Positions 1-64,000 are shown, counted from the stretch's first letter. The stretch is DNA of 64,000 nucleotides from an uncultured Acidobacteriaceae bacterium (GCA_963774255.1 CAVZEH010000024.1:59610-123609), one strand, 5' to 3'. Made by a program: numbers and translations. Notes: a model not told the origin generated them from the letters alone.

Positions 1-931
1 AAGCCCACGCCGGAATGGAGACGAGCGAGATCAGCAGCGCCAGCATGATGGAGCGGCGGCGGCCAATCTTCTCCGAAATGTGGCCGAAGAAGAGCGCTCC
101 AACGACCGCGCCGATGTTATAGACGATCGGAATACCGTAGAGCATTTTCATGCCAAAAAGCTTCTGTCCCAGCATTCCGGGAACGGACTTCAGGAAGTCC
201 GGATAGAGGTCCTGCGTGCCGTGTGAGAGGCAATTCATCGCGGCCATCACCAGTAAGAGGTAGGCAAAGACACCAATATGCTGAAATAGGGCGCGGAATA
301 TCTTGCCCAGCGACGGTGGGTGATGCAGCTTCCAGGATTCTGATTCAGGCGCGAAATGAGTAAGGATAACAATGAGCACTGTGACGCTGGAGCCGGCCAC
401 GAACATAGCGCGCCATCCAAAGGCCGGCAGTACCGTTTGCATGGCCACAGCCGCCTGCAGATAGCCAAAAGGATAGCCGCCCTGCATCAACCCGGAAAGC
501 AATCCGCGCCGGCGGCGTGGGGCGCTTTCCATGGCATACGAGGCTCCGACGCCCCAATAGCCGCCCATTCCGATGCCGTATAGTCCGCGCATTATCAGGA
601 AGAAGATGTAGTTGGGAGCGAAGCCGCTGAGGACGGTGATGGTCGAGAAGAACAGCACACAGGCAATCAGCGGGCGCTTGCGGCCGAAACGGTCTGCCAG
701 CGAGCCGAAGAGCAACGCCCCCACTCGGCGCATGGCCAGCGTGAGAGTGAGCGTATAGACGATGGCCGCCTTACTCACATGGAAGTTGCTCGCCAGCGTG
801 TCGAAAAGAAAGATGACGACAAAGAAATCAAAGGCATCCAGGACCCAGCCCAGAATGCCTGAGGCCACGGCGAACTGCCAGCCCCGCGTCTCCTGGTCCC
901 TTGTCAGTACGTCCGATGATGATAAATCCAT
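1..931 (-). CDS. MFS transporter, N-terminal part only (gene runs off the left edge)
   Basis: Reverse translation from the ATG at 931 (MDLSSSDVLTRDQETRGWQF...) stays open to base 1. It has the MFS motif-A-like DRFGRKRPL and many hydrophobic helices. It is absent from the ORF track because there is no stop in the window. Confidence 0.75.
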   Translation of the reverse strand, partial: MDLSSSDVLTRDQETRGWQFAVASGILGWVLDAFDFFVVIFLFDTLASNFHVSKAAIVYTLTLTLAMRRVGALLFGSLADRFGRKRPLIACVLFFSTITVLSGFAPNYIFFLIMRGLYGIGMGGYWGVGASYAMESAPRRRRGLLSGLMQGGYPFGYLQAAVAMQTVLPAFGWRAMFVAGSSVTVLIVILTHFAPESESWKLHHPPSLGKIFRALFQHIGVFAYLLLVMAAMNCLSHGTQDLYPDFLKSVPGMLGQKLFGMKMLYGIPIVYNIGAVVGALFFGHISEKIGRRRSIMLALLISLVSIPAWA

Positions 932-1165
932 GATGCCTTTTCCCTTGGTTCTATCTGCCCGGTGCAAAGACGCGGACACGGGGCATTAAAGGGAATCGTT
1001 TGAAGTTAGAACCTCTTATTAATACATAAACTTCGGTGACTCTAAGTTAAGCCCAGATACGATGCTCCTAACTTCCGATGAAAACTCATACTATTCCCTA
1101 AGCGTGGTGCGGGCGAGCCGGCACATGTTACCGGCCAGCGGATACGCTTGACCGATCTCTACGTG

Positions 1166-2179
1166 TTACTGCACTTGATACACATAGACCTGTCCACGCG
1201 AGTTTGCCTGAGGAGGAACGACAACAAAATAGCGCTTCAGTCGCGGAATCAGCAGCTCGTTCTTCGCACCGGGGCCGGTGGGGACCTCTGCAAGTAGTTT
1301 GTAATGGTCAGGATCCTGTTGGTAATAGACCGACGTAGACCCGGCGGCGCACGAAGCGTAGATGCGTTTGCTTGTGGGATCGAAGATTAGTTCGTCTATA
1401 TTCTTGGCAATCGGGAGCGACTGGAGTTCCTTACCGGTTTGCGTGTCAAACACTATAACCGAGCCGCTGCGGGCTCCTACGAAAAGCCTGTTATTTGCCT
1501 CGTCGAGAGCCATGGCAACGTTCGTCTTTCCCATCGTGATCGGCCAGCTTGTCACCACAGAACGCGCTTTCCGATCGACTACCGCAACCTGGCTCAACGC
1601 CCGGTTAGTCACGTACATCGTAGAGCCGGATTTTGGCAGGGCCATGGCTTCGAGGGTATCGCCGTCAATCTTGATATCAGCTATTTTGTCGCCGCTCGTG
1701 GTATCGACAATGCTGAGCATCGAAAACGCATCGTGCGCGTCGCCACCGCCATTGTCGATATAAAGATAATGTGTTTGAGCATCGTAGCCGATAGAATCAG
1801 CGTCCGGTTTGAGCGGCACAGTTTTTAGAAGCTGATATGTCTTGCCGTCATAGATCCTGAGTGCGCCTGGGCCGCCATCCGTAACGTAAATGCGATCGAG
1901 ATCCTCACGCACGAAGATTGCATGGGGTATATCGATGCCTGAAATCGAATGCAAGAATTTTCCATCGTGGAGATTGAACACCAGCACCTGATGGGCACCC
2001 TCCGCAGCGAGGAAGAGCCTGTTTCCTTTGAGGTCAGCTGCCAGATGATCGAAGCGGCCCTTGATTTCGGCCGGCATGTCGTACTTTGTAACCAGCTTAA
2101 GAGGGGCGTTTGCCTGCGCGACGGCGGCCAATGCAGGGCCAACAAGACAAAATCCGACAGTTGCAATGATCTTTTTCAT
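1166..2179 (-). CDS. Secreted YncE-like beta-propeller (YVTN-repeat) protein
   Basis: 354-aa ORF. The internal start MKKIIATVGFCLVGPALAAVAQA (signal peptide) is preceded by AAGGAGAAGA. Recurrent YVTD/YVTN-type blades are present (IYVTDGGPGALRIYD, MYVTNRALSQVAVVD). Confidence 0.6.
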   Translation of the reverse strand: MKKIIATVGFCLVGPALAAVAQANAPLKLVTKYDMPAEIKGRFDHLAADLKGNRLFLAAEGAHQVLVFNLHDGKFLHSISGIDIPHAIFVREDLDRIYVTDGGPGALRIYDGKTYQLLKTVPLKPDADSIGYDAQTHYLYIDNGGGDAHDAFSMLSIVDTTSGDKIADIKIDGDTLEAMALPKSGSTMYVTNRALSQVAVVDRKARSVVTSWPITMGKTNVAMALDEANNRLFVGARSGSVIVFDTQTGKELQSLPIAKNIDELIFDPTSKRIYASCAAGSTSVYYQQDPDHYKLLAEVPTGPGAKNELLIPRLKRYFVVVPPQANSRGQVYVYQVQ

Positions 2180-2720
2180 TCTTCTCCTTAGGGATGCTGC
2201 GAGTCCTCGACGACTTGGATTGCGGTCCATTAGCGGACCACGATTGTGAAATTAGCCAATAGAAGCTGAAGACAACCTGAAGAGCTGCTCAGGATCGCAG
2301 AGCAACGCACCTAAATCGCCCGCTAGAATTGGAGCCTTCTTGGCCAAGAGAACCGGATCGAGGAAGGCTGACAATCTCGCCTCGATGATCTTTGAAGAAA
2401 CAAACAATGCCGATTTGCTCTGGTTATCTCGGGACTCGGATCTCTCTTCTGAACTGCTTATGGCTGCGCTTGCGAGCATTGATCTCAGAAGAAAAATTCC
2501 GATTTAAGGTTGGCTTAATGTGCGAACTAATATATTGCTCGGCTTGAGTATAATATGGCGTTTGCCGCCTCTTTTATGGAATGATGGTCGACGGCTGGTG
2601 CCCATAAGATGTCCATCGCAATTGCTCTTCACAAACTGGGATCCTTGGCAAGAACCCGGGTTGGATGATATGAGCAGTGCTTGAAATAAAACTGGAAGAG
2701 CCAACGGAGGACATCAGTCA

Positions 2721-4211
2721 ATGGAAGAGGAAAAGAATCATCTGACTCGGCGCAACGTATTGCGAGGGGCAGGTTGGATGATGGCGGCCGCAACTGTGCC
2801 GGTGTGGCCGAGCGAGGTGGTGGCGCGAGCAGAGCCGTCGAATACAGAAGCTTCTAGGGGCTCGACCGCAACGCTCAGCAGATATATGAGCGAGGCTGGC
2901 GATCGCCCGCTTCCGAGTGAGGTGGCGGAGAAGGCAAAGCAGCACATCCTGGATACGATGGCGGCAATGATCTCCGGTGCCGATCTGCCTCCAGCGAAAG
3001 TAGCACTTAAGTTCGCACATGCCTATGGTGGAGAGAAGGTGGCTACCGTTGTCGGTTCTGAAGTGCTCTGCGGGCCAATTGAAGCGGCCATCGCAAATGG
3101 CATGCTGGCTCATTCCGATGAGACCGACGATTCGCACTCTCCCTCGCATTCGCATCCTGGTTGTGCTGTAGTTCCCGCAGCTCTAGCCGCCGGCGAGAAG
3201 TTCAGCATCAGCGGAACACGCTTTGTGCGAGCTGTTGCCCTGGGCTACGACATCGGCGCCCGGGTTACGATGACGTTGGGCGGCCTGGAATTTCAAATGG
3301 GTACTCACCGCAGCACGCATAGCATTGCCAATACTTTTGGGGCATCGGCGGCGGCGGGTTGCGCGGCAGGTTTGAATGCCCAGCAGATGGGTTGGGTGCT
3401 CGACTATGCTGCCCAGCAAGCGTCGGGTATCGCCGCCTGGCAGCGAGATACCCAGCACATCGAGAAGTCACTTGTCTTCGGCGGCTTCCCTGCACGCAAC
3501 GGCGTGACCGCCGCTCTGCTGATTCAGTTGGGCTCTACCGGAGTGGATGATATCTTCTCGGGCTCTGACAATTTTCTCATGGCATTTGCGCCGAATGCCG
3601 ATCCCGCCGGGCTGATCGACAAGCTGGGCGAGCGCTACGAAATCACCAGGACAAATATCAAGAAATGGACCGTAGGTTCTCCTATCCAGGCGCCCCTCGA
3701 TGCCCTGGAACTCATCATGAAACAACACCCCTTTCAGACCGATCAGGTACAGAAGGTGATAGTGCGAGTCGCCACTAGCGAGGCCAAGACGGTAAACAAC
3801 CGTGATATGCCGGATATCTCCCTACAGCACCTGATCGCCGTGATGCTGATTGACAAGACAGTATCTTTCAGGACGGTGCACGACAAGGCACGCATGCAGG
3901 ATCCGGCAATCCTCGCTGTGCGTTCCAAGGTGCAGCTTGTGCCTGACGAGGAACTTGAACACCTGTATCCGCAATTGGTAGCTATTGTGGAGGTGACGCT
4001 TAAGGATGGCACACAATTTACCCAGCGCGTTGATGCGGTACGTGGCACGGTCCGGAATCCCATGACTCATGATGAACTGGTAGAGAAGGCCAGCGACCTG
4101 ATGACGCCATTCCTAGGCTCGGCGAAATGTCAGCAATTGATCGATATGGTCTTCAACATCGAAAAATTGCCCGACATCCACATGCTCAGCCCTTTGCTTC
4201 GACGCAGCTAA
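2721..4211 (+). CDS. MmgE/PrpD (2-methylcitrate dehydratase) family protein with Tat-type signal
   Basis: 496 aa. The N-terminus LTRRNVLRGAGWMMAAATVPVWP is twin-arginine-like. Length and overall sequence look like the MmgE/PrpD family. Confidence 0.7.
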   Translation: MEEEKNHLTRRNVLRGAGWMMAAATVPVWPSEVVARAEPSNTEASRGSTATLSRYMSEAGDRPLPSEVAEKAKQHILDTMAAMISGADLPPAKVALKFAHAYGGEKVATVVGSEVLCGPIEAAIANGMLAHSDETDDSHSPSHSHPGCAVVPAALAAGEKFSISGTRFVRAVALGYDIGARVTMTLGGLEFQMGTHRSTHSIANTFGASAAAGCAAGLNAQQMGWVLDYAAQQASGIAAWQRDTQHIEKSLVFGGFPARNGVTAALLIQLGSTGVDDIFSGSDNFLMAFAPNADPAGLIDKLGERYEITRTNIKKWTVGSPIQAPLDALELIMKQHPFQTDQVQKVIVRVATSEAKTVNNRDMPDISLQHLIAVMLIDKTVSFRTVHDKARMQDPAILAVRSKVQLVPDEELEHLYPQLVAIVEVTLKDGTQFTQRVDAVRGTVRNPMTHDELVEKASDLMTPFLGSAKCQQLIDMVFNIEKLPDIHMLSPLLRRS

Positions 4212-4302
4212 TAGGGTGATACTTGCAAAAAGCTATCATTTGTGACTTCCGTCCAGAAACACTCAGTATTGCAGTCGCCAATACTGAGTGCGGCCAATAG
4301 CT

Positions 4303-5010
4303 ATGCGCGTTATGATCATCGAAGACGAGAAGCGGCTAGCAGAAAACCTAGCAGGCACTTTGCGAGACAGTGCATTATGCGCAGTGGATGTCGCTCTGGA
4401 TGGCCAGGAGGGACTCTTTATGGCCGAATCCAGCGCCTATGATTTGTTGATACTGGATCTAATGCTTCCCAAGCTGAGCGGGCTCCAATTGCTCAGGAAG
4501 TACCGCGAGCATGGCCATAGGACGCCGATTCTGATCTTAACTGCTCGTGACGAAAAGGAAATCGTAGTAATACTGCTCAATGCAGGAGCAGATGATTACC
4601 TCACGAAACCCTTCGATTTGGGAGAGTTCGTTGCACGCTGCAAAGCCCTGATTCGGCGAGGTCTTGGCGAGTCCTCTTCTGTCATTCATATTGGTGCTTT
4701 GACGTTAAACAGCGCGAGCCGCAGAGTGGACGTCAACGGCAAGCCCGTCATATTAACCAATATGGAGTATCGGTTACTCGAGTATCTCGCGCATCGCCGT
4801 GGCGCTCTGGTTTCTAAGACGGAACTCCTTGAACATCTTTATGATTACAATTGGGAAAAATTCAGCAATGTCATTGAAGTTTATATCTCCGGCTTGCGCC
4901 GCAAGATCGATGGAATTGCGGCTGAGAGACTGATCCATACTGTTCGCGGACTCGGCTATGCGCTTCGCCTCCAAGGCGAACCGGTTATGAAAAAGCGCGG
5001 GAAAGAATGA
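4303..5010 (+). CDS. OmpR-family response regulator
   Basis: MRVMIIEDE... receiver domain (DLLILDLMLPKLSG) plus a C-terminal winged-helix domain (EYRLLEYLAHRRGALVSKTELLEHLY). The ORF opens at 4288 (GTG), but the ATG at 4303 fits the family N-terminus. Confidence 0.85.
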   Translation: MRVMIIEDEKRLAENLAGTLRDSALCAVDVALDGQEGLFMAESSAYDLLILDLMLPKLSGLQLLRKYREHGHRTPILILTARDEKEIVVILLNAGADDYLTKPFDLGEFVARCKALIRRGLGESSSVIHIGALTLNSASRRVDVNGKPVILTNMEYRLLEYLAHRRGALVSKTELLEHLYDYNWEKFSNVIEVYISGLRRKIDGIAAERLIHTVRGLGYALRLQGEPVMKKRGKE

Positions 5011-6446
5011 ACAAATTCTCTCTCAATAAGCGCCTTATAACCGCTGTAGTGTTGTCTCAATTGTTGCTTGCTGCTGGACTACTCATCATTGGAAGCTCTT
5101 TTTCACGTTATTACATTCGGTCCGCCTTTGATGTGTATCTGGAAGGACGCGTGCAGAGTATAGCCGCGCTGGTCTACTACCCCAGCGACGGAAGCCCAGG
5201 ACTGAAGTTCGCCTCTTCGAAGGTTCCTCCTTCTCCTCATAATGTTCATAAAGACATCTATCTCCTGCAAAGCGACCATGGGGGCTTCGAGAGGCATTCC
5301 GCTAACTATTATCCTTCGCTTTTCAACAATATACCTGCGCGCGTTCATTACTGGAATTTCAAGGTGCGGGGAGAAGCTTATCGGGCCATTATCTTGCGCA
5401 ACATCGTCATTCCCGACACTGGCGCGGGAAAGCTACAACCTCTTCCTAAACTGAACGTCATCTATGCCGCACCTACAATGGATATCGCGCAGAGGATCAC
5501 TGCGTTGGCGGTATCCATTGCATTTGCCAGCCTTGGGCTGCTGGTTCCCACGCTTATTTTAGCCATTTGGAGCATTCGCCGGGCTTTGACGCCGCTGAAT
5601 GATTTGGCATCCACGGCACGGTCCATCTCTGTGCATAATTGGCAGTTCCAGCCATCGGAGCAGGCAAAATCCACGGTTGAACTTGAACCGCTGATAGCTG
5701 CGATTGAGACGGTCCTTGCCGGCCTGCGGCGGGCCTTCACCAATCAACGCGAATTCCTGGGAGACGCTGCACATGAACTCAAGACTTCACTGGCCATCCT
5801 CAAATCCACCTTGCAATCACTCCTAAACAAGCCACGCCAAGCTGAGGAGTATCATCATGGCCTCGCGCTTATGAGCGAGGATTGTGACCGTCTCGAGACA
5901 CTGCTCAGCCGCATGCTTCGATTGGCCAGAGTCGAGCAGTGGGCGGCGGATGGAATTCAGCGCGAGTTGGACTTAATCGATTTAGCCTACACTTGTGAAC
6001 TGGCTATCGCACGCATGGCTGAACTTGCCTCGGCGCGTGATGTTCACATCGACTTCTCATTTGATGAGGTGGTATTGATCCGTGCGGACCCCGCCGATCT
6101 GGAACTCGTCTGGATCAATCTTCTGGAAAATGCGGTTCAATACAGCCCGCGGGATTCAACGGTGGCTGTGCTACTACGTACCGAGGGAGATAACGTTACC
6201 GTATCGGTATCAGATTCAGGGTGCGGCATTCCCGATTCTGAAGTAACGCAGATTTTCGATCGCTTTTACCGAGCCGATCCCTCGCGTTCCAGAGCAACAG
6301 GAGGTTTCGGACTGGGGCTTGCCATTGCGAAATCTATCGTTGAGGCATACAAAGGCCGCATCAGCGCTGATAGTCAGCTTGGCCAAGGAACCCATATCTC
6401 GGTTGTGTTACCAATATCGCCGACTTCAACCAAAAACCATACCTGA
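5007..6446 (+). CDS. Sensor histidine kinase (partner of the upstream regulator)
   Basis: ATGA overlap with the regulator. Two TM segments, H-box FLGDAAHELKTSL, N-box LLENAVQYS, G-boxes DSGCGIP and GGFGLGLAIAKSIV. Confidence 0.85.
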   Translation: MNKFSLNKRLITAVVLSQLLLAAGLLIIGSSFSRYYIRSAFDVYLEGRVQSIAALVYYPSDGSPGLKFASSKVPPSPHNVHKDIYLLQSDHGGFERHSANYYPSLFNNIPARVHYWNFKVRGEAYRAIILRNIVIPDTGAGKLQPLPKLNVIYAAPTMDIAQRITALAVSIAFASLGLLVPTLILAIWSIRRALTPLNDLASTARSISVHNWQFQPSEQAKSTVELEPLIAAIETVLAGLRRAFTNQREFLGDAAHELKTSLAILKSTLQSLLNKPRQAEEYHHGLALMSEDCDRLETLLSRMLRLARVEQWAADGIQRELDLIDLAYTCELAIARMAELASARDVHIDFSFDEVVLIRADPADLELVWINLLENAVQYSPRDSTVAVLLRTEGDNVTVSVSDSGCGIPDSEVTQIFDRFYRADPSRSRATGGFGLGLAIAKSIVEAYKGRISADSQLGQGTHISVVLPISPTSTKNHT

Positions 6447-6544
6447 GGGACTGAAAAGCCAGGATGAGATTAAAACTAATCTCGACGAAAGCCTTCGCCA
6501 TGCAGCTAGCTTATCAGCAGGAGCTCGACGCAGCAGAAGAAGAC

Positions 6545-6872
6545 TCGAGTTTCACGCGCGTTTGCGTTCTCCTCATACCCACTGTAGACACGACTGCGCC
6601 CGCTCGCCGAATGAAAACTACCGCTCCAAGGCACGCTGGAAGCTGCGCGGCGATACCCACAATGGGTTTCGGGTCGATTCTGTTTTGTGACTCAATTCGA
6701 GCGGAACAGCGGAACGGTCCCATCTGGCGTTGCTGCCAAAGATCAGGAGGGGAAGGCCCAGAATCGCTCAATTTGAAAAGCAACAGGTTTTAACGCACCT
6801 GCGTCGACAAGCGTGGTCGATCAAAAATACTTCCTATAGCAACGGAAGATTTCCGATAAGAGTGTCAGGCCC
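6545..6872. repeat. Copy 1 (distal part only) of the ~570-bp island repeat (part B)
   Basis: Near-identical by eye to 13305-13640 and 15095-15430. Homology starts abruptly at GAGTTTCAC (6545), about 100 bp after the kinase stop, and ends inside the terminal segment (GTGTCAGGCCCGAGAT). Confidence 0.8.
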
Positions 6873-6914
6873 GAGATGGAAAAGTGAGCCGCATTGGTAC
6901 GCGACGTTCAGCGT

Positions 6915-7475
6915 TCACAATGCGTTCGTTTTCACCTCAAAACGTCCGTCAATTCTTTTAATGGCAGTTCGGTAAAATTTGCCAGCCGCGTCCTCGCATT
7001 CAATGAGAATTCCGCGATCGTCGATCATATTGGCCGTTAACTCTATTACATCGTCGGCCAGCGTGTTTGTGAAATACAAGGTGAACGGCATCCCCACCCC
7101 CACGGTCCCGAGGTTAATTTTGTTGGTCCGTTCTGAATTCAGAAATCTCCAAGTGGTTTTCAGGGCCACTCCGGGCCCGACGTTGCATAGAATTGCCCTC
7201 TTTGCAGGGGAGGGTTCTTCATCAATCTTGAAAAAGGGGCGCCGGGCAGCTTGCCCTTGCAAGCGCATCTCGTTCGCCTGTGCATTCGCCGCCACGACTT
7301 GGGCGTTAGCCGCCTTGACTTGCTCATCAGCAGCCTTCGCCTGAGAATCAGCGGCTCTAGCTTGCTTCCATCCCACTCGAATCAGAATAATAGTGGCCAG
7401 AAAGAGCAACGCTTGAATGAGTAGGCTGATTTGATCCTTGTAGTTCTCCAACCACCAGAACAGTTTGCCAGTCAT
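6915..7475 (-). CDS. Hypothetical membrane-anchored protein (gene X, intact copy)
   Basis: 186 aa. N-terminal TM helix ISLLIQALLFLATIILIRVGW, an Ala/Lys/Gln-rich repeat stretch (AKAADSQAKAADEQVKAANAQVVAANAQ), then a C-terminal globular part. A decayed paralogue lies at 12426-13067. Confidence 0.5.
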   Translation of the reverse strand: MTGKLFWWLENYKDQISLLIQALLFLATIILIRVGWKQARAADSQAKAADEQVKAANAQVVAANAQANEMRLQGQAARRPFFKIDEEPSPAKRAILCNVGPGVALKTTWRFLNSERTNKINLGTVGVGMPFTLYFTNTLADDVIELTANMIDDRGILIECEDAAGKFYRTAIKRIDGRFEVKTNAL

Positions 7476-7586
7476 TACAGCAGGGTAACAGCGACTTCAA
7501 TCGGTCAGCGGCCATTCCAAGCGAGGCTATCAAGCCACTTGCGACAAACTTGCGACAAAACCTTGTTTGCAGATTATTGTTTTGAA

Positions 7587-7695
7587 GCTAAGTCTTTTGT
7601 TTTATTGGCGCCCCTAAGCACGCAAAGTTTGAACCTCTTCGCTGAAAACGTCTCCCAAGCTGAGGCTTTGAGTGCCGAGATCGCGATTATTTTGC
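7587..7695. repeat. Copy 1 (proximal part A) of the island repeat, truncated by an IS110 fragment
   Basis: GCTAAGTCTTTTGTTTTATTGGCGCCCCTAAGCACGCAAAGTTTGAACC... matches 13108-13215 and 14897-15003. Homology stops at 7695, where the transposase fragment begins. Confidence 0.8.
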
Positions 7696-7699
7696 TCCA

Positions 7700-8043
7700 A
7701 TGAGTTGAGCGGAGGGAGAATTCTCAAGAAGCGAAACCGGAAGGTTGTCCATCGTGCAGCTACCGCTTTCCGCATGGCTGCCTCCACGCTTCGGACAAGC
7801 CAAAGCTATCTCGGTGCGAAGTTCCGTCGCCTTCGTAGCCGTCTTGGTCCACCTAAAGCAATCACCGCCATGGCCCGCACCTTGGCCATCCTCTTCTACC
7901 GCATGCTCAAGTTCGGACAAGACTACCTGGATCGCGGAACCGAGTTCTATGAGCAAAGGCAGCGAGACCAGCAGCTTCAATACTTACACAAAAAGGCTGC
8001 TCAACTCGGCTTCCAAGTCGTCGCATCACCGCACACTCCATAG
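7700..8043 (+). pseudogene. IS110-family transposase, C-terminal fragment only
   Basis: The translation ...SYLGAKFRRLRSRLGPPKAITAMARTLAILFYRMLKFGQDYLDRGTEFYEQ... matches the C-terminal region of IS110-type transposases (compare ...GVAKVAAARKLAVRLYWMLR in the intact copy at 48736-49773). No N-terminal DEDD domain is present. Confidence 0.7.
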
Positions 8044-8705
8044 CGAGTTTCTGGAGAGTACAGCGCGACAGATAGAAGAGAACCTATTATTTTTATGGTT
8101 CGGCAATCGGATTGGTATTGTCGGCCTGCTGCACGACTATGGTTATGGCCAATTCATCGAGGCGATCCACAATCGATTGCCGACGCGCTCCGCGATCAAA
8201 GAGTCGCTCGGAAAACCGTGGACCGCGCGATGCGAGGCTTTCTTGAGCTTGATGATTGAGCATCGCGAACTCCCTGGGGCGAGAATCAGCTTGGAATTCT
8301 GAGGCATGATTTGTCTCAGCCATATTGACACCAGCCGGCATTAGCGAATATAGTGATCGCGCGCCCGGGGCATTGATCTCTCTTTCCATCGCTCTCTTCA
8401 TGCACCGGGTTGAACGGCCAACTAATCTTTACCGTCCAGTACCATCCGGCTTCCGGCTCCGGGCCAAAACACACAATCCATTGAACGACGTTCCATTCCA
8501 GCACTCGGGTCTCTTATTCCGATCCTCCGGAATTTCCTGTCTGGCTTGAGCACGCTCGTTCCCAGGAGGAAGTTTTCTGCGCCGGAAACGCCGCCACTGC
8601 GAAAGAGTTTGTGGCGGCGGGAGAGCCAGGTAGCGGAACCGGCGGGAAAACCAACAGCCTTGTCCTGGCAGCACTCAGACTCAGTTTGAAACGCAGGAGA
8701 AGACC

Positions 8706-10685
8706 ATGAAACGCCTGTTCAGCCCTCTCGCCGTAATCATGCTGTTGGCCGCGCCGTTGATTTCCAGCGCGCAGAAGGCCGCCGTGGCCGGGGTGAAGAA
8801 TCTGGCGGCCGCAGCCGCGTTGCAAGCGGGTGGAGACAGCGCTGCGTCCCGTCCAAACATTCTCTTCATCATCATGGACGATGTGGGCATCGATCAGATG
8901 AGGATATTCGGCTATGGCGGATTGACCCCGCCAGGCACGCCGAATATAGATACCATTGCGCGCGCCGGGGTGCGATTCAGGAATGTTTGGGCGATGCCGG
9001 AGTGCTCGCCGAGCCGCGCCATATTCTTTGAGGGACGCTTTCCCCTGCGCACCAAGGTGTACGGCGCCATTCTGGATGACGATCTGGCCAATTCGCAGGT
9101 ATCGCCGTATGAAGCTACGATGCCGAAGCTGCTCAAAAGGCGCAACTACGATAGCGCCATGTTTGGCAAGTTTCACCTTGCCGGACCAACCTTCAATCCC
9201 TTCGGTCAAGCCACACCACATGCATTGGGATGGGACTTTTTCGACGGATTTCTTGAAGGAGCGCCGCACCCCATCGATACCACTGCGGGCGGTGTTGCCC
9301 CTGCCGGCACCTATACCTGCGGGTTTGTGCCGAATGCAAATTTTGCCAACGGAGCGGACAGCGGCGCCTGCTACACCGTGAGCAACAGTTGCGCGGTAAT
9401 CTCTAAAAACGCGGCGAATCGGACGCCGGGAAAGGTATGCGTGGAACAAGGAGGCATCTTTGTCCCCAATCAAGTATGCCAATCGAGCCCGCCGGCTGGT
9501 GTGAACTTCAATCAAGACAACGGGTATTACGTTTGGAACAGGGTCTTTAATAATCCCGATGGCTCCGTGGTGGCGCTCCCTCTAACAGATCCGCGGACCC
9601 GGGGCTACGTATCAGAGGCAACCACGGCCGCGACCATCAGTTGGATCAATTCGGAGAAAGCCAAGGGCGGGAAGTGGATGGCGACCGTCAGCTTTGCCGA
9701 TGCGCACACGCCATATCAACAGCCTCCCAATTCACTTCTCCCCCCGCTGTCAGAGCTTACCAACGGCTTCCAGTGCACAGGAAACGAGCCGAGGAACGTA
9801 CTTGCGACGCGTGTGCTGAGCAACCAGATGATCGAAGCCATGGACACGGAAATTGGCCAGATTCTGATTGGAACAGGATTAGCCACCGCTAATTCCGACG
9901 GCAGCCTGAATTATCACCCCGAAACGACCGATACCATGGTGGTTGTTGTGGGGGATAACGGCACATTCGCGCCAGGTGTGAAGGCGCCTTTCGATGTAAA
10001 TCGCGCAAAAGGCTACGTATATCAGACCGGAGTATGGGTGCCTCTGATCGTTTCCGGTCCTCTGGTCAGCGGACCCGACCGCGACGTGGCCTCGATGGTG
10101 AACGTTACCGATATTTTTCAGCTATTCGGGGAGATTGCAGGAATAGACGTTCACAAAGCAGTGCCGAAGTCTCACATTCTGGATTCCGCTTCCATGCTGC
10201 CCTATCTTACCAATCCGGACCAGGGAAGTATCCGGCAGACTAACTTCACCCAGACGGGCAACAACATTCACCTCAACAATCAGCAGCCCCCGCCGTGCGT
10301 GATTCCCTTGACCTCGCCACCGACCTGTGTCCAAGTCTTTAGTGACAAGGGCGTTTGTGAGTACGAAGGCGGCGATTGGTACGGTCCTAATCCGACACAG
10401 GGTACTCAGCAGTTCGGTTCCTGCTGCGCGGTGCAGAACTCCGGACTTTACAATTCCACCGGTCTCAGCATTCTGCCCGATGCACAAACTTCGACACGCA
10501 ACGATAATTTCAAGCTGGTCCAGAAAATGGAACCAGACTGTTCGAGTTCTTCGGGATCGGACGTGACCACGAACGAGTTCTATGAGATCAACGAGGACGT
10601 CCGATTCCAAAAATTGACAAAGCCGCCGATAATCTTTGGAATCCTACCGCAGGCTGCCCGGCTGGTCTTGATGCGACGCAGTTGA
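8706..10685 (+). CDS. Secreted sulfatase (formylglycine-dependent), 3' end frame-disrupted
   Basis: Signal peptide MKRLFSPLAVIMLLAAPLISSAQKA. PNILFIIMDDVGIDQ and the C-x-P-x-R motif in PECSPSRAIFFEGR. The last ~25 codons look out of frame (see 10682-10939). Confidence 0.85.
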   Translation: MKRLFSPLAVIMLLAAPLISSAQKAAVAGVKNLAAAAALQAGGDSAASRPNILFIIMDDVGIDQMRIFGYGGLTPPGTPNIDTIARAGVRFRNVWAMPECSPSRAIFFEGRFPLRTKVYGAILDDDLANSQVSPYEATMPKLLKRRNYDSAMFGKFHLAGPTFNPFGQATPHALGWDFFDGFLEGAPHPIDTTAGGVAPAGTYTCGFVPNANFANGADSGACYTVSNSCAVISKNAANRTPGKVCVEQGGIFVPNQVCQSSPPAGVNFNQDNGYYVWNRVFNNPDGSVVALPLTDPRTRGYVSEATTAATISWINSEKAKGGKWMATVSFADAHTPYQQPPNSLLPPLSELTNGFQCTGNEPRNVLATRVLSNQMIEAMDTEIGQILIGTGLATANSDGSLNYHPETTDTMVVVVGDNGTFAPGVKAPFDVNRAKGYVYQTGVWVPLIVSGPLVSGPDRDVASMVNVTDIFQLFGEIAGIDVHKAVPKSHILDSASMLPYLTNPDQGSIRQTNFTQTGNNIHLNNQQPPPCVIPLTSPPTCVQVFSDKGVCEYEGGDWYGPNPTQGTQQFGSCCAVQNSGLYNSTGLSILPDAQTSTRNDNFKLVQKMEPDCSSSSGSDVTTNEFYEINEDVRFQKLTKPPIIFGILPQAARLVLMRRS

Positions 10686-10939
10686 AGAACTACAACCAAC
10701 TGCTGGGCGTTTTGCAATCGACGCTGTCGTCGGAACCACCCTGTCCCGGAGATGGAAACGAAGACAAGCGGGTGAACGCAAAAGACGTGGCGGATTGGTC
10801 CTCGTTCCTTCAGGATAATCCAGAGAGTCCCGGCTATAGTTCGAGTTGGTATGACTTTAATTTCGATGGGCTGACGAATGCTACGGATCTAAACGTGATC
10901 CTGGCCAATTTTGGGAAGAACTGCCTCAAGGCGCAGTAA
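10682..10939 (+). CDS. Dockerin-like C-terminal segment, probably the displaced end of the sulfatase
   Basis: This frame is open back to about 10586 and reads PKIDKAADNLWNPTAGCPAGLDATQLKNYNQLL... then two Ca-binding-like repeats (GDGNEDKRVNAKDV, DFNFDGLTNATDLNV). It is only reachable from the sulfatase by a frame change near the A5 run at 10609-10613. Confidence 0.5.
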   Translation: MKNYNQLLGVLQSTLSSEPPCPGDGNEDKRVNAKDVADWSSFLQDNPESPGYSSSWYDFNFDGLTNATDLNVILANFGKNCLKAQ

Positions 10940-11092
10940 GGGTAGTTGGAGTCGTTCTGAAGGTCGCTAAGAATCCAGACCACATGGATTCTTAGCCTCT
11001 CCTCCGGTCCTTTGCGTCGCTCAGCGCCGGGGTCCGTCCGAATGACTCCTCATCGATAGCAAATGAAGAAATGAAGAAATTTCGCTCACGCT

Positions 11093-12214
11093 TTGAGAGG
11101 TTTCATGTCACAATCACGATTTCTTATCCGGAGATGCAGCAGCCCGGCGGCGGGGTATTGGTTTGCGCTGGTCCTGTTTCTCTCTGCGCCAGCTTGGCTT
11201 CCGGCGGGCCACAGCGCCCTTCACGGTCAATCTGCACCGCGGAAGCGCCTACATAGCGCGATCTCTCACGGCCGGGTGCCCGCCGGCATGGCCTGGATTC
11301 CCGCCGGGGAATTCTGGATGGGCAGCGATGAACCGGAATTCACCGACGCCCGGCCGTGGCACCGGGTACGGCTGAGCGGCTTCTGGATTGACAAGACGAC
11401 CGTCACCAACGCGCAGTTTGCACGCTTCGTGGCCGCAACGCATTACGTCACCGTTGCCGAACGTAAACCCCGCGCCGAGGACTTTCCGGATGCCCCGCCT
11501 GAGAATCTTGTAGCAGGTTCGGTGGTGTTCACGCCGCCCGCTCATCCCGTGCCCTTGGACGATCAGATGCAATGGTGGAGCTATGTGAAAGGCGCTGACT
11601 GGCGGCACCCGGAAGGTCCAGGCAGCACGATCAAAGGCCGGGAAAACCACCCAGTAGTACAAATCGCTTATGAGGATGCTGAGGCATATGCCAGGTGGGC
11701 AGGAACGGCTCCCAACGGAAGCGGAATTTGAATACGCCGGACGTGGCGGACTTGACCGTCAGCCTTATGCGTGGGGAAGGGAGTTCAAGCCGGCAGGCAA
11801 GGTACATGGCAAATACATTCCAAGGGAGCTTCCCCGATCACAACACGGCTGCGGATGGCTACCTGAGGCGCAGCGCCGGTGGCTTCGTTCCCGCCCAATG
11901 GGTATGGACTCTATGACATGTCCGGTAACGTTTGGGAGTGGACGTCTGATTGGTATCGGCCTGACTACTACAAGACGCTGGCGAACAGTGGAACGGCCGC
12001 GGTAAATCCCACAGGGCCTAGGGAGAGCTTTGATCCCGCGGAGCCGGGCCTGCCGAAAAAGGTCCATCGCGGCGGCTCGTTCTTGTGCACAGATCAGTAT
12101 TGTTCGCGTTACATGCCGGGTGGGCGCGGCAAAGGCGAGCCGAGCACAGGGACCAATCACCTTGGATTTCGCTTGGTGAAGGATGCTTCCCCAGCCCCAA
12201 CTAGCGCCAACTGA
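11093..12214 (+). pseudogene. Formylglycine-generating enzyme (FGE/SUMF1 family), three frame disruptions
   Basis: FGE-like pieces lie in successive frames: GMAWIPAGEFWMGSD...YARWAG / RLPTEAEFEYAGRGGLDRQPYAWG / MANTFQGSFPDHNTAADGY / [25 protein letters not shown]...HRGGSFLC. The breaks are near 11704, 11801 and 11865. Confidence 0.8.
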
Positions 12215-12425
12215 CGGATACTCACGGGCGCATCTAATCATCCCCGGCTTCAAGGGAAAAACTCCTTTACTGATCTTTATTTCCTCGGGTGGGCCGAAGG
12301 CCTATAGCTGTAGCTTCGAGAATTATTTGTCGTAGGGTTTCAGAATTATTTGCCGTATTCAGGTCTATCCGGGGCCGATCACGAGGCTATCCCGCGCGGC
12401 TTCGACAACAGCTGTCGCGCGGTAC

Positions 12426-13067
12426 TCAAATCCCGGAATATGTTCTGGAGGGCTGATTTCGTATCTGCAGCGGGCCGCGAAGTACCTGCATCCAGCGTTC
12501 ACAATGCGTTCTTTTCACCTCAAAGCGTCCGTCAATTTTTTTAATGGCAGTCCGATAAGATTTGCCAGCCGCGTCCTCACATTCAATGAGAATTCCGCGA
12601 CCGTCAATCATATTGGCCGTTAAACTCTATTACATCGTCGGTCAGCGGGCCTGTGAAATACAAGGTGAACGGCATCCCGACCCCCACGGTCCCGAGGTTA
12701 ATTTGTTGGTCAGTTCTGAATTCAGAAATCTCCAAGTGGTTTTCAGGGCCACTCCAGGCCCGACGTTGCATAGAATTGCCCTCTTTGCAGAGGAGGTTTC
12801 TTGATCAATAGAGGAGGTTTCTTCATCAATCTTGAAAAAGGGGCGCCGGGCAGCTTGCCCTTGCAAGCGCATCTCGTTCGCCTGTGTATTCGCCGCCACG
12901 ACTTGGGCGTTAGCCGCCCTGACTTGCTCATCAGCAGCCTTCGCCTGAGAATCAGCGGCTTTAGCTTGCTTCCATCCCACTCGAATCAGAATGATAGTGG
13001 CCAGAAACAGTAACGCTTGAATGAGTAGGCTGATTTGATCCTTGTAGTTCTCCAACCACCAGAACAA
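12426..13067 (-). pseudogene. Decayed paralogue of gene X
   Basis: Same N-terminus (FWWLENYKDQISLLIQALLFLATIILIRVGW). Relative to 6915-7475 it has a 1-nt loss near 12702, a 1-nt gain near 12622, a 21-nt tandem duplication (12790-12830) and an altered stop. The reading frame terminates at 12642. Confidence 0.6.
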
Positions 13068-13107
13068 AATTGCGCCAGAATCTTGTTTCCAGATTGCCGT
13101 TTTGCGG

Positions 13108-13673
13108 TTAAGTCTTTTGTTTTATTGGCGTCCCTAAGCACGCAAAGTTTGAACCTCTTCGCTGAAAACGTCTCCCAAGCTGAGGCTTTGAGTGCCGAGA
13201 TCGCGATTATTTTGCAGCCGTTTGCGAGATAATGCCATTCCCGTTGACACGCAAAACGAGTTGGAACCAAAGAGGAAGCGTAATCCCAAGATGGCAAGAA
13301 TGGTGCGAGTTTCACACGCATTTGCGTTCTCCTCATACCCACTGTAGGCACGACTGCGCCCACCCGCCGAATGAAAATTACCGCTCCAAGGCACGCTGGA
13401 AGCTGCGCGGCGATACCCACAATGGTTCCGGGTCGATTTCTGTTTTGTGACTCAATTCGAGCGGAACAGCGGAACGGTTCCATCTGGCGTTGCTGCCAAA
13501 GATCAGGAGGCGAAGGCCCAGAATCGCTCAATTTGAAAAGCAACAGGTTTTGACGCACGTGCGTCAACAAGCGTGGTCGATCAAAAATACTTGCTATAGC
13601 AACGGAAGATTTCCGATAAGAGTGTCAGGGTCGGCCCGAGATTAGCTATCGTCCCGTCTGTCCCCCTACTTCC
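13108..13673. repeat. Copy 2 (complete, parts A+B) of the ~570-bp island repeat
   Basis: Collinear with 14897-15483 along its whole length. It starts with a tRNA-Glu junction mimic and ends with a C-rich terminal segment, ...GATTAGCTATCGTCCCGTCTGTCCCCCTACTTCC. No protein-like frame. Confidence 0.85.
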
Positions 13674-13682
13674 CACCAGCTC

Positions 13683-14102
13683 TCATGGTAGCTTTGCGCT
13701 TGTAGCTGGATCGCGCGGAATTGGCATGGTCGTCGCAATTTGTCGGAGCTGTTCCCTTCGCTCAATCTCTCCCTGATCCTCTTGCTTGACGCGCGCCTTG
13801 TTACGCCTTAGAAGCTCTGCGGTGACTGCCTTTCGCTCTTCGAGCTGTTTAGATGTTGATACGCCGTCATTTTCAGGATTTTCGAACTCCGTTCGAATCT
13901 CGCCAAACAGCTGCAATGTATTATTTCGAGGCTCGCTCGGGACTACATAGAATTCTCCACATGTGGGCAAGGTCGAAAAATACTGCCGAAGACTTTCACC
14001 GTCTTCGGTTGGAATCCAGCCGTGGCGTATGGTCCATTGCGTTTCACGCAACCGTTTATAGAGAACGATATGACACTGCCTGGTTGGTTTCATAGACTCC
14101 AT
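13683..14102 (-). CDS. Hypothetical protein (cassette gene 2)
   Basis: The ORF is open to 14150. The start MESMKPTRQCHIVLYKRL... at 14102 follows GGTGGAG. The C-terminal half is charged and coiled-coil-like. No recognisable motif. Confidence 0.4.
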   Translation of the reverse strand: MESMKPTRQCHIVLYKRLRETQWTIRHGWIPTEDGESLRQYFSTLPTCGEFYVVPSEPRNNTLQLFGEIRTEFENPENDGVSTSKQLEERKAVTAELLRRNKARVKQEDQGEIERREQLRQIATTMPIPRDPATSAKLP

Positions 14103-14225
14103 AGCTCCACCTGCATGGGAAGGGCCCCGCATACAGCGTAATCCCCACAACAGTACGTTTTGGCAAGTCTGCTCGATCCCATATCCACATCAATGGATCG
14201 TTTGAAGTCACCGCCATCACATGGC

Positions 14226-14645
14226 TTAGATCAACGGAGCGCAGATCGCAGGAAATCTTGGGAAAGACACAGCGCCATCAATCACTAAGGGCGGCAAGGT
14301 AGAGTAACTCGGCTCCATCGGAGACGCAGGCAAATCGGGTGTGCGGGTGGTCCCGATGAGCGTCAATTCGACACCCTCAAGTCGGATGTGATGGCCCTCG
14401 ACGTCGAGGTCCAGGCCGATGTTAGACACGACTTGTCCCGCGCGCAGAATATTTCGGCCCGACGGGATTTCGACTCGCGCCCGGGCTCGCACGGATGGGT
14501 CTTGTCTTACATCAACGTCCAGATTGTTATAACGGTAAACCCAGGCCGGCTTCTGATTTTCGTCGAAACACGACGAGGAGCCGTTGTCGGGCGCCCGATG
14601 CGAACTGCGGTGGGTCAAGTACTCTAATATCTGAGCGAATGTCAT
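14226..14645 (-). CDS. Hypothetical protein (cassette gene 1)
   Basis: 139-aa ORF (MTFAQILEYLTHRSSHRAPDNG...). No recognisable motif. It is co-directional with 13683-14102 and lies inside the inverted-repeat-bounded segment. Confidence 0.4.
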   Translation of the reverse strand: MTFAQILEYLTHRSSHRAPDNGSSSCFDENQKPAWVYRYNNLDVDVRQDPSVRARARVEIPSGRNILRAGQVVSNIGLDLDVEGHHIRLEGVELTLIGTTRTPDLPASPMEPSYSTLPPLVIDGAVSFPRFPAICAPLI

Positions 14646-14812
14646 TACTAAAGCATACGCCGTTCATACTTAAGTTGTATGCGCACAATATTGGCAGTTT
14701 ATGGTAGATGCCCCATCCCCGTAGCCCATTCGGCGACGAATAATATGAGATCTATCCTAAGTGTATCTGTATCTGCTACTTACGCACATAGTAGCTCGAC
14801 CCTGCGACAGAA

Positions 14813-14880
14813 AAATAGGGGGACAGACTGGACGATACCTAATCCCGGCCCGAGCGTGACACTCTTATTGGAAATCTTCC
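14813..14880. repeat. Inverted copy of the terminal ~68 nt of the island repeat
   Basis: The reverse complement (GGAAGATTTCCAATAAGAGTGTCACGCTCGGGCCGGGATTAGGTATCGTCCAGTCTGTCCCCCTATTT) matches 13604-13671 and 15396-15463 at roughly 60 of 68 positions by eye. Confidence 0.8.
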
Positions 14881-14896
14881 ATTGATTTTTCATTTT

Positions 14897-15483
14897 GCTA
14901 AGTTAATAATTTTATTGGCGTCCCTAAGCACGCAAAGTTTGAACCACTTCGCTGAAAACGTCTCCAAGGTGAGGCTTTGAGTACCGAGATCGCGATTATT
15001 TGCAGTCGTTTGCGAGATAATGCCATTCCCGTTGACACGCAAAACGAGTTGGAACCAAAGAGGAAGCGTAATCCCAAGATGGCAAGAATGGCGCGAGTTT
15101 CACACGCGTTTGCGTTCTCCTCATACCCACTGTAGGCACGACTGCGCCCGCCCGCCGAATGAAAACTACCGCTCCAAGCCACGCTGGAAGCTGTGCGGCG
15201 ATACCCACAATGGGTTTCGGGTCGATTCTGTTTTGTGACTCAATTCGAGCGGAACAGCGGAACGGTTCCATCTGGCGTTGCTGCCAAAGATCAGGAGAGG
15301 AAGGCACCGGAATCGCTGAATTTGAAAAGCAACAGGCTTTGACGCACCTGCATCGACAAGCGTGGTCGATCAAAAATACTTCCTATAGCAACGGAAGATT
15401 TCCGATAAGAGTGCCAGGTTCGGCCCGAGATTAGGTATCGTCCATTCTGTCCCCCTATTTTCCCCCTGTCTCCCCCTATTTCC
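14897..15483. repeat. Copy 3 (complete, parts A+B) of the ~570-bp island repeat
   Basis: Collinear with 13108-13673. The terminal C-rich motif is doubled (TGTCCCCCTATTTTCCCCCTGTCTCCCCCTATTTCC). It abuts the 3' end of the GHKL-module operon. Confidence 0.85.
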
Positions 15484-15525
15484 AACGAACTGCTGACGTC
15501 TCACGAGCTCCTGACGTTCTTTCGC

Positions 15526-16251
15526 TCAGAGTAGTGGTGGTGAACCCGCCCGCCACGGTATGAATTCATGAGGTAAGAGATTAAGAAGTTGACTTGGCTC
15601 CATAGCGTAGAGGTCATATGTCACATCGAACTGTTGCACTACGTCAATAAATCTGCGAACCGTGCCAGGCTTTCTCTTGGTCGATGCCGCTCCGCGTTTC
15701 GGGCGTTGCCTCTCAGGATCGTAGTACAGTCTATTGGCAGCACCAATGATTGCCCGATTTGTGATGAATTCCTGACGTGATGCAAACTGCTCCATCAGAT
15801 CGCTTAGCTGATCGACAGGTCCCTGCAGTAGGAGGTTGGCCTCGATCCCATAAAGTTGATAAACGCGAAATGGTCCTGCGAGTAGATGGCGATAATATCT
15901 CCAGCTCGCTGTGCCAGGAATATAAAGTGCCTCAGATTTAACGACCCGCTGATCCTCTGAGTCACGCGGACAAACGCGATCGAAATAGAAGAGGGCCAAC
16001 CAAGCCCAAAGACCGCGATTGTAATTCACGTCCTGCAGGCCACTGATTATGGAACTCAGGTACTCAGCTGCTTCCAGCCGAGTCGAGAATTCCCGATCCT
16101 CAACTTCCCTAGCCGAAACTAGTTGTGTTGAAGTTGCTGGGTTGTCGAGCAGTTCCAGCGGCACCGGCAGGTCGTCCCCAGCCCTCGTTCGGGCAAGAAA
16201 GTCGGCAAAATGTTGAATGCCTTCATCGTTCAATATCCCGATCTGCTTCAT
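15526..16251 (-). CDS. Hypothetical protein E (last gene of the GHKL module)
   Basis: 241 aa (MKQIGILNDEGIQHFADFLARTRAG...). ATGA overlap with the upstream ORF. Natural-looking composition, no motif I can assign. Confidence 0.55.
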   Translation of the reverse strand: MKQIGILNDEGIQHFADFLARTRAGDDLPVPLELLDNPATSTQLVSAREVEDREFSTRLEAAEYLSSIISGLQDVNYNRGLWAWLALFYFDRVCPRDSEDQRVVKSEALYIPGTASWRYYRHLLAGPFRVYQLYGIEANLLLQGPVDQLSDLMEQFASRQEFITNRAIIGAANRLYYDPERQRPKRGAASTKRKPGTVRRFIDVVQQFDVTYDLYAMEPSQLLNLLPHEFIPWRAGSPPLL

Positions 16252-16952
16252 GAGTGTTCCTCAAGTGCGAGAGATTCCAGAAAATTAATGCAAGCTGGCT
16301 GGCGCTCGCAGAAGGCCTGCACCGCCGAATCAATCCAAGGCCTCACATCGTAATCCTCGGCCGGAGGCTCTCCGATATGAGGCAGGGCAGTCACAAAATG
16401 GACCCACTGGTCGCGCCAGTCATCCCCCTCCGAGTCATATTCGTAATCATCATCCTGGAGAATAGACGTCAGGATCTCCCGCACGACCGCCGGATATACC
16501 AGCGCGAAAAATGTCGGATTCGATCGTATATACTCCTTATTATCGATCCGCTGATTCACTACCAGCGTTGGCGTTGCGCTGTCAGCGATCTCAAGCCTCC
16601 ACGGAAGGTTTCCCAGTTCCTCGAATCTCACCTCCAGGATGCAGACACGGTTACCGAAGCCTTCAGTGGGATTGGCAATAAGGCCGTCAGCCTCAGCCAG
16701 CAGTCGCCCCTGCTCGCCTCGGAAGTCAGTCACTTTCACCCGGAAATAGATCAGCTCACGGTTGTCAATTTCGTGGAGGGTCCGGTCGGCATCACATCGT
16801 GGCTGGGCAACTGTTCCGTAATCAAACCGCATATAAGAGGTCCGGTAGTAAGCCTCGATATAAATCCGACCGTCAGGGGGAAGGTTCAGAATCCGAGAGA
16901 TCGATCCTGGCGTCGAAACTGGGTGGATTGGGTTCCTGCTTCTTGAGAGCAA
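16248..16952 (-). CDS. Hypothetical protein D (acidic C-terminal region)
   Basis: 234 aa if it starts at the TTG at 16952. There is no in-frame ATG near the 5' end. It is in the same frame as the upstream ORF C, separated by one TGA plus 18 sense codons. It contains DDDYEYDSEGDDWRDQW. Confidence 0.5.
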   Translation of the reverse strand: MLSRSRNPIHPVSTPGSISRILNLPPDGRIYIEAYYRTSYMRFDYGTVAQPRCDADRTLHEIDNRELIYFRVKVTDFRGEQGRLLAEADGLIANPTEGFGNRVCILEVRFEELGNLPWRLEIADSATPTLVVNQRIDNKEYIRSNPTFFALVYPAVVREILTSILQDDDYEYDSEGDDWRDQWVHFVTALPHIGEPPAEDYDVRPWIDSAVQAFCERQPACINFLESLALEEHS

Positions 16953-17006
16953 TCTGAGTGCTCTTTCGCGGGATTTTCCTGCGGTTCGTATAATTGAATG
17001 TGCGTT

Positions 17007-17957
17007 TCATAACTGTTCAATCTCCGACTGTTTCAAGCGGATCTGGAGATCACGATGTTCGTCGAATCCCGTCAACCTGACATTCGAATTAGGACCCAGC
17101 AGGTTGACAACGAGCTGATTTTCAGCGCGCGACACGATGTCGGCGGCTTCAGACTCCAGGGTGAAATCACCGGACTCAATATGGAAGTCTTCGGGAACAT
17201 ACCGCTTTACGGAATCACCATTGCGGACAGCGTAACCCAGCCGTACTGTCACCTGCCTGGGGCTGACCGGCACCGCCGGATTCATGCTGACGCGGAAACC
17301 ACCGACGATTCTCTCAAGTCGGACGGGCGGCGTTGATTTGGGAGGCAGGGGCGGCTTGATTGGTGTCTTCCGTTTCGTTCTGCCCGACAGCACGCCCGTA
17401 CCTTCACCATCCTTTCCTTCCTCCGAAGCCTGCACTACAAAGAAGAGATCTTTCAGGAGGTCCCTGTCCTTCTCCCGGCTTGCAGCAGTCAGTGTCCGAA
17501 TCAGGTTTGCGACGCTGTTCTTGACAAACCGCAATGTGTACGTCCCATGATCGTACTTGTTCTTGAATTTTTCTGATCGATCCTGCCACTCCGTGTGAGC
17601 GGGATTCTCAGCGTCACCCAGAAGCTTCCCCAACGGTTTGTCGTCGATCACGACAAGAGCTCTAACCCCGCGCTCTGCAGGAACCTTCTGGTTCGCTACG
17701 GTAATGTCCTGCCGGACAAAGTGAATCTCGCCTTTTTCGAGCTGCGGGTCACGTTCCAGATAAATGGTGAACACGCCAAGTTGAAGAGTCTTTCCTTTTT
17801 CCTTCACCCACGGACTGATCCTGACAGCCAGGCGCTGTTTGTCCTCGTATCGTTGCGTGAGCGTTGCCTTGTTTTCGTCCGAGAATTTCACAAAGTCCCA
17901 GACCGGTGCCTTGTCCTGAGGCAACGGGTAGTGTGTTACAAGTTCAGCGTCCGGCAT
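17007..17957 (-). CDS. Hypothetical protein C, probably the C-terminal two-thirds of the GHKL protein
   Basis: 316 aa from the ATG at 17957. The same frame is open and protein-like upstream (ATAEQFNDRELENLLKTFDLVGWSQT-M...). It contains GDAENPAHTEWQDRSEKFKNKYDHGTYTL. No assignable family. Confidence 0.55.
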   Translation of the reverse strand: MPDAELVTHYPLPQDKAPVWDFVKFSDENKATLTQRYEDKQRLAVRISPWVKEKGKTLQLGVFTIYLERDPQLEKGEIHFVRQDITVANQKVPAERGVRALVVIDDKPLGKLLGDAENPAHTEWQDRSEKFKNKYDHGTYTLRFVKNSVANLIRTLTAASREKDRDLLKDLFFVVQASEEGKDGEGTGVLSGRTKRKTPIKPPLPPKSTPPVRLERIVGGFRVSMNPAVPVSPRQVTVRLGYAVRNGDSVKRYVPEDFHIESGDFTLESEAADIVSRAENQLVVNLLGPNSNVRLTGFDEHRDLQIRLKQSEIEQL

Positions 17958-18927
17958 GGTTTGCGACCATCCGACAAGATCGAAAGTCTTGAGCAGATTC
18001 TCCAGTTCGCGATCGTTGAACTGTTCCGCGGTGGCGCGCGCGCAGGGTTCCCTGCGAAAGCGCGATCGTACCGGAGGGAGACTCCAGCAGAACCGAAAGC
18101 GTGCCCCGAATCAACGGCGCAAAGTAGTGTCGGATGAAAGCCTTGGCTACTTCTTTGAAGGTTATGGCAGGATCAGGAAATGGAATAACGATCGAGAGAC
18201 CGGGGCCATCGCCTCTTCTTAGGTGGAACTGCTCCCCAAATTTGTCAATCAGCGCTCGATCTTCGACAGGTGTAACGAAATGATCTTCTTCCACGATCCC
18301 GAACCATCCGTAAGGAAAGTGCTTCACACCGTTCACCCGATGAATCTTAATAATCGATTGACCCATCAGCAGCATTCGCCCATCATTCCGGCGTTTGGTG
18401 AATCCAAAAAACGAGTGAATCCTCGAGGCGGCTGCAAAAACGGTGTGGCCGAGGCCCCAGCGTCCTCGATCAGATTCTTTCTTCCCTGACCGACCAAGGT
18501 TCCTCCAGAAATAGTAGAAATCGCTGGTTCCCTGGTTGTCATTTTCGTCTGGGTTAGCCTGAAGTGGATCGCCTTGCAGGCCCCTTGTCCCAAAATCTTC
18601 GATGGCCAGGAAGGGAACAGGTCCATCCAATGCAGGTAATTCATCCGCTCGAATACCTGAATCAGGGGCCTGGATATGTGCTCTCAGGCTATTCAGATAA
18701 GAGTGGGCGGTTGCCGCAGATAATGCCCAACTGTCCGTACCGAAGACGACTCTAATCTGCACGTGGCCGTTCGCTCGAGCGTCCAGGGAGTTCTGATTGG
18801 ATTCTCGGACGAGTGCCGCAGCCAGACTGTCAATTGCGTCTGTACTGAAGAACTCGTCATGCACCGGATCGGCATTCATATCTGCCCGACCCATTGGCTT
18901 GAAACCCCATTTCGCGACGCTCATCAT
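17944..18927 (-). CDS. GHKL (MutL/MORC/Hsp90-type) ATPase domain protein
   Basis: Bergerat-fold motifs: N-box LVRESNQNSLDA, G1 AIEDFGTRGL, G2-like GRWGLGHTVF. AGGAG lies 7 nt before the ATGATG start. The last ~25 codons (RARHRGTVQRSRTGESAQDFRSCRMVANHAGR) look like out-of-frame read-through. Confidence 0.7.
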   Translation of the reverse strand: MMSVAKWGFKPMGRADMNADPVHDEFFSTDAIDSLAAALVRESNQNSLDARANGHVQIRVVFGTDSWALSAATAHSYLNSLRAHIQAPDSGIRADELPALDGPVPFLAIEDFGTRGLQGDPLQANPDENDNQGTSDFYYFWRNLGRSGKKESDRGRWGLGHTVFAAASRIHSFFGFTKRRNDGRMLLMGQSIIKIHRVNGVKHFPYGWFGIVEEDHFVTPVEDRALIDKFGEQFHLRRGDGPGLSIVIPFPDPAITFKEVAKAFIRHYFAPLIRGTLSVLLESPSGTIALSQGTLRARHRGTVQRSRTGESAQDFRSCRMVANHAGR

Positions 18928-18939
18928 TGACGCTCCTGT

Positions 18940-19575
18940 TCAGTTCGTTCCAGCCAGCTGCTGTTCCGGCAGCAATGTGAACAGCTCCTTTGCTGTCGAC
19001 ATCAAATCGATCTTCGGCTTCAATGAATAACCCTGACGGCCATGCTGGATGATCAAATCCTGTTGCCTCATCCATGCCAGACAGAGATAAACCTGGTAAC
19101 TCGGAATTTCACTGCCGTCGCGAGAGTTCTTAAGGGGCATGATTGCCTCTACCACGAAGCGATTTTTCCGGACCGCAGCCGACGAAAGAGCGGTTACCAC
19201 ATCTATGAGGACGCCGAAAGGAGCCTTGTGCTCGTACTCGCCCTTCCGGCCCTTTGACCAACCGACTTTTACAAGTGCCTCTCCGTTCCGACAAAACTTT
19301 GGATATTCGTTAGCGCGACGCGTTTTCCGCGGCGTGGGAGATGATTGCGGGATATGCAAAAGCTCATTGGTCAAAGCGTGCACATGAAGCGCAGCCGCCG
19401 TCTCAGCGGGGGCCTTTTTCTCAATTTCGGACCGAAGATCCGCAAGGCTGCGCGCCCATCCCGCAAGCTCGACGATCAGGCCATAATCACCGCCGGTGGC
19501 TGTCTCCGCCAGCAGCTTCTTGAGATTGTTTTCGGCATCGCCAACAATGCGGGATGCTTCACCTATTGCATTCAT
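18940..19575 (-). CDS. Hypothetical protein A (first gene of the GHKL module)
   Basis: The ORF opens at 19599 (GTG), but a promoter-like element overlaps that codon. The ATG at 19575 gives MNAIGEASRIVGDAENNLKKLL... (211 aa). No assignable motif. The C-terminal part might be winged-helix-like, which is speculative. Confidence 0.55.
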   Translation of the reverse strand: MNAIGEASRIVGDAENNLKKLLAETATGGDYGLIVELAGWARSLADLRSEIEKKAPAETAAALHVHALTNELLHIPQSSPTPRKTRRANEYPKFCRNGEALVKVGWSKGRKGEYEHKAPFGVLIDVVTALSSAAVRKNRFVVEAIMPLKNSRDGSEIPSYQVYLCLAWMRQQDLIIQHGRQGYSLKPKIDLMSTAKELFTLLPEQQLAGTN

Positions 19576-19588
19576 AAAGTATAAAAAC

Positions 19589-19616
19589 AATATAACCACA
19601 ATACAGATACTGTCAA
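19589..19616 (-). promoter_or_regulatory. Sigma70-like promoter for the five-ORF GHKL module
   Basis: The minus strand reads TTGACA (19616-19611), a 16-nt spacer, then TATATT (19594-19589). It sits 13 nt upstream of the ATG at 19575, in an AT-rich patch of the dcm-A gap. Confidence 0.35.
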
Positions 19617-19772
19617 GCTTTTTTCTCCTTGTCCTTGCGCTACTTTCTGTGAACGATCAGTTTCGGCAGGCAGATAGCCGCCATAAGGCGCCCTTACCGG
19701 GGAGCCAATAGCATCTTCGAAAGGTAGGAGCAACATTCAGGTGATGGAACAATCTGGCCGACAAGGACGTCG

Positions 19773-21407
19773 TTAGCGTGAACCGAGCTCTGCGGATTGG
19801 TTATTAACTGGTTCGGGATCAAATACCAATGGCAATCTCTGTTGATCGGGAGTCCCGTAGCAGGCAGTCGCCACTTGTTCCACAACACGGGCGATTTGCG
19901 TTGCAAGAAGCGGCGGAACAGCGTTTCCAACCTGGATGTATTGTTCTGTGCGGCTTCCGCAAAACATATAGTTGTCAGGGAATGTTTGTAGCCGCGCAGC
20001 CTCACGAACGGTCAGGCTTCTGCACTGCTTTTCATCGTAATGGATATAGTAATGCCCGTCTTTAGCGATATGACTCGTGATAGTTGTCGCGGGCTTGTCG
20101 CCCAACTGCACCCTAAACCTGTCATCAAAATACTCCTGCTTCTTCTCGTCAAGGACGTTCTTATGCTTGGGAAGTAAGCCGGAAGGAAAATCGCGTAGCT
20201 CTGGTGAGATTTTCAGCAATTTTGCATATGACGCTGCATACAGGTATCTGTAAAGGTCCTCAACCATGTGAGGCCTGCTCGAATGATTGCACACCCCGTT
20301 TAGTCGCTTGTCACAATACCACCTTGACTTGTATCTCGAAGTTGCCTGGTATGACAGAAACTCGCCACCTCGCCCAAAACGTGGAATCTTAAGATGTTTA
20401 AGGATCCAACGGATCTCAGCCCTGAGAATGCTCCCGTTGCCATTAGGAATATCATCAAGGATGCCATCTTCCCTAATGCCGTTGAGGGCCCGACGCCACT
20501 CGTCCTTTCCATCGTTCGTACGCGATAGCCCGCTGCGCAGTCGTGGCAGACCCGAAAGTACTTCCGATGCGCTTATATGCCGTTCGTAAGTTTGGAGTAT
20601 AGGTATACGGGCTGGCGCAAGATCACTTCGCACCCCGATTAGGATTATGCGGTGTCGTGACTGCGGAATCCCAAAATCCTCGCACTTAATTATGAAATCG
20701 CAAGAATCGTATTCGGAACGGCCGTCTTCCGTGCGCGCTTTTGACTGAGCAGTTAGAGGGAAGAGATGATACCGGACTGGAGTACCGGCACCCGTGGCTT
20801 CGTGGGGTGCCGTCAGGTCACTCAGAATCTGACGAAATATTCCTTGTTTCCCAAGCTTCGAAGACAACAAGCCTTTGACATTTTCGAAGACAAAGATCGA
20901 TGGACGATGTTCGGCAAGTATCCGAAGGTACTCCTTATACAGAAAGACGCGGTGGTCGTTCGGATCAATTCCTCCATTCCGTGAACGTCCGATAAGGGAA
21001 TAGGCTTGGCATGGCGGTCCGCCACAAAGAATCCAACTAGATGATCCAGAGATTGCCGCACGAATCTTGTCGTCTGCCTTTTTTGGGTCCACCTTGCCAA
21101 GTTCTGCGTTCCACGACTCTGATCGGGCCGCCGCGGCCGCAACCGCATGCTTTTTGAAGAGCTGATCACGCGATAGCCGGCCTTGCAGGTGGAGGTAGTA
21201 ATCTTCGGGTACGTCAGAGGAGCGGAACTGACGGAAAAAACTCCGCAGTTCGAGCGTTTGGTGAGCAGCTTGGTCCTTCTCAATTGAAAGAACAATCTTA
21301 AAGGCAGGCTCTCCTGAACCACGGCGAACCGAAGAAAATCCTTCTCCGAGACCGCCTGGACCTGCGAATAAATCGACAAGAGGTATCGGCTTAATCTTTC
21401 TTTGCAT
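19773..21407 (-). CDS. dcm: DNA (cytosine-5)-methyltransferase
   Basis: Canonical motifs in order: DLFAGPGGLGEGF (I), GGPPCQAYS (IV), ENVKGLLS (VI), QSRHRIILIGV (VIII), REAARLQTFPDNY (IX), QVGNAVPPLLA (X). A long variable region lies between VIII and IX. Confidence 0.9.
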   Translation of the reverse strand: MQRKIKPIPLVDLFAGPGGLGEGFSSVRRGSGEPAFKIVLSIEKDQAAHQTLELRSFFRQFRSSDVPEDYYLHLQGRLSRDQLFKKHAVAAAAARSESWNAELGKVDPKKADDKIRAAISGSSSWILCGGPPCQAYSLIGRSRNGGIDPNDHRVFLYKEYLRILAEHRPSIFVFENVKGLLSSKLGKQGIFRQILSDLTAPHEATGAGTPVRYHLFPLTAQSKARTEDGRSEYDSCDFIIKCEDFGIPQSRHRIILIGVRSDLAPARIPILQTYERHISASEVLSGLPRLRSGLSRTNDGKDEWRRALNGIREDGILDDIPNGNGSILRAEIRWILKHLKIPRFGRGGEFLSYQATSRYKSRWYCDKRLNGVCNHSSRPHMVEDLYRYLYAASYAKLLKISPELRDFPSGLLPKHKNVLDEKKQEYFDDRFRVQLGDKPATTITSHIAKDGHYYIHYDEKQCRSLTVREAARLQTFPDNYMFCGSRTEQYIQVGNAVPPLLATQIARVVEQVATACYGTPDQQRLPLVFDPEPVNNQSAELGSR

Positions 21408-21810
21408 TGTTCAGGGATTGACAGAGTTTTTTCAGAAGTTCCGTTTCATTGTCCAGTTCACATTCCCAAACCACAATCACATTCCACCCCAGCTTCCTGA
21501 GTTTACGAGCATTATTCCGATCCCGTTCCACATTACCTAAAAGCTTATTGGCCCAAAATTCCGGTCTGCTTTTCGGTAACACACCGTTAGAGCATTTGGG
21601 GTGATGATGCCAGAAGCAGCCGTGCACAAAAAGTGCCGTATGAAATCGGGGCAACACAATATCGGGCTTTCCTGCCAGATCTTTACGGTGCAAGGAGAAG
21701 CGAAAACCTTGCCGATGTAGCAAGGAACGCACACGCCTCTCTGGAGAAGTGTCTTTGCCTCTGATTCGACCCATGTTCCAACTGCGTCGCCCTGGTGTTA
21801 AACGATCCAT
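21391..21810 (-). CDS. vsr: Very short patch repair endonuclease
   Basis: 139 aa with RSWNMGRIRGKDTSPE, KPDIVLPRFHTALFVHGCFWHHH and IVVWECEL. It overlaps dcm by 17 nt. Confidence 0.9.
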   Translation of the reverse strand: MDRLTPGRRSWNMGRIRGKDTSPERRVRSLLHRQGFRFSLHRKDLAGKPDIVLPRFHTALFVHGCFWHHHPKCSNGVLPKSRPEFWANKLLGNVERDRNNARKLRKLGWNVIVVWECELDNETELLKKLCQSLNNAKKD

Positions 21811-22192
21811 ATAGAAACTCCAGAGTCAGACAGGTGGATTTTCTGTAGATCAAGATCATGCCAGATCTTGCTGGACGATGTTGCTGATACTGCACACGGT
21901 GACTTTTGTCCGATAACTTTTCTTTTAGCGGTCTCCAAATCGCCTGGGACAGTCAACCAAACTCTAAGTATAGGAGACGTGCCCTCCTGTTTGTCAGAGA
22001 GAAATTCCGAGGTCGCCCTCCGTTGTTTGGCATCGAACTGGTTCGTGTCCGGCCCCTGATGAACTGTGTGGTCATGCGCGTTTGTTATCTCTACGGCGGA
22101 GGTTCTGGTGACATCATGACAAAGCCGTTTGTGAGCGGTCCCACGCTATCCGCATAGATGCGGGCATCAATCGGTGCTTGTGAGATCGTTGG

Positions 22193-22507
22193 TTACGCTC
22201 CTATCGATAAAACAAGGACGCGCTCCGTATCTAGTACCAGAAAACTGTGACGGGTCACGACATAGCCGTAATCGAAGTGACGCATCAGGTTCCCCTCGAA
22301 ATGAGACGGATTTGCCGTTGTCCATGCGAACGACGAGCTGCCCGCGTTGGCTGATCCGCTCGATGGTGCCGAGGTCGCGGTCGCCGACACCGATAACGCG
22401 TTGGGCTTGACCACGCCCGCGCTCCGCGTAATTCTTGTATCACGCGATCGACAGCTCCGTACTGCGTGGCATTGACATGCTGGCGGATATCGGTGAGTGC
22501 GATGCAT
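22193..22507 (-). pseudogene. Remnant of a conjugative relaxase/helicase (TraA/TrwC-like C-terminal region)
   Basis: Pieces in two minus-strand frames: RVIGVGDRDLGTIERISQRGQLVVRMDNGKSVSF and NLMRHFDYGYVVTRHSFLVLDTERVLVLS. They resemble the ...RHLDHGYA.T.H..QG.T.DRVLV region of MobA/TraA-type relaxase helicases. No intact ORF. Confidence 0.4.
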
Positions 22508-22905
22508 CCCGAATCAGCATGATCTGCGGCGCCTGACTCTGTCCTGCTGCATCCGGCGAATTACCCTATGCTTCGGCGTGAATAGTCTCCGCTTTGGTGA
22601 ACTGCCGCCCCGCCTCATGCTTCTGTTCCTGATATCGTGTGGAACTCGTCGGACGCAAAACTCTGGTACTGGTCCTTCTCCATCTCCGCGGCTCTCAAAG
22701 CTGCCGGGATTGCAGGCAAGGTGGGCTGGCATACCTTCCGTCATTCTTTCGCGACGATTCTGAAGTCGCATGGCGAAGATGTGAAGACGGTGCAGGATCT
22801 GCTACGGCATGCCAATGCAAGCGTGACCACCTCTACGCGCAGGCGGTGACCGATATCAAGCGCAGCGCGCAGAGCAAGGTGGCGAGACTGGTTTTTCAAG
22901 TCTGA
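22497..22905 (+). pseudogene. Tyrosine integrase, C-terminal remnant with frameshifts
   Basis: GWHTFRHSFATILKSHGEDVKTVQDLLRHANASVTT in one frame continues as LYAQAVTDIKRSAQSKVARLV in another. The N-terminal two-thirds of an integrase is missing. It sits 92 nt from the tRNA 3' end. Confidence 0.7.
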
Positions 22906-22996
22906 GAAGAACCCCGAGGAAGAGTGAAAAATCCTTATTGGACCTTTTTGGACCGGCGGCGAAATTGGGAATTTAGGCTAACTCTTTTGTTCTATT

Positions 22997-23074
22997 TGGC
23001 GTCCCCGACGGGATTTGAACCCGTGTTATCGCCGTGAAAGGGCGGTGTCCTAGGCCGGGCTAGACGACGGGGAC
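22997..23074 (-). tRNA. tRNA-Glu (anticodon UUC)
   Basis: The reverse complement GTCCCCGTCGTCTAGCCCGGCCTAGGACACCGCCCTTTCACGGCGATAACACGGGTTCAAATCCCGTCGGGGACGCCA is very similar to E. coli tRNA-Glu. Acceptor stem GTCCCCG/CGGGGAC, anticodon loop CUUUCAC, T-arm ACGGG-TTCAAAT-CCCGT, encoded CCA. Confidence 0.9.
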
Positions 23075-23206
23075 GCTGGAGTGACCCAACCGGCGAGGCT
23101 GCCGGCGATGGAAAAAGGGCCAGCCCTCAATCTATCAACTCGAAAAACAGGTGTCAAAAGACAGCGGCGTGCTCTTTATCTCCGTTCCCCAAGCTACGCT
23201 GTTGCT

Positions 23207-23893
23207 ATGCGCCCCTACAAGTATCTGGATACGCTCATTCTCGGATTTGTGGTTGTACTGCTGGTATCGAATCTGGTTGCGCAAAAAATCTGCCGTTTCG
23301 GGCCGGTCGCCATCAGCGGCGCTCAACTTCTCTTCCCTATCACCTATATATGTGGAGACGTCTTCACCGAAGTCTACGGCTATGCGGCTTCGCGACGGGC
23401 TATCTGGCTCGGCTTCTTTGCCTCCGCCCTCTTGAGCCTCATGGGCGCGATCGCCGTGGCGCTTCCTGCCGATCCCGGCTGGCACAACCAGGGCGCCTTC
23501 GCCACCGTTTTCGGCTTTGTGCCCAGATTTGTCGCCGCCAGCCTGGTGGCCTACTGGGCCGGGGAGTTCGCCAACTCCTTCACCATGGCCAAGCTCAAAA
23601 TCCTCACCCGGGGACGATGGCTATGGACGCGCACCATCGGCTCAACCGTAGTCGGGCAGGCCATCGACACCGTGCTGGTCGTCTCCATCGCCTTTGCTGG
23701 GACAATCTCCTGGACCACAATGGTCCGTCTGATGCTCTCCGCCTATCTCATCAAGGTGATCTATGAAACGCTGGCGACACCGCTCACTTACGCTGTCGTC
23801 CGCTGGCTCAAGCGCACCGAAGGGGTGGACGTCTTTGATAGAGAGACCAGCTTTAGTCCCTTCGCCCTCGGCATCGACCGTGCAAGCCTTTGA
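23207..23893 (+). CDS. yhhQ: Queuosine-precursor transporter (YhhQ/DUF165 family)
   Basis: MRPYKYLDTLILGFVVVLLVSNLVAQKI...FPITYICGDVFTEVYGY... polytopic membrane protein typical of the family. The ORF opens at 23081, but the family N-terminus begins at the ATG at 23207. Confidence 0.75.
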   Translation: MRPYKYLDTLILGFVVVLLVSNLVAQKICRFGPVAISGAQLLFPITYICGDVFTEVYGYAASRRAIWLGFFASALLSLMGAIAVALPADPGWHNQGAFATVFGFVPRFVAASLVAYWAGEFANSFTMAKLKILTRGRWLWTRTIGSTVVGQAIDTVLVVSIAFAGTISWTTMVRLMLSAYLIKVIYETLATPLTYAVVRWLKRTEGVDVFDRETSFSPFALGIDRASL

Positions 23894-23903
23894 TAAAGGA
23901 GAG

Positions 23904-24908
23904 ATGTTGTCCATGCCTGACTCAATGCGCGTTATAAAAGTGGCCTCCCCAGGCGGCCCGGAGACGCTCGTGCTGGCGACGGCCCCGGTCCCCCGGCCCG
24001 GCACGGGAGAGGTGCTCATCCGGGTGAAGGCCGCCGGAATCAATCACGCCGACCTGCTGCAGCGGCAGGGGCACTATCCGCCTCCCCCGGGAGCCTCTCC
24101 CATCCTGGGCATGGAGGTGTCGGGCCATATAACGGAGCTGGGCCCTGGTTACTCCGGCCGCTTGCAGGTAGGAGACGAGGTCCTCGCCCTGGTCGCCGGA
24201 GGCGGCTACGCCGAGTACTGCGCCGCTCCAGCCGGCCAATGCCTGCCCATCCCACAGGGCATTTCCTTGACTGAGGCCGCGGCCATTCCAGAAGCTGCCA
24301 TTACCGTATGGGCGAACCTGTTCGAGCCGCGGCGTCTCTTTGCCGGAGACTTGTTCCTGGTTCAGGGCGGCAGCAGCGGAGTCGGCGCCATGGTCATCCA
24401 AATCGCACGCTGCTTCGGCGCCCGCGTTGCCGCCACCGCGGGCAGCGACGGCAAATGCCGCTACGCCATGGAGATGGGCGCCGAACAGGCCTTCAATTAC
24501 CGCACGGGTGACTGGGTGGCGGAGACTGCGGGATGGTCCAGGCCGCACGGGGTCGATATCATCCTGGATATGGTTGGCGGCAGTTACTTTGCCAAGCACC
24601 TGGAGCTTTTGGCGCCGGGCGGCCGGCTGGTACAGATTGCTTTTTTGGGCGGCAGCCAGGCGGCCATCGACCTTCGCCTGGTGATGAGCAAACGCCTTCT
24701 GATTACCGGTTCCACGCTTCGCTCCCGGCCAGTCGCGGAAAAATCCCTGCTGGCAGCTGCGGTGGAGGAGCATCTTTGGCCTCTTTTCGAAGCTGGGCGC
24801 CTTCGTCCCCCGGTAACCAGAGTCTTTCCCCTAGCCCGAGCCGGCGAAGCTCATCGATTCATGGAATCCGGCGAGCATATGGGAAAGCTGGTGCTGGAGG
24901 TCGAATGA
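23904..24908 (+). CDS. NAD(P)H:quinone oxidoreductase (zinc-independent MDR family)
   Basis: Start MLSMPDSMRVIKVASPGGPETLVL follows AAGGAGAG. Also KAAGINHADLLQRQGHYPPPPGA and the nucleotide-binding VQGGSSGVGAMVIQIA. Confidence 0.8.
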   Translation: MLSMPDSMRVIKVASPGGPETLVLATAPVPRPGTGEVLIRVKAAGINHADLLQRQGHYPPPPGASPILGMEVSGHITELGPGYSGRLQVGDEVLALVAGGGYAEYCAAPAGQCLPIPQGISLTEAAAIPEAAITVWANLFEPRRLFAGDLFLVQGGSSGVGAMVIQIARCFGARVAATAGSDGKCRYAMEMGAEQAFNYRTGDWVAETAGWSRPHGVDIILDMVGGSYFAKHLELLAPGGRLVQIAFLGGSQAAIDLRLVMSKRLLITGSTLRSRPVAEKSLLAAAVEEHLWPLFEAGRLRPPVTRVFPLARAGEAHRFMESGEHMGKLVLEVE

Positions 24909-25173
24909 CGCTGAATATTCTGAAGCGACTTGCAATAGAGCATCATCCAAAGGACGCCATCAGAGGTCCCGTACTTTTAGCAGAGATGCCCGTTCTCAAT
25001 TAAAATGGGGTATTTTCTCTTTGCATTGTTGCTGTAATTTTGGCGTGGAAGGCCGGTTATACACAGACTGCGCGGAACTCCCTTCCATCTGGCTTGAAAA
25101 GGATTCATGATCGCCGCGGACTGCGTATCCGGGATGATTCCTGAACCTACACCATTTCTCCGAGGAATTCGTT

Positions 25174-26298
25174 TTGAGAACCCTTCGCCGCCGGTCCCAA
25201 CTGTATCTTCCCTGCAAGCTTGCAGCGCGCCATGCGCTCCCTTTGGCTCTGCTTCTTGCCTTCCCGCTGCTTACCGCCTGCGGGAAGTCGGCCGCGCCGC
25301 AAACTAGCGCAGCGCCACAGGCCATGCCGGTAAAAGTCGAAACGGTTGCGGCTGCCGCCGTTCCCCAATTCGATCAATACATCGCCACCATCAAGTCGCG
25401 GCGTTCAGCCACCATCAATCCTCAAGTGGATGGCAATCTCGTCAGGATCGTTGCTCATTCCGGAGATCGTGTGCGGGCCGGCCAGTTGCTCATGGAGATC
25501 GATCCCTCCAAGCAAGAGGCTACGGTGGCGTCCTCCAAGGCCACGGAACAGCAAAAACTCGCGGTTTACCAGTACAACCAGATCGAACTGGAACGGCAGC
25601 GCAAGCTCTTCGAGCAGGGCGTGACCAGCCGCGACGCCTTGGATCAAGCCGAGCAGGCTTATAAGAACTCCAAGGCCGATTACGACTCTACGACAGCCAC
25701 CACCGCCACCCAGCAAAGACAACTGGGGTATTACCGCATCGCCGCTCCCTTTGACGGAATCGTAGGCGATATCCCGGTCCACCTGGGAGACTACGTCTCT
25801 CCGACTACGCTGTTGACCACGGTGGATGAAAACCGCGACCTGGAAGCGTATATCTACATTCCGACAGAACGCGCCAGCTTGGTGCGCCGGGGCTTGAAAG
25901 TGGAACTTACCGACACTAGCGGCAAATTGCTCGATCGCACCGCGATCGATTTCGTCTCGCCCCAGGTCGATAACGGGCTGCAGGGAATATTGGCAAAAGC
26001 GCCGGTGCATGGAACACTGCTGCGCAACCAACAATTGGTGCAGGCTCGCGTGATCTGGACAACGCTGCCCAAGCCGGTGGTTCCAATCCTTGCAGTGTCG
26101 CGGCTGGGCGGCCAGACCTTCGTATACGTGGCCCAGAACCAGAATGGAAAATACTTTGCCCGGCAGCGGCCCATCACCGTGGGTGATGCCGTGGGCAATG
26201 ACTATTCCGTCTTGGATGGGTTACAAAATGGCGAAAAGGTCATCGTTTCAGGTACACAATTCCTGATGGACGGCGCACCTGTGCAGCCGTTGGGATAG
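25174..26298 (+). CDS. RND efflux periplasmic adaptor (membrane fusion protein)
   Basis: TTG start, lipobox LLTAC, coiled-coil hairpin region, C-terminal beta-barrel-like region. It lies upstream of the RND pump. Confidence 0.8.
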   Translation: MRTLRRRSQLYLPCKLAARHALPLALLLAFPLLTACGKSAAPQTSAAPQAMPVKVETVAAAAVPQFDQYIATIKSRRSATINPQVDGNLVRIVAHSGDRVRAGQLLMEIDPSKQEATVASSKATEQQKLAVYQYNQIELERQRKLFEQGVTSRDALDQAEQAYKNSKADYDSTTATTATQQRQLGYYRIAAPFDGIVGDIPVHLGDYVSPTTLLTTVDENRDLEAYIYIPTERASLVRRGLKVELTDTSGKLLDRTAIDFVSPQVDNGLQGILAKAPVHGTLLRNQQLVQARVIWTTLPKPVVPILAVSRLGGQTFVYVAQNQNGKYFARQRPITVGDAVGNDYSVLDGLQNGEKVIVSGTQFLMDGAPVQPLG

Positions 26299-26545
26299 AC
26301 CGTTTTCACTGTAGGCGTCCGGAGCAAAGTCTGCCGGCGCAGCTTTTCCGTTAAGAAAAGCTGCACATAACCTCTCGGAGAGGACACGGTAACAGTGAAA
26401 CGGGATAAGGGATTCCAGACAATTTTTACCACTTCCGTTCCTGTCCGGTCTGCCCTAGCCTTTTTGGCCGTTGCCGGGGAGCGGCGGCGGCCCACACTCA
26501 CGATAACCAGCAGCCGGATTCTGGTTCGCGAAAGGGAGTGTTACT

Positions 26546-29500
26546 GTGGTTGATTTTTTTATCCGTCGGCCGGTCTTTGCTACCGTGTGCGCGCTGCTGC
26601 TGATTCTTGCCGGCGCCGTCTGCATTCCAACACTGCCGGTTTCGCTGTACCCGCAGCTGGCGCCCCCGCAGGTTACCGTAACCAGCAACTATATAGGCGC
26701 CAACTCGCAGATCGTCGAGGCCGCGGTAACTATCCCGTTGGAGGAACAGATCAATGGCGTGGAGGGGATGCGCTATATCTCGTCCACGAGCTCGAACGAT
26801 GGGACCAGCGCCATTACTGTGACCTTTCAAACGGACTATAGCCTGGATATTGCGGCCGTCGATGTGCAGAACCGCGTCTCCGCCGCGCAGGGCCGCCTGC
26901 CCCAGTCCGTCACCACTACAGGAATTACTATCACCAAGGCGAACAGCAATTTCGTATTCGCCGCCGCCTTTTTCTCTCCCGGAAATCGCTATTCCAATCT
27001 CTTTATCAGCAACTACGTCGACGTTTATGTCAAAGACGCTCTGAAGCGAATCCCCGGAGTCGGCGACGTCCTCATCTTCGGCGAACGGCGATATGCGATG
27101 CGGGTCTGGCTTGACCCCGCGCGTCTCGCCGCCCGCGGTCTCACAGCGGTCGATGTGACCAACGCGCTCACCGAGCAGAACGTGGAGATCCCGGCCGGCC
27201 AGGTAGGCCAGCCGCCCGCAAGCTCGGCACAGTCTTATCAGATTCCGGTCCGCGTGATTGGACGCCTATCCGATCCTGCGCAATTCGACAAGATCATCGT
27301 TAAGAACACCGCCAGCGGCATCGTCCTGCTCAAGGATGTTGGCCATGCCGAACTGGGCGCTGAAACCTACTCTACCGATCTCCGCTATAACGGCGTGGAT
27401 GCGATCGGCATTGGCGTTCAACAACTGAGTAACGCCAACGCGCTCCAGGTAGACCGCGACGCCAAGGCCGCGCTGGATCAATTGGCGAAGTCCTTCCCTC
27501 CGGGGCTTACCTATGAAGTGCCATTCGACACCACAACCGTGGTTGGCGACTCGATCCGGGAAGTAGTCGGAACGCTGGGCGAAGCGATCGTAATCGTCAT
27601 TGTCGTCATTTTCTTTTTCCTGCTCGATTGGCGCGCCACGATTATTCCGGCAATCACCATCCCGGTGTCGCTGGTGGGCACTTTCGCCTTCATTAAGGCA
27701 TTTGGATTTTCCATCAATTCGTTGACCATGTTCGGGATAACGCTGGCCACCGGCCTGGTGGTCGACGACGCCATCGTGGTCATCGAAAACGTTCAGCGCC
27801 ATATCGACCAGGAACATTCCGATCCACATACCGCGACCTCGGTCGCCATGTCCGAGGTCACAAGCGCAGTCGTGGCTACATCGCTGGTATTGATCTCCGT
27901 ATTCGTGCCGGTTTCTTTCTTCCCCGGAACCACGGGCATTCTCTACAAGCAGTTCGCCTTGACCATTGCGTTTTCCATCGCTATCTCCGCATTCAACGCC
28001 TTGACGCTGTCGCCGGCCTTGGCGGCACTGCTCCTGCGTTCGGAAAAAAATAAGCGCGGGCTGCTTGGATGGATCGATCGCACTATCCACTCCAGCACGC
28101 TTCTCTATGGCAGATTCGTCCGCCAGGTGTTACGGGTCCGTTACCTCGTGCTGGCGCTCTTCATCGCCGGACTGGCGGCGACCGTATACCTCTACACCCA
28201 TGTTCCCTCCGCCTTCTTGCCTACAGAGGATCAAAACTACCTTATCTGCATTGTGCAGACGCCTCCCGGCGCTTCGCTGGCCTATACCAGCGGGGTGGCC
28301 GAGAACGCAGTCAAAATAATCCGGCAGGACAAGGATGTCTATGGAACCTTCGCGGTAATGGGATTCAGCCTCAGCGGAGGCAGCAGCTCTAACTACGGAC
28401 TTATCTTTGTGCCTCTCAAATCCGTCAATCTTCGGCAAAAGGAAGGAAACGGCCACTCGGCCGCGGATATTTTCGCCGAACTCAGCCCCAAGCTCTTCGG
28501 GGTGCCCGGCGGGCTGGTAGTCATCTTCCAACCGCCTGCCATCCAGGGCTTGGGCAACTTCGGCGGATTCCAATTTGAGCTGCAGGATCTGGGCCGCAAC
28601 ACGCTGAGCGATCTCGCTCAAGTCGCCCAACGGATCATCGGAGCAAGCCGTCAGGACAAGGTGCTCACCAATCTTTACACCAGCTATACGGCGAACGATC
28701 CGCAATTGCTGGTCTCGATCGACCGCGAGAAGGCGAAAGCCATGGGAGTATCGCTCAGCCAGATCAGCTCGACCTTGAGTGTCTTCATGGGATCGTCTTA
28801 CGTGAACGATTTCGACTTTAATAACCGGTCGTATCGCGTTTACGCGCAAGCTGACGAACCCGCTCGCAGGACTTCGAGCGATCTGCGCAAGTTCTACGTT
28901 CGATCCGATTCCGGCCAGATGGTCTCTCTGGATAACCTGGTGGACATTCAGCAGTCTTCCGGACCGCAGGTCATCAGCCACTACAATCTGTTCCGGGCGG
29001 CGGAGATCGACGGCTCCGCTGCTCCCGGCTACAGCACCGGTCAAGGCCTCGCGGCGATGGAAAGCCTGGCGAAGAAGAATATGCTCCAGGGCATGAGCTA
29101 CTCCTGGACCGGCCTTTCGCTCGAGGAAATTGAAGCGGGCAGCAAGGTGATCCTTATCTTCGGCCTGGGAATTCTGGTCGTTTACCTCACCTTGTCGGCC
29201 CAGTATGAGAGCTTCGCTCTGCCCTTCATCATTCTGCTGGCAGTACCGATGGCGCTGCTGGGCGCGCTGGGAGCAGTCTCCATGCGAGGCATGGCCAATG
29301 ATGTCTACTGTCAGATCGGTCTGCTGATGCTCATCGGACTCTCGGCAAAGAATTCCATCCTGATCGTCGAATTCGCGGAACAGATCCGCGAGCAGGGAAA
29401 ATCCATCGCCGAAGCTGCGATTGAAGCGGCAGAGCTGCGTCTAAGGCCGATTATGATGACGTCTTTCGCCTTCATCCTCGGCATCCTGCCGCTGTGTTTT

Positions 29501-29689
29501 GCAACCGGTGCAGGCGCCTTGGGGCGGCGTTCAGTAGGCACAACCATCGTTGGAGGCATGCTGCTCTCCACTATTCTGAATCTCATTTTCATCCCGGTGC
29601 TTTACGTAATTCTCAAATCGGGATTGGTCCGTTTAAGCGGTGGTAGAGCGTCCGCTCGGCAGGAAAGCGTTTCTACTGTAAATCTTTAG
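26546..29689 (+). CDS. RND multidrug efflux permease (AcrB/HAE1 family)
   Basis: 1047 aa. N-terminus VDFFIRRPVFATV, 12-TM architecture with two large periplasmic loops. Confidence 0.9.
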   Translation: MVDFFIRRPVFATVCALLLILAGAVCIPTLPVSLYPQLAPPQVTVTSNYIGANSQIVEAAVTIPLEEQINGVEGMRYISSTSSNDGTSAITVTFQTDYSLDIAAVDVQNRVSAAQGRLPQSVTTTGITITKANSNFVFAAAFFSPGNRYSNLFISNYVDVYVKDALKRIPGVGDVLIFGERRYAMRVWLDPARLAARGLTAVDVTNALTEQNVEIPAGQVGQPPASSAQSYQIPVRVIGRLSDPAQFDKIIVKNTASGIVLLKDVGHAELGAETYSTDLRYNGVDAIGIGVQQLSNANALQVDRDAKAALDQLAKSFPPGLTYEVPFDTTTVVGDSIREVVGTLGEAIVIVIVVIFFFLLDWRATIIPAITIPVSLVGTFAFIKAFGFSINSLTMFGITLATGLVVDDAIVVIENVQRHIDQEHSDPHTATSVAMSEVTSAVVATSLVLISVFVPVSFFPGTTGILYKQFALTIAFSIAISAFNALTLSPALAALLLRSEKNKRGLLGWIDRTIHSSTLLYGRFVRQVLRVRYLVLALFIAGLAATVYLYTHVPSAFLPTEDQNYLICIVQTPPGASLAYTSGVAENAVKIIRQDKDVYGTFAVMGFSLSGGSSSNYGLIFVPLKSVNLRQKEGNGHSAADIFAELSPKLFGVPGGLVVIFQPPAIQGLGNFGGFQFELQDLGRNTLSDLAQVAQRIIGASRQDKVLTNLYTSYTANDPQLLVSIDREKAKAMGVSLSQISSTLSVFMGSSYVNDFDFNNRSYRVYAQADEPARRTSSDLRKFYVRSDSGQMVSLDNLVDIQQSSGPQVISHYNLFRAAEIDGSAAPGYSTGQGLAAMESLAKKNMLQGMSYSWTGLSLEEIEAGSKVILIFGLGILVVYLTLSAQYESFALPFIILLAVPMALLGALGAVSMRGMANDVYCQIGLLMLIGLSAKNSILIVEFAEQIREQGKSIAEAAIEAAELRLRPIMMTSFAFILGILPLCFATGAGALGRRSVGTTIVGGMLLSTILNLIFIPVLYVILKSGLVRLSGGRASARQESVSTVNL

Positions 29690-29701
29690 GATTACGCAGA
29701 A

Positions 29702-29765
29702 TCCCAGGTCCCAGAATCGGGACCTGGGGCACCCGCAGATTCCCTGCGGGAATGACAGAAAAAAA
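29702..29765. repeat. REP-like palindromic elements (families 1 and 2) after the RND gene
   Basis: CCCAGGTCCCAGAATCGGGACCTGGGGCACCC hairpin followed by GCAGATTCCCTGCGGGAATGACAGAAAAAAAGC. The same modules recur at 33815-33855, 38745-38860, 43417-43528 and 49899-49945. Confidence 0.75.
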
Positions 29766-29824
29766 GCAACAAACGAGAAGAGCCTCGCCGATGGCGAGGC
29801 TCTCTCCAGAGTCAGCCCTGAGGT

Positions 29825-30217
29825 TTAAGCGCTAAAGGACGATCCGCATCCGCAGGTGCTCTTGGTGTTGGGATTCTCGAACTTGAAGCCGGCAGCTTCC
29901 AGCGTCTCCAGGTAATCCACCACGCAGCCATTCAGATACATCAAGGATGTCGCATCGACGAAGACCTTGAGACCGTCGAAGGCGAAGACCTTGTCCATCA
30001 TGCCCGCTTGATTCTCAAAAGACATGGAATACTGGAATCCTGAGCATCCGCCGCCCACCACACCGATGCGAAGACCGGCAGGCAAAGGATCCTGGCTGGC
30101 CATGATCTCGCGCACTTTCGCGACCGCCTGAGGCGTCAACGAAAGCGGCGCGACCGTTGGGTTGAGGTTTGTTACCGGTTCAGCGATGCTTGTGGTTGCC
30201 ATCCGATTTGTCTCCAT
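29825..30217 (-). CDS. Iron-sulfur cluster insertion protein (HesB/IscA/ErpA family)
   Basis: GLRIGVVGGGCSGFQY and the C-terminal CGCGSSF signature. Confidence 0.85.
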   Translation of the reverse strand: METNRMATTSIAEPVTNLNPTVAPLSLTPQAVAKVREIMASQDPLPAGLRIGVVGGGCSGFQYSMSFENQAGMMDKVFAFDGLKVFVDATSLMYLNGCVVDYLETLEAAGFKFENPNTKSTCGCGSSFSA

Positions 30218-30287
30218 TCCTTGGGGCTGACTTTATTTTATACCGCTTGCGTTTGGATGTCTGCCGGAAGCCGAAGGACTCCTACGA

Positions 30288-30764
30288 TTAATGAGCGGTC
30301 ACATCTGACGAGATGCCCGCGAACTGGGACTCGGACAACAATCCCCGATCCACCAATTGATGGCTGGAGGCATAGGGTCTGTGGCGGATAATTTGCCTGG
30401 CTTTGACCTCGGAAATACCCGGCAAGGAGCTTAATTCTCCCTGCGACGCAGTGTTCAGGTCGATTCGTGACCCGGACGAGGGCGTTTTGTTCCGGAGCCC
30501 GTCCTTCACACCGTCGGCGATATCGTTGACTTTTCGCTCTGCACGGCCCGCAGCCACCCTGGCGTCATCGAGAGCCTCCTTGGACTGCTGCTTCGCCTTC
30601 TCCGTTGTCCGCGCTGCATCTTGCCGCAATTGTTCGTCGGAACGGGTTTGCGAGCCGTTGGTACAGGCGGTTAGGCAACCCAGCCCGGTTCCGGCGAGAA
30701 TCACCAAGGCTGGAACCAAGCGGAAAAAACACCCAAGAACCGGCTTTGAATTATGGCAGTTCAT
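30288..30764 (-). CDS. ComEA-like helix-hairpin-helix DNA-binding protein
   Basis: Signal/TM N-terminus (start MNCHNSKPVLGCFF...). C-terminal IDLNTASQGELSSLPGISEVKARQIIRHRPY HhH motif. Confidence 0.65.
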   Translation of the reverse strand: MNCHNSKPVLGCFFRLVPALVILAGTGLGCLTACTNGSQTRSDEQLRQDAARTTEKAKQQSKEALDDARVAAGRAERKVNDIADGVKDGLRNKTPSSGSRIDLNTASQGELSSLPGISEVKARQIIRHRPYASSHQLVDRGLLSESQFAGISSDVTAH

Positions 30765-31052
30765 ATTTCTCTCCTCTGCCTTTGCTGGGCAATCCCGGGG
30801 AGACGCCCAGCAAAGCATGGTAAGTGGAATGCATTGCTGTAATTAGAGTTGCCAGCATTTATAGCATTTCTCCCCATGCTTTGGAGTTGCTCAAACCGTG
30901 ACATGGAAATATTTCCACGCGAGACTGTAGCGCGCGGCGCCATTGGGGGACTATTATTGCTAGCCAAACGGCCCCTCCTACCCCCGAGCCCGGGCAAATC
31001 CCGGACCCGCTCGGTACCTGGGACTGCCTTAGACCGATTCCAGAGGTGCTTT

Positions 31053-31337
31053 ATGCATTCCTCCCTACCCCCTATGTGGATGTGGATCGTTTGGGCCGGA
31101 TTTACTGTTACGTTGCTCGCTCTCCTGGCCTATCGCGGTACTCTGACCCGTTACGAGGACGACCAACTATTCTTGGACGATGCCTCCGATCACCAGCATA
31201 AGGAGAATGACCTGGTCTTGCGCAAGGTTGCGAAGATCCAACCCCTGGTAAGAATTTGCACTGGAGCAACCTGTATTTTGACTGCGACTATTTTGGGCCT
31301 CTACGTATGGGATGCCATTCGGCAGTTCTACATGTAG
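31053..31337 (+). CDS. Small membrane protein, hypothetical
   Basis: The ATG at 31053 follows AGAGG. Two hydrophobic helices (MWMWIVWAGFTVTLLALLAY, ICTGATCILTATILGLYVW). Confidence 0.4.
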   Translation: MHSSLPPMWMWIVWAGFTVTLLALLAYRGTLTRYEDDQLFLDDASDHQHKENDLVLRKVAKIQPLVRICTGATCILTATILGLYVWDAIRQFYM

Positions 31338-31438
31338 CGGGCGCCGATTAGCAGCGCAAAATAGCTGCACCAAATTGGTGCACCAAGGACTGCGCGGGAA
31401 AATTCGTCCCGGCACGGTCGAGGTACGGAGCACGCCTG

Positions 31439-32572
31439 TTAATTCAACGGGCCGGCATGCAACATACGCCATCCCAGACGCACTCCGTCGTGAAGTAGAA
31501 AATCAGCTAGCGGCATTTCTCCAAGATGGGTGGCCAACATGCGGCCGAACAAGCGGGGATCTCCAGCCATCGCCGCGATGGCGCGATCCCGTATTCCCGG
31601 CGATCGATCCATGCTCAGCATGAGCTTCGACATGAAATGGGAGAGACGCAAAATCCCCGGATGACCGCTCTCATAAATAGCGAGATCGTTCGCGTCGACA
31701 GCCTCGGCCAGCAACTGTGCTTGCCGGAAAGACAAGGCCAGCCCTTCGCCGGTGACCGCATCCACAGACCCTGATGCATCACCGATGAGCAGCACATTTC
31801 CCGAGGTCACGCGGCGCAGCTTCCTGGTCGCTGTCATCGCTCCACGTGCCGCGGTAACTGGAGCGGCGCCCTCTAAACGCCTCTTCAGGAGCGGCATGCT
31901 CTCAAGTACCGCATCCATCCTTATAGATGGATCGCGGGTAACGGTGGCCACGCATACTTCATCTTGCGCAGTGGGAGTGACGTAGGCTTGGCCAACATCT
32001 CCCCAGTACACTTCCACCATGCGGCTCCAGGGCCTGACCCGGAAATGACGGCGAACTCCGAATCGCGGCTTGCAGTCTTCTCCGCCATCAAGCCCGCTCC
32101 ACTGGCGCACTCTGGAGGATTGGCCATCCGCCCCAATCAGATAACGATGGACGCAGGTTTCACCGTTCAAGAGCACGGGTTGGCCGCGGTTGAGCATCAC
32201 GCGGGCGCCCCAAGCCAGCCGGACGCCCACTCGCTCGGCACGCTCCACTAAAAGCGAATGCAAGCGCAAGCGGCGAATGCCGATGCCTCTGCCGGCGGGA
32301 AAAAACGCGGCCACGCAAGCTTTGCCGGAGAGGAATGCTATGCCTTCAAAGGAGGCGCCGTCACTTTCCGAAATGGATATGCCCAGTGCGGCCAGCTCTC
32401 TTTGCGAGTCGGGCATCAGCCCTTCCCCGCAGGCCTTGTCGATGGGAGGAAGCGAGGCGTCCGCAACCAATACATCCAGACCTTTGAGGCGTAGTGCAAT
32501 CGCCGCCGCCAACCCCGCGGGGCCGCCGCCCGCCACCAGCGCATCGCAACCAATCCCGTTTGCCTGCTTCAT
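31439..32572 (-). CDS. FAD-dependent oxidoreductase (geranylgeranyl-reductase-like)
   Basis: N-terminal dinucleotide fold DALVAGGGPAGLAAAIALRLKGLDVLVAD. Its start abuts the stop of the type III PKS. Confidence 0.75.
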   Translation of the reverse strand: MKQANGIGCDALVAGGGPAGLAAAIALRLKGLDVLVADASLPPIDKACGEGLMPDSQRELAALGISISESDGASFEGIAFLSGKACVAAFFPAGRGIGIRRLRLHSLLVERAERVGVRLAWGARVMLNRGQPVLLNGETCVHRYLIGADGQSSRVRQWSGLDGGEDCKPRFGVRRHFRVRPWSRMVEVYWGDVGQAYVTPTAQDEVCVATVTRDPSIRMDAVLESMPLLKRRLEGAAPVTAARGAMTATRKLRRVTSGNVLLIGDASGSVDAVTGEGLALSFRQAQLLAEAVDANDLAIYESGHPGILRLSHFMSKLMLSMDRSPGIRDRAIAAMAGDPRLFGRMLATHLGEMPLADFLLHDGVRLGWRMLHAGPLN

Positions 32573-33622
32573 CTACCACTCCAGCAGCAGCATCTCAGCG
32601 CAAAATCCCGGACCCATTGCGGCGAGCACACTGCGAGTTCCTGGCTCCGGTCTGCGGTGGGTCATAATCTCATCCAGCACCACCAGCACCGAAGCTGAAG
32701 ACAGGTTGCCGATGCGCCGCAGTGCTTCCCAGGACACATCCAGTTCTCCATTCTTCAGGCCCAAAGCCTCGGCTGTAGCCTGTAACACCTTGGGACCGCC
32801 GGTATGCATAATCCACGAGCCTACCTGGGCGCGGGTCATCCCATGCTCGGCAAGAAACTCATCGACATCCCGCCCCAGATTCTCGCGCACGACTTTGGGG
32901 ACATCGGGCGAAAGAACAACCCTGAATCCCTTCTCCGAGATACTCCAACCCATCACATCCTGTGTGCCGGGGTAAAAGGAACTGGCGCTTCCCAGGACTC
33001 TCGGCCCTGGCAACCGCACCTGATCGCCGGCCACCAGCACGGCCGCGGCTCCGTCTCCAAACAGACCGGAAGAAATGAGATTGGCTACCGTGACGTCCTC
33101 CCGCTGCCAGGTGAGAGAACAAAGCTCGACCGAGAGCAGCACAGCGATCTGGTCCGGATAGGCGCGCACGTAATCCGCCGCTCGCGCCAAGCCTGCGGCG
33201 CCGGCAACGCAGCCCAAGCCAAAGATCGGGATTCTTTTCACTTTACGGGAAAGTCTCATCCGGTCCGCCAGACGTGCGTCGATGGAAGGGCTGGAGATTC
33301 CTGTAATGGAGACGAAAAATAAGGCGCCGATCTCTCCCCTATCCACGCCCGCCTTGCTCAGCACACAGTTAATCGCTTGCTCGCCCAACTGCTCGGCGGT
33401 CTCTATCCAAACATCGTTCGACTTCCCCCACGTGTCCAGCGCGGCGTATTGCTCAAGAGGACGGCAAAAGTATCTTCCCTGCACTCCCGTCCTTGAATGT
33501 AACCGCTCCAATACCGCGGCATTCTCAAGGCCTTTGTCCCAATAGGTCTTGAGCGCTGTGATGACTTCGTCTTGTAAGAAGTAATACGGAGGGTAGGCGG
33601 TCGCGGTGGTGACAATTCGCAT
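32573..33622 (-). CDS. Type III polyketide synthase (chalcone/stilbene synthase family)
   Basis: Catalytic Cys in IFGLGCVAGAAGL, His in MHTGGPKVL, Asn in IGNLSSASVL. 349 aa. Confidence 0.85.
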   Translation of the reverse strand: MRIVTTATAYPPYYFLQDEVITALKTYWDKGLENAAVLERLHSRTGVQGRYFCRPLEQYAALDTWGKSNDVWIETAEQLGEQAINCVLSKAGVDRGEIGALFFVSITGISSPSIDARLADRMRLSRKVKRIPIFGLGCVAGAAGLARAADYVRAYPDQIAVLLSVELCSLTWQREDVTVANLISSGLFGDGAAAVLVAGDQVRLPGPRVLGSASSFYPGTQDVMGWSISEKGFRVVLSPDVPKVVRENLGRDVDEFLAEHGMTRAQVGSWIMHTGGPKVLQATAEALGLKNGELDVSWEALRRIGNLSSASVLVVLDEIMTHRRPEPGTRSVLAAMGPGFCAEMLLLEW

Positions 33623-33881
33623 GCACTCTCGATTGAATTGGAATCTTCTTCACTTGATGCAAACTATCGTTTGATGCTAATAGCTCCATGCGCCGATTCG
33701 CCTTTCTCTCCCGGTCTGCTTGATGAGATCACAGATGAAGGAGCGATTCAGTGATGGGATGCAAGCAGCGGGGTAGGAAGCGGAGTGGAGATCTGCGAAG
33801 CATAAACCACAAATCCTGGGTGCCCCAGGTCCCGATTCTGGGACCTGGGATTCCACTAATCTCGAAAAACCCAGGCTGGGC

Positions 33882-34694
33882 TTATTCAAAGGAAAGCGAA
33901 GCGGGGAAAATCTCGATGCGCTCTAAACCAACTGCGCCGGTTTGCGCATCGCCGGTGAGCACCGGCTCCAAGGCTCTTCCCACCAGCAACAAGCGAGGAC
34001 CGGCGGAGGAAGGAATTTCTTCGAACTCCCCCAACCGGAAGGCCCGGTAGCTGGCCTGGGGACGGGAAGCGTCGCTAACCGCTACGCAGGGCGTTCCGTC
34101 CGCCAGCCCGCTCCGCAACAGAGAAACCGTTATTTCGCTCAGATCGCTTCCTGGCATGTAGATGGCGAGGGTCGCGTCCTGGGGCAGATTCTTGGGTATT
34201 CGCTCCAGCGGCTCTCCCGCGGCATGATGTCCGCTGATCACAATCAATTTGGAGGCGACCCGGCGGTCGGTCAGCGAGACGCGCAGCCATGCAGCCGCCG
34301 AAGAGGCGGCTGTCACCCCGGGCACGACCTCAAAGGGCACCTCGGCGGTGCGCAGTGCGTCCATTTCTTCCCCGGCCCGGCCAAAGATCATGGGGTCTCC
34401 AGCCTTCAGGCGAATGACCACCAGACCCCGCTGGGCGGCGGAGATCATCAGATCGTGGATTGCGGTTTGGGTGATTTTCTTTCGGCCGCAGCGCTTGCCT
34501 ACGCTCATGATCAGAGCCTGCTTGCCGCTGAGGTTCAAAATGGATTGAGGCACCAGGTCGTCGTGCAGCACCATATCCGCCTCGCCTAGCAGGCGGACAG
34601 CTTTCACGGTAAGCAGTTCCGGATCACCCGGACCCGCCCCGACAAGGTAGACCTTGCCTGCACTCACTTCCCCGGTTCCAGTTGGAGCGCTCAC
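33882..34694 (-). CDS. cobA: Uroporphyrinogen-III C-methyltransferase
   Basis: VYLVGAGPGDPELLTVKAVRLLGEADMVLHDDLV and the rest of the SUMT fold. 4-nt overlap with the upstream gene. Confidence 0.85.
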   Translation of the reverse strand: MSAPTGTGEVSAGKVYLVGAGPGDPELLTVKAVRLLGEADMVLHDDLVPQSILNLSGKQALIMSVGKRCGRKKITQTAIHDLMISAAQRGLVVIRLKAGDPMIFGRAGEEMDALRTAEVPFEVVPGVTAASSAAAWLRVSLTDRRVASKLIVISGHHAAGEPLERIPKNLPQDATLAIYMPGSDLSEITVSLLRSGLADGTPCVAVSDASRPQASYRAFRLGEFEEIPSSAGPRLLLVGRALEPVLTGDAQTGAVGLERIEIFPASLSFE

Positions 34695-35326
34695 CGGCGC
34701 GCCTCAGCCAATTCGGTGGCGCCGGCAAGCGCCTCCTGCCGCGCCGGACATGCCTCCGCGCTGCAAAGCTCTCGCTGCGCCAAGCGGTGTAGCAGTTCCT
34801 TGCGGGCCTCGCCCGGCGGTGCTGTCTGGAGCACTTCGCGGCGCAGGTCTCCAAGATCGTCCAGCCATTGCCCCAGGCCGGGCGCCAGTTGGAGGTCGAT
34901 TTCCCGCCTCAGTTTCTGAGCCAGCGCAGGACTCTTCCCTGCTGTCGAAATTGCGATCTGCAGGTCGCCGCGCTGGACCAGCGAAGCGCAGAAAAAATCG
35001 CATAGCGGCGGATCGTCCACGGCATTGGAGAGAATCGAACGGCGCGAGGCTTCTTCAAACACGCTGCGATTCACCTCCCGATCGTTAGTAGCGGCAATCG
35101 CCAGCAGAGACCCGTCTAGATCCTCGGGCAGAAAGCGGCGCGCTATCCAATCAATTTCTCCCTTTTCGCTGAGCGCCTTGACCGCCGGCGCGGCCTGCGG
35201 AGAAACCACCGAGACTCTGGCACCACACCGCATCAAGGCTTCGATCTTCTCCAGAGCAACCGTTCCCCCGCCTACCACCAGGCATTTTCTTTGATCGAGC
35301 TTGAGAAACAAAGGAAACAGATTCAT
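34691..35326 (-). CDS. Precorrin-2 dehydrogenase / sirohydrochlorin ferrochelatase (SirC/Met8-like)
   Basis: MNLFPLFLKLDQRKCLVVGGGTVALEKIEAL Rossmann N-terminus typical of the CysG N-terminal domain. Confidence 0.75.
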   Translation of the reverse strand: MNLFPLFLKLDQRKCLVVGGGTVALEKIEALMRCGARVSVVSPQAAPAVKALSEKGEIDWIARRFLPEDLDGSLLAIAATNDREVNRSVFEEASRRSILSNAVDDPPLCDFFCASLVQRGDLQIAISTAGKSPALAQKLRREIDLQLAPGLGQWLDDLGDLRREVLQTAPPGEARKELLHRLAQRELCSAEACPARQEALAGATELAEARR

Positions 35327-35334
35327 TCGCTCGC

Positions 35335-35450
35335 CAACTTCTTGGTGGAAGCCCCCTGCTTTAGCAGGGGGAAGCCGGACTTTAGTCCGGCGGAAAGTAG
35401 TCGATCCTCAAAAATGGGCTTTAGCCCTGGATGAATGCGCGGATTTCCAC
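35335..35450. repeat. REP-like element with GC-rich hairpins
   Basis: GAAGCCCCCTGCTTTAGCAGGGGGAAGCCGGACTTTAGTCCGGCGG ... GGGCTTTAGCCCTGG. It consists of short perfect hairpins and fills the gap between sirC and the reductase gene. Confidence 0.55.
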
Positions 35451-35458
35451 CAGCAAGT

Positions 35459-37132
35459 TTACACTTCCAGGCTCTGAAACGAGCTTTCCGCAACCTGTCC
35501 GGCCAACTGAGCGCGCAGTTCGTCGTCGCTCTGCCGCGCAAAGAAGGAGCGCAGGTTCTCCCCCGGGTTCCGTTCTTCCAGGTAGCCGCGCAAAAGCCGT
35601 TCGACGGCTTCCGGCACTTCGCTCGCGATGCAGCGGTAGCCCAAAGGCCGGCCCGTGGCCTGGTGCAGGCCGACGGAGCCGCCCACGTAAAAATTGAATG
35701 CATCCACCAGTTTGCCTTCGTGTTTCACCTTCTTGCCTTCTAAGCCTATGTCGGCAATCCAGTGTTGCCCGCAGCTATTGGGGCATCCCGTCACGTGCAA
35801 TTTGATCTGCTGATCGAAGCCGGGCAGCCGCTCTTCGAGATCATCCACCAGCCAGCGCAAAAATCCCTTGGTTTCGGTAATCGCCAATTTGCAGAACTCG
35901 GTACCCGTGCAGGCGATGCCGCCGCGCCAGAAGCTGGAACCCTCGACCGGCAGGTCGATGGCTGTGAGTTCGCGAGCCAGCGGCTGGACATTCGCTTTGG
36001 GCACGTTGGTCACGATGAGGTTCTGCATGATCGTCGTGCTGACGTGGCCGTTGCCGAAGCGTTCCGCCAGATTGGCGGCTTCGCGCAACTGCGCCCCGGT
36101 CATGCGTCCGCGCAGTACCGAAGCTCCCACGGAGAAGATCCCCTCCTGCTTCTGCGGGTGAATCCCAACATGGTCGCGGACAATGTCATCGGGAACTGTT
36201 TCCTCAACTGCCTCGTCGAGCCGATAGCCAAGCCGTGAATTGAGATCGTCCAGAAAACTCTCCGCAGTCCAGCCCTGGCGAAGAAACAAATACTTCATGC
36301 GCGCCCGGTCTCTGTGTTCCCGCAGGCTTTCCTGATCGCGGAAGAGTTCGGCAATCTTCAGCGCGACAGTGGATACCTGGTCCTGACGAATGAAAGCGTC
36401 CAAACGGACGGCCAAGTGGGGCTCCTTGGAGAGGCCGCCGCCCACGCGCACCGAAAACCCCGTTTCTTGCCGGCCAGCGCTCTTGCGCACCGCGGGTGTG
36501 AAACCGATATCGTTAATCTCCGGGTAGGAACACCAAACCGGGCAACCGGTAATGGAAATCTTGAACTTCCGGGGCAGGTTATAAAGCTCCGGATTCACTC
36601 TCAACCCGTGTGCGATCTGCAGCGCAAAGGGCGAAGCATCGATGATCTCATCGGCGGCCAAGCCGGCCAGAGGGCAGCCGGTCACATTGCGAACCACGTC
36701 ACCGCAGGCCCCCCGCGGCGACAACCCGATCGCCTCCAGCCTTTGTATGATCTCCGGCAAATGTTCAATGGTGAGCCAATGCAGTTGGATACTCTGCCGC
36801 ACTGTGATATCGGCTAAATCGCGGCCGTACTCCTCCGCTATATCTGCAATCACCCGCAACTGCGCCGAGGTCGCCAAGCCGTTGGTCAGAGGGATGCGCA
36901 TCATGAAGTACTCGGTCACATTCCCTTCGCCACCTTTGCCGCCGGTAGCTCCCAGACCATCTCCCTGAGTGTAGATTCCCCACCACTTGAAATATGAAGA
37001 CGCCCACTCTGGCGAAACGGAGGCTCTGCCGTCGCGCGCGAAGGCCCGGATTTCATCCATAGCTTCCCACGGGTTCTTCTCGCGCTTGATCCGTTCCGCT
37101 CGCTGCGCCTTCGTTTCCTTGACCTCGGTCAT
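35459..37132 (-). CDS. Ferredoxin-type sulfite/nitrite reductase hemoprotein (siroheme-[4Fe-4S])
   Basis: Start MTEVKETKAQRAERIK. Cys cluster GGIACTGTEFCKLA ... VTGCPNSCGQHW. Duplicated NIR_SIR halves. It sits next to the siroheme synthesis genes. Confidence 0.85.
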   Translation of the reverse strand: MTEVKETKAQRAERIKREKNPWEAMDEIRAFARDGRASVSPEWASSYFKWWGIYTQGDGLGATGGKGGEGNVTEYFMMRIPLTNGLATSAQLRVIADIAEEYGRDLADITVRQSIQLHWLTIEHLPEIIQRLEAIGLSPRGACGDVVRNVTGCPLAGLAADEIIDASPFALQIAHGLRVNPELYNLPRKFKISITGCPVWCSYPEINDIGFTPAVRKSAGRQETGFSVRVGGGLSKEPHLAVRLDAFIRQDQVSTVALKIAELFRDQESLREHRDRARMKYLFLRQGWTAESFLDDLNSRLGYRLDEAVEETVPDDIVRDHVGIHPQKQEGIFSVGASVLRGRMTGAQLREAANLAERFGNGHVSTTIMQNLIVTNVPKANVQPLARELTAIDLPVEGSSFWRGGIACTGTEFCKLAITETKGFLRWLVDDLEERLPGFDQQIKLHVTGCPNSCGQHWIADIGLEGKKVKHEGKLVDAFNFYVGGSVGLHQATGRPLGYRCIASEVPEAVERLLRGYLEERNPGENLRSFFARQSDDELRAQLAGQVAESSFQSLEV

Positions 37133-37510
37133 CTCATCCTTTCCTTGAACAGGAAATAACCTGTGAAAACAGAAAATAGTGGGCCGCGCTGGAGCAGGCA
37201 CCCTGGTTTCCTAAAATTGTTTGTGAGGATTCCTTAGGAACGGCCCGCGCGGCATGATGGGATCATGCGACAACATTCCGTGCGCGAACGGCGAGATAAG
37301 GACATACTTGCACTCTATGCCTAGCCAGGGTTCAAGTCAAGCGAACCCAACTGCCTTTGTTGACACACCTCAACAGCCAACGATATATAAGAGGGTTCCC
37401 AAGCTCAAGGCCTGGAACGATTTGCCCATCGTGATGTGCCCATCCGGCGGCAGACAAAAACCTAACGATCTACTACAATCCCGTGCTCGAACGGGAAGGA
37501 GAGCAGTCCT

Positions 37511-38737
37511 ATGAACTCTGATTTTTCGCGAAGAAGCCTGCTTAAGGGAATGGCATCCAGCGCCTTGCTGCCGGCGCTTTTGAAAGACGCCCCTGCGCAG
37601 GCGCAGACGGCGGGCGCGCGACCGGTGGTGCCGGAATCGCCGGAACAGATAAAAGCGCAAGTGCCGGATGCAAGAAGAGGCAAATGGTGGCTTGGCCACG
37701 GCATGCCGCAGGAGGGTCCGGATACGCCCAAGATAGCTGCTCCGATCGGCGCTGGCCGCGGCGGCGACATGACCCTTGCGATTCGGAAGGTCACTCAACT
37801 CGGGGTAACTCATGTCCTGGGCGGCGGAGGGCCGATCCCTTGGACGGTAGAGCAGCTCCAGCCGATGGTGAACCAGTTGAAGGCCGGAGGCGTCACCCTC
37901 GGCAATCTGATGATCGCCGGCTTTCCTAATACAATTTACGGACGGCCTGGGCGTGACCAAGAGATTGAGAAGGTCAAGCAATCGATCGAAGCGGCGGGCA
38001 AGGTGGGTGTTCCTGTCGTCGAATACAACTTCTACGCTCATCGCGCCATTGAAGGCTATTTCGGGGAAATCGGCAGAGGCGGCGCCGGGCTGACCGGCAT
38101 GGACTATGACCGCATGAAGAACCTGCCGCCCCTTCCCGCCGAAGGCACGCACAACATGGAGGAAATGTGGCGCAACATCACCTACTTCCTCAAGGCGGTC
38201 ATTCCGACGGCGGAGAAAGCAAAGGTCCGGTTAGCCCTTCATCCTAACGATCCACCCGTGCCGCTCAGCCGCGGATCGCAACAGATCATGGGCTCGGTCG
38301 AGGGCTGGAAACACCTGATCTCAATCGTGGACAGTCCGTCGAACGGCATCACCTTCGACTGCGGTGTCACCCGCGAGATGGGGCATGATCCGGTCGAAGT
38401 CTGCCGCTACTTTGGAACCAGGGACCGCATCAACCACGTGCATTATCGTAATCCCACCATCTTCACGCCCTACGTAAAGTACGTGGAGGGCTTTATCGAC
38501 GAGGGCGACAACAACATGCTGGCGGTGATGCAGGAGCTGGTGCGGGTTAAGTACACGCGCGAGGTTTATCCGGAACACGAGCGGGCGCTGGACGCCGACC
38601 GGGAAACAGGCATTCGCAACCAGTATCCTCAAGGCGGCGGATACACCGGCATGGTTTTCGACATCGGATATGCAAAAGCGATGCTTCAGGCTGCGCTGAT
38701 TCTGGAGCGGAAAGGCGCGGCGAACAAGAAAGCTTAG
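37511..38737 (+). CDS. Mannonate-dehydratase-like (UxuA family / TIM-barrel) protein with Tat signal
   Basis: MNSDFSRRSLLKGMASSALLPALL twin-arginine signal. LALHPNDPPVPLSRG...ITFDCGVTREMG...INHVHYRN resembles UxuA. Confidence 0.6.
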   Translation: MNSDFSRRSLLKGMASSALLPALLKDAPAQAQTAGARPVVPESPEQIKAQVPDARRGKWWLGHGMPQEGPDTPKIAAPIGAGRGGDMTLAIRKVTQLGVTHVLGGGGPIPWTVEQLQPMVNQLKAGGVTLGNLMIAGFPNTIYGRPGRDQEIEKVKQSIEAAGKVGVPVVEYNFYAHRAIEGYFGEIGRGGAGLTGMDYDRMKNLPPLPAEGTHNMEEMWRNITYFLKAVIPTAEKAKVRLALHPNDPPVPLSRGSQQIMGSVEGWKHLISIVDSPSNGITFDCGVTREMGHDPVEVCRYFGTRDRINHVHYRNPTIFTPYVKYVEGFIDEGDNNMLAVMQELVRVKYTREVYPEHERALDADRETGIRNQYPQGGGYTGMVFDIGYAKAMLQAALILERKGAANKKA

Positions 38738-38878
38738 GGGTGCTTTCGGGGTCTCCCACGTCCGAGAATCCGGACGTGGGGCACCCAGGCCCTTCTCGTC
38801 CGTTTTTGCCTTTCTTTCTGTCATTCCCGCAGGGAATCTGCTTCTGGTCTCTCGAAAGAGAACTTCCCTTCCAGAACC

Positions 38879-39547
38879 CTAATCCGCGGTGCTGATCTGA
38901 TGGCGCACATCGGCGCCGCGCACCCAGAAAATCACGTCCTTGGCGATGTTGCTGGCATGGTCCGCGATCCGCTCCAGGTTGCGGGCTATCAGAATCGTAT
39001 TCAGCGCCTGCCGTGCGATTTCGGGATTCTCCTGCATCTCCCGCATCAAGTCTCTATAGGCGATCCGGTTCATGCGGTCGATCTCATCATCCATCATCAC
39101 TACGGCGTCGGCCGTTTTGGCGTCGGCATCGAGTAACGCCTGAAGGGCGGAACGAATCATTCGCGATGCATGCTCTGACATTCCCGCAATATCCACTGGC
39201 AGCTCGAGGTCGGGGTAGCCGAGCAGGTCCTGTGTTCGAATGGCGATGCTCATCGACTGGTCGCCAATTCTCTCCAGGTCGCCATTGATCTTGATCACGG
39301 CGAGAATAAAGCGCAGGTCAATCGCCATGGGCTGCTCTTTCGCCAACAGCTCATAGGCCATCTCGTCGACCTCCCGCTGCGCCGAGTTGATAGCAGTCTC
39401 GTTTTCCCTGACATACTGGCAAAGGCCGGCATCGCGCTGCAGGTAGGCATCCGCGGCTGCCTGGACGGCTTGTTGGGCAAGAGCCGCCATGGCCAACAGC
39501 TTATCCTTAAGCTCTGCGAGTTGCTGCTGAAAATGGATCCGAGGCAA
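38879..39547 (-). CDS. phoU: Phosphate signalling complex protein PhoU
   Basis: 222 aa, two PhoU repeats (E..INS..REVDEMAYELL; DDEIDRMNRIAYRDL; ERIADHASNIAKDV). Confidence 0.85.
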   Translation of the reverse strand: MPRIHFQQQLAELKDKLLAMAALAQQAVQAAADAYLQRDAGLCQYVRENETAINSAQREVDEMAYELLAKEQPMAIDLRFILAVIKINGDLERIGDQSMSIAIRTQDLLGYPDLELPVDIAGMSEHASRMIRSALQALLDADAKTADAVVMMDDEIDRMNRIAYRDLMREMQENPEIARQALNTILIARNLERIADHASNIAKDVIFWVRGADVRHQISTAD

Positions 39548-39600
39548 ATTTCCCCCTCACTAGGAATTGTGCATCACTGCTTATGACAATTTGAATAAAA

Positions 39601-40347
39601 TCAGCCCAGCCGCCGCTCGGCCTCGTTCGTCGCCTCGTAGATCTGCTCAAAGGATTCAACCGCGTACAGAACACTCTGCATCTCGGAGGTGGAGAACGAC
39701 TGGTTGAGAACCCGGTCAACATCGAAGTCCCGGATCTCGGGTCCGCCTGCAATTACATAGTTCGATTCCCCATGCGACGAGATCAGTCCACTCCCATAGA
39801 CCTTGATGCTTCCCCGCTGGCGGATCACTCCAAACTCGACCGTGAACCAGAAGAGCCTGCCCATACGCTCTAACGCGTCCTTGTCGGTCAGAGCCGCGCA
39901 GACCTGCCCATAGTGCTCAAGGAAATCGGCAAAGACCGGGTGGGCGTGCATGGGGACGTGGCCGAAAACGTCATGGAAGATGTCCGGTTCGGGAGTGTAT
40001 TCAAGCGAACTGCGGCTTCTAAGCCAGGTGGTAGTGGGGAATTTTCTTTCCCCCAGCATCTCAAAGAACGCCGCGCCGGGTAGAAAGCCACTGACCGCGG
40101 CCGCATTCCAGCGGGTAAGAGGCCCCAGGCGCTCATTGACCTCGGCCAAATCCGGAATCGCATCGGCGCGCAGCCCGATCTGCTCAAAACCCTGGAGATA
40201 TTCCTCACACGCATGTTCCCGGAGCTGCGGCAACCGGCGGCCCACCAGTTCCGCCCAGACGGCGTGCTGCTCCCCGCTATACGCGGACCAGTCTTGCTGG
40301 ACTAAAAACGGCCCCGCGTGCCTTAATTTGGGGCAACGATCGCTCAT
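39601..40347 (-). CDS. phhA: Phenylalanine 4-monooxygenase
   Basis: Start MSDRCPKLRHAGPFLVQQDW. Iron ligand region PEPDIFHDVFGHVPMHAHPVFADFLEHYG. Confidence 0.85.
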   Translation of the reverse strand: MSDRCPKLRHAGPFLVQQDWSAYSGEQHAVWAELVGRRLPQLREHACEEYLQGFEQIGLRADAIPDLAEVNERLGPLTRWNAAAVSGFLPGAAFFEMLGERKFPTTTWLRSRSSLEYTPEPDIFHDVFGHVPMHAHPVFADFLEHYGQVCAALTDKDALERMGRLFWFTVEFGVIRQRGSIKVYGSGLISSHGESNYVIAGGPEIRDFDVDRVLNQSFSTSEMQSVLYAVESFEQIYEATNEAERRLG

Positions 40348-40659
40348 CCTGTGTTCCCTTCGCTCAATTGCTTCGTCAAACCTGTGGCCTGGGGAAATTC
40401 GGCTTGGTGCAGCTTTTCTCTTACGGAAAAGCTGTGTTCGGCTGGGTTCCCGCTTGCGCCTGGAGTAAAAATGGCTAGCGGCTAAACCACCCAAGATTGC
40501 ATCTCTACAACAAGAGTGTGAGCCGAAGCTAAACAATAGTGTCAATCCAGCGTACCCTTTCCCCCATAGTCAAGTGCTACCGGAAGGTATATGTTGTTTA
40601 GTCGTTGCACCCAAGACGTTTTTATAGCGTATTCACTGGACCCCTGGAGCATGGATTGT

Positions 40660-41766
40660 ATGTCCACCGTTCTGCACCAAGAAATTGCACTGCCCAAGCA
40701 AGATTTCCTCCCCTTAAACAGTACCGACTACATCGAGTTCTACGTCGGCAACGCCCGCCAAGCCGCCTACTTCTATCGGATGGCCATGGGTATGAGTTTG
40801 ATTGCGCATGCGGGACCGGAAACGGGCCAGCGTGATCGCGCTTCATTCGTTCTTCAGCAGGGAAAAATCCGTTTTGTCCTGACTACGCCCCTGCGGCCGG
40901 ATACGGAAGTAGCGGACCACATTCACTGCCACGGGGATGGGGTTCGCGATGTGGCGCTATGGGTGGATGATGCGCGGTGGGCTTGGAAAGAGAGCACTAA
41001 GCGTGGGGCCCGGAGCATACGCGAGCCATTCGAGCTCAAGGACGGCAATGGCACGGTGAAATTGGCGTCGATAGCGGCTTACGGCGACACCATCCACACC
41101 TTTGTTGAGCGGCACAACTACCGCGGTGCCTTTTTACCGGGATACAAAGCGGCGCCGGACGATCCTCTGGCGCGTCCCACAGGTTTGGCCCAAGTGGATC
41201 ATATTGGCGGAAGCGTGGGCTGGGATGAAATGAACCGCTGGGCCAACTTCTATGCGAACGTGATGGGCCTTGGCGTTTATAAGGAGATCGCGGCGGAATC
41301 TTCCGCAAAGGTGATGGCGAGCGGCAATGGCAGGGTGAAATTTTCCATCAGCGAGCCACGCGAAGCCCGCTACAAGTCCCAGGTGGAGGAGTATCTCGAG
41401 TCTTACCACGGCCCCGGCATCCAGCACATCGCGCTGTCCACCACCGACATCCTGTACACAGTCGCCAAAATGAGGCAGCAGGGCGTAGAGTTCCTCAAAG
41501 TGCCCCACGCGTACTACACGGATCTCGAAAGCCGCGCCGGCAGGATCGACGAGCCGATCGGGGAGCTGGAGAGACTAGGCATTCTGGTGGATTGGGACGA
41601 CGACGGCTATATTCTGCAAGTCTTCACCCGCCCGGTAGAGGACCGTCCGACTCTATGCTTCGAAATCATCCAGCGCAAAGGCAGCCGGAGCTTCGGCAGG
41701 GATGAAAACTTCAAGGCGCTGCTGGACAGCCCCGAGCTGGAACGAGCGCAGCGCGAACACCGGTAA
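40660..41766 (+). CDS. hppD: 4-hydroxyphenylpyruvate dioxygenase
   Basis: MSTVLHQEIALPKQDFLPLNSTDYIEFYVGNARQAAYFY...GPGIQHIAL...FEIIQRKGSRSFGRDENFKALLDS. Confidence 0.85.
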   Translation: MSTVLHQEIALPKQDFLPLNSTDYIEFYVGNARQAAYFYRMAMGMSLIAHAGPETGQRDRASFVLQQGKIRFVLTTPLRPDTEVADHIHCHGDGVRDVALWVDDARWAWKESTKRGARSIREPFELKDGNGTVKLASIAAYGDTIHTFVERHNYRGAFLPGYKAAPDDPLARPTGLAQVDHIGGSVGWDEMNRWANFYANVMGLGVYKEIAAESSAKVMASGNGRVKFSISEPREARYKSQVEEYLESYHGPGIQHIALSTTDILYTVAKMRQQGVEFLKVPHAYYTDLESRAGRIDEPIGELERLGILVDWDDDGYILQVFTRPVEDRPTLCFEIIQRKGSRSFGRDENFKALLDSPELERAQREHR

Positions 41767-41845
41767 TGGCGCCGAAAAATGACTTGGAAAATGATTTAGG
41801 AAATGATCTAGGATTAACTTTGAGCGATTGACGCTCGAGGATCCC

Positions 41846-42400
41846 ATGCGAACCCTGCTGGCGCTACTGTTGACGGGACTGTTGCTCGGGTCCGGAGCGT
41901 CCGCCAAGCAGACCAACAAAACCGACCTTAAATTGACTGCTTCGATCGATACTGCAGCCCCCGAGCAGCAGCCGATCCTGGTGGTGCACATCATCAACCA
42001 GTCCGGCCACACACTGCGGATACCCGATCCGCCGCTTCTATGCAAACCGGCTCCAGGCGCGCTCTCTCTCACCGTAAAGTTTGTCCCGGAAAATGCGAAT
42101 CAGTCCCATTCGACCGTCGACTGCGGCCTTGAAGTGGATGGCAGCGGACTCCCCGACATCCGCGAGCGCGCCCAAAGCTGGCTGGTCCTGAAAGCAGGAC
42201 AGGACTACGAGGCGCGGCGGCCCTTGGCCATGGGCGTGGACACCAACGCTCATGGAACTTACGACCTGTGGGTCGTGTACGACGGCCCCTGCGCCACCGA
42301 CGAAGACGTGCAGAAATTGAAGAACGCGTCGATCGCCGCGCCCATCGGAAAATTCCAGTCCGAAAAGCTAACCTACAAAATCAACGCGCCCAAGGACTAG
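41846..42400 (+). CDS. Hypothetical secreted protein
   Basis: Signal peptide MRTLLALLLTGLLLGSGASA. No assignable family. Confidence 0.5.
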   Translation: MRTLLALLLTGLLLGSGASAKQTNKTDLKLTASIDTAAPEQQPILVVHIINQSGHTLRIPDPPLLCKPAPGALSLTVKFVPENANQSHSTVDCGLEVDGSGLPDIRERAQSWLVLKAGQDYEARRPLAMGVDTNAHGTYDLWVVYDGPCATDEDVQKLKNASIAAPIGKFQSEKLTYKINAPKD

Positions 42401-42404
42401 TGCT

Positions 42405-43244
42405 CTAGCCGACGGTGTTGACTAGCCTCCCAATACCGGCGATTGTGATCCGAATCTCGTCCCCCGGATTGAGGGTAAAAGCATCCGGTGGAACAATACC
42501 GGTGCCGGTAAGCAGGAAGCTGCCGTGCGGGAAGCTGTTCTCGCGATAAAGATATTCGAGCAACGTGATCACCGGGCGTTTCAACTCTGCCAAAGTTGTC
42601 GAGCCGGAAACTTCAACCTGCCCACCGCGCAAAATCTGCAACGAAATCTCGGTCGAGGCGGGCATCGGGGCTGAAGAGATCAGGATCCCCGGACCTAATG
42701 CGCAACTGCGATCGTAAACCTTAGCCTGCGGCAGATAGAGCGGATTCTCACCTTCAATATCCCGCGAGCTCATGTCATTGCCTATGGTGTATCCCACGAT
42801 TTTTCCGCCAGGACTGGCGAGCACCGTAAGCTCCGGCTCGGGTATGGACCAGGCCGAATCCCGGCGAATGGCCACTCTCCCTTGATGGCCTACAACCCGC
42901 TGAGGAGTGGATTTAAAAAAGAGCTCCGGGCGCTGGGCGGAATATACGCGATCGTAGAAGTCCCCTCCCCCGGACGACTTTGACTCCTCCATTCGAGCAT
43001 TGCGGCTGCGAAAATAGGTGACTCCCGAAGCCCAGACATCCTGACTCTGAATGGGAGGCAGCAGCAATCGCTCGATATCCTCGAAGGCCGTTGCATCGAG
43101 CGCATCGAGCTGGGGAATGCGTTGCTCGAGATAGCTCTCAAGATCCTCGCGCGTGACCAGGCGATCCCAGGTCGGATCGCTTCCTGCGTAGTATCGATTC
43201 TGCCGCTCAACCAAGTAGCCGCTGGCAGTTCTATAAAGCTTCAT
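42405..43244 (-). CDS. Fumarylacetoacetate hydrolase (FAH) family protein
   Basis: 279 aa. The C-terminal FAH-fold pattern ([21 protein letters not shown]...LTGTGIVPP) sits next to the Phe/Tyr catabolic genes. Confidence 0.7.
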
Positions 43245-43416
43245 GCTCTCTTTGCCTTCCTGATCCAGCTATTTACCGTTCGAGTATAGCTCCCGCCAAA
43301 GCGGCGGAGTTCCGGGATGCTCGCTTGCGAGTTCCATTCGATTTCAGATTTATTTCGCGATTGACCAAATCCAACTTCCACAGCGCGGCTTCTATTTGGC
43401 AAAGACTGCTTTTGCT

Positions 43417-43528
43417 TTTCTTTCTGTCATTCCCGAAGGGAATCTGCTTCTGGTCTCTCGGGTTTACTCGAGACGATGAAATGGCGTAATGCGAACAGCA
43501 GATTCCCTTCGGGAATGACAGAAAGAAA
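43417..43528. repeat. REPIN-like doublet (family 2)
   Basis: A perfect 32-nt inverted repeat TTTCTTTCTGTCATTCCCGAAGGGAATCTGCT at 43417-43448 and 43497-43528 (inverted), with a 48-nt spacer. Confidence 0.8.
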
Positions 43529-43573
43529 GGCCGGTACGGCAAGAAGTAAAACAGAGACGGGCGCCTCTTCCTC

Positions 43574-44590
43574 TCAGGCGGACGGCGTGTGGCTGCGCAA
43601 TTCGCGAACGATTTCCTCCGCCGCGGCGCGCGCCATGTTCTCCTTGTCCGGCGGGAAGGAGATGGCGCCTACGCGGGCGTGGCCGCCACCGCCATATCGC
43701 TCGCAAATCGCGGAAAGATTGACCAGGTCTTCAGGACGCGTCTTGGTCCAGGGATTGGTGCCTACCGCAACTTTGGTGCGGAAGCTCGACTTGCTCAGGC
43801 CAACGCTGTAGGTCGCTTCAGGATGCAGGAAGTAGGGGATGAACTTGTTGTAGCCCTCCGCCGGCACATCTGTGATGTCAAAATAAATCACCCCATCCAC
43901 CGACTTCGACCGCTCGCCAATGAGAGCCAGCGACGCCATGTGCCGTTCGAGCAAAGGGGGAAGCAACTCGGCGACAAACGGCTGAGAGAGAATATCCTTC
44001 AGACTCATTGAAGTGAGCAGAGGAATAAGCCGCGGTATTAGTTTTGGATCCTGGTTTGACTCGATGATCAGGGTTAACTTCATGGCCGGCTCCGCCATTT
44101 CGACAGCGGCCTGCGCGCTTGGATAAAAAGCTCCGTCGACGATGTCGGCCCAGCGCACCAGCTCGGCTACAGGAGCCGGATCGAATCCGAAGCAGGTCTC
44201 CGCGATGTGCGCGATCAAGCCGGTGCAAGAGGCGTAATTGGGATCGTAAAATTGGCGGTTGCGCTGTACGCCATCCTCTTGGCCGCGCAGGAAGTTCTGC
44301 TGGTCCTCAGGGGTAAGGAATGCGCTGAGGTGGTGATCAAACCACCAGGTAACCCGGGGCGAAGAGGAGTACTTGAAGTCCACAATCGCATTTTCGTCGC
44401 CGCTAAAATCCGACTCGCTGAACAGCGCGCCCGCGCGGTGGACCAGGCCTTGGTATCCATATTCCGCGTCTGGGCGGATGCAATCGCGATGGAAGCGCGT
44501 GAAGAGTGAAGCGGAGCAGGCTCCGTCGAAACACTTATCGTGATACAAAACGCGAACGTTCAAATAGATGCCCCCAGCCCAACCAAACAT
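43574..44590 (-). CDS. DHH/DHHA1-family phosphoesterase (NrnB-like)
   Basis: VRVLYHDKCFDGACSA near the N-terminus and the DHHA1 signature YGGGGHARVGAISF near the C-terminus. The start is uncertain (ORF open to 44704). Confidence 0.55.
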   Translation of the reverse strand: MFGWAGGIYLNVRVLYHDKCFDGACSASLFTRFHRDCIRPDAEYGYQGLVHRAGALFSESDFSGDENAIVDFKYSSSPRVTWWFDHHLSAFLTPEDQQNFLRGQEDGVQRNRQFYDPNYASCTGLIAHIAETCFGFDPAPVAELVRWADIVDGAFYPSAQAAVEMAEPAMKLTLIIESNQDPKLIPRLIPLLTSMSLKDILSQPFVAELLPPLLERHMASLALIGERSKSVDGVIYFDITDVPAEGYNKFIPYFLHPEATYSVGLSKSSFRTKVAVGTNPWTKTRPEDLVNLSAICERYGGGGHARVGAISFPPDKENMARAAAEEIVRELRSHTPSA

Positions 44591-44610
44591 CAATTGAGGA
44601 ATGACTAGGA

Positions 44611-46452
44611 TTGCCGGGAGTCGTCCACATGTCAAGCCCCGGCCAGGAACCCTTCCGCGATAAATCCCCTCCGATGAGACAATGGGCGGAAGCCGGCGCG
44701 GCAAATTTCCAGAGGAGATTCTTTATCGGGATGGGTCACGCTCCATCGCCCCTCGAAGACACAGCCGGATGGAAGCCGGCGATCTGGATCTCGGGCGCCG
44801 CGCTCCTGGTGGTTGCTCCCCTGGTGTTCCGGGGCTGTTCCTGCGGACACGACTTCAATTTTCATCTGCTTTCCTGGATGGAGGCGGCACGGGCCTGGCG
44901 CACAGGGGTTTGGTATCCACACTGGATACATGCTGCGAATTTTGGCGCGGGTGAGCCGCGGCTGGTTTTCTATCCTCCACTCTCCTGGATGCTGGGCGCT
45001 CTGTTAGGCAGCATGACCTCATGGCACGCGGCGCCAGGGCTGTTCGCGCTCCTGGTTCTGCTGGCTTCGGGATGGAGCATGTACCTGATGGCCAGGGAAT
45101 GGCTGCCGGGGGAGACGGCAATCCTCGCCTCCTGCCTCTACATAGCAAATCCTTATGGGCTCTTCGTCATCTATGAGCGCTCCGCATTTGGTGAGTTGCT
45201 GGCCAGCGTATGGCTGCCGCTGGTGGTCCTGTTTGCGCTTAGAAGACGCTCGTCTATCTGGAGCCTGGGGTTGGCGCTGGCGGCGGTATGGCTGACCGAT
45301 CTTCCGGTAGCCGTCATGGCCAGCTATATGTTGGCGATGATTGCCCTGGGGATGGCGCTGGCGGAACAGGAAGCGTGGCCGGTGCTGCGGGCATTCGGCG
45401 GCATGGCGTTAGGACTGGGGCTGGCGGCGTTCTACATTTTGCCTGTGGGCTTTGAACGGAGCTGGATCCAATCGATGCGCGCACTTGAGCCGGGATTGCG
45501 CATTCAGGACAACTACCTCTTCGAGCGCACTGCCGATAGCTATCACAACCAGGTGCTGGGGACGGCGTCAGCTATTGTGGTGTTTGAGATTGCCGTAGCT
45601 GCAATTGCGGCCTGGCGCCTGCTGCGAAAAAAGCCTCGGTCAAGCGCGGCCCTGGCGATTGCTTCCCCCCTTGCGCTGATTCTGTTCTTGCAGTTCCCGA
45701 TCAGCGGGATCATCTGGAGCCATGCTCCTTTCTTAAACTTCCTGCAGTTTCCCTGGCGATGGCTCCTCTTCGTCAGCGTGGCCGCCTGCCTGCTGGTGGC
45801 GCTCGCAACCGGGCGGCTTTCGCGAAGACTCGCCACCGGCGTGGCCGTGTTGGCAATCGTGCTCGCCGGCACACTGCTCTTTTTTCAACCCTGTGACGAT
45901 GAAGATAATGTCACCGCTCAAGTTGCCGCCTTCCGCGCGGGCCAGGGAGTTGAGGGGACAGACGAGTACACCCGGATCGGCGCGGACAACTCGGAGATAC
46001 AGCAGGGTCTGCCCCTGGTCCGCGTCCTCCACGGAGCCCAGGAAGATCTCGCCGATAGCGGTCAACCCGAGAACCCCGCCTGGCGCCCCGATACAATCGC
46101 CGGCATCCCGGCGAATGTCACAGTGAAGAGATGGAATAGCGAGCATTGGACAATCCAGGTGGAGAGCAGAGCCGCGGGCTTTGCGGTGCTGCGGCTCGTG
46201 GATTATCCGGCGTGGCGGGTAACCTTGAATAGTCAAACACTTCAAGACCGGCCGCTGCGCGACGACGGATTGATGGCTGTGCCGGTAATCGCCGGGGTCA
46301 ATGCCATCGACATTCGCTGGCGCACAACAAGCGACGTAATCGCTGGACGCACCGTGTCGGCGGCTGCCCTGCTCTTCGTCGTCCTGTTGGGTATAGGGGA
46401 ACACCGGCAGCATCGCAAAGGGCAGGAAGAACCCGCCAAACGTCAGGTATGA
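44611..46452 (+). CDS. Polytopic membrane protein, GT-C/PTPS-related-like (function uncertain)
   Basis: At least 10 hydrophobic helices. GHDFNFHLLSWMEAARAWRTGVWYPHW near the N-terminus, and a soluble C-terminal domain. The start is uncertain. Confidence 0.5.
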   Translation: MPGVVHMSSPGQEPFRDKSPPMRQWAEAGAANFQRRFFIGMGHAPSPLEDTAGWKPAIWISGAALLVVAPLVFRGCSCGHDFNFHLLSWMEAARAWRTGVWYPHWIHAANFGAGEPRLVFYPPLSWMLGALLGSMTSWHAAPGLFALLVLLASGWSMYLMAREWLPGETAILASCLYIANPYGLFVIYERSAFGELLASVWLPLVVLFALRRRSSIWSLGLALAAVWLTDLPVAVMASYMLAMIALGMALAEQEAWPVLRAFGGMALGLGLAAFYILPVGFERSWIQSMRALEPGLRIQDNYLFERTADSYHNQVLGTASAIVVFEIAVAAIAAWRLLRKKPRSSAALAIASPLALILFLQFPISGIIWSHAPFLNFLQFPWRWLLFVSVAACLLVALATGRLSRRLATGVAVLAIVLAGTLLFFQPCDDEDNVTAQVAAFRAGQGVEGTDEYTRIGADNSEIQQGLPLVRVLHGAQEDLADSGQPENPAWRPDTIAGIPANVTVKRWNSEHWTIQVESRAAGFAVLRLVDYPAWRVTLNSQTLQDRPLRDDGLMAVPVIAGVNAIDIRWRTTSDVIAGRTVSAAALLFVVLLGIGEHRQHRKGQEEPAKRQV

Positions 46453-47351
46453 TGGGGCAAATGCCGGCCAACATTCACGAGTTTCTGGAGCGCGACGCAG
46501 AGCGCATCGATCGGACGTTGGATCGTCTGCTTCCCGGTCCGGAACAGGAACCAGTATCGATCCACCGCGCCATGCGGCACAGCGTATTCGCTGGAGGAAA
46601 GAGGCTGCGTCCGGTGCTGTGCATGGAAGCGGCGAGAATGATTGCCGGCCGGCTTCCCGAGGGCGTTGAGGAATTGGGGTCAGCCATAGAGATGCTGCAT
46701 ACCTATTCCTTGATCCACGACGATCTGCCCGCCTTGGACAACGACGACCTGAGGCGGGGGAAACCTACTTGTCATGTGGCCTATGGCGAAGCGATAGCCA
46801 TTCTCGCCGGCGATGCGCTGCAGACCCAGGCTTACCAGGTGCTTGCCGGGATGCAATGCCCCGCTGCGCAATCGGTCGAGATTATCGGCCGGATTGCGCA
46901 AGCTACAGGAACGCTGGATGGCATGATCGGCGGCCAGGTCATGGATCTGGAGGGAGAAGCGCATAAGCCCACGGCGGAGCTGGTGCAGGCAATCCATCGC
47001 TCGAAAACCGGCGCGCTGATCCGGGTGAGCATCGTTTGCGGCGGGATCTATGCCTGTTGCACCGCCGGAGACATCGAGCGCCTTGATGAGTTTGGCGGCA
47101 AAGCGGGTCTCGCATTTCAGATCATGGATGATGTGCTGGACGTAACCCAGGATTCCGCGCAACTGGGTAAGACCGCGGGCAAGGACGTCGCCACCGAGAA
47201 GGCGACATGGCCAGCCGTCTACGGCATCGAACAGAGCGTCAACGATGCGCGGAGATTGATAGACGAGGCATCCGCCCAGCTTGCAACCTATGGAGAGCGG
47301 GCGGACACCTTGAACGCCCTGGCGCGGTACCTGGTGGAGCGGAAGCATTGA
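46449..47351 (+). CDS. Polyprenyl (farnesyl/geranylgeranyl) diphosphate synthase
   Basis: First Asp-rich motif LIHDDLPALDNDDLRRG, second FQIMDDVLD. Confidence 0.9.
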   Translation: MMGQMPANIHEFLERDAERIDRTLDRLLPGPEQEPVSIHRAMRHSVFAGGKRLRPVLCMEAARMIAGRLPEGVEELGSAIEMLHTYSLIHDDLPALDNDDLRRGKPTCHVAYGEAIAILAGDALQTQAYQVLAGMQCPAAQSVEIIGRIAQATGTLDGMIGGQVMDLEGEAHKPTAELVQAIHRSKTGALIRVSIVCGGIYACCTAGDIERLDEFGGKAGLAFQIMDDVLDVTQDSAQLGKTAGKDVATEKATWPAVYGIEQSVNDARRLIDEASAQLATYGERADTLNALARYLVERKH

Positions 47352-47686
47352 AGAACAGCCTGACGGAAGAAGACGTTCTGAATGCGCTCAAGGATTGCTA
47401 TGACCCGGAGCTTCCGGTAAACATCGTGGATCTGGGCCTCGTATACTCCATCAAGCTGGCGCCTGACGAGGCCTCGACAGCCGCTTTTCCCCGGCAGCGG
47501 GTTGAAGTCGACGTGACCATGACTACACAAAGCTGCCCCTCGCACAGCATCATTCTCGAACAGGTGCGCAACCGCCTCTCCGGAGTGCCGCAGATCGGCG
47601 AAACCAAGATAAACCTGGTTTGGGAGCCGCCCTGGACACCGAACCGTATTAGCCAGCAAGCCCGCGAGCGACTTGGTATCGCTTAG
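47348..47686 (+). CDS. DUF59 (SufT/MIP18-like) Fe-S assembly protein
   Basis: Only a TTG (47348, after GGAGCGGA) gives a sensible start: (M)KNSLTEEDVLNALKDCYDPELPVNIVDLGLVY...TQSCP. It overlaps the ispA-like stop. Confidence 0.65.
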   Translation: MKNSLTEEDVLNALKDCYDPELPVNIVDLGLVYSIKLAPDEASTAAFPRQRVEVDVTMTTQSCPSHSIILEQVRNRLSGVPQIGETKINLVWEPPWTPNRISQQARERLGIA

Positions 47687-48374
47687 GGCCTGCGGCCCAC
47701 CCAATGGCATGAAAATGGGTTGAAGAAGGCTTGGCTGGCAACCACACCTAACTTTGTCATCTCGACCGGAGCGAAGCGAAGCGGAGAGATCTGCGGTTTC
47801 CCACATCTGGCGCAAAGAGCGCGCCAGAGATGGGGCACCCTCGATTGGTGGCGGTTTTGGATCCATACTAAAGCAGATCCAGGGTTTCCCATCCTTGCGT
47901 AGCAAGGGTGGGAAACCACAACCGTTGGCAGAGCAGGCCTCCCAGGATGATTTTCCGACAGAGCGTTCATGGGCATGCGGCCCCGCCCAAGGGGATGAAA
48001 ATCGGGTTGAAGAAGGCTTGGCTGGCAACCACACCTAACTTTGTCATCTCGACCGGAGCGAAGCGAAGTGGAGAGATCTGCGGTTTCCCACATCTGGCGC
48101 AAAGAGCGCGCCAGAGATGGGGTACCCTCGATTGGTGGCGGTTTTGGATCCATACTAAAGCAGATCTAGGGTGCCCCATCCTTGCGTAGCAAGGGTGGGA
48201 AACCACAACCGTTGGCAGAGCAGTCCTCCCAGGATGATTTTCCGACAGAGCGTTCATGGGCCTGCGGCCCCACCCTAAGGGGATGAAAATCGGGTTGAGG
48301 AAGGCTTGGTTGGCAACCACACCTAACTTTGTCATCTCGACCGGAGCGAAGCGGAGTGGAGAGATCTGCGGTTT
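47687..48374. repeat. Tandem array (~2.4 units of ~287 bp) of composite REP modules
   Basis: TGAAGAAGGCTTGGCTGGCAACCACACC recurs at 47721, 48008 and 48296. Each unit carries TTTGTCATCTCGACCGGAGCGAAGCG.AG.GGAGAGATCTGCGGTTT and CCCACATCTGGCGCAAAGAGCGCGCCAGAGATGGGG hairpins. Confidence 0.85.
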
Positions 48375-48389
48375 GTGGTGTGTAACCGC

Positions 48390-49895
48390 GGACCTTGTAT
48401 GTGGATGGTAAGCCGGGTGCCCCTCGATAAGGAAAAAGGTTTTGTCAAGGACAAAAATATCCTGAGCGGTGCGGAGCAGCGCTTGGTATAGCCAGAGAAG
48501 GTTGTTGGGACCGAAACTCTGGGATATCACCGCTGCATCACCAACGGGTAAGATCGCTCCACCCAACCATCGATACGACCGCAACTACGATCCATGATGT
48601 TTCTATGCGGACATCCAGCCGCCGCCGGGCCTGTGCGGAAGTGGGAAACGCCGGAGGCGTTTTCCAAGGCGCTTGCGCCGTCTTCTGCATAGGCCCAACA
48701 ACCTGGATGCGAGAGCACCCAATCAAAGTTACGGGCTAAGCTTCGCCCAGGGGCACCCGCGGGTTGCTCTCGACATGAGCGATCTCCGGATAGCCAACCT
48801 TGGTGCGTAGCATCCAGTAGAGTCGCACAGCCAATTTCCGTGCCGCCGCCACCTTGGCCACTCCCTTGGGCCGGCGATGGCAACGGTGTTGATACTCTTT
48901 GCGAAAACCTTCATCTCGGCGTACAGCGGTTTGCGCTGCCTCCACCAGCAGCATGCGCAGAAAGCGGTTGCCTTGTTTGCTGATGGCCCCCAATCTGCGC
49001 TTGTTCCCGGAGGTGTATTCGCTGGGAATTAAGCCCAGGTAACTGGTCAGTTGCTTGCTCCCTTCAAAGCGCGACACCTCCCCGATGGTCAGCACGAAGG
49101 CCAGGGCAGTCACTGCTCCTACTCCAGGCTGAGTCATCAGCAGCTTGGCTTGGGGATTTTGCCCGGCGGCCAGCTTCACTGCTTTATCCAATTCCTCGAT
49201 CTGGCTGTCCAATTCTTGCAGCAAGTGCAACAGGTCTTGCCGCCGCTCTCCCGCCCAGCCCGGCATAGCCAACTGCTGGAACTCCGCCAGACCTTTCGAA
49301 GTCCACAGCCGGCTCTTCTGCTGCATCCCCCGGTTCATCGCCAGGTGCTGCAAACTGTTCTTCACTCGCGTCCGCATCTCCACCAGCTTGTGCCGGTGGA
49401 TGAGCAATTGCCGCTGATCCCGGTTCGCCGCGTTTGGCGTCCACAACTGCGGAAATCGCTCCTCCAACAGCAGCTTCAGAATATGGCCTGCATCCCGCCG
49501 GTCCGTCTTTTGCTTGCGCACATAGCTGGCCCGGATCTTGGCCGCATCTCCTACCTTGATCTCATGGCCCAACCGCTGCACCAGATCGATGAACCACTGG
49601 CTGTTGCCACACGTCTCGATCCCGATTAAGGCCGGCTCCAGCAGCTCGCGGTAGAACCGCTCCGCCTGTCCGTCTGTGTGACTCAGTTTGCGCTCCTCGA
49701 TCTCTCCTGTCTCGCTCTCAAAAATTGCTACCTGTTGCCAGCTCGGATGAAAATCACAACCTATAATCTTCATAAGGCTTCTCCTGGTCCTCAGGGTTTT
49801 CGGGTCCCAACAACCTTCAAAAACTCTACCGGATCGCTGAAGCCTTTTTCCTTATCCCATCAAGGTTCGCGAAGCTAACCTGGGGCTTTTTTTGA
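48390..49895 (-). mobile_element. IS110-family insertion sequence (boundaries approximate)
   Basis: An intact transposase with about 120 nt of 5' and about 340 nt of 3' non-coding sequence. Subterminal inverted repeats GAAGGTTGTTGGGACC(C)GAAA lie at 48497-48516 and 49801-49821. It is embedded between oppositely oriented REP copies. Confidence 0.5.
48736..49773 (-). CDS. IS110-family transposase (DEDD + Transposase_20 domains)
   Basis: 345 aa: MKIIGCDFHPSWQQVAIFE...KTDRRDAGHILKLL... and LMTQPGVGAVTALAFVLTIGEVSRF...LGLIPSEYTSGNKRRLGAISKQGN. Confidence 0.9.
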   Translation of the reverse strand: MKIIGCDFHPSWQQVAIFESETGEIEERKLSHTDGQAERFYRELLEPALIGIETCGNSQWFIDLVQRLGHEIKVGDAAKIRASYVRKQKTDRRDAGHILKLLLEERFPQLWTPNAANRDQRQLLIHRHKLVEMRTRVKNSLQHLAMNRGMQQKSRLWTSKGLAEFQQLAMPGWAGERRQDLLHLLQELDSQIEELDKAVKLAAGQNPQAKLLMTQPGVGAVTALAFVLTIGEVSRFEGSKQLTSYLGLIPSEYTSGNKRRLGAISKQGNRFLRMLLVEAAQTAVRRDEGFRKEYQHRCHRRPKGVAKVAAARKLAVRLYWMLRTKVGYPEIAHVESNPRVPLGEA

Positions 49896-49898
49896 GAG

Positions 49899-50004
49899 TT
49901 GTGGAATCCCAGGTCCCAGAATCGGGACCTGGGGCACCCAGGATTTGTGGTCATCGTTTGGGAACCGCAAATCTCTCCACTCCGCCTCGCTCGAGATGAC
50001 AAAT
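49899..50004. repeat. REP family 1 + family 3 copies (inverted relative to 48330-48374)
   Basis: CCCAGGTCCCAGAATCGGGACCTGGGGCACCC, then GGAACCGCAAATCTCTCCACTCCGCCTCGCTCGAGATGACAAA. Confidence 0.75.
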
Positions 50005-50067
50005 TTTATGGTAGGTATTTCTCACCAAAGTTGAAAAACTCTAGGAGTCCCGCGGGGACGGCTGAAC

Positions 50068-50436
50068 TCATTTCTGCGCACTCTCGAGGAATCTCCTGAT
50101 ATCCGAGCCCTGCGCAGACAGCTCTTCGATAAAGCTTTCAAAGCGGCTGATGACGCGTCTTCCGCTTTCGAGGTAGCGAGGAATACTGTTCCACAGCTCA
50201 GTAGCATCCTGCGGATCTTCGAGCAGAGCGGCTGCGGCGCCTGCAATAGTCACTGCGACTCCGGCCCTGCGTTGGCCGCGCACGAGCAGAACCACCCCCG
50301 CGATCAGCGATCCCAGGGCCAAGCTGCGTGCCCAGTACCTTCGATTGCCCGAGACTTGACTTACCGTGTTCCTGAATCCTACAGCGGCTCCCCTGGTCGC
50401 GGATGCAGCCTCCTGCGCAATCTGTTCGATGGCCAT
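50068..50436 (-). CDS. Hypothetical small membrane protein
   Basis: Start MAIEQIAQEAASATRGAAVG. Central TM pair (SLALGSLIAGVVLLV / GVAVTIAGAAAALL). The upstream part of the 215-aa ORF overlaps the next gene and is Arg/Ser-rich junk. Confidence 0.45.
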   Translation of the reverse strand: MAIEQIAQEAASATRGAAVGFRNTVSQVSGNRRYWARSLALGSLIAGVVLLVRGQRRAGVAVTIAGAAAALLEDPQDATELWNSIPRYLESGRRVISRFESFIEELSAQGSDIRRFLESAQK

Positions 50437-50524
50437 AGCTCCTGATTTCCTCTCCCTATACCTGGATGCATCAGATGCAAGGAAGCATATCCTAGTGGCC
50501 TGAACCCCGCCATCTGAATGAGCG

Positions 50525-50836
50525 CTAGTCGAGATCGAACTCGCGCAGCGGTTTTCCCTCGTCAGGCGTCTCCTTGGCCTTGCGCAGCGCCTCTTCGAAT
50601 TTCTTATCGAAGAGTTGCTGCTTGTTCTTCTCCGCTTCCACCGACTGCCGGAAGATATTTTCCTTACGCTCATCGCGCTCGTGCATGGCGCGAGCGGCCG
50701 TCTCAAAATCTTCAAAGGTGCGCTTGCGAGGCGCGGGGGTGTGAGCCAGAATGGCGCGGGTTTCGGGATCGATCTTGAGAATGGCTCCGCAGTCCGGACA
50801 GGTCACGTCAAACGCGTTGCTCGATTTCCCGGTCAT
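50525..50836 (-). CDS. Zinc-ribbon protein with charged helical tail, hypothetical
   Basis: MTGKSSNAFDVTCPDCGAILKIDPETRAILAH, then a Lys/Glu-rich segment. Confidence 0.5.
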   Translation of the reverse strand: MTGKSSNAFDVTCPDCGAILKIDPETRAILAHTPAPRKRTFEDFETAARAMHERDERKENIFRQSVEAEKNKQQLFDKKFEEALRKAKETPDEGKPLREFDLD

Positions 50837-50906
50837 AACCGCGTATTTTACAGTATTTGTGCGCTACCGCGCGCCACCGGCAGGTTGTTCCCAGAACAGC
50901 TCCAAA

Positions 50907-52529
50907 TCAAAGCCAGATTGCCTTGTGACCGGGGCATTGCTGTCCCGCCTGCTCGATCAACTCTTCAATCAATCCCTCGCCGTAGCGGGATAAAAACCAC
51001 ACCGCACCGAATACCCTCTCCTGCGGATGACGTCCGGGGAACAGGTTGAGGAGAATTGTACTGGCATCGCGCCCGAGACTTTGCTCCCGCTTGAGCTCAT
51101 AGTTCGCCGCTAACCGGCGCAGGCGGTTCATTTGATAGAGCATCTTCGAGGCGGCCACATCCGCGGCGCGTCCAAGGTCCTCATTGAGAGAGCGCATGTG
51201 AGAGGTCAGCGCCTGGAGCTCGGCATCCAGAGCATTGCCTGCCGCGGCCAGCTTGCGCTTGGTCTCGACTGACATGGCGCGGGCGCCAAGCCGCTGAGCC
51301 AGCTCCAGGGGATCGCTCAACCCTGCCTCGACGATGCCGGGCAGGGACACGTCGTGCTTGATCAATAAGTCTCCGATCGCAGGTTCGATAAGCGTGGCGC
51401 TAAGACGCGGCAGAACCGGCGTGGTGCGTCCCAGAATGCGCTCGTAAAGCACTTGAGACTGGGCAAAGTAGGCAATCTCCGCGGGCCCCCCCACGTAGGC
51501 GGAAGTAGGAAGGATCGAATCCTGAAAGACCGGCCGCAGCAGCGCGTTGGGACTGAGGCGTTCCGGTTCCGCATCGAGAATGGCCAGCAGATCTGAGGTA
51601 GAGTAAGTCTGCTTGCCCGCCTGCCAATCGCCGTTCCCGATGCGCCGCAGCGGCAGGCGCGCGCCCGAGTCGCGGCTGATGAGGAAAAGCAAACTCGAAT
51701 GCGGCTGCGTCAGGACCTGAGTGTGATAACCAAAGGCTTGAAGCTGCTGGTCGCGGTCGGAGAGCGCAACCTGTAGTTCCTCCGCGCGGACGATGGCTTC
51801 GCGGAGTACGCGGCTGCCCAGCGAGTGAAACTCCCTCGACGAAGGATCGAGAACGACGAGCCCCTGGGGGGCAAATACGCGGGAGATAAATTCTCCGAAG
51901 GCTTGGCTGAACGTGGCGTCAGGCCGATAACAGCCAGCGAGATCGTCCAGCAGCGGCCCGGAGCCGAGGATCTCCGCCGCCTGCCGCAAAACCTCCTCTA
52001 TCCCCTGGCCGAGCGGGATTCGGCCCACCGGGCCGCCCGCCGAATCATCCGCGGCAAGCCGCAGCACGCGCAATTCATCCCCGGCGGGCAAGGTGACGTG
52101 GTCCGCCTCGGCCAGGTCATGGTCCTCTGACGCCAACCAGAAGACCGGCACATGAGGGTGGCCCGAGACTGAGGCCTCCTTGGCCTTGCGAATCGCCGTG
52201 GCCGCTTTCAACAGCGTGAACAGCGGACCGCCAAGCAGAGTGACCTGCTGGCCTGTCACCACTGCGCCGGCCCCCTTGCGCAGCCGATTGATGTTCTCAA
52301 GAACCGGGCTGCTTCGCGCCTCGTCCCGGCTGCGGCGATTTTCCGCCTCCAGCAGATCGCAAAGGGTAGACCGATGATCCGGCGGAAGGATGACCGGTTC
52401 CGCCATCCAGGTGGTGGAGTAGGCACTCGCCGCATAAAAGGGAGAAAGAGCGTCGCGCCGCTCCGCAAAATCGAGAAACAGCCGGCTCAGGTGGGGCAGA
52501 ATCGAGATGGGATAACACTCTGTCTTCAA
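50907..52529 (-). CDS. bshC: Bacillithiol biosynthesis cysteine-adding enzyme BshC
   Basis: 540 aa. AVVTGQQVTLLGGPLFTLLKAATAI...VPVFWLASEDHDLAEADHV matches the conserved BshC (YllA) N-terminal core, and the length matches. Confidence 0.8.
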   Translation of the reverse strand: MKTECYPISILPHLSRLFLDFAERRDALSPFYAASAYSTTWMAEPVILPPDHRSTLCDLLEAENRRSRDEARSSPVLENINRLRKGAGAVVTGQQVTLLGGPLFTLLKAATAIRKAKEASVSGHPHVPVFWLASEDHDLAEADHVTLPAGDELRVLRLAADDSAGGPVGRIPLGQGIEEVLRQAAEILGSGPLLDDLAGCYRPDATFSQAFGEFISRVFAPQGLVVLDPSSREFHSLGSRVLREAIVRAEELQVALSDRDQQLQAFGYHTQVLTQPHSSLLFLISRDSGARLPLRRIGNGDWQAGKQTYSTSDLLAILDAEPERLSPNALLRPVFQDSILPTSAYVGGPAEIAYFAQSQVLYERILGRTTPVLPRLSATLIEPAIGDLLIKHDVSLPGIVEAGLSDPLELAQRLGARAMSVETKRKLAAAGNALDAELQALTSHMRSLNEDLGRAADVAASKMLYQMNRLRRLAANYELKREQSLGRDASTILLNLFPGRHPQERVFGAVWFLSRYGEGLIEELIEQAGQQCPGHKAIWL

Positions 52530-53536
52530 AGCGTTGCACTCTTCCGTTTCAAAGCCCGCGGATTCAGTTTCTCATGCTGCGTGGAGATTCTTGAAGCGGC
52601 GCTAATTGCGCGCTTTCGATTGGCTCCGCCAAGCGCGCGGCGGATCTCTTCACGGTGTTGCGCCGGTAAAACCTCCAGCGCATAAAGGGCGAGCGAGCGG
52701 TATACATTCGTCAACATCGGATGCGGCAGCAGAGCTTCAAGATGCAGATGAATCGCTGCGCTGTCCCCGCGGGCAATCGGTCCGCTAAAACTGTTGACCG
52801 CCCCCTGGGAAAAGATATTCTTTAGCGTCGCCTGCGCGATCGGCTCAATCAGCCGGCGAGCCTGCCGCGGAGCCAGGCCGGCCAGATGCGCGGTTTGCTC
52901 CGCGGCCGCCATAAGGCTGACGAGCAGCGGAGAAGCGAGCATGCCCATGGCGTGATAAAGAGCCTTGCCTTCCCCGGAGATGGCGAAAGGACGGCCGCCT
53001 AGTTTGCGAACGATGGCGCTGAGTTTACGCGACGTGGGCTGATCTGCTTCGATCGCGAAAGGAACCCGATTCAAGGAAACAGGCGCGCGCGTAGGGAAGG
53101 TCATCAGCGGATGGACTGAGGCTATCCGCGCCCCTGCCAAAGCGGCCGGCTGAAGAACGGCGGTGCTGAGCGCTCCGCTCGAATGAACCACGGTTTGCCC
53201 TTGGAAACCGTGGCCGGTCGCTTGCCCCTGTCTGTGCTCAACCATGCGCTTAACCACCTGAGCGATCGCGGAGTCGGGTACACAGAGCCATAGAACCGCG
53301 GCATCGAGGCGGGCCCGCTCCAGAGTCGTGACCGGAAATCCGCGCTCCGAAAATCCGCCCCCCGGACCGGAGGAACGAGACACCCCGGCATGGGAAACCT
53401 TGATCACTTCGCGCATCGGTATTGCGGCCGCGCGCAAAGCATGCGCCAGCGAATTGCCCCAGTTGCCAAGCCCGACTATGGATATTCCAGGGATGGGACG
53501 GCGGCCCGGCTTCCCGCTTGTGGCGTGCTGATTCAT
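52526..53536 (-). CDS. Rossmann-fold NAD(P)-binding / DUF2520-like protein
   Basis: ISIVGLGNWGNSLAHAL dinucleotide-binding N-terminus. 4-nt overlap with bshC. Confidence 0.5.
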   Translation of the reverse strand: MNQHATSGKPGRRPIPGISIVGLGNWGNSLAHALRAAAIPMREVIKVSHAGVSRSSGPGGGFSERGFPVTTLERARLDAAVLWLCVPDSAIAQVVKRMVEHRQGQATGHGFQGQTVVHSSGALSTAVLQPAALAGARIASVHPLMTFPTRAPVSLNRVPFAIEADQPTSRKLSAIVRKLGGRPFAISGEGKALYHAMGMLASPLLVSLMAAAEQTAHLAGLAPRQARRLIEPIAQATLKNIFSQGAVNSFSGPIARGDSAAIHLHLEALLPHPMLTNVYRSLALYALEVLPAQHREEIRRALGGANRKRAISAASRISTQHEKLNPRALKRKSATL

Positions 53537-53604
53537 TCTCGTTTATCCCAGTGTGTGAGATCCGAATGGTAGGGTAAATGAAAACCACCCAAGCGAGGGT
53601 CTGA

Positions 53605-54234
53605 ATGGCAACCACGAAGGCACTGACGGCAAGCACTGCGAAACCGGCAAAGAAAGCAACCTCCAAAGTAGAAGTGATCTCATCAAAACTGAGCTACGAT
53701 GGTCCGCTCTTCCGCGTCTTCACCGACGAGATTCGGGAAAACGGTAGAGAACTTCGGCGCGAGGTGATCCGGCATAGCGGATCGGTGGTCATTCTGGCTC
53801 TGGACGATTCAAAGAACAAGCGCGATCCGCTGGTGGTGATGGAGCGGCAATATCGCCACGCGGCGGGAAAATACCTGCTCGAGGTTCCGGCGGGAAAACT
53901 AGAAGAAGATGAAGACGCTCTGGCGGGCGCCAAACGCGAACTGCTGGAAGAGACAGGCTTTCGCGCCAAGAAGTGGCGCAAAATGGTGCGCTACTTCGCC
54001 AGTCCCGGATTTCTGGGCGAGTGGATGCAAGTCTTCGTCGCCGAATCTCTGACTGCGGGCGACGCCAAGCCCGAATACGACGAGCAGATCGATGTGCGTA
54101 TGATTCCGCTTTCGGAACTGCTGCGCATGATCGAACAAGGAAAGATCCAAGACGGAAAAACACTGATCTCGGTCATGCTCTACGATCGTGCTCGCCGTCG
54201 AACGGCTTCCGTCCCGGCTCGCCCCAAAAAATAA
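53605..54234 (+). CDS. NUDIX hydrolase (ADP-ribose pyrophosphatase-like)
   Basis: Nudix box GKLEEDEDALAGAKRELLEETGF. Confidence 0.85.
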   Translation: MATTKALTASTAKPAKKATSKVEVISSKLSYDGPLFRVFTDEIRENGRELRREVIRHSGSVVILALDDSKNKRDPLVVMERQYRHAAGKYLLEVPAGKLEEDEDALAGAKRELLEETGFRAKKWRKMVRYFASPGFLGEWMQVFVAESLTAGDAKPEYDEQIDVRMIPLSELLRMIEQGKIQDGKTLISVMLYDRARRRTASVPARPKK

Positions 54235-54343
54235 GCCGAGGATTCCGTGCAAACCAATCCACCCCTTGCCGCGTCTTTAGAGAATGGCAGGTTGGACTTT
54301 CCCCCAACCTCGATCTGCTCGAAGGAAGGTTGAAGAGCCAGCG

Positions 54344-64000: not shown

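Follow-up and report, generated by a model that had tools for sequence, protein, structure and literature searches.

The window, the whole 64,000-nucleotide (64-kb) stretch of DNA that was analysed, contains a repeated unit of about 570 bp. Two copies, at 13120-13677 and 14910-15466, are collinear over their full length, with 94% identity over 560 nt and three 1-nt indels, in agreement with the earlier note. The start of the unit recurs at 7587-7695 (90-97% match) and its distal part at 6537/6546-6877 (94% match), and no further copies were found in the 64-kb window. On the plus strand, these pieces lie in the order distal part (6546-6877), gene X (6909-7586) and unit start (7587-7695), and they come from two different partial copies, not from a single split copy, as had been proposed. 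The matches behind the earlier count of three copies are real, but the count itself rises to at least four copies, together with one solo inverted 72-nt piece (14812-14884).

The unit is composite and is non-coding in part only. Copy 2 begins on the plus strand with a trailer-like flank (B arm, 13107-13125), which is followed by an attP-type half-site (P′, 13126-13155), a tail pseudogene (13125-13317; nhmmer E value, 2e-28), and a non-coding segment, B (13306-13677), with a 72-nt module at 13600-13671. Copy 3, also on the plus strand, comprises a partly diverged trailer-like flank (B arm, 14897-14915), an attP-type half-site (P′, 14916-14945) reading TGGCGTCCC-13 nt-TTTGAACC, a pseudogene of the C-terminal "tail" of a large serine recombinase (LSR) (14915-15105; E value, 3e-30 with a profile of relatives only), and a non-coding segment B (15094-15466) with the 72-nt module at its end (15389-15461). 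Copy 1 (7587-7695, plus strand) retains the trailer flank, a P′ half-site with the variant TGGCGCCCC (7606-7635), and the first 30 tail codons (E value, 1e-22), and it ends early, at 7695. Copy 0 (6546-6877, plus strand), located past the 3′ end of gene X1, consists of the B segment only, with the final 10 nt or so of the tail still in place and about 40 nt missing from its own end. The solo piece, on the minus strand, is an inverted copy of the terminal module of B and is complementary at 89% to 15389-15461 and at 88% to 13600-13671.

Copy 1 is flanked on its trailer side by gene X1 and the region upstream of that gene (6909-7586, minus strand), and the X1 ORF (6915-7475, 186 aa) had no family match. 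A frameshifted gene X copy, X2 (12493-13066, minus strand), occupies the corresponding trailer-side position beside copy 2 and matches 6909-7462 at 92%, a larger duplication that had been overlooked. The C-terminal fragment of an IS110-family transposase (7699-8040, plus strand; NF033542, E value of 5.6e-9) truncates copy 1 at 7695/7696, as described before, and the interval 7587-13107 contains this fragment, a sulfatase, a broken FGE gene, and the gene X copy. The tRNA-Glu(TTC) gene is located at 22997-23074 on the minus strand, next to its trailer of about 20 nt (22977-22996, minus strand; GCTAACTCTTTTGTTCTATT on the plus strand). A frameshifted C-terminal remnant of a tyrosine integrase, about 95 residues long (22607-22893, plus strand), points to the tRNA gene.

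The tRNA-Glu junction and its mimic

The 3′ end of the tRNA-Glu gene reads, on the plus strand, TGGCGTCCC (22997-23005), 8 nt, and TTTGAACC (23014-23021). The 20-nt flank match between the copies and this junction is the tRNA trailer, which resembles the flank beside every repeat copy. The mimicry of the tRNA-Glu junction withstood a statistical test, in which the local-alignment score was equalled by 0 of 5000 shuffles for copies 1 and 2 and by 12 of 5000 for copy 3. Across the whole window, the junction also finds its best non-self matches in copies 1 and 2. The T-loop-like TTTGAACC noted earlier beyond the mimic is present, 13 nt after TGGCGTCCC. The two blocks are thus 13 nt apart in P′, against 8 nt in the tRNA, both in the window and in the relatives, and mimic and tRNA have only 9 + 8 nt in common, with 5 extra bases between and 13 non-tRNA bases separating the blocks.

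In the LI integrase system, the ZD-motif is shifted by 5 bp between attP and attB (PMC3783163). Because the 5-bp shift of the mimic is that reported for serine-integrase attP versus attB (PMC3783163), the mimic reads, on its sequence, as an element-side attP half-site (P′), and the 3′ end of the tRNA gene would be the B′ half of the LSR attB. The trailer at 22977-22996 may be both the B arm of attB and part of a tyrosine-type identity block of about 66 nt. Since dyad symmetry between the left flank and P′ is not clear, the protein domain assigned to the shared distal motif is putative, and crossover is placed, as the probable position, within the core TGGCGTCCC, in its CC run.

LSR elements of relatives and the coding tail

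Four complete elements of 5.6 to 8.9 kb from acidobacterial metagenomes (L002, L005, L006, and L007) carry the core and tail at one end and, at the other, a 513-aa LSR (Resolvase, Recombinase, and Zn_ribbon_recom domains) that lies directly against tRNA-Glu or the 3′ half of it. LSR genes lie within the elements in these four relatives and in L003 and L035, the latter with the same junction between LSR and tRNA half. The LSR Pfam domains span residues 10-343 of 513, all upstream of the junction. At five loci, the LSR ORF continues past the junction and terminates within tRNA-Glu, reading ...DEKGL up to the junction and LASPTGFEPVLSP* beyond it. L003 and P0052 have attP-like junctions in which the C-terminal remnant of an LSR shares the reading frame of the tail, with no stop between, and attP of the relatives lies inside the recombinase ORF. 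Homology ends exactly at TGG(C/T)GTCCC at eight independent loci, and L005, L006, and L007 have a 9- to 10-nt direct repeat at both ends. The variable base of the core (C/T) is the discriminator base of the host tRNA in the four complete elements and in the window. Relative L001 is 100% identical to window positions 7614-6483, with a 47-nt tRNA-Glu half replacing the P′ and tail of the window, and the rare core variant TGGCGCCCC is common to L001 and window copy 1. This comparison of a filled with an empty site gives indirect evidence of recombination there. Gene X is outside the LSR element, and relatives carry it beyond the junction, on the chromosomal side where the trailer lies.

The first 190 nt or so of the unit (7604-7691, 13125-13317, and 14915-15105) are homologous to a coding tail beginning exactly at the mimic. 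An nhmmer search of the window with a tail profile made from relatives alone gave, over the full tail length, exactly three matches, with E values of 1e-22 to 3e-30. The tail family numbered 10 homologues in a word search and 89 clusters in a profile search, and its predicted proteins have variable N-termini and are conserved from L[AV]SLSTQSLN, that is, from the core onward. Core codons 1 to 10 are almost invariant at all three positions, codons 11 to 31 carry 8, 9, and 31 substitutions at codon positions 1, 2, and 3, respectively, and the tail has a pS of 0.3 to 0.9 and a pN of 0.02 to 0.15 among relatives, a substitution pattern that indicates purifying selection. In the window, pN against the relatives is raised, at 0.14 to 0.19, and every tail copy has an indel or truncation, including an extra T near 13208 in copy 2, which causes a frameshift and premature stop, and a 1-nt deletion near 14962 that breaks the frame of copy 3. 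The window tails are pseudogenes, since the frames are broken in all copies and pN is raised. The earlier statement that no frame looks protein-like is correct for the distal 370 nt or so, but the first 190 nt or so derive from a conserved coding sequence.

Whether the tail belongs to the LSR was weighed against a rather unlikely alternative, an independent small gene (for example, for a directionality or regulatory factor) starting at the junction NTG or at an internal start from the LSR 3′ end in the circle. Most loci have TTG as the junction codon and L039 has ATG, AAAAAGG is present 5 to 8 nt upstream, in the P arm, and in a distant branch the tail-like ORFs measure 189 to 243 aa and include a further conserved domain. 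In addition, no LSR-length member was found among the 89 tail-family clusters and no LSR-tail fusion protein in the searched libraries, which also favors a separate gene. However, the DNA upstream of the tail at attR is unrelated between loci, so that no conserved promoter or ribosome-binding site is present, the L003 junction has CTG, and the tail frame is the LSR frame, with the two LSR remnants read through without a stop.

The relatives also bear on the noncoding readings of the unit. A structured RNA gene of about 570 nt with a tRNA-like 3′ end on the minus strand is extremely improbable. The minus strand does terminate in T-loop-like and acceptor-CCA-like sequence, but the relatives keep the coding part alone, with its third-codon-position substitution pattern, and folding energy was not better than that of shuffles (z = +0.38 for the minus strand and +1.17 for the plus strand). 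Rfam gave no match even at E ≤ 1.

It is also very improbable that tyrosine-integrase islands entered the same tRNA-Glu in succession and left direct repeats of the tRNA 3′ end, with the 570 bp as a conserved attP arm. True repeats at tRNA-Glu are exact 45- to 47-nt 3′ halves (L001, L002, and L036), whereas the mimic consists of two short matches with 13 non-tRNA bases between, and no contiguous tRNA 3′ segment (typically ≥20 to 45 nt) was found at the copies. In the four complete elements, an LSR gene and not a tyrosine integrase occupies the partner junction, and the "arm" is coding in relatives. An integrase remnant adjoins the tRNA, a tyrosine integrase abuts the core in L002 and P0033, and the trailer of about 20 nt is common to tRNA and copies, all of which would fit such islands. 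However, these integrases are located outward of the core, which is the arrangement expected had an LSR element inserted between the tRNA and an island already resident there, and only a remnant, with no intact tyrosine integrase, was found in the window between the tRNA gene and the fragment.

Origin of the repeat copies

No tblastn match to the LSR or to a small resolvase was found in the window, where the copies are assigned to LSR elements by homology to the relatives. The window also has no partner junction (LSR end and tRNA) for any copy, and no excised form was seen. Because there is no LSR gene in the window, the copies are read as orphan relics, and they probably represent attR-type junctions of small LSR elements that inserted at the tRNA-Glu 3′ end. 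The earlier proposal that the repeats are ends of integrative elements targeting tRNA-Glu, with the shared junction as an att site, is retained, but the recombinase class, coding content, and element boundaries are revised. The mimic is not a displaced tRNA 3′ end of the tyrosine-integrase type, because in relatives it runs on directly from the coding 3′ end of an LSR gene and the exact 45- to 47-nt halves exist separately. The three elements once delimited at 14897-22996, 13108-14896, and 7587-13107 are not supported, since no copy has its partner junction in the window, the true flanks of tRNA-Glu are its own trailer and the tyrosine-integrase remnant, and gene X is on the chromosomal side in relatives.

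In the LSR model, the repeat would be the decayed far end of an element, made up of a tRNA-mimicking half-site, a detached and broken recombinase gene end, and about 370 non-coding bases. On the plus strand, the tRNA trailer of about 20 nt would represent the chromosomal B arm, followed by the shared core TGGCGTCCC, which is complementary to the ...GGGACGCCA end of the tRNA and within which strand exchange would occur, and by the element P′ half-site with the TTTGAACC block of the tRNA T-loop, 5 bp further out. From the core on, about 190 nt would formerly have encoded a tail of about 60 aa, with about 370 nt of non-coding B downstream. In the integrated relatives, the LSR ORF enters the tRNA gene and ends after 13 tRNA-encoded codons, whereas in the excised or tandem (attP) form the LSR frame would run on into the tail. 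Integration would detach the tail, which would then remain at the element's far end. The tail may be produced as an LSR extension, and a tentative proposal is that this acidobacterial LSR family, with attP in its own coding sequence, has a free form that is a long LSR with a tail of about 60 aa and an integrated form that is short, with 13 tRNA-encoded residues at its end. Such an integration-dependent isoform switch could set the direction of recombination, and the window repeats would be shed tails.

The three or four attR copies may have arisen by segmental duplication or by separate integrations into duplicated tRNA fragments, both of which are possible. The unit consisting of X, trailer, core, tail, and B was apparently multiplied by segmental duplication and then broken by IS110-associated rearrangement.

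The CIME or accretion arrays of Streptococcus thermophilus ICESt1/3 contain att-flanked remnants without recombinase genes. As in those arrays, recombinase-less remnants keeping att sequences pile up by an integration hot spot, but each window copy has a single type of junction (attR), lacks a partner site, and is not mobilizable as it stands. Like the LSR sites of Listeria A118/LI integrase, Bxb1, and phiC31, the sites are short, with few identical bases at the crossover, their attP and attB half-sites have a common distal motif that is 5 bp nearer the centre in attB (PMC3783163), attP adjoins the recombinase gene, and the relatives encode Resolvase, Recombinase, and Zn-ribbon proteins. They differ in that the target is a tRNA gene 3′ end, that attP is inside the recombinase ORF, and that the window has no recombinase gene. 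According to the Islander paper of 2014 (PMC4383910), no integrases of the serine family were then known to use tRNA genes as targets. Tyrosine-integrase islands, whose Islander signature is a tRNA gene with a displaced 3′ fragment, share the same tRNA, the orientation, and arrays at one tRNA, and they coexist here, as seen from the integrase remnant in the window and the tRNA halves of L001, L002, and L036. However, the mimic is imperfect, has a 5-base expansion, involves another recombinase class, and is not a displaced fragment. Archaeal SSV-type "suicidal" integrases also have their site within the recombinase's own ORF, overlapping tRNA-like sequence, and integration splits off a 3′ gene piece (PMC8371274). 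Those enzymes are tyrosine recombinases, reported from archaea only, and the gene split destroys the protein (PMC8371274), whereas the present family consists of bacterial serine recombinases in which integration would swap no more than the terminal codons, 13 tRNA-encoded codons versus about 60 of the tail. In mycobacteriophage integration-dependent immunity, so far as it is described in PMC8092301 (citing Broussard 2013), attP lies inside a repressor gene, near its 3′ end, and a tyrosine integrase acts, so that the free and integrated products differ at the C-terminus. The gene there is a repressor, but here it is the recombinase itself, with a putative consequence.

The non-coding B segment

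Segment B, the distal 370 nt or so, makes up 65% of the unit, is non-coding, is absent from all relatives, and is specific to the lineage of the window. Copy 3 alone is bracketed by 72- to 73-nt inverted repeats (14812-14884 and 15389-15461). These inverted repeats are not accounted for by the LSR attR model.

That the unit or B is a miniature non-autonomous transposable element with 72- to 73-nt terminal inverted repeats, its att link being incidental, is improbable. The 89% complementarity of the repeats bracketing copy 3, the presence of B on both sides of gene X, and the solo, inverted 72-nt end would agree with such an element, as would the palindrome CGGAAGATTTCCG, which is TGGAAGATTTCCA in the inverted copy, with both sides changed. 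However, no target-site duplications were found at the copies and no dispersed copies in the 64-kb window, and there were no matches in plasmids, phages, or viral contigs. A 21-mer of the module had 21 metagenome matches, in which similarity is confined to the 21-mer. In addition, the first part of B can be aligned, though weakly, with the post-stop motif of the relatives, and B therefore looks like diverged downstream DNA and not like an insertion.

Repeat copies and the coding origin of the tail

The repeat unit consists of a tRNA trailer flank, the core TGG(C/T)GTCCC, a tail of ~190 nt, and a ~370-nt segment, B. Two copies were described as collinear in the earlier note, and they proved to share 94% identity over 560 nt with three single-base indels (13120-13677 versus 14910-15466). 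The first 108 nt of the unit are matched by 7587-7695 and the distal part is matched at 94% by 6537/6546-6877, and no further copies were found within the 64-kb window. A second duplication, overlooked previously (6909-7462 versus 12493-13066, 92%), spans X, a 186-aa ORF on the trailer side of copies 1 and 2. These two copies have both arms in common. The plus-strand order is B0-X1-A1 (cut by IS110), X2-A2-tail-B2, and IR-A3-tail-B3, where A is the first part of the unit. Since X lies between B0 and A1, the pieces formerly read as a split third copy are two different partial copies. The IS110 fragment was confirmed (NF033542; E value, 5.6e-9), as were the minus-strand tRNA-Glu gene (22997-23074) and the adjoining C-terminal remnant of a tyrosine recombinase (22607-22893).

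A 20-mer from the core, scanned against a single genome of each species, recovered one locus (L002, an Acidobacteria MAG), in which the 32-nt core is identical to that of the window and the following ~90 nt are only ~80% identical, the differences being mostly synonymous in one plus-strand frame. A protein search with the frame derived from L002 returned 10 short homologues, and a profile search for the tail family yielded 89 clusters. The N termini of the homologues are unrelated, and conservation begins exactly at the core, with L[AV]SLSTQSLN. Across tail codons 11 to 31 of eight DNA sequences, 8, 9, and 31 substitutions were counted at codon positions 1, 2, and 3, respectively; pS ranges from 0.3 to 0.9 and pN from 0.02 to 0.15 among relatives, and the ten codons of the core hardly vary at any codon position. 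These sequence comparisons therefore indicate that the relatives' tail is protein-coding and under purifying selection, and that the core is additionally constrained at the DNA level. A profile made from the relatives only gave three window matches along the full length of the tail (14915-15105, 13125-13317, and 7604-7691; E values, 3e-30 to 1e-22). The window frames are broken, by an extra T in copies 1 and 2 and by the loss of one C in copy 3, and the tail of copy 1 is additionally truncated. What had been an unclassified repeat can now be annotated as relics; the window feature is a decayed relic, and its interest rests in the family found through it.

The profile search also recovered a distant tail-like branch (P0088, P0094, P0099, and P0105), with ORFs of 189 to 243 aa conserved from VDPSIQSLN onward. 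Members have the same AAAGTTTGAAC motif and a different acceptor-end mimic, followed by a conserved ~100-aa domain, and may represent relatives of these elements that use other tRNAs and have a far longer tail.

The tRNA-Glu junction and att geometry

The resemblance of the repeat start to the tRNA-Glu junction, described in the earlier note, is significant: the scores of copies 1 and 2 were reached by 0 of 5000 shuffles and that of copy 3 by 12 of 5000, and within the window no non-self match to the junction is better than copies 1 and 2. The tRNA trailer accounts for the ~20-nt flank that the copies have in common with the real tRNA. In two loci, L001 and L036, the same trailer and an X homologue (56% amino acid identity in L036) come after a true tRNA-Glu 3' half, which places X and the trailer on the chromosomal side, outside the large serine recombinase (LSR) element. 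An X-bearing mini-element was also considered and dropped, as core and tail are not near X in either locus.

At independent loci, homology stops precisely at TGG(C/T)GTCCC, and the C/T base equals the discriminator base of the resident tRNA wherever both are visible. The spacing from the core to TT(T/C)GAACC in the tRNA is 8 nt, and that from the core to TTTGAACC in the element is 13 nt. In the half-sites of the Listeria LI integrase, the motif of the zinc-ribbon domain is displaced by 5 bp between attP (positions 16-24) and attB (positions 11-19) (PMC3783163). With a CC centre, TTTGAACC would sit at positions 16-23 in P', the element-side attP half-site, and at 11-18 in the tRNA. The site architecture is of the serine-integrase type. 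The predicted attP of the excised circle is ...GAAAAAGGNTTGT/TGGYGTCCC/TAAGCACNCAAAGTTTGAACC, and excision would restore an attB consisting of the trailer joined to TGGYGTCCCCGA....

L001 (ENA metagenome ERZ25039553 contig_95201) contains 1132 nt that are 100% identical to window 6483-7614 (X1 and B0) in other chromosomal surroundings; in place of the window's P' and tail it has a genuine 47-nt tRNA-Glu half. Both have the rare variant TGGCGCCCC, so that the exchange would have taken place to the right of the variant base, within the CC run. A recent exchange of arms at the core, or else a strain-level rearrangement, would explain the pair.

Serine recombinase elements in relatives

In relatives, the recurrent order is core and tail, one to three genes, a ~220-aa resolvase-like protein, and, last, a 513-aa protein with Resolvase, Recombinase, and Zn-ribbon domains. 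Both junctions occur on one contig in four complete elements of 5.6 to 8.9 kb (L002, L005, L006, and L007). The stop codon of the 513-aa LSR falls within the complement of tRNA-Glu. At this junction L005 and L007 have the whole tRNA, L006 has it up to the end of the contig, and L002 and L035 have a 3' half of 45 to 49 nt. Across the junction the ORF reads ...DEKGL followed by LASPTGFEPVLSP and a TGA stop in the anticodon-loop complement; tRNA-Glu, read on its complementary strand through acceptor, T-arm, and anticodon loop, provides the last 13 codons and the TGA of the integrated LSR (L005:8989-9026, L007:5669-5709, and equivalents). In P', the 5 extra bases additionally move the frame past this tRNA-encoded stop. 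In L003 and the more distant P0052, a C-terminal LSR remnant directly precedes the core and continues in the same frame into the tail without a stop; the left flank of L007 is also an LSR 3' remnant, with its frame broken. The ORF crossing the junction and the frame continuity in L003 and P0052 point to an attP within the last codons of the LSR gene, so that integration would detach the tail. No LSR-length protein with the tail was present in the libraries searched, and we therefore only infer an LSR-tail fusion protein; a free small protein, made from the circular form only, is a live rival to the fusion.

Serine integrases share this site architecture; what is unusual here is the tRNA gene target and the attP inside the recombinase ORF. 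According to the Islander paper of 2014 (PMC4383910), no integrase of the serine family was then known to use a tRNA gene as its target. An attP within the recombinase ORF recalls tyrosine integrases that split their own gene, which are described as restricted to archaea (PMC8371274), and also integration-dependent phage immunity (PMC8092301). The relatives are compact elements (~6 kb) whose target, the acceptor and T-arm of tRNA-Glu, is highly conserved and can be predicted, and their attP and attB are directly readable from genomes. Should the activities of the two recombinase isoforms differ, the switch between them would be a new control of serine-integrase directionality, and tRNA-targeting serine integrases would be useful for integrase toolkits.

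L002, L003, L005, L006, and L007 each encode the conserved ~220-aa resolvase-type serine recombinase (e.g., L007:2074-2733; 61 to 81% identity between loci), and three related elements encode a ~200-aa protein without a family match. Multimer resolution and a role as directionality factor are possibilities for these two proteins.

History of the locus and segment B

Two kinds of element would use the tRNA-Glu locus: tyrosine-integrase islands, which would leave 45- to 66-nt tRNA halves with the trailer, and LSR elements, whose entry point would be either the end of the tRNA or one of these halves. On its outer side, the core directly adjoins tyrosine integrase genes in P0033 and L002 (6848-7996), and in P0033 the integrase C terminus is called in frame with the tail. 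This arrangement suggests that an LSR element goes in between tRNA-Glu and a tyrosine-type island already in place. A hot spot for two recombinase classes would account for the local rearrangements, including the sibling contig L001 with its alternative arm. The window contains only attR-type relics without an LSR, and the three successive elements delimited in the earlier note (7587-13107, 13108-14896, and 14897-22996) are not supported. The simplest account is duplication of a segment comprising X, trailer, core, tail, and B, followed by IS110-associated disruption; separate integrations of the copies are possible instead. Exact-protein look-ups of the kinase and of the product of the tRNA-adjacent gene, made in search of empty sites, found neither protein on record.

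Segment B (about 13306-13677) has no codon periodicity (12/13/15) and has stops in every frame. The repeat had no Rfam match at the gathering threshold or at an E value of ≤1, folded no better than shuffles on either strand, and showed no promoter or terminator excess relative to shuffles. No match was found for the unit by blastn against plasmids and phages or for two repeat 20- to 27-mers against viral contigs. No counterpart of B was found in any related locus, and tblastx of B, X, and two ORFs of 139 and 155 aa (orf139 and orf155) against all related loci gave no match outside core and tail. X, orf139, and orf155 also lack matches in Pfam, NCBIfam, and PADLOC. In relatives, a conserved TAATACCCCTATCCGTACTTGAAC follows the tail stop, and the first bases of B align weakly to it. 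We read B as noncoding DNA that belongs downstream of the tail in this lineage; its conservation among the window copies would reflect nothing more than their recent duplication. Insertion of B exactly at the tail stop codon was dropped, as L039 retains residual alignment over the boundary, and so was the idea of an intron-containing tRNA or a gene resembling tmRNA, given the lack of a 5' half and of any ARAGORN or Rfam match.

A solitary, inverted copy of the terminal 72-nt module of the unit is present at 14812-14884. A 21-mer of this module had 21 matches in metagenomes, which are due to chance since none (0/21) extends past the pattern. The module palindrome CGGAAGATTTCCG (13604-13624, 15393-15413, and 6844-6864) is TGGAAGATTTCCA in the inverted solo copy (14860-14880), a two-sided change that keeps the palindrome. 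The minus-strand orf155 and orf139 (13683-14645) lie between inward-facing modules (13600-13671 and 14813-14884).

Between copy 3 and the tRNA, 17007-21810 holds cargo genes, namely a DrmMII-like C5 cytosine methylase (E value, 1e-94), Vsr, and two adjacent ORFs that jointly match the candidate defence protein PDC-M33A (E values, 2e-10 and 1e-3) and are apparently one split gene. Between copies 1 and 2 (8706-12214) are a sulfatase gene and a formylglycine-generating-enzyme gene, the latter split into two ORFs (11093-11731 and 11879-12214). The assignment of the window to Acidobacteria is based on two divergent Acido-Lenti-1 RNA motifs (Rfam RF01687), which were found at 56888-56934 (minus strand) and 57063-57109 (plus strand), scoring 50 and 54 bits, respectively.
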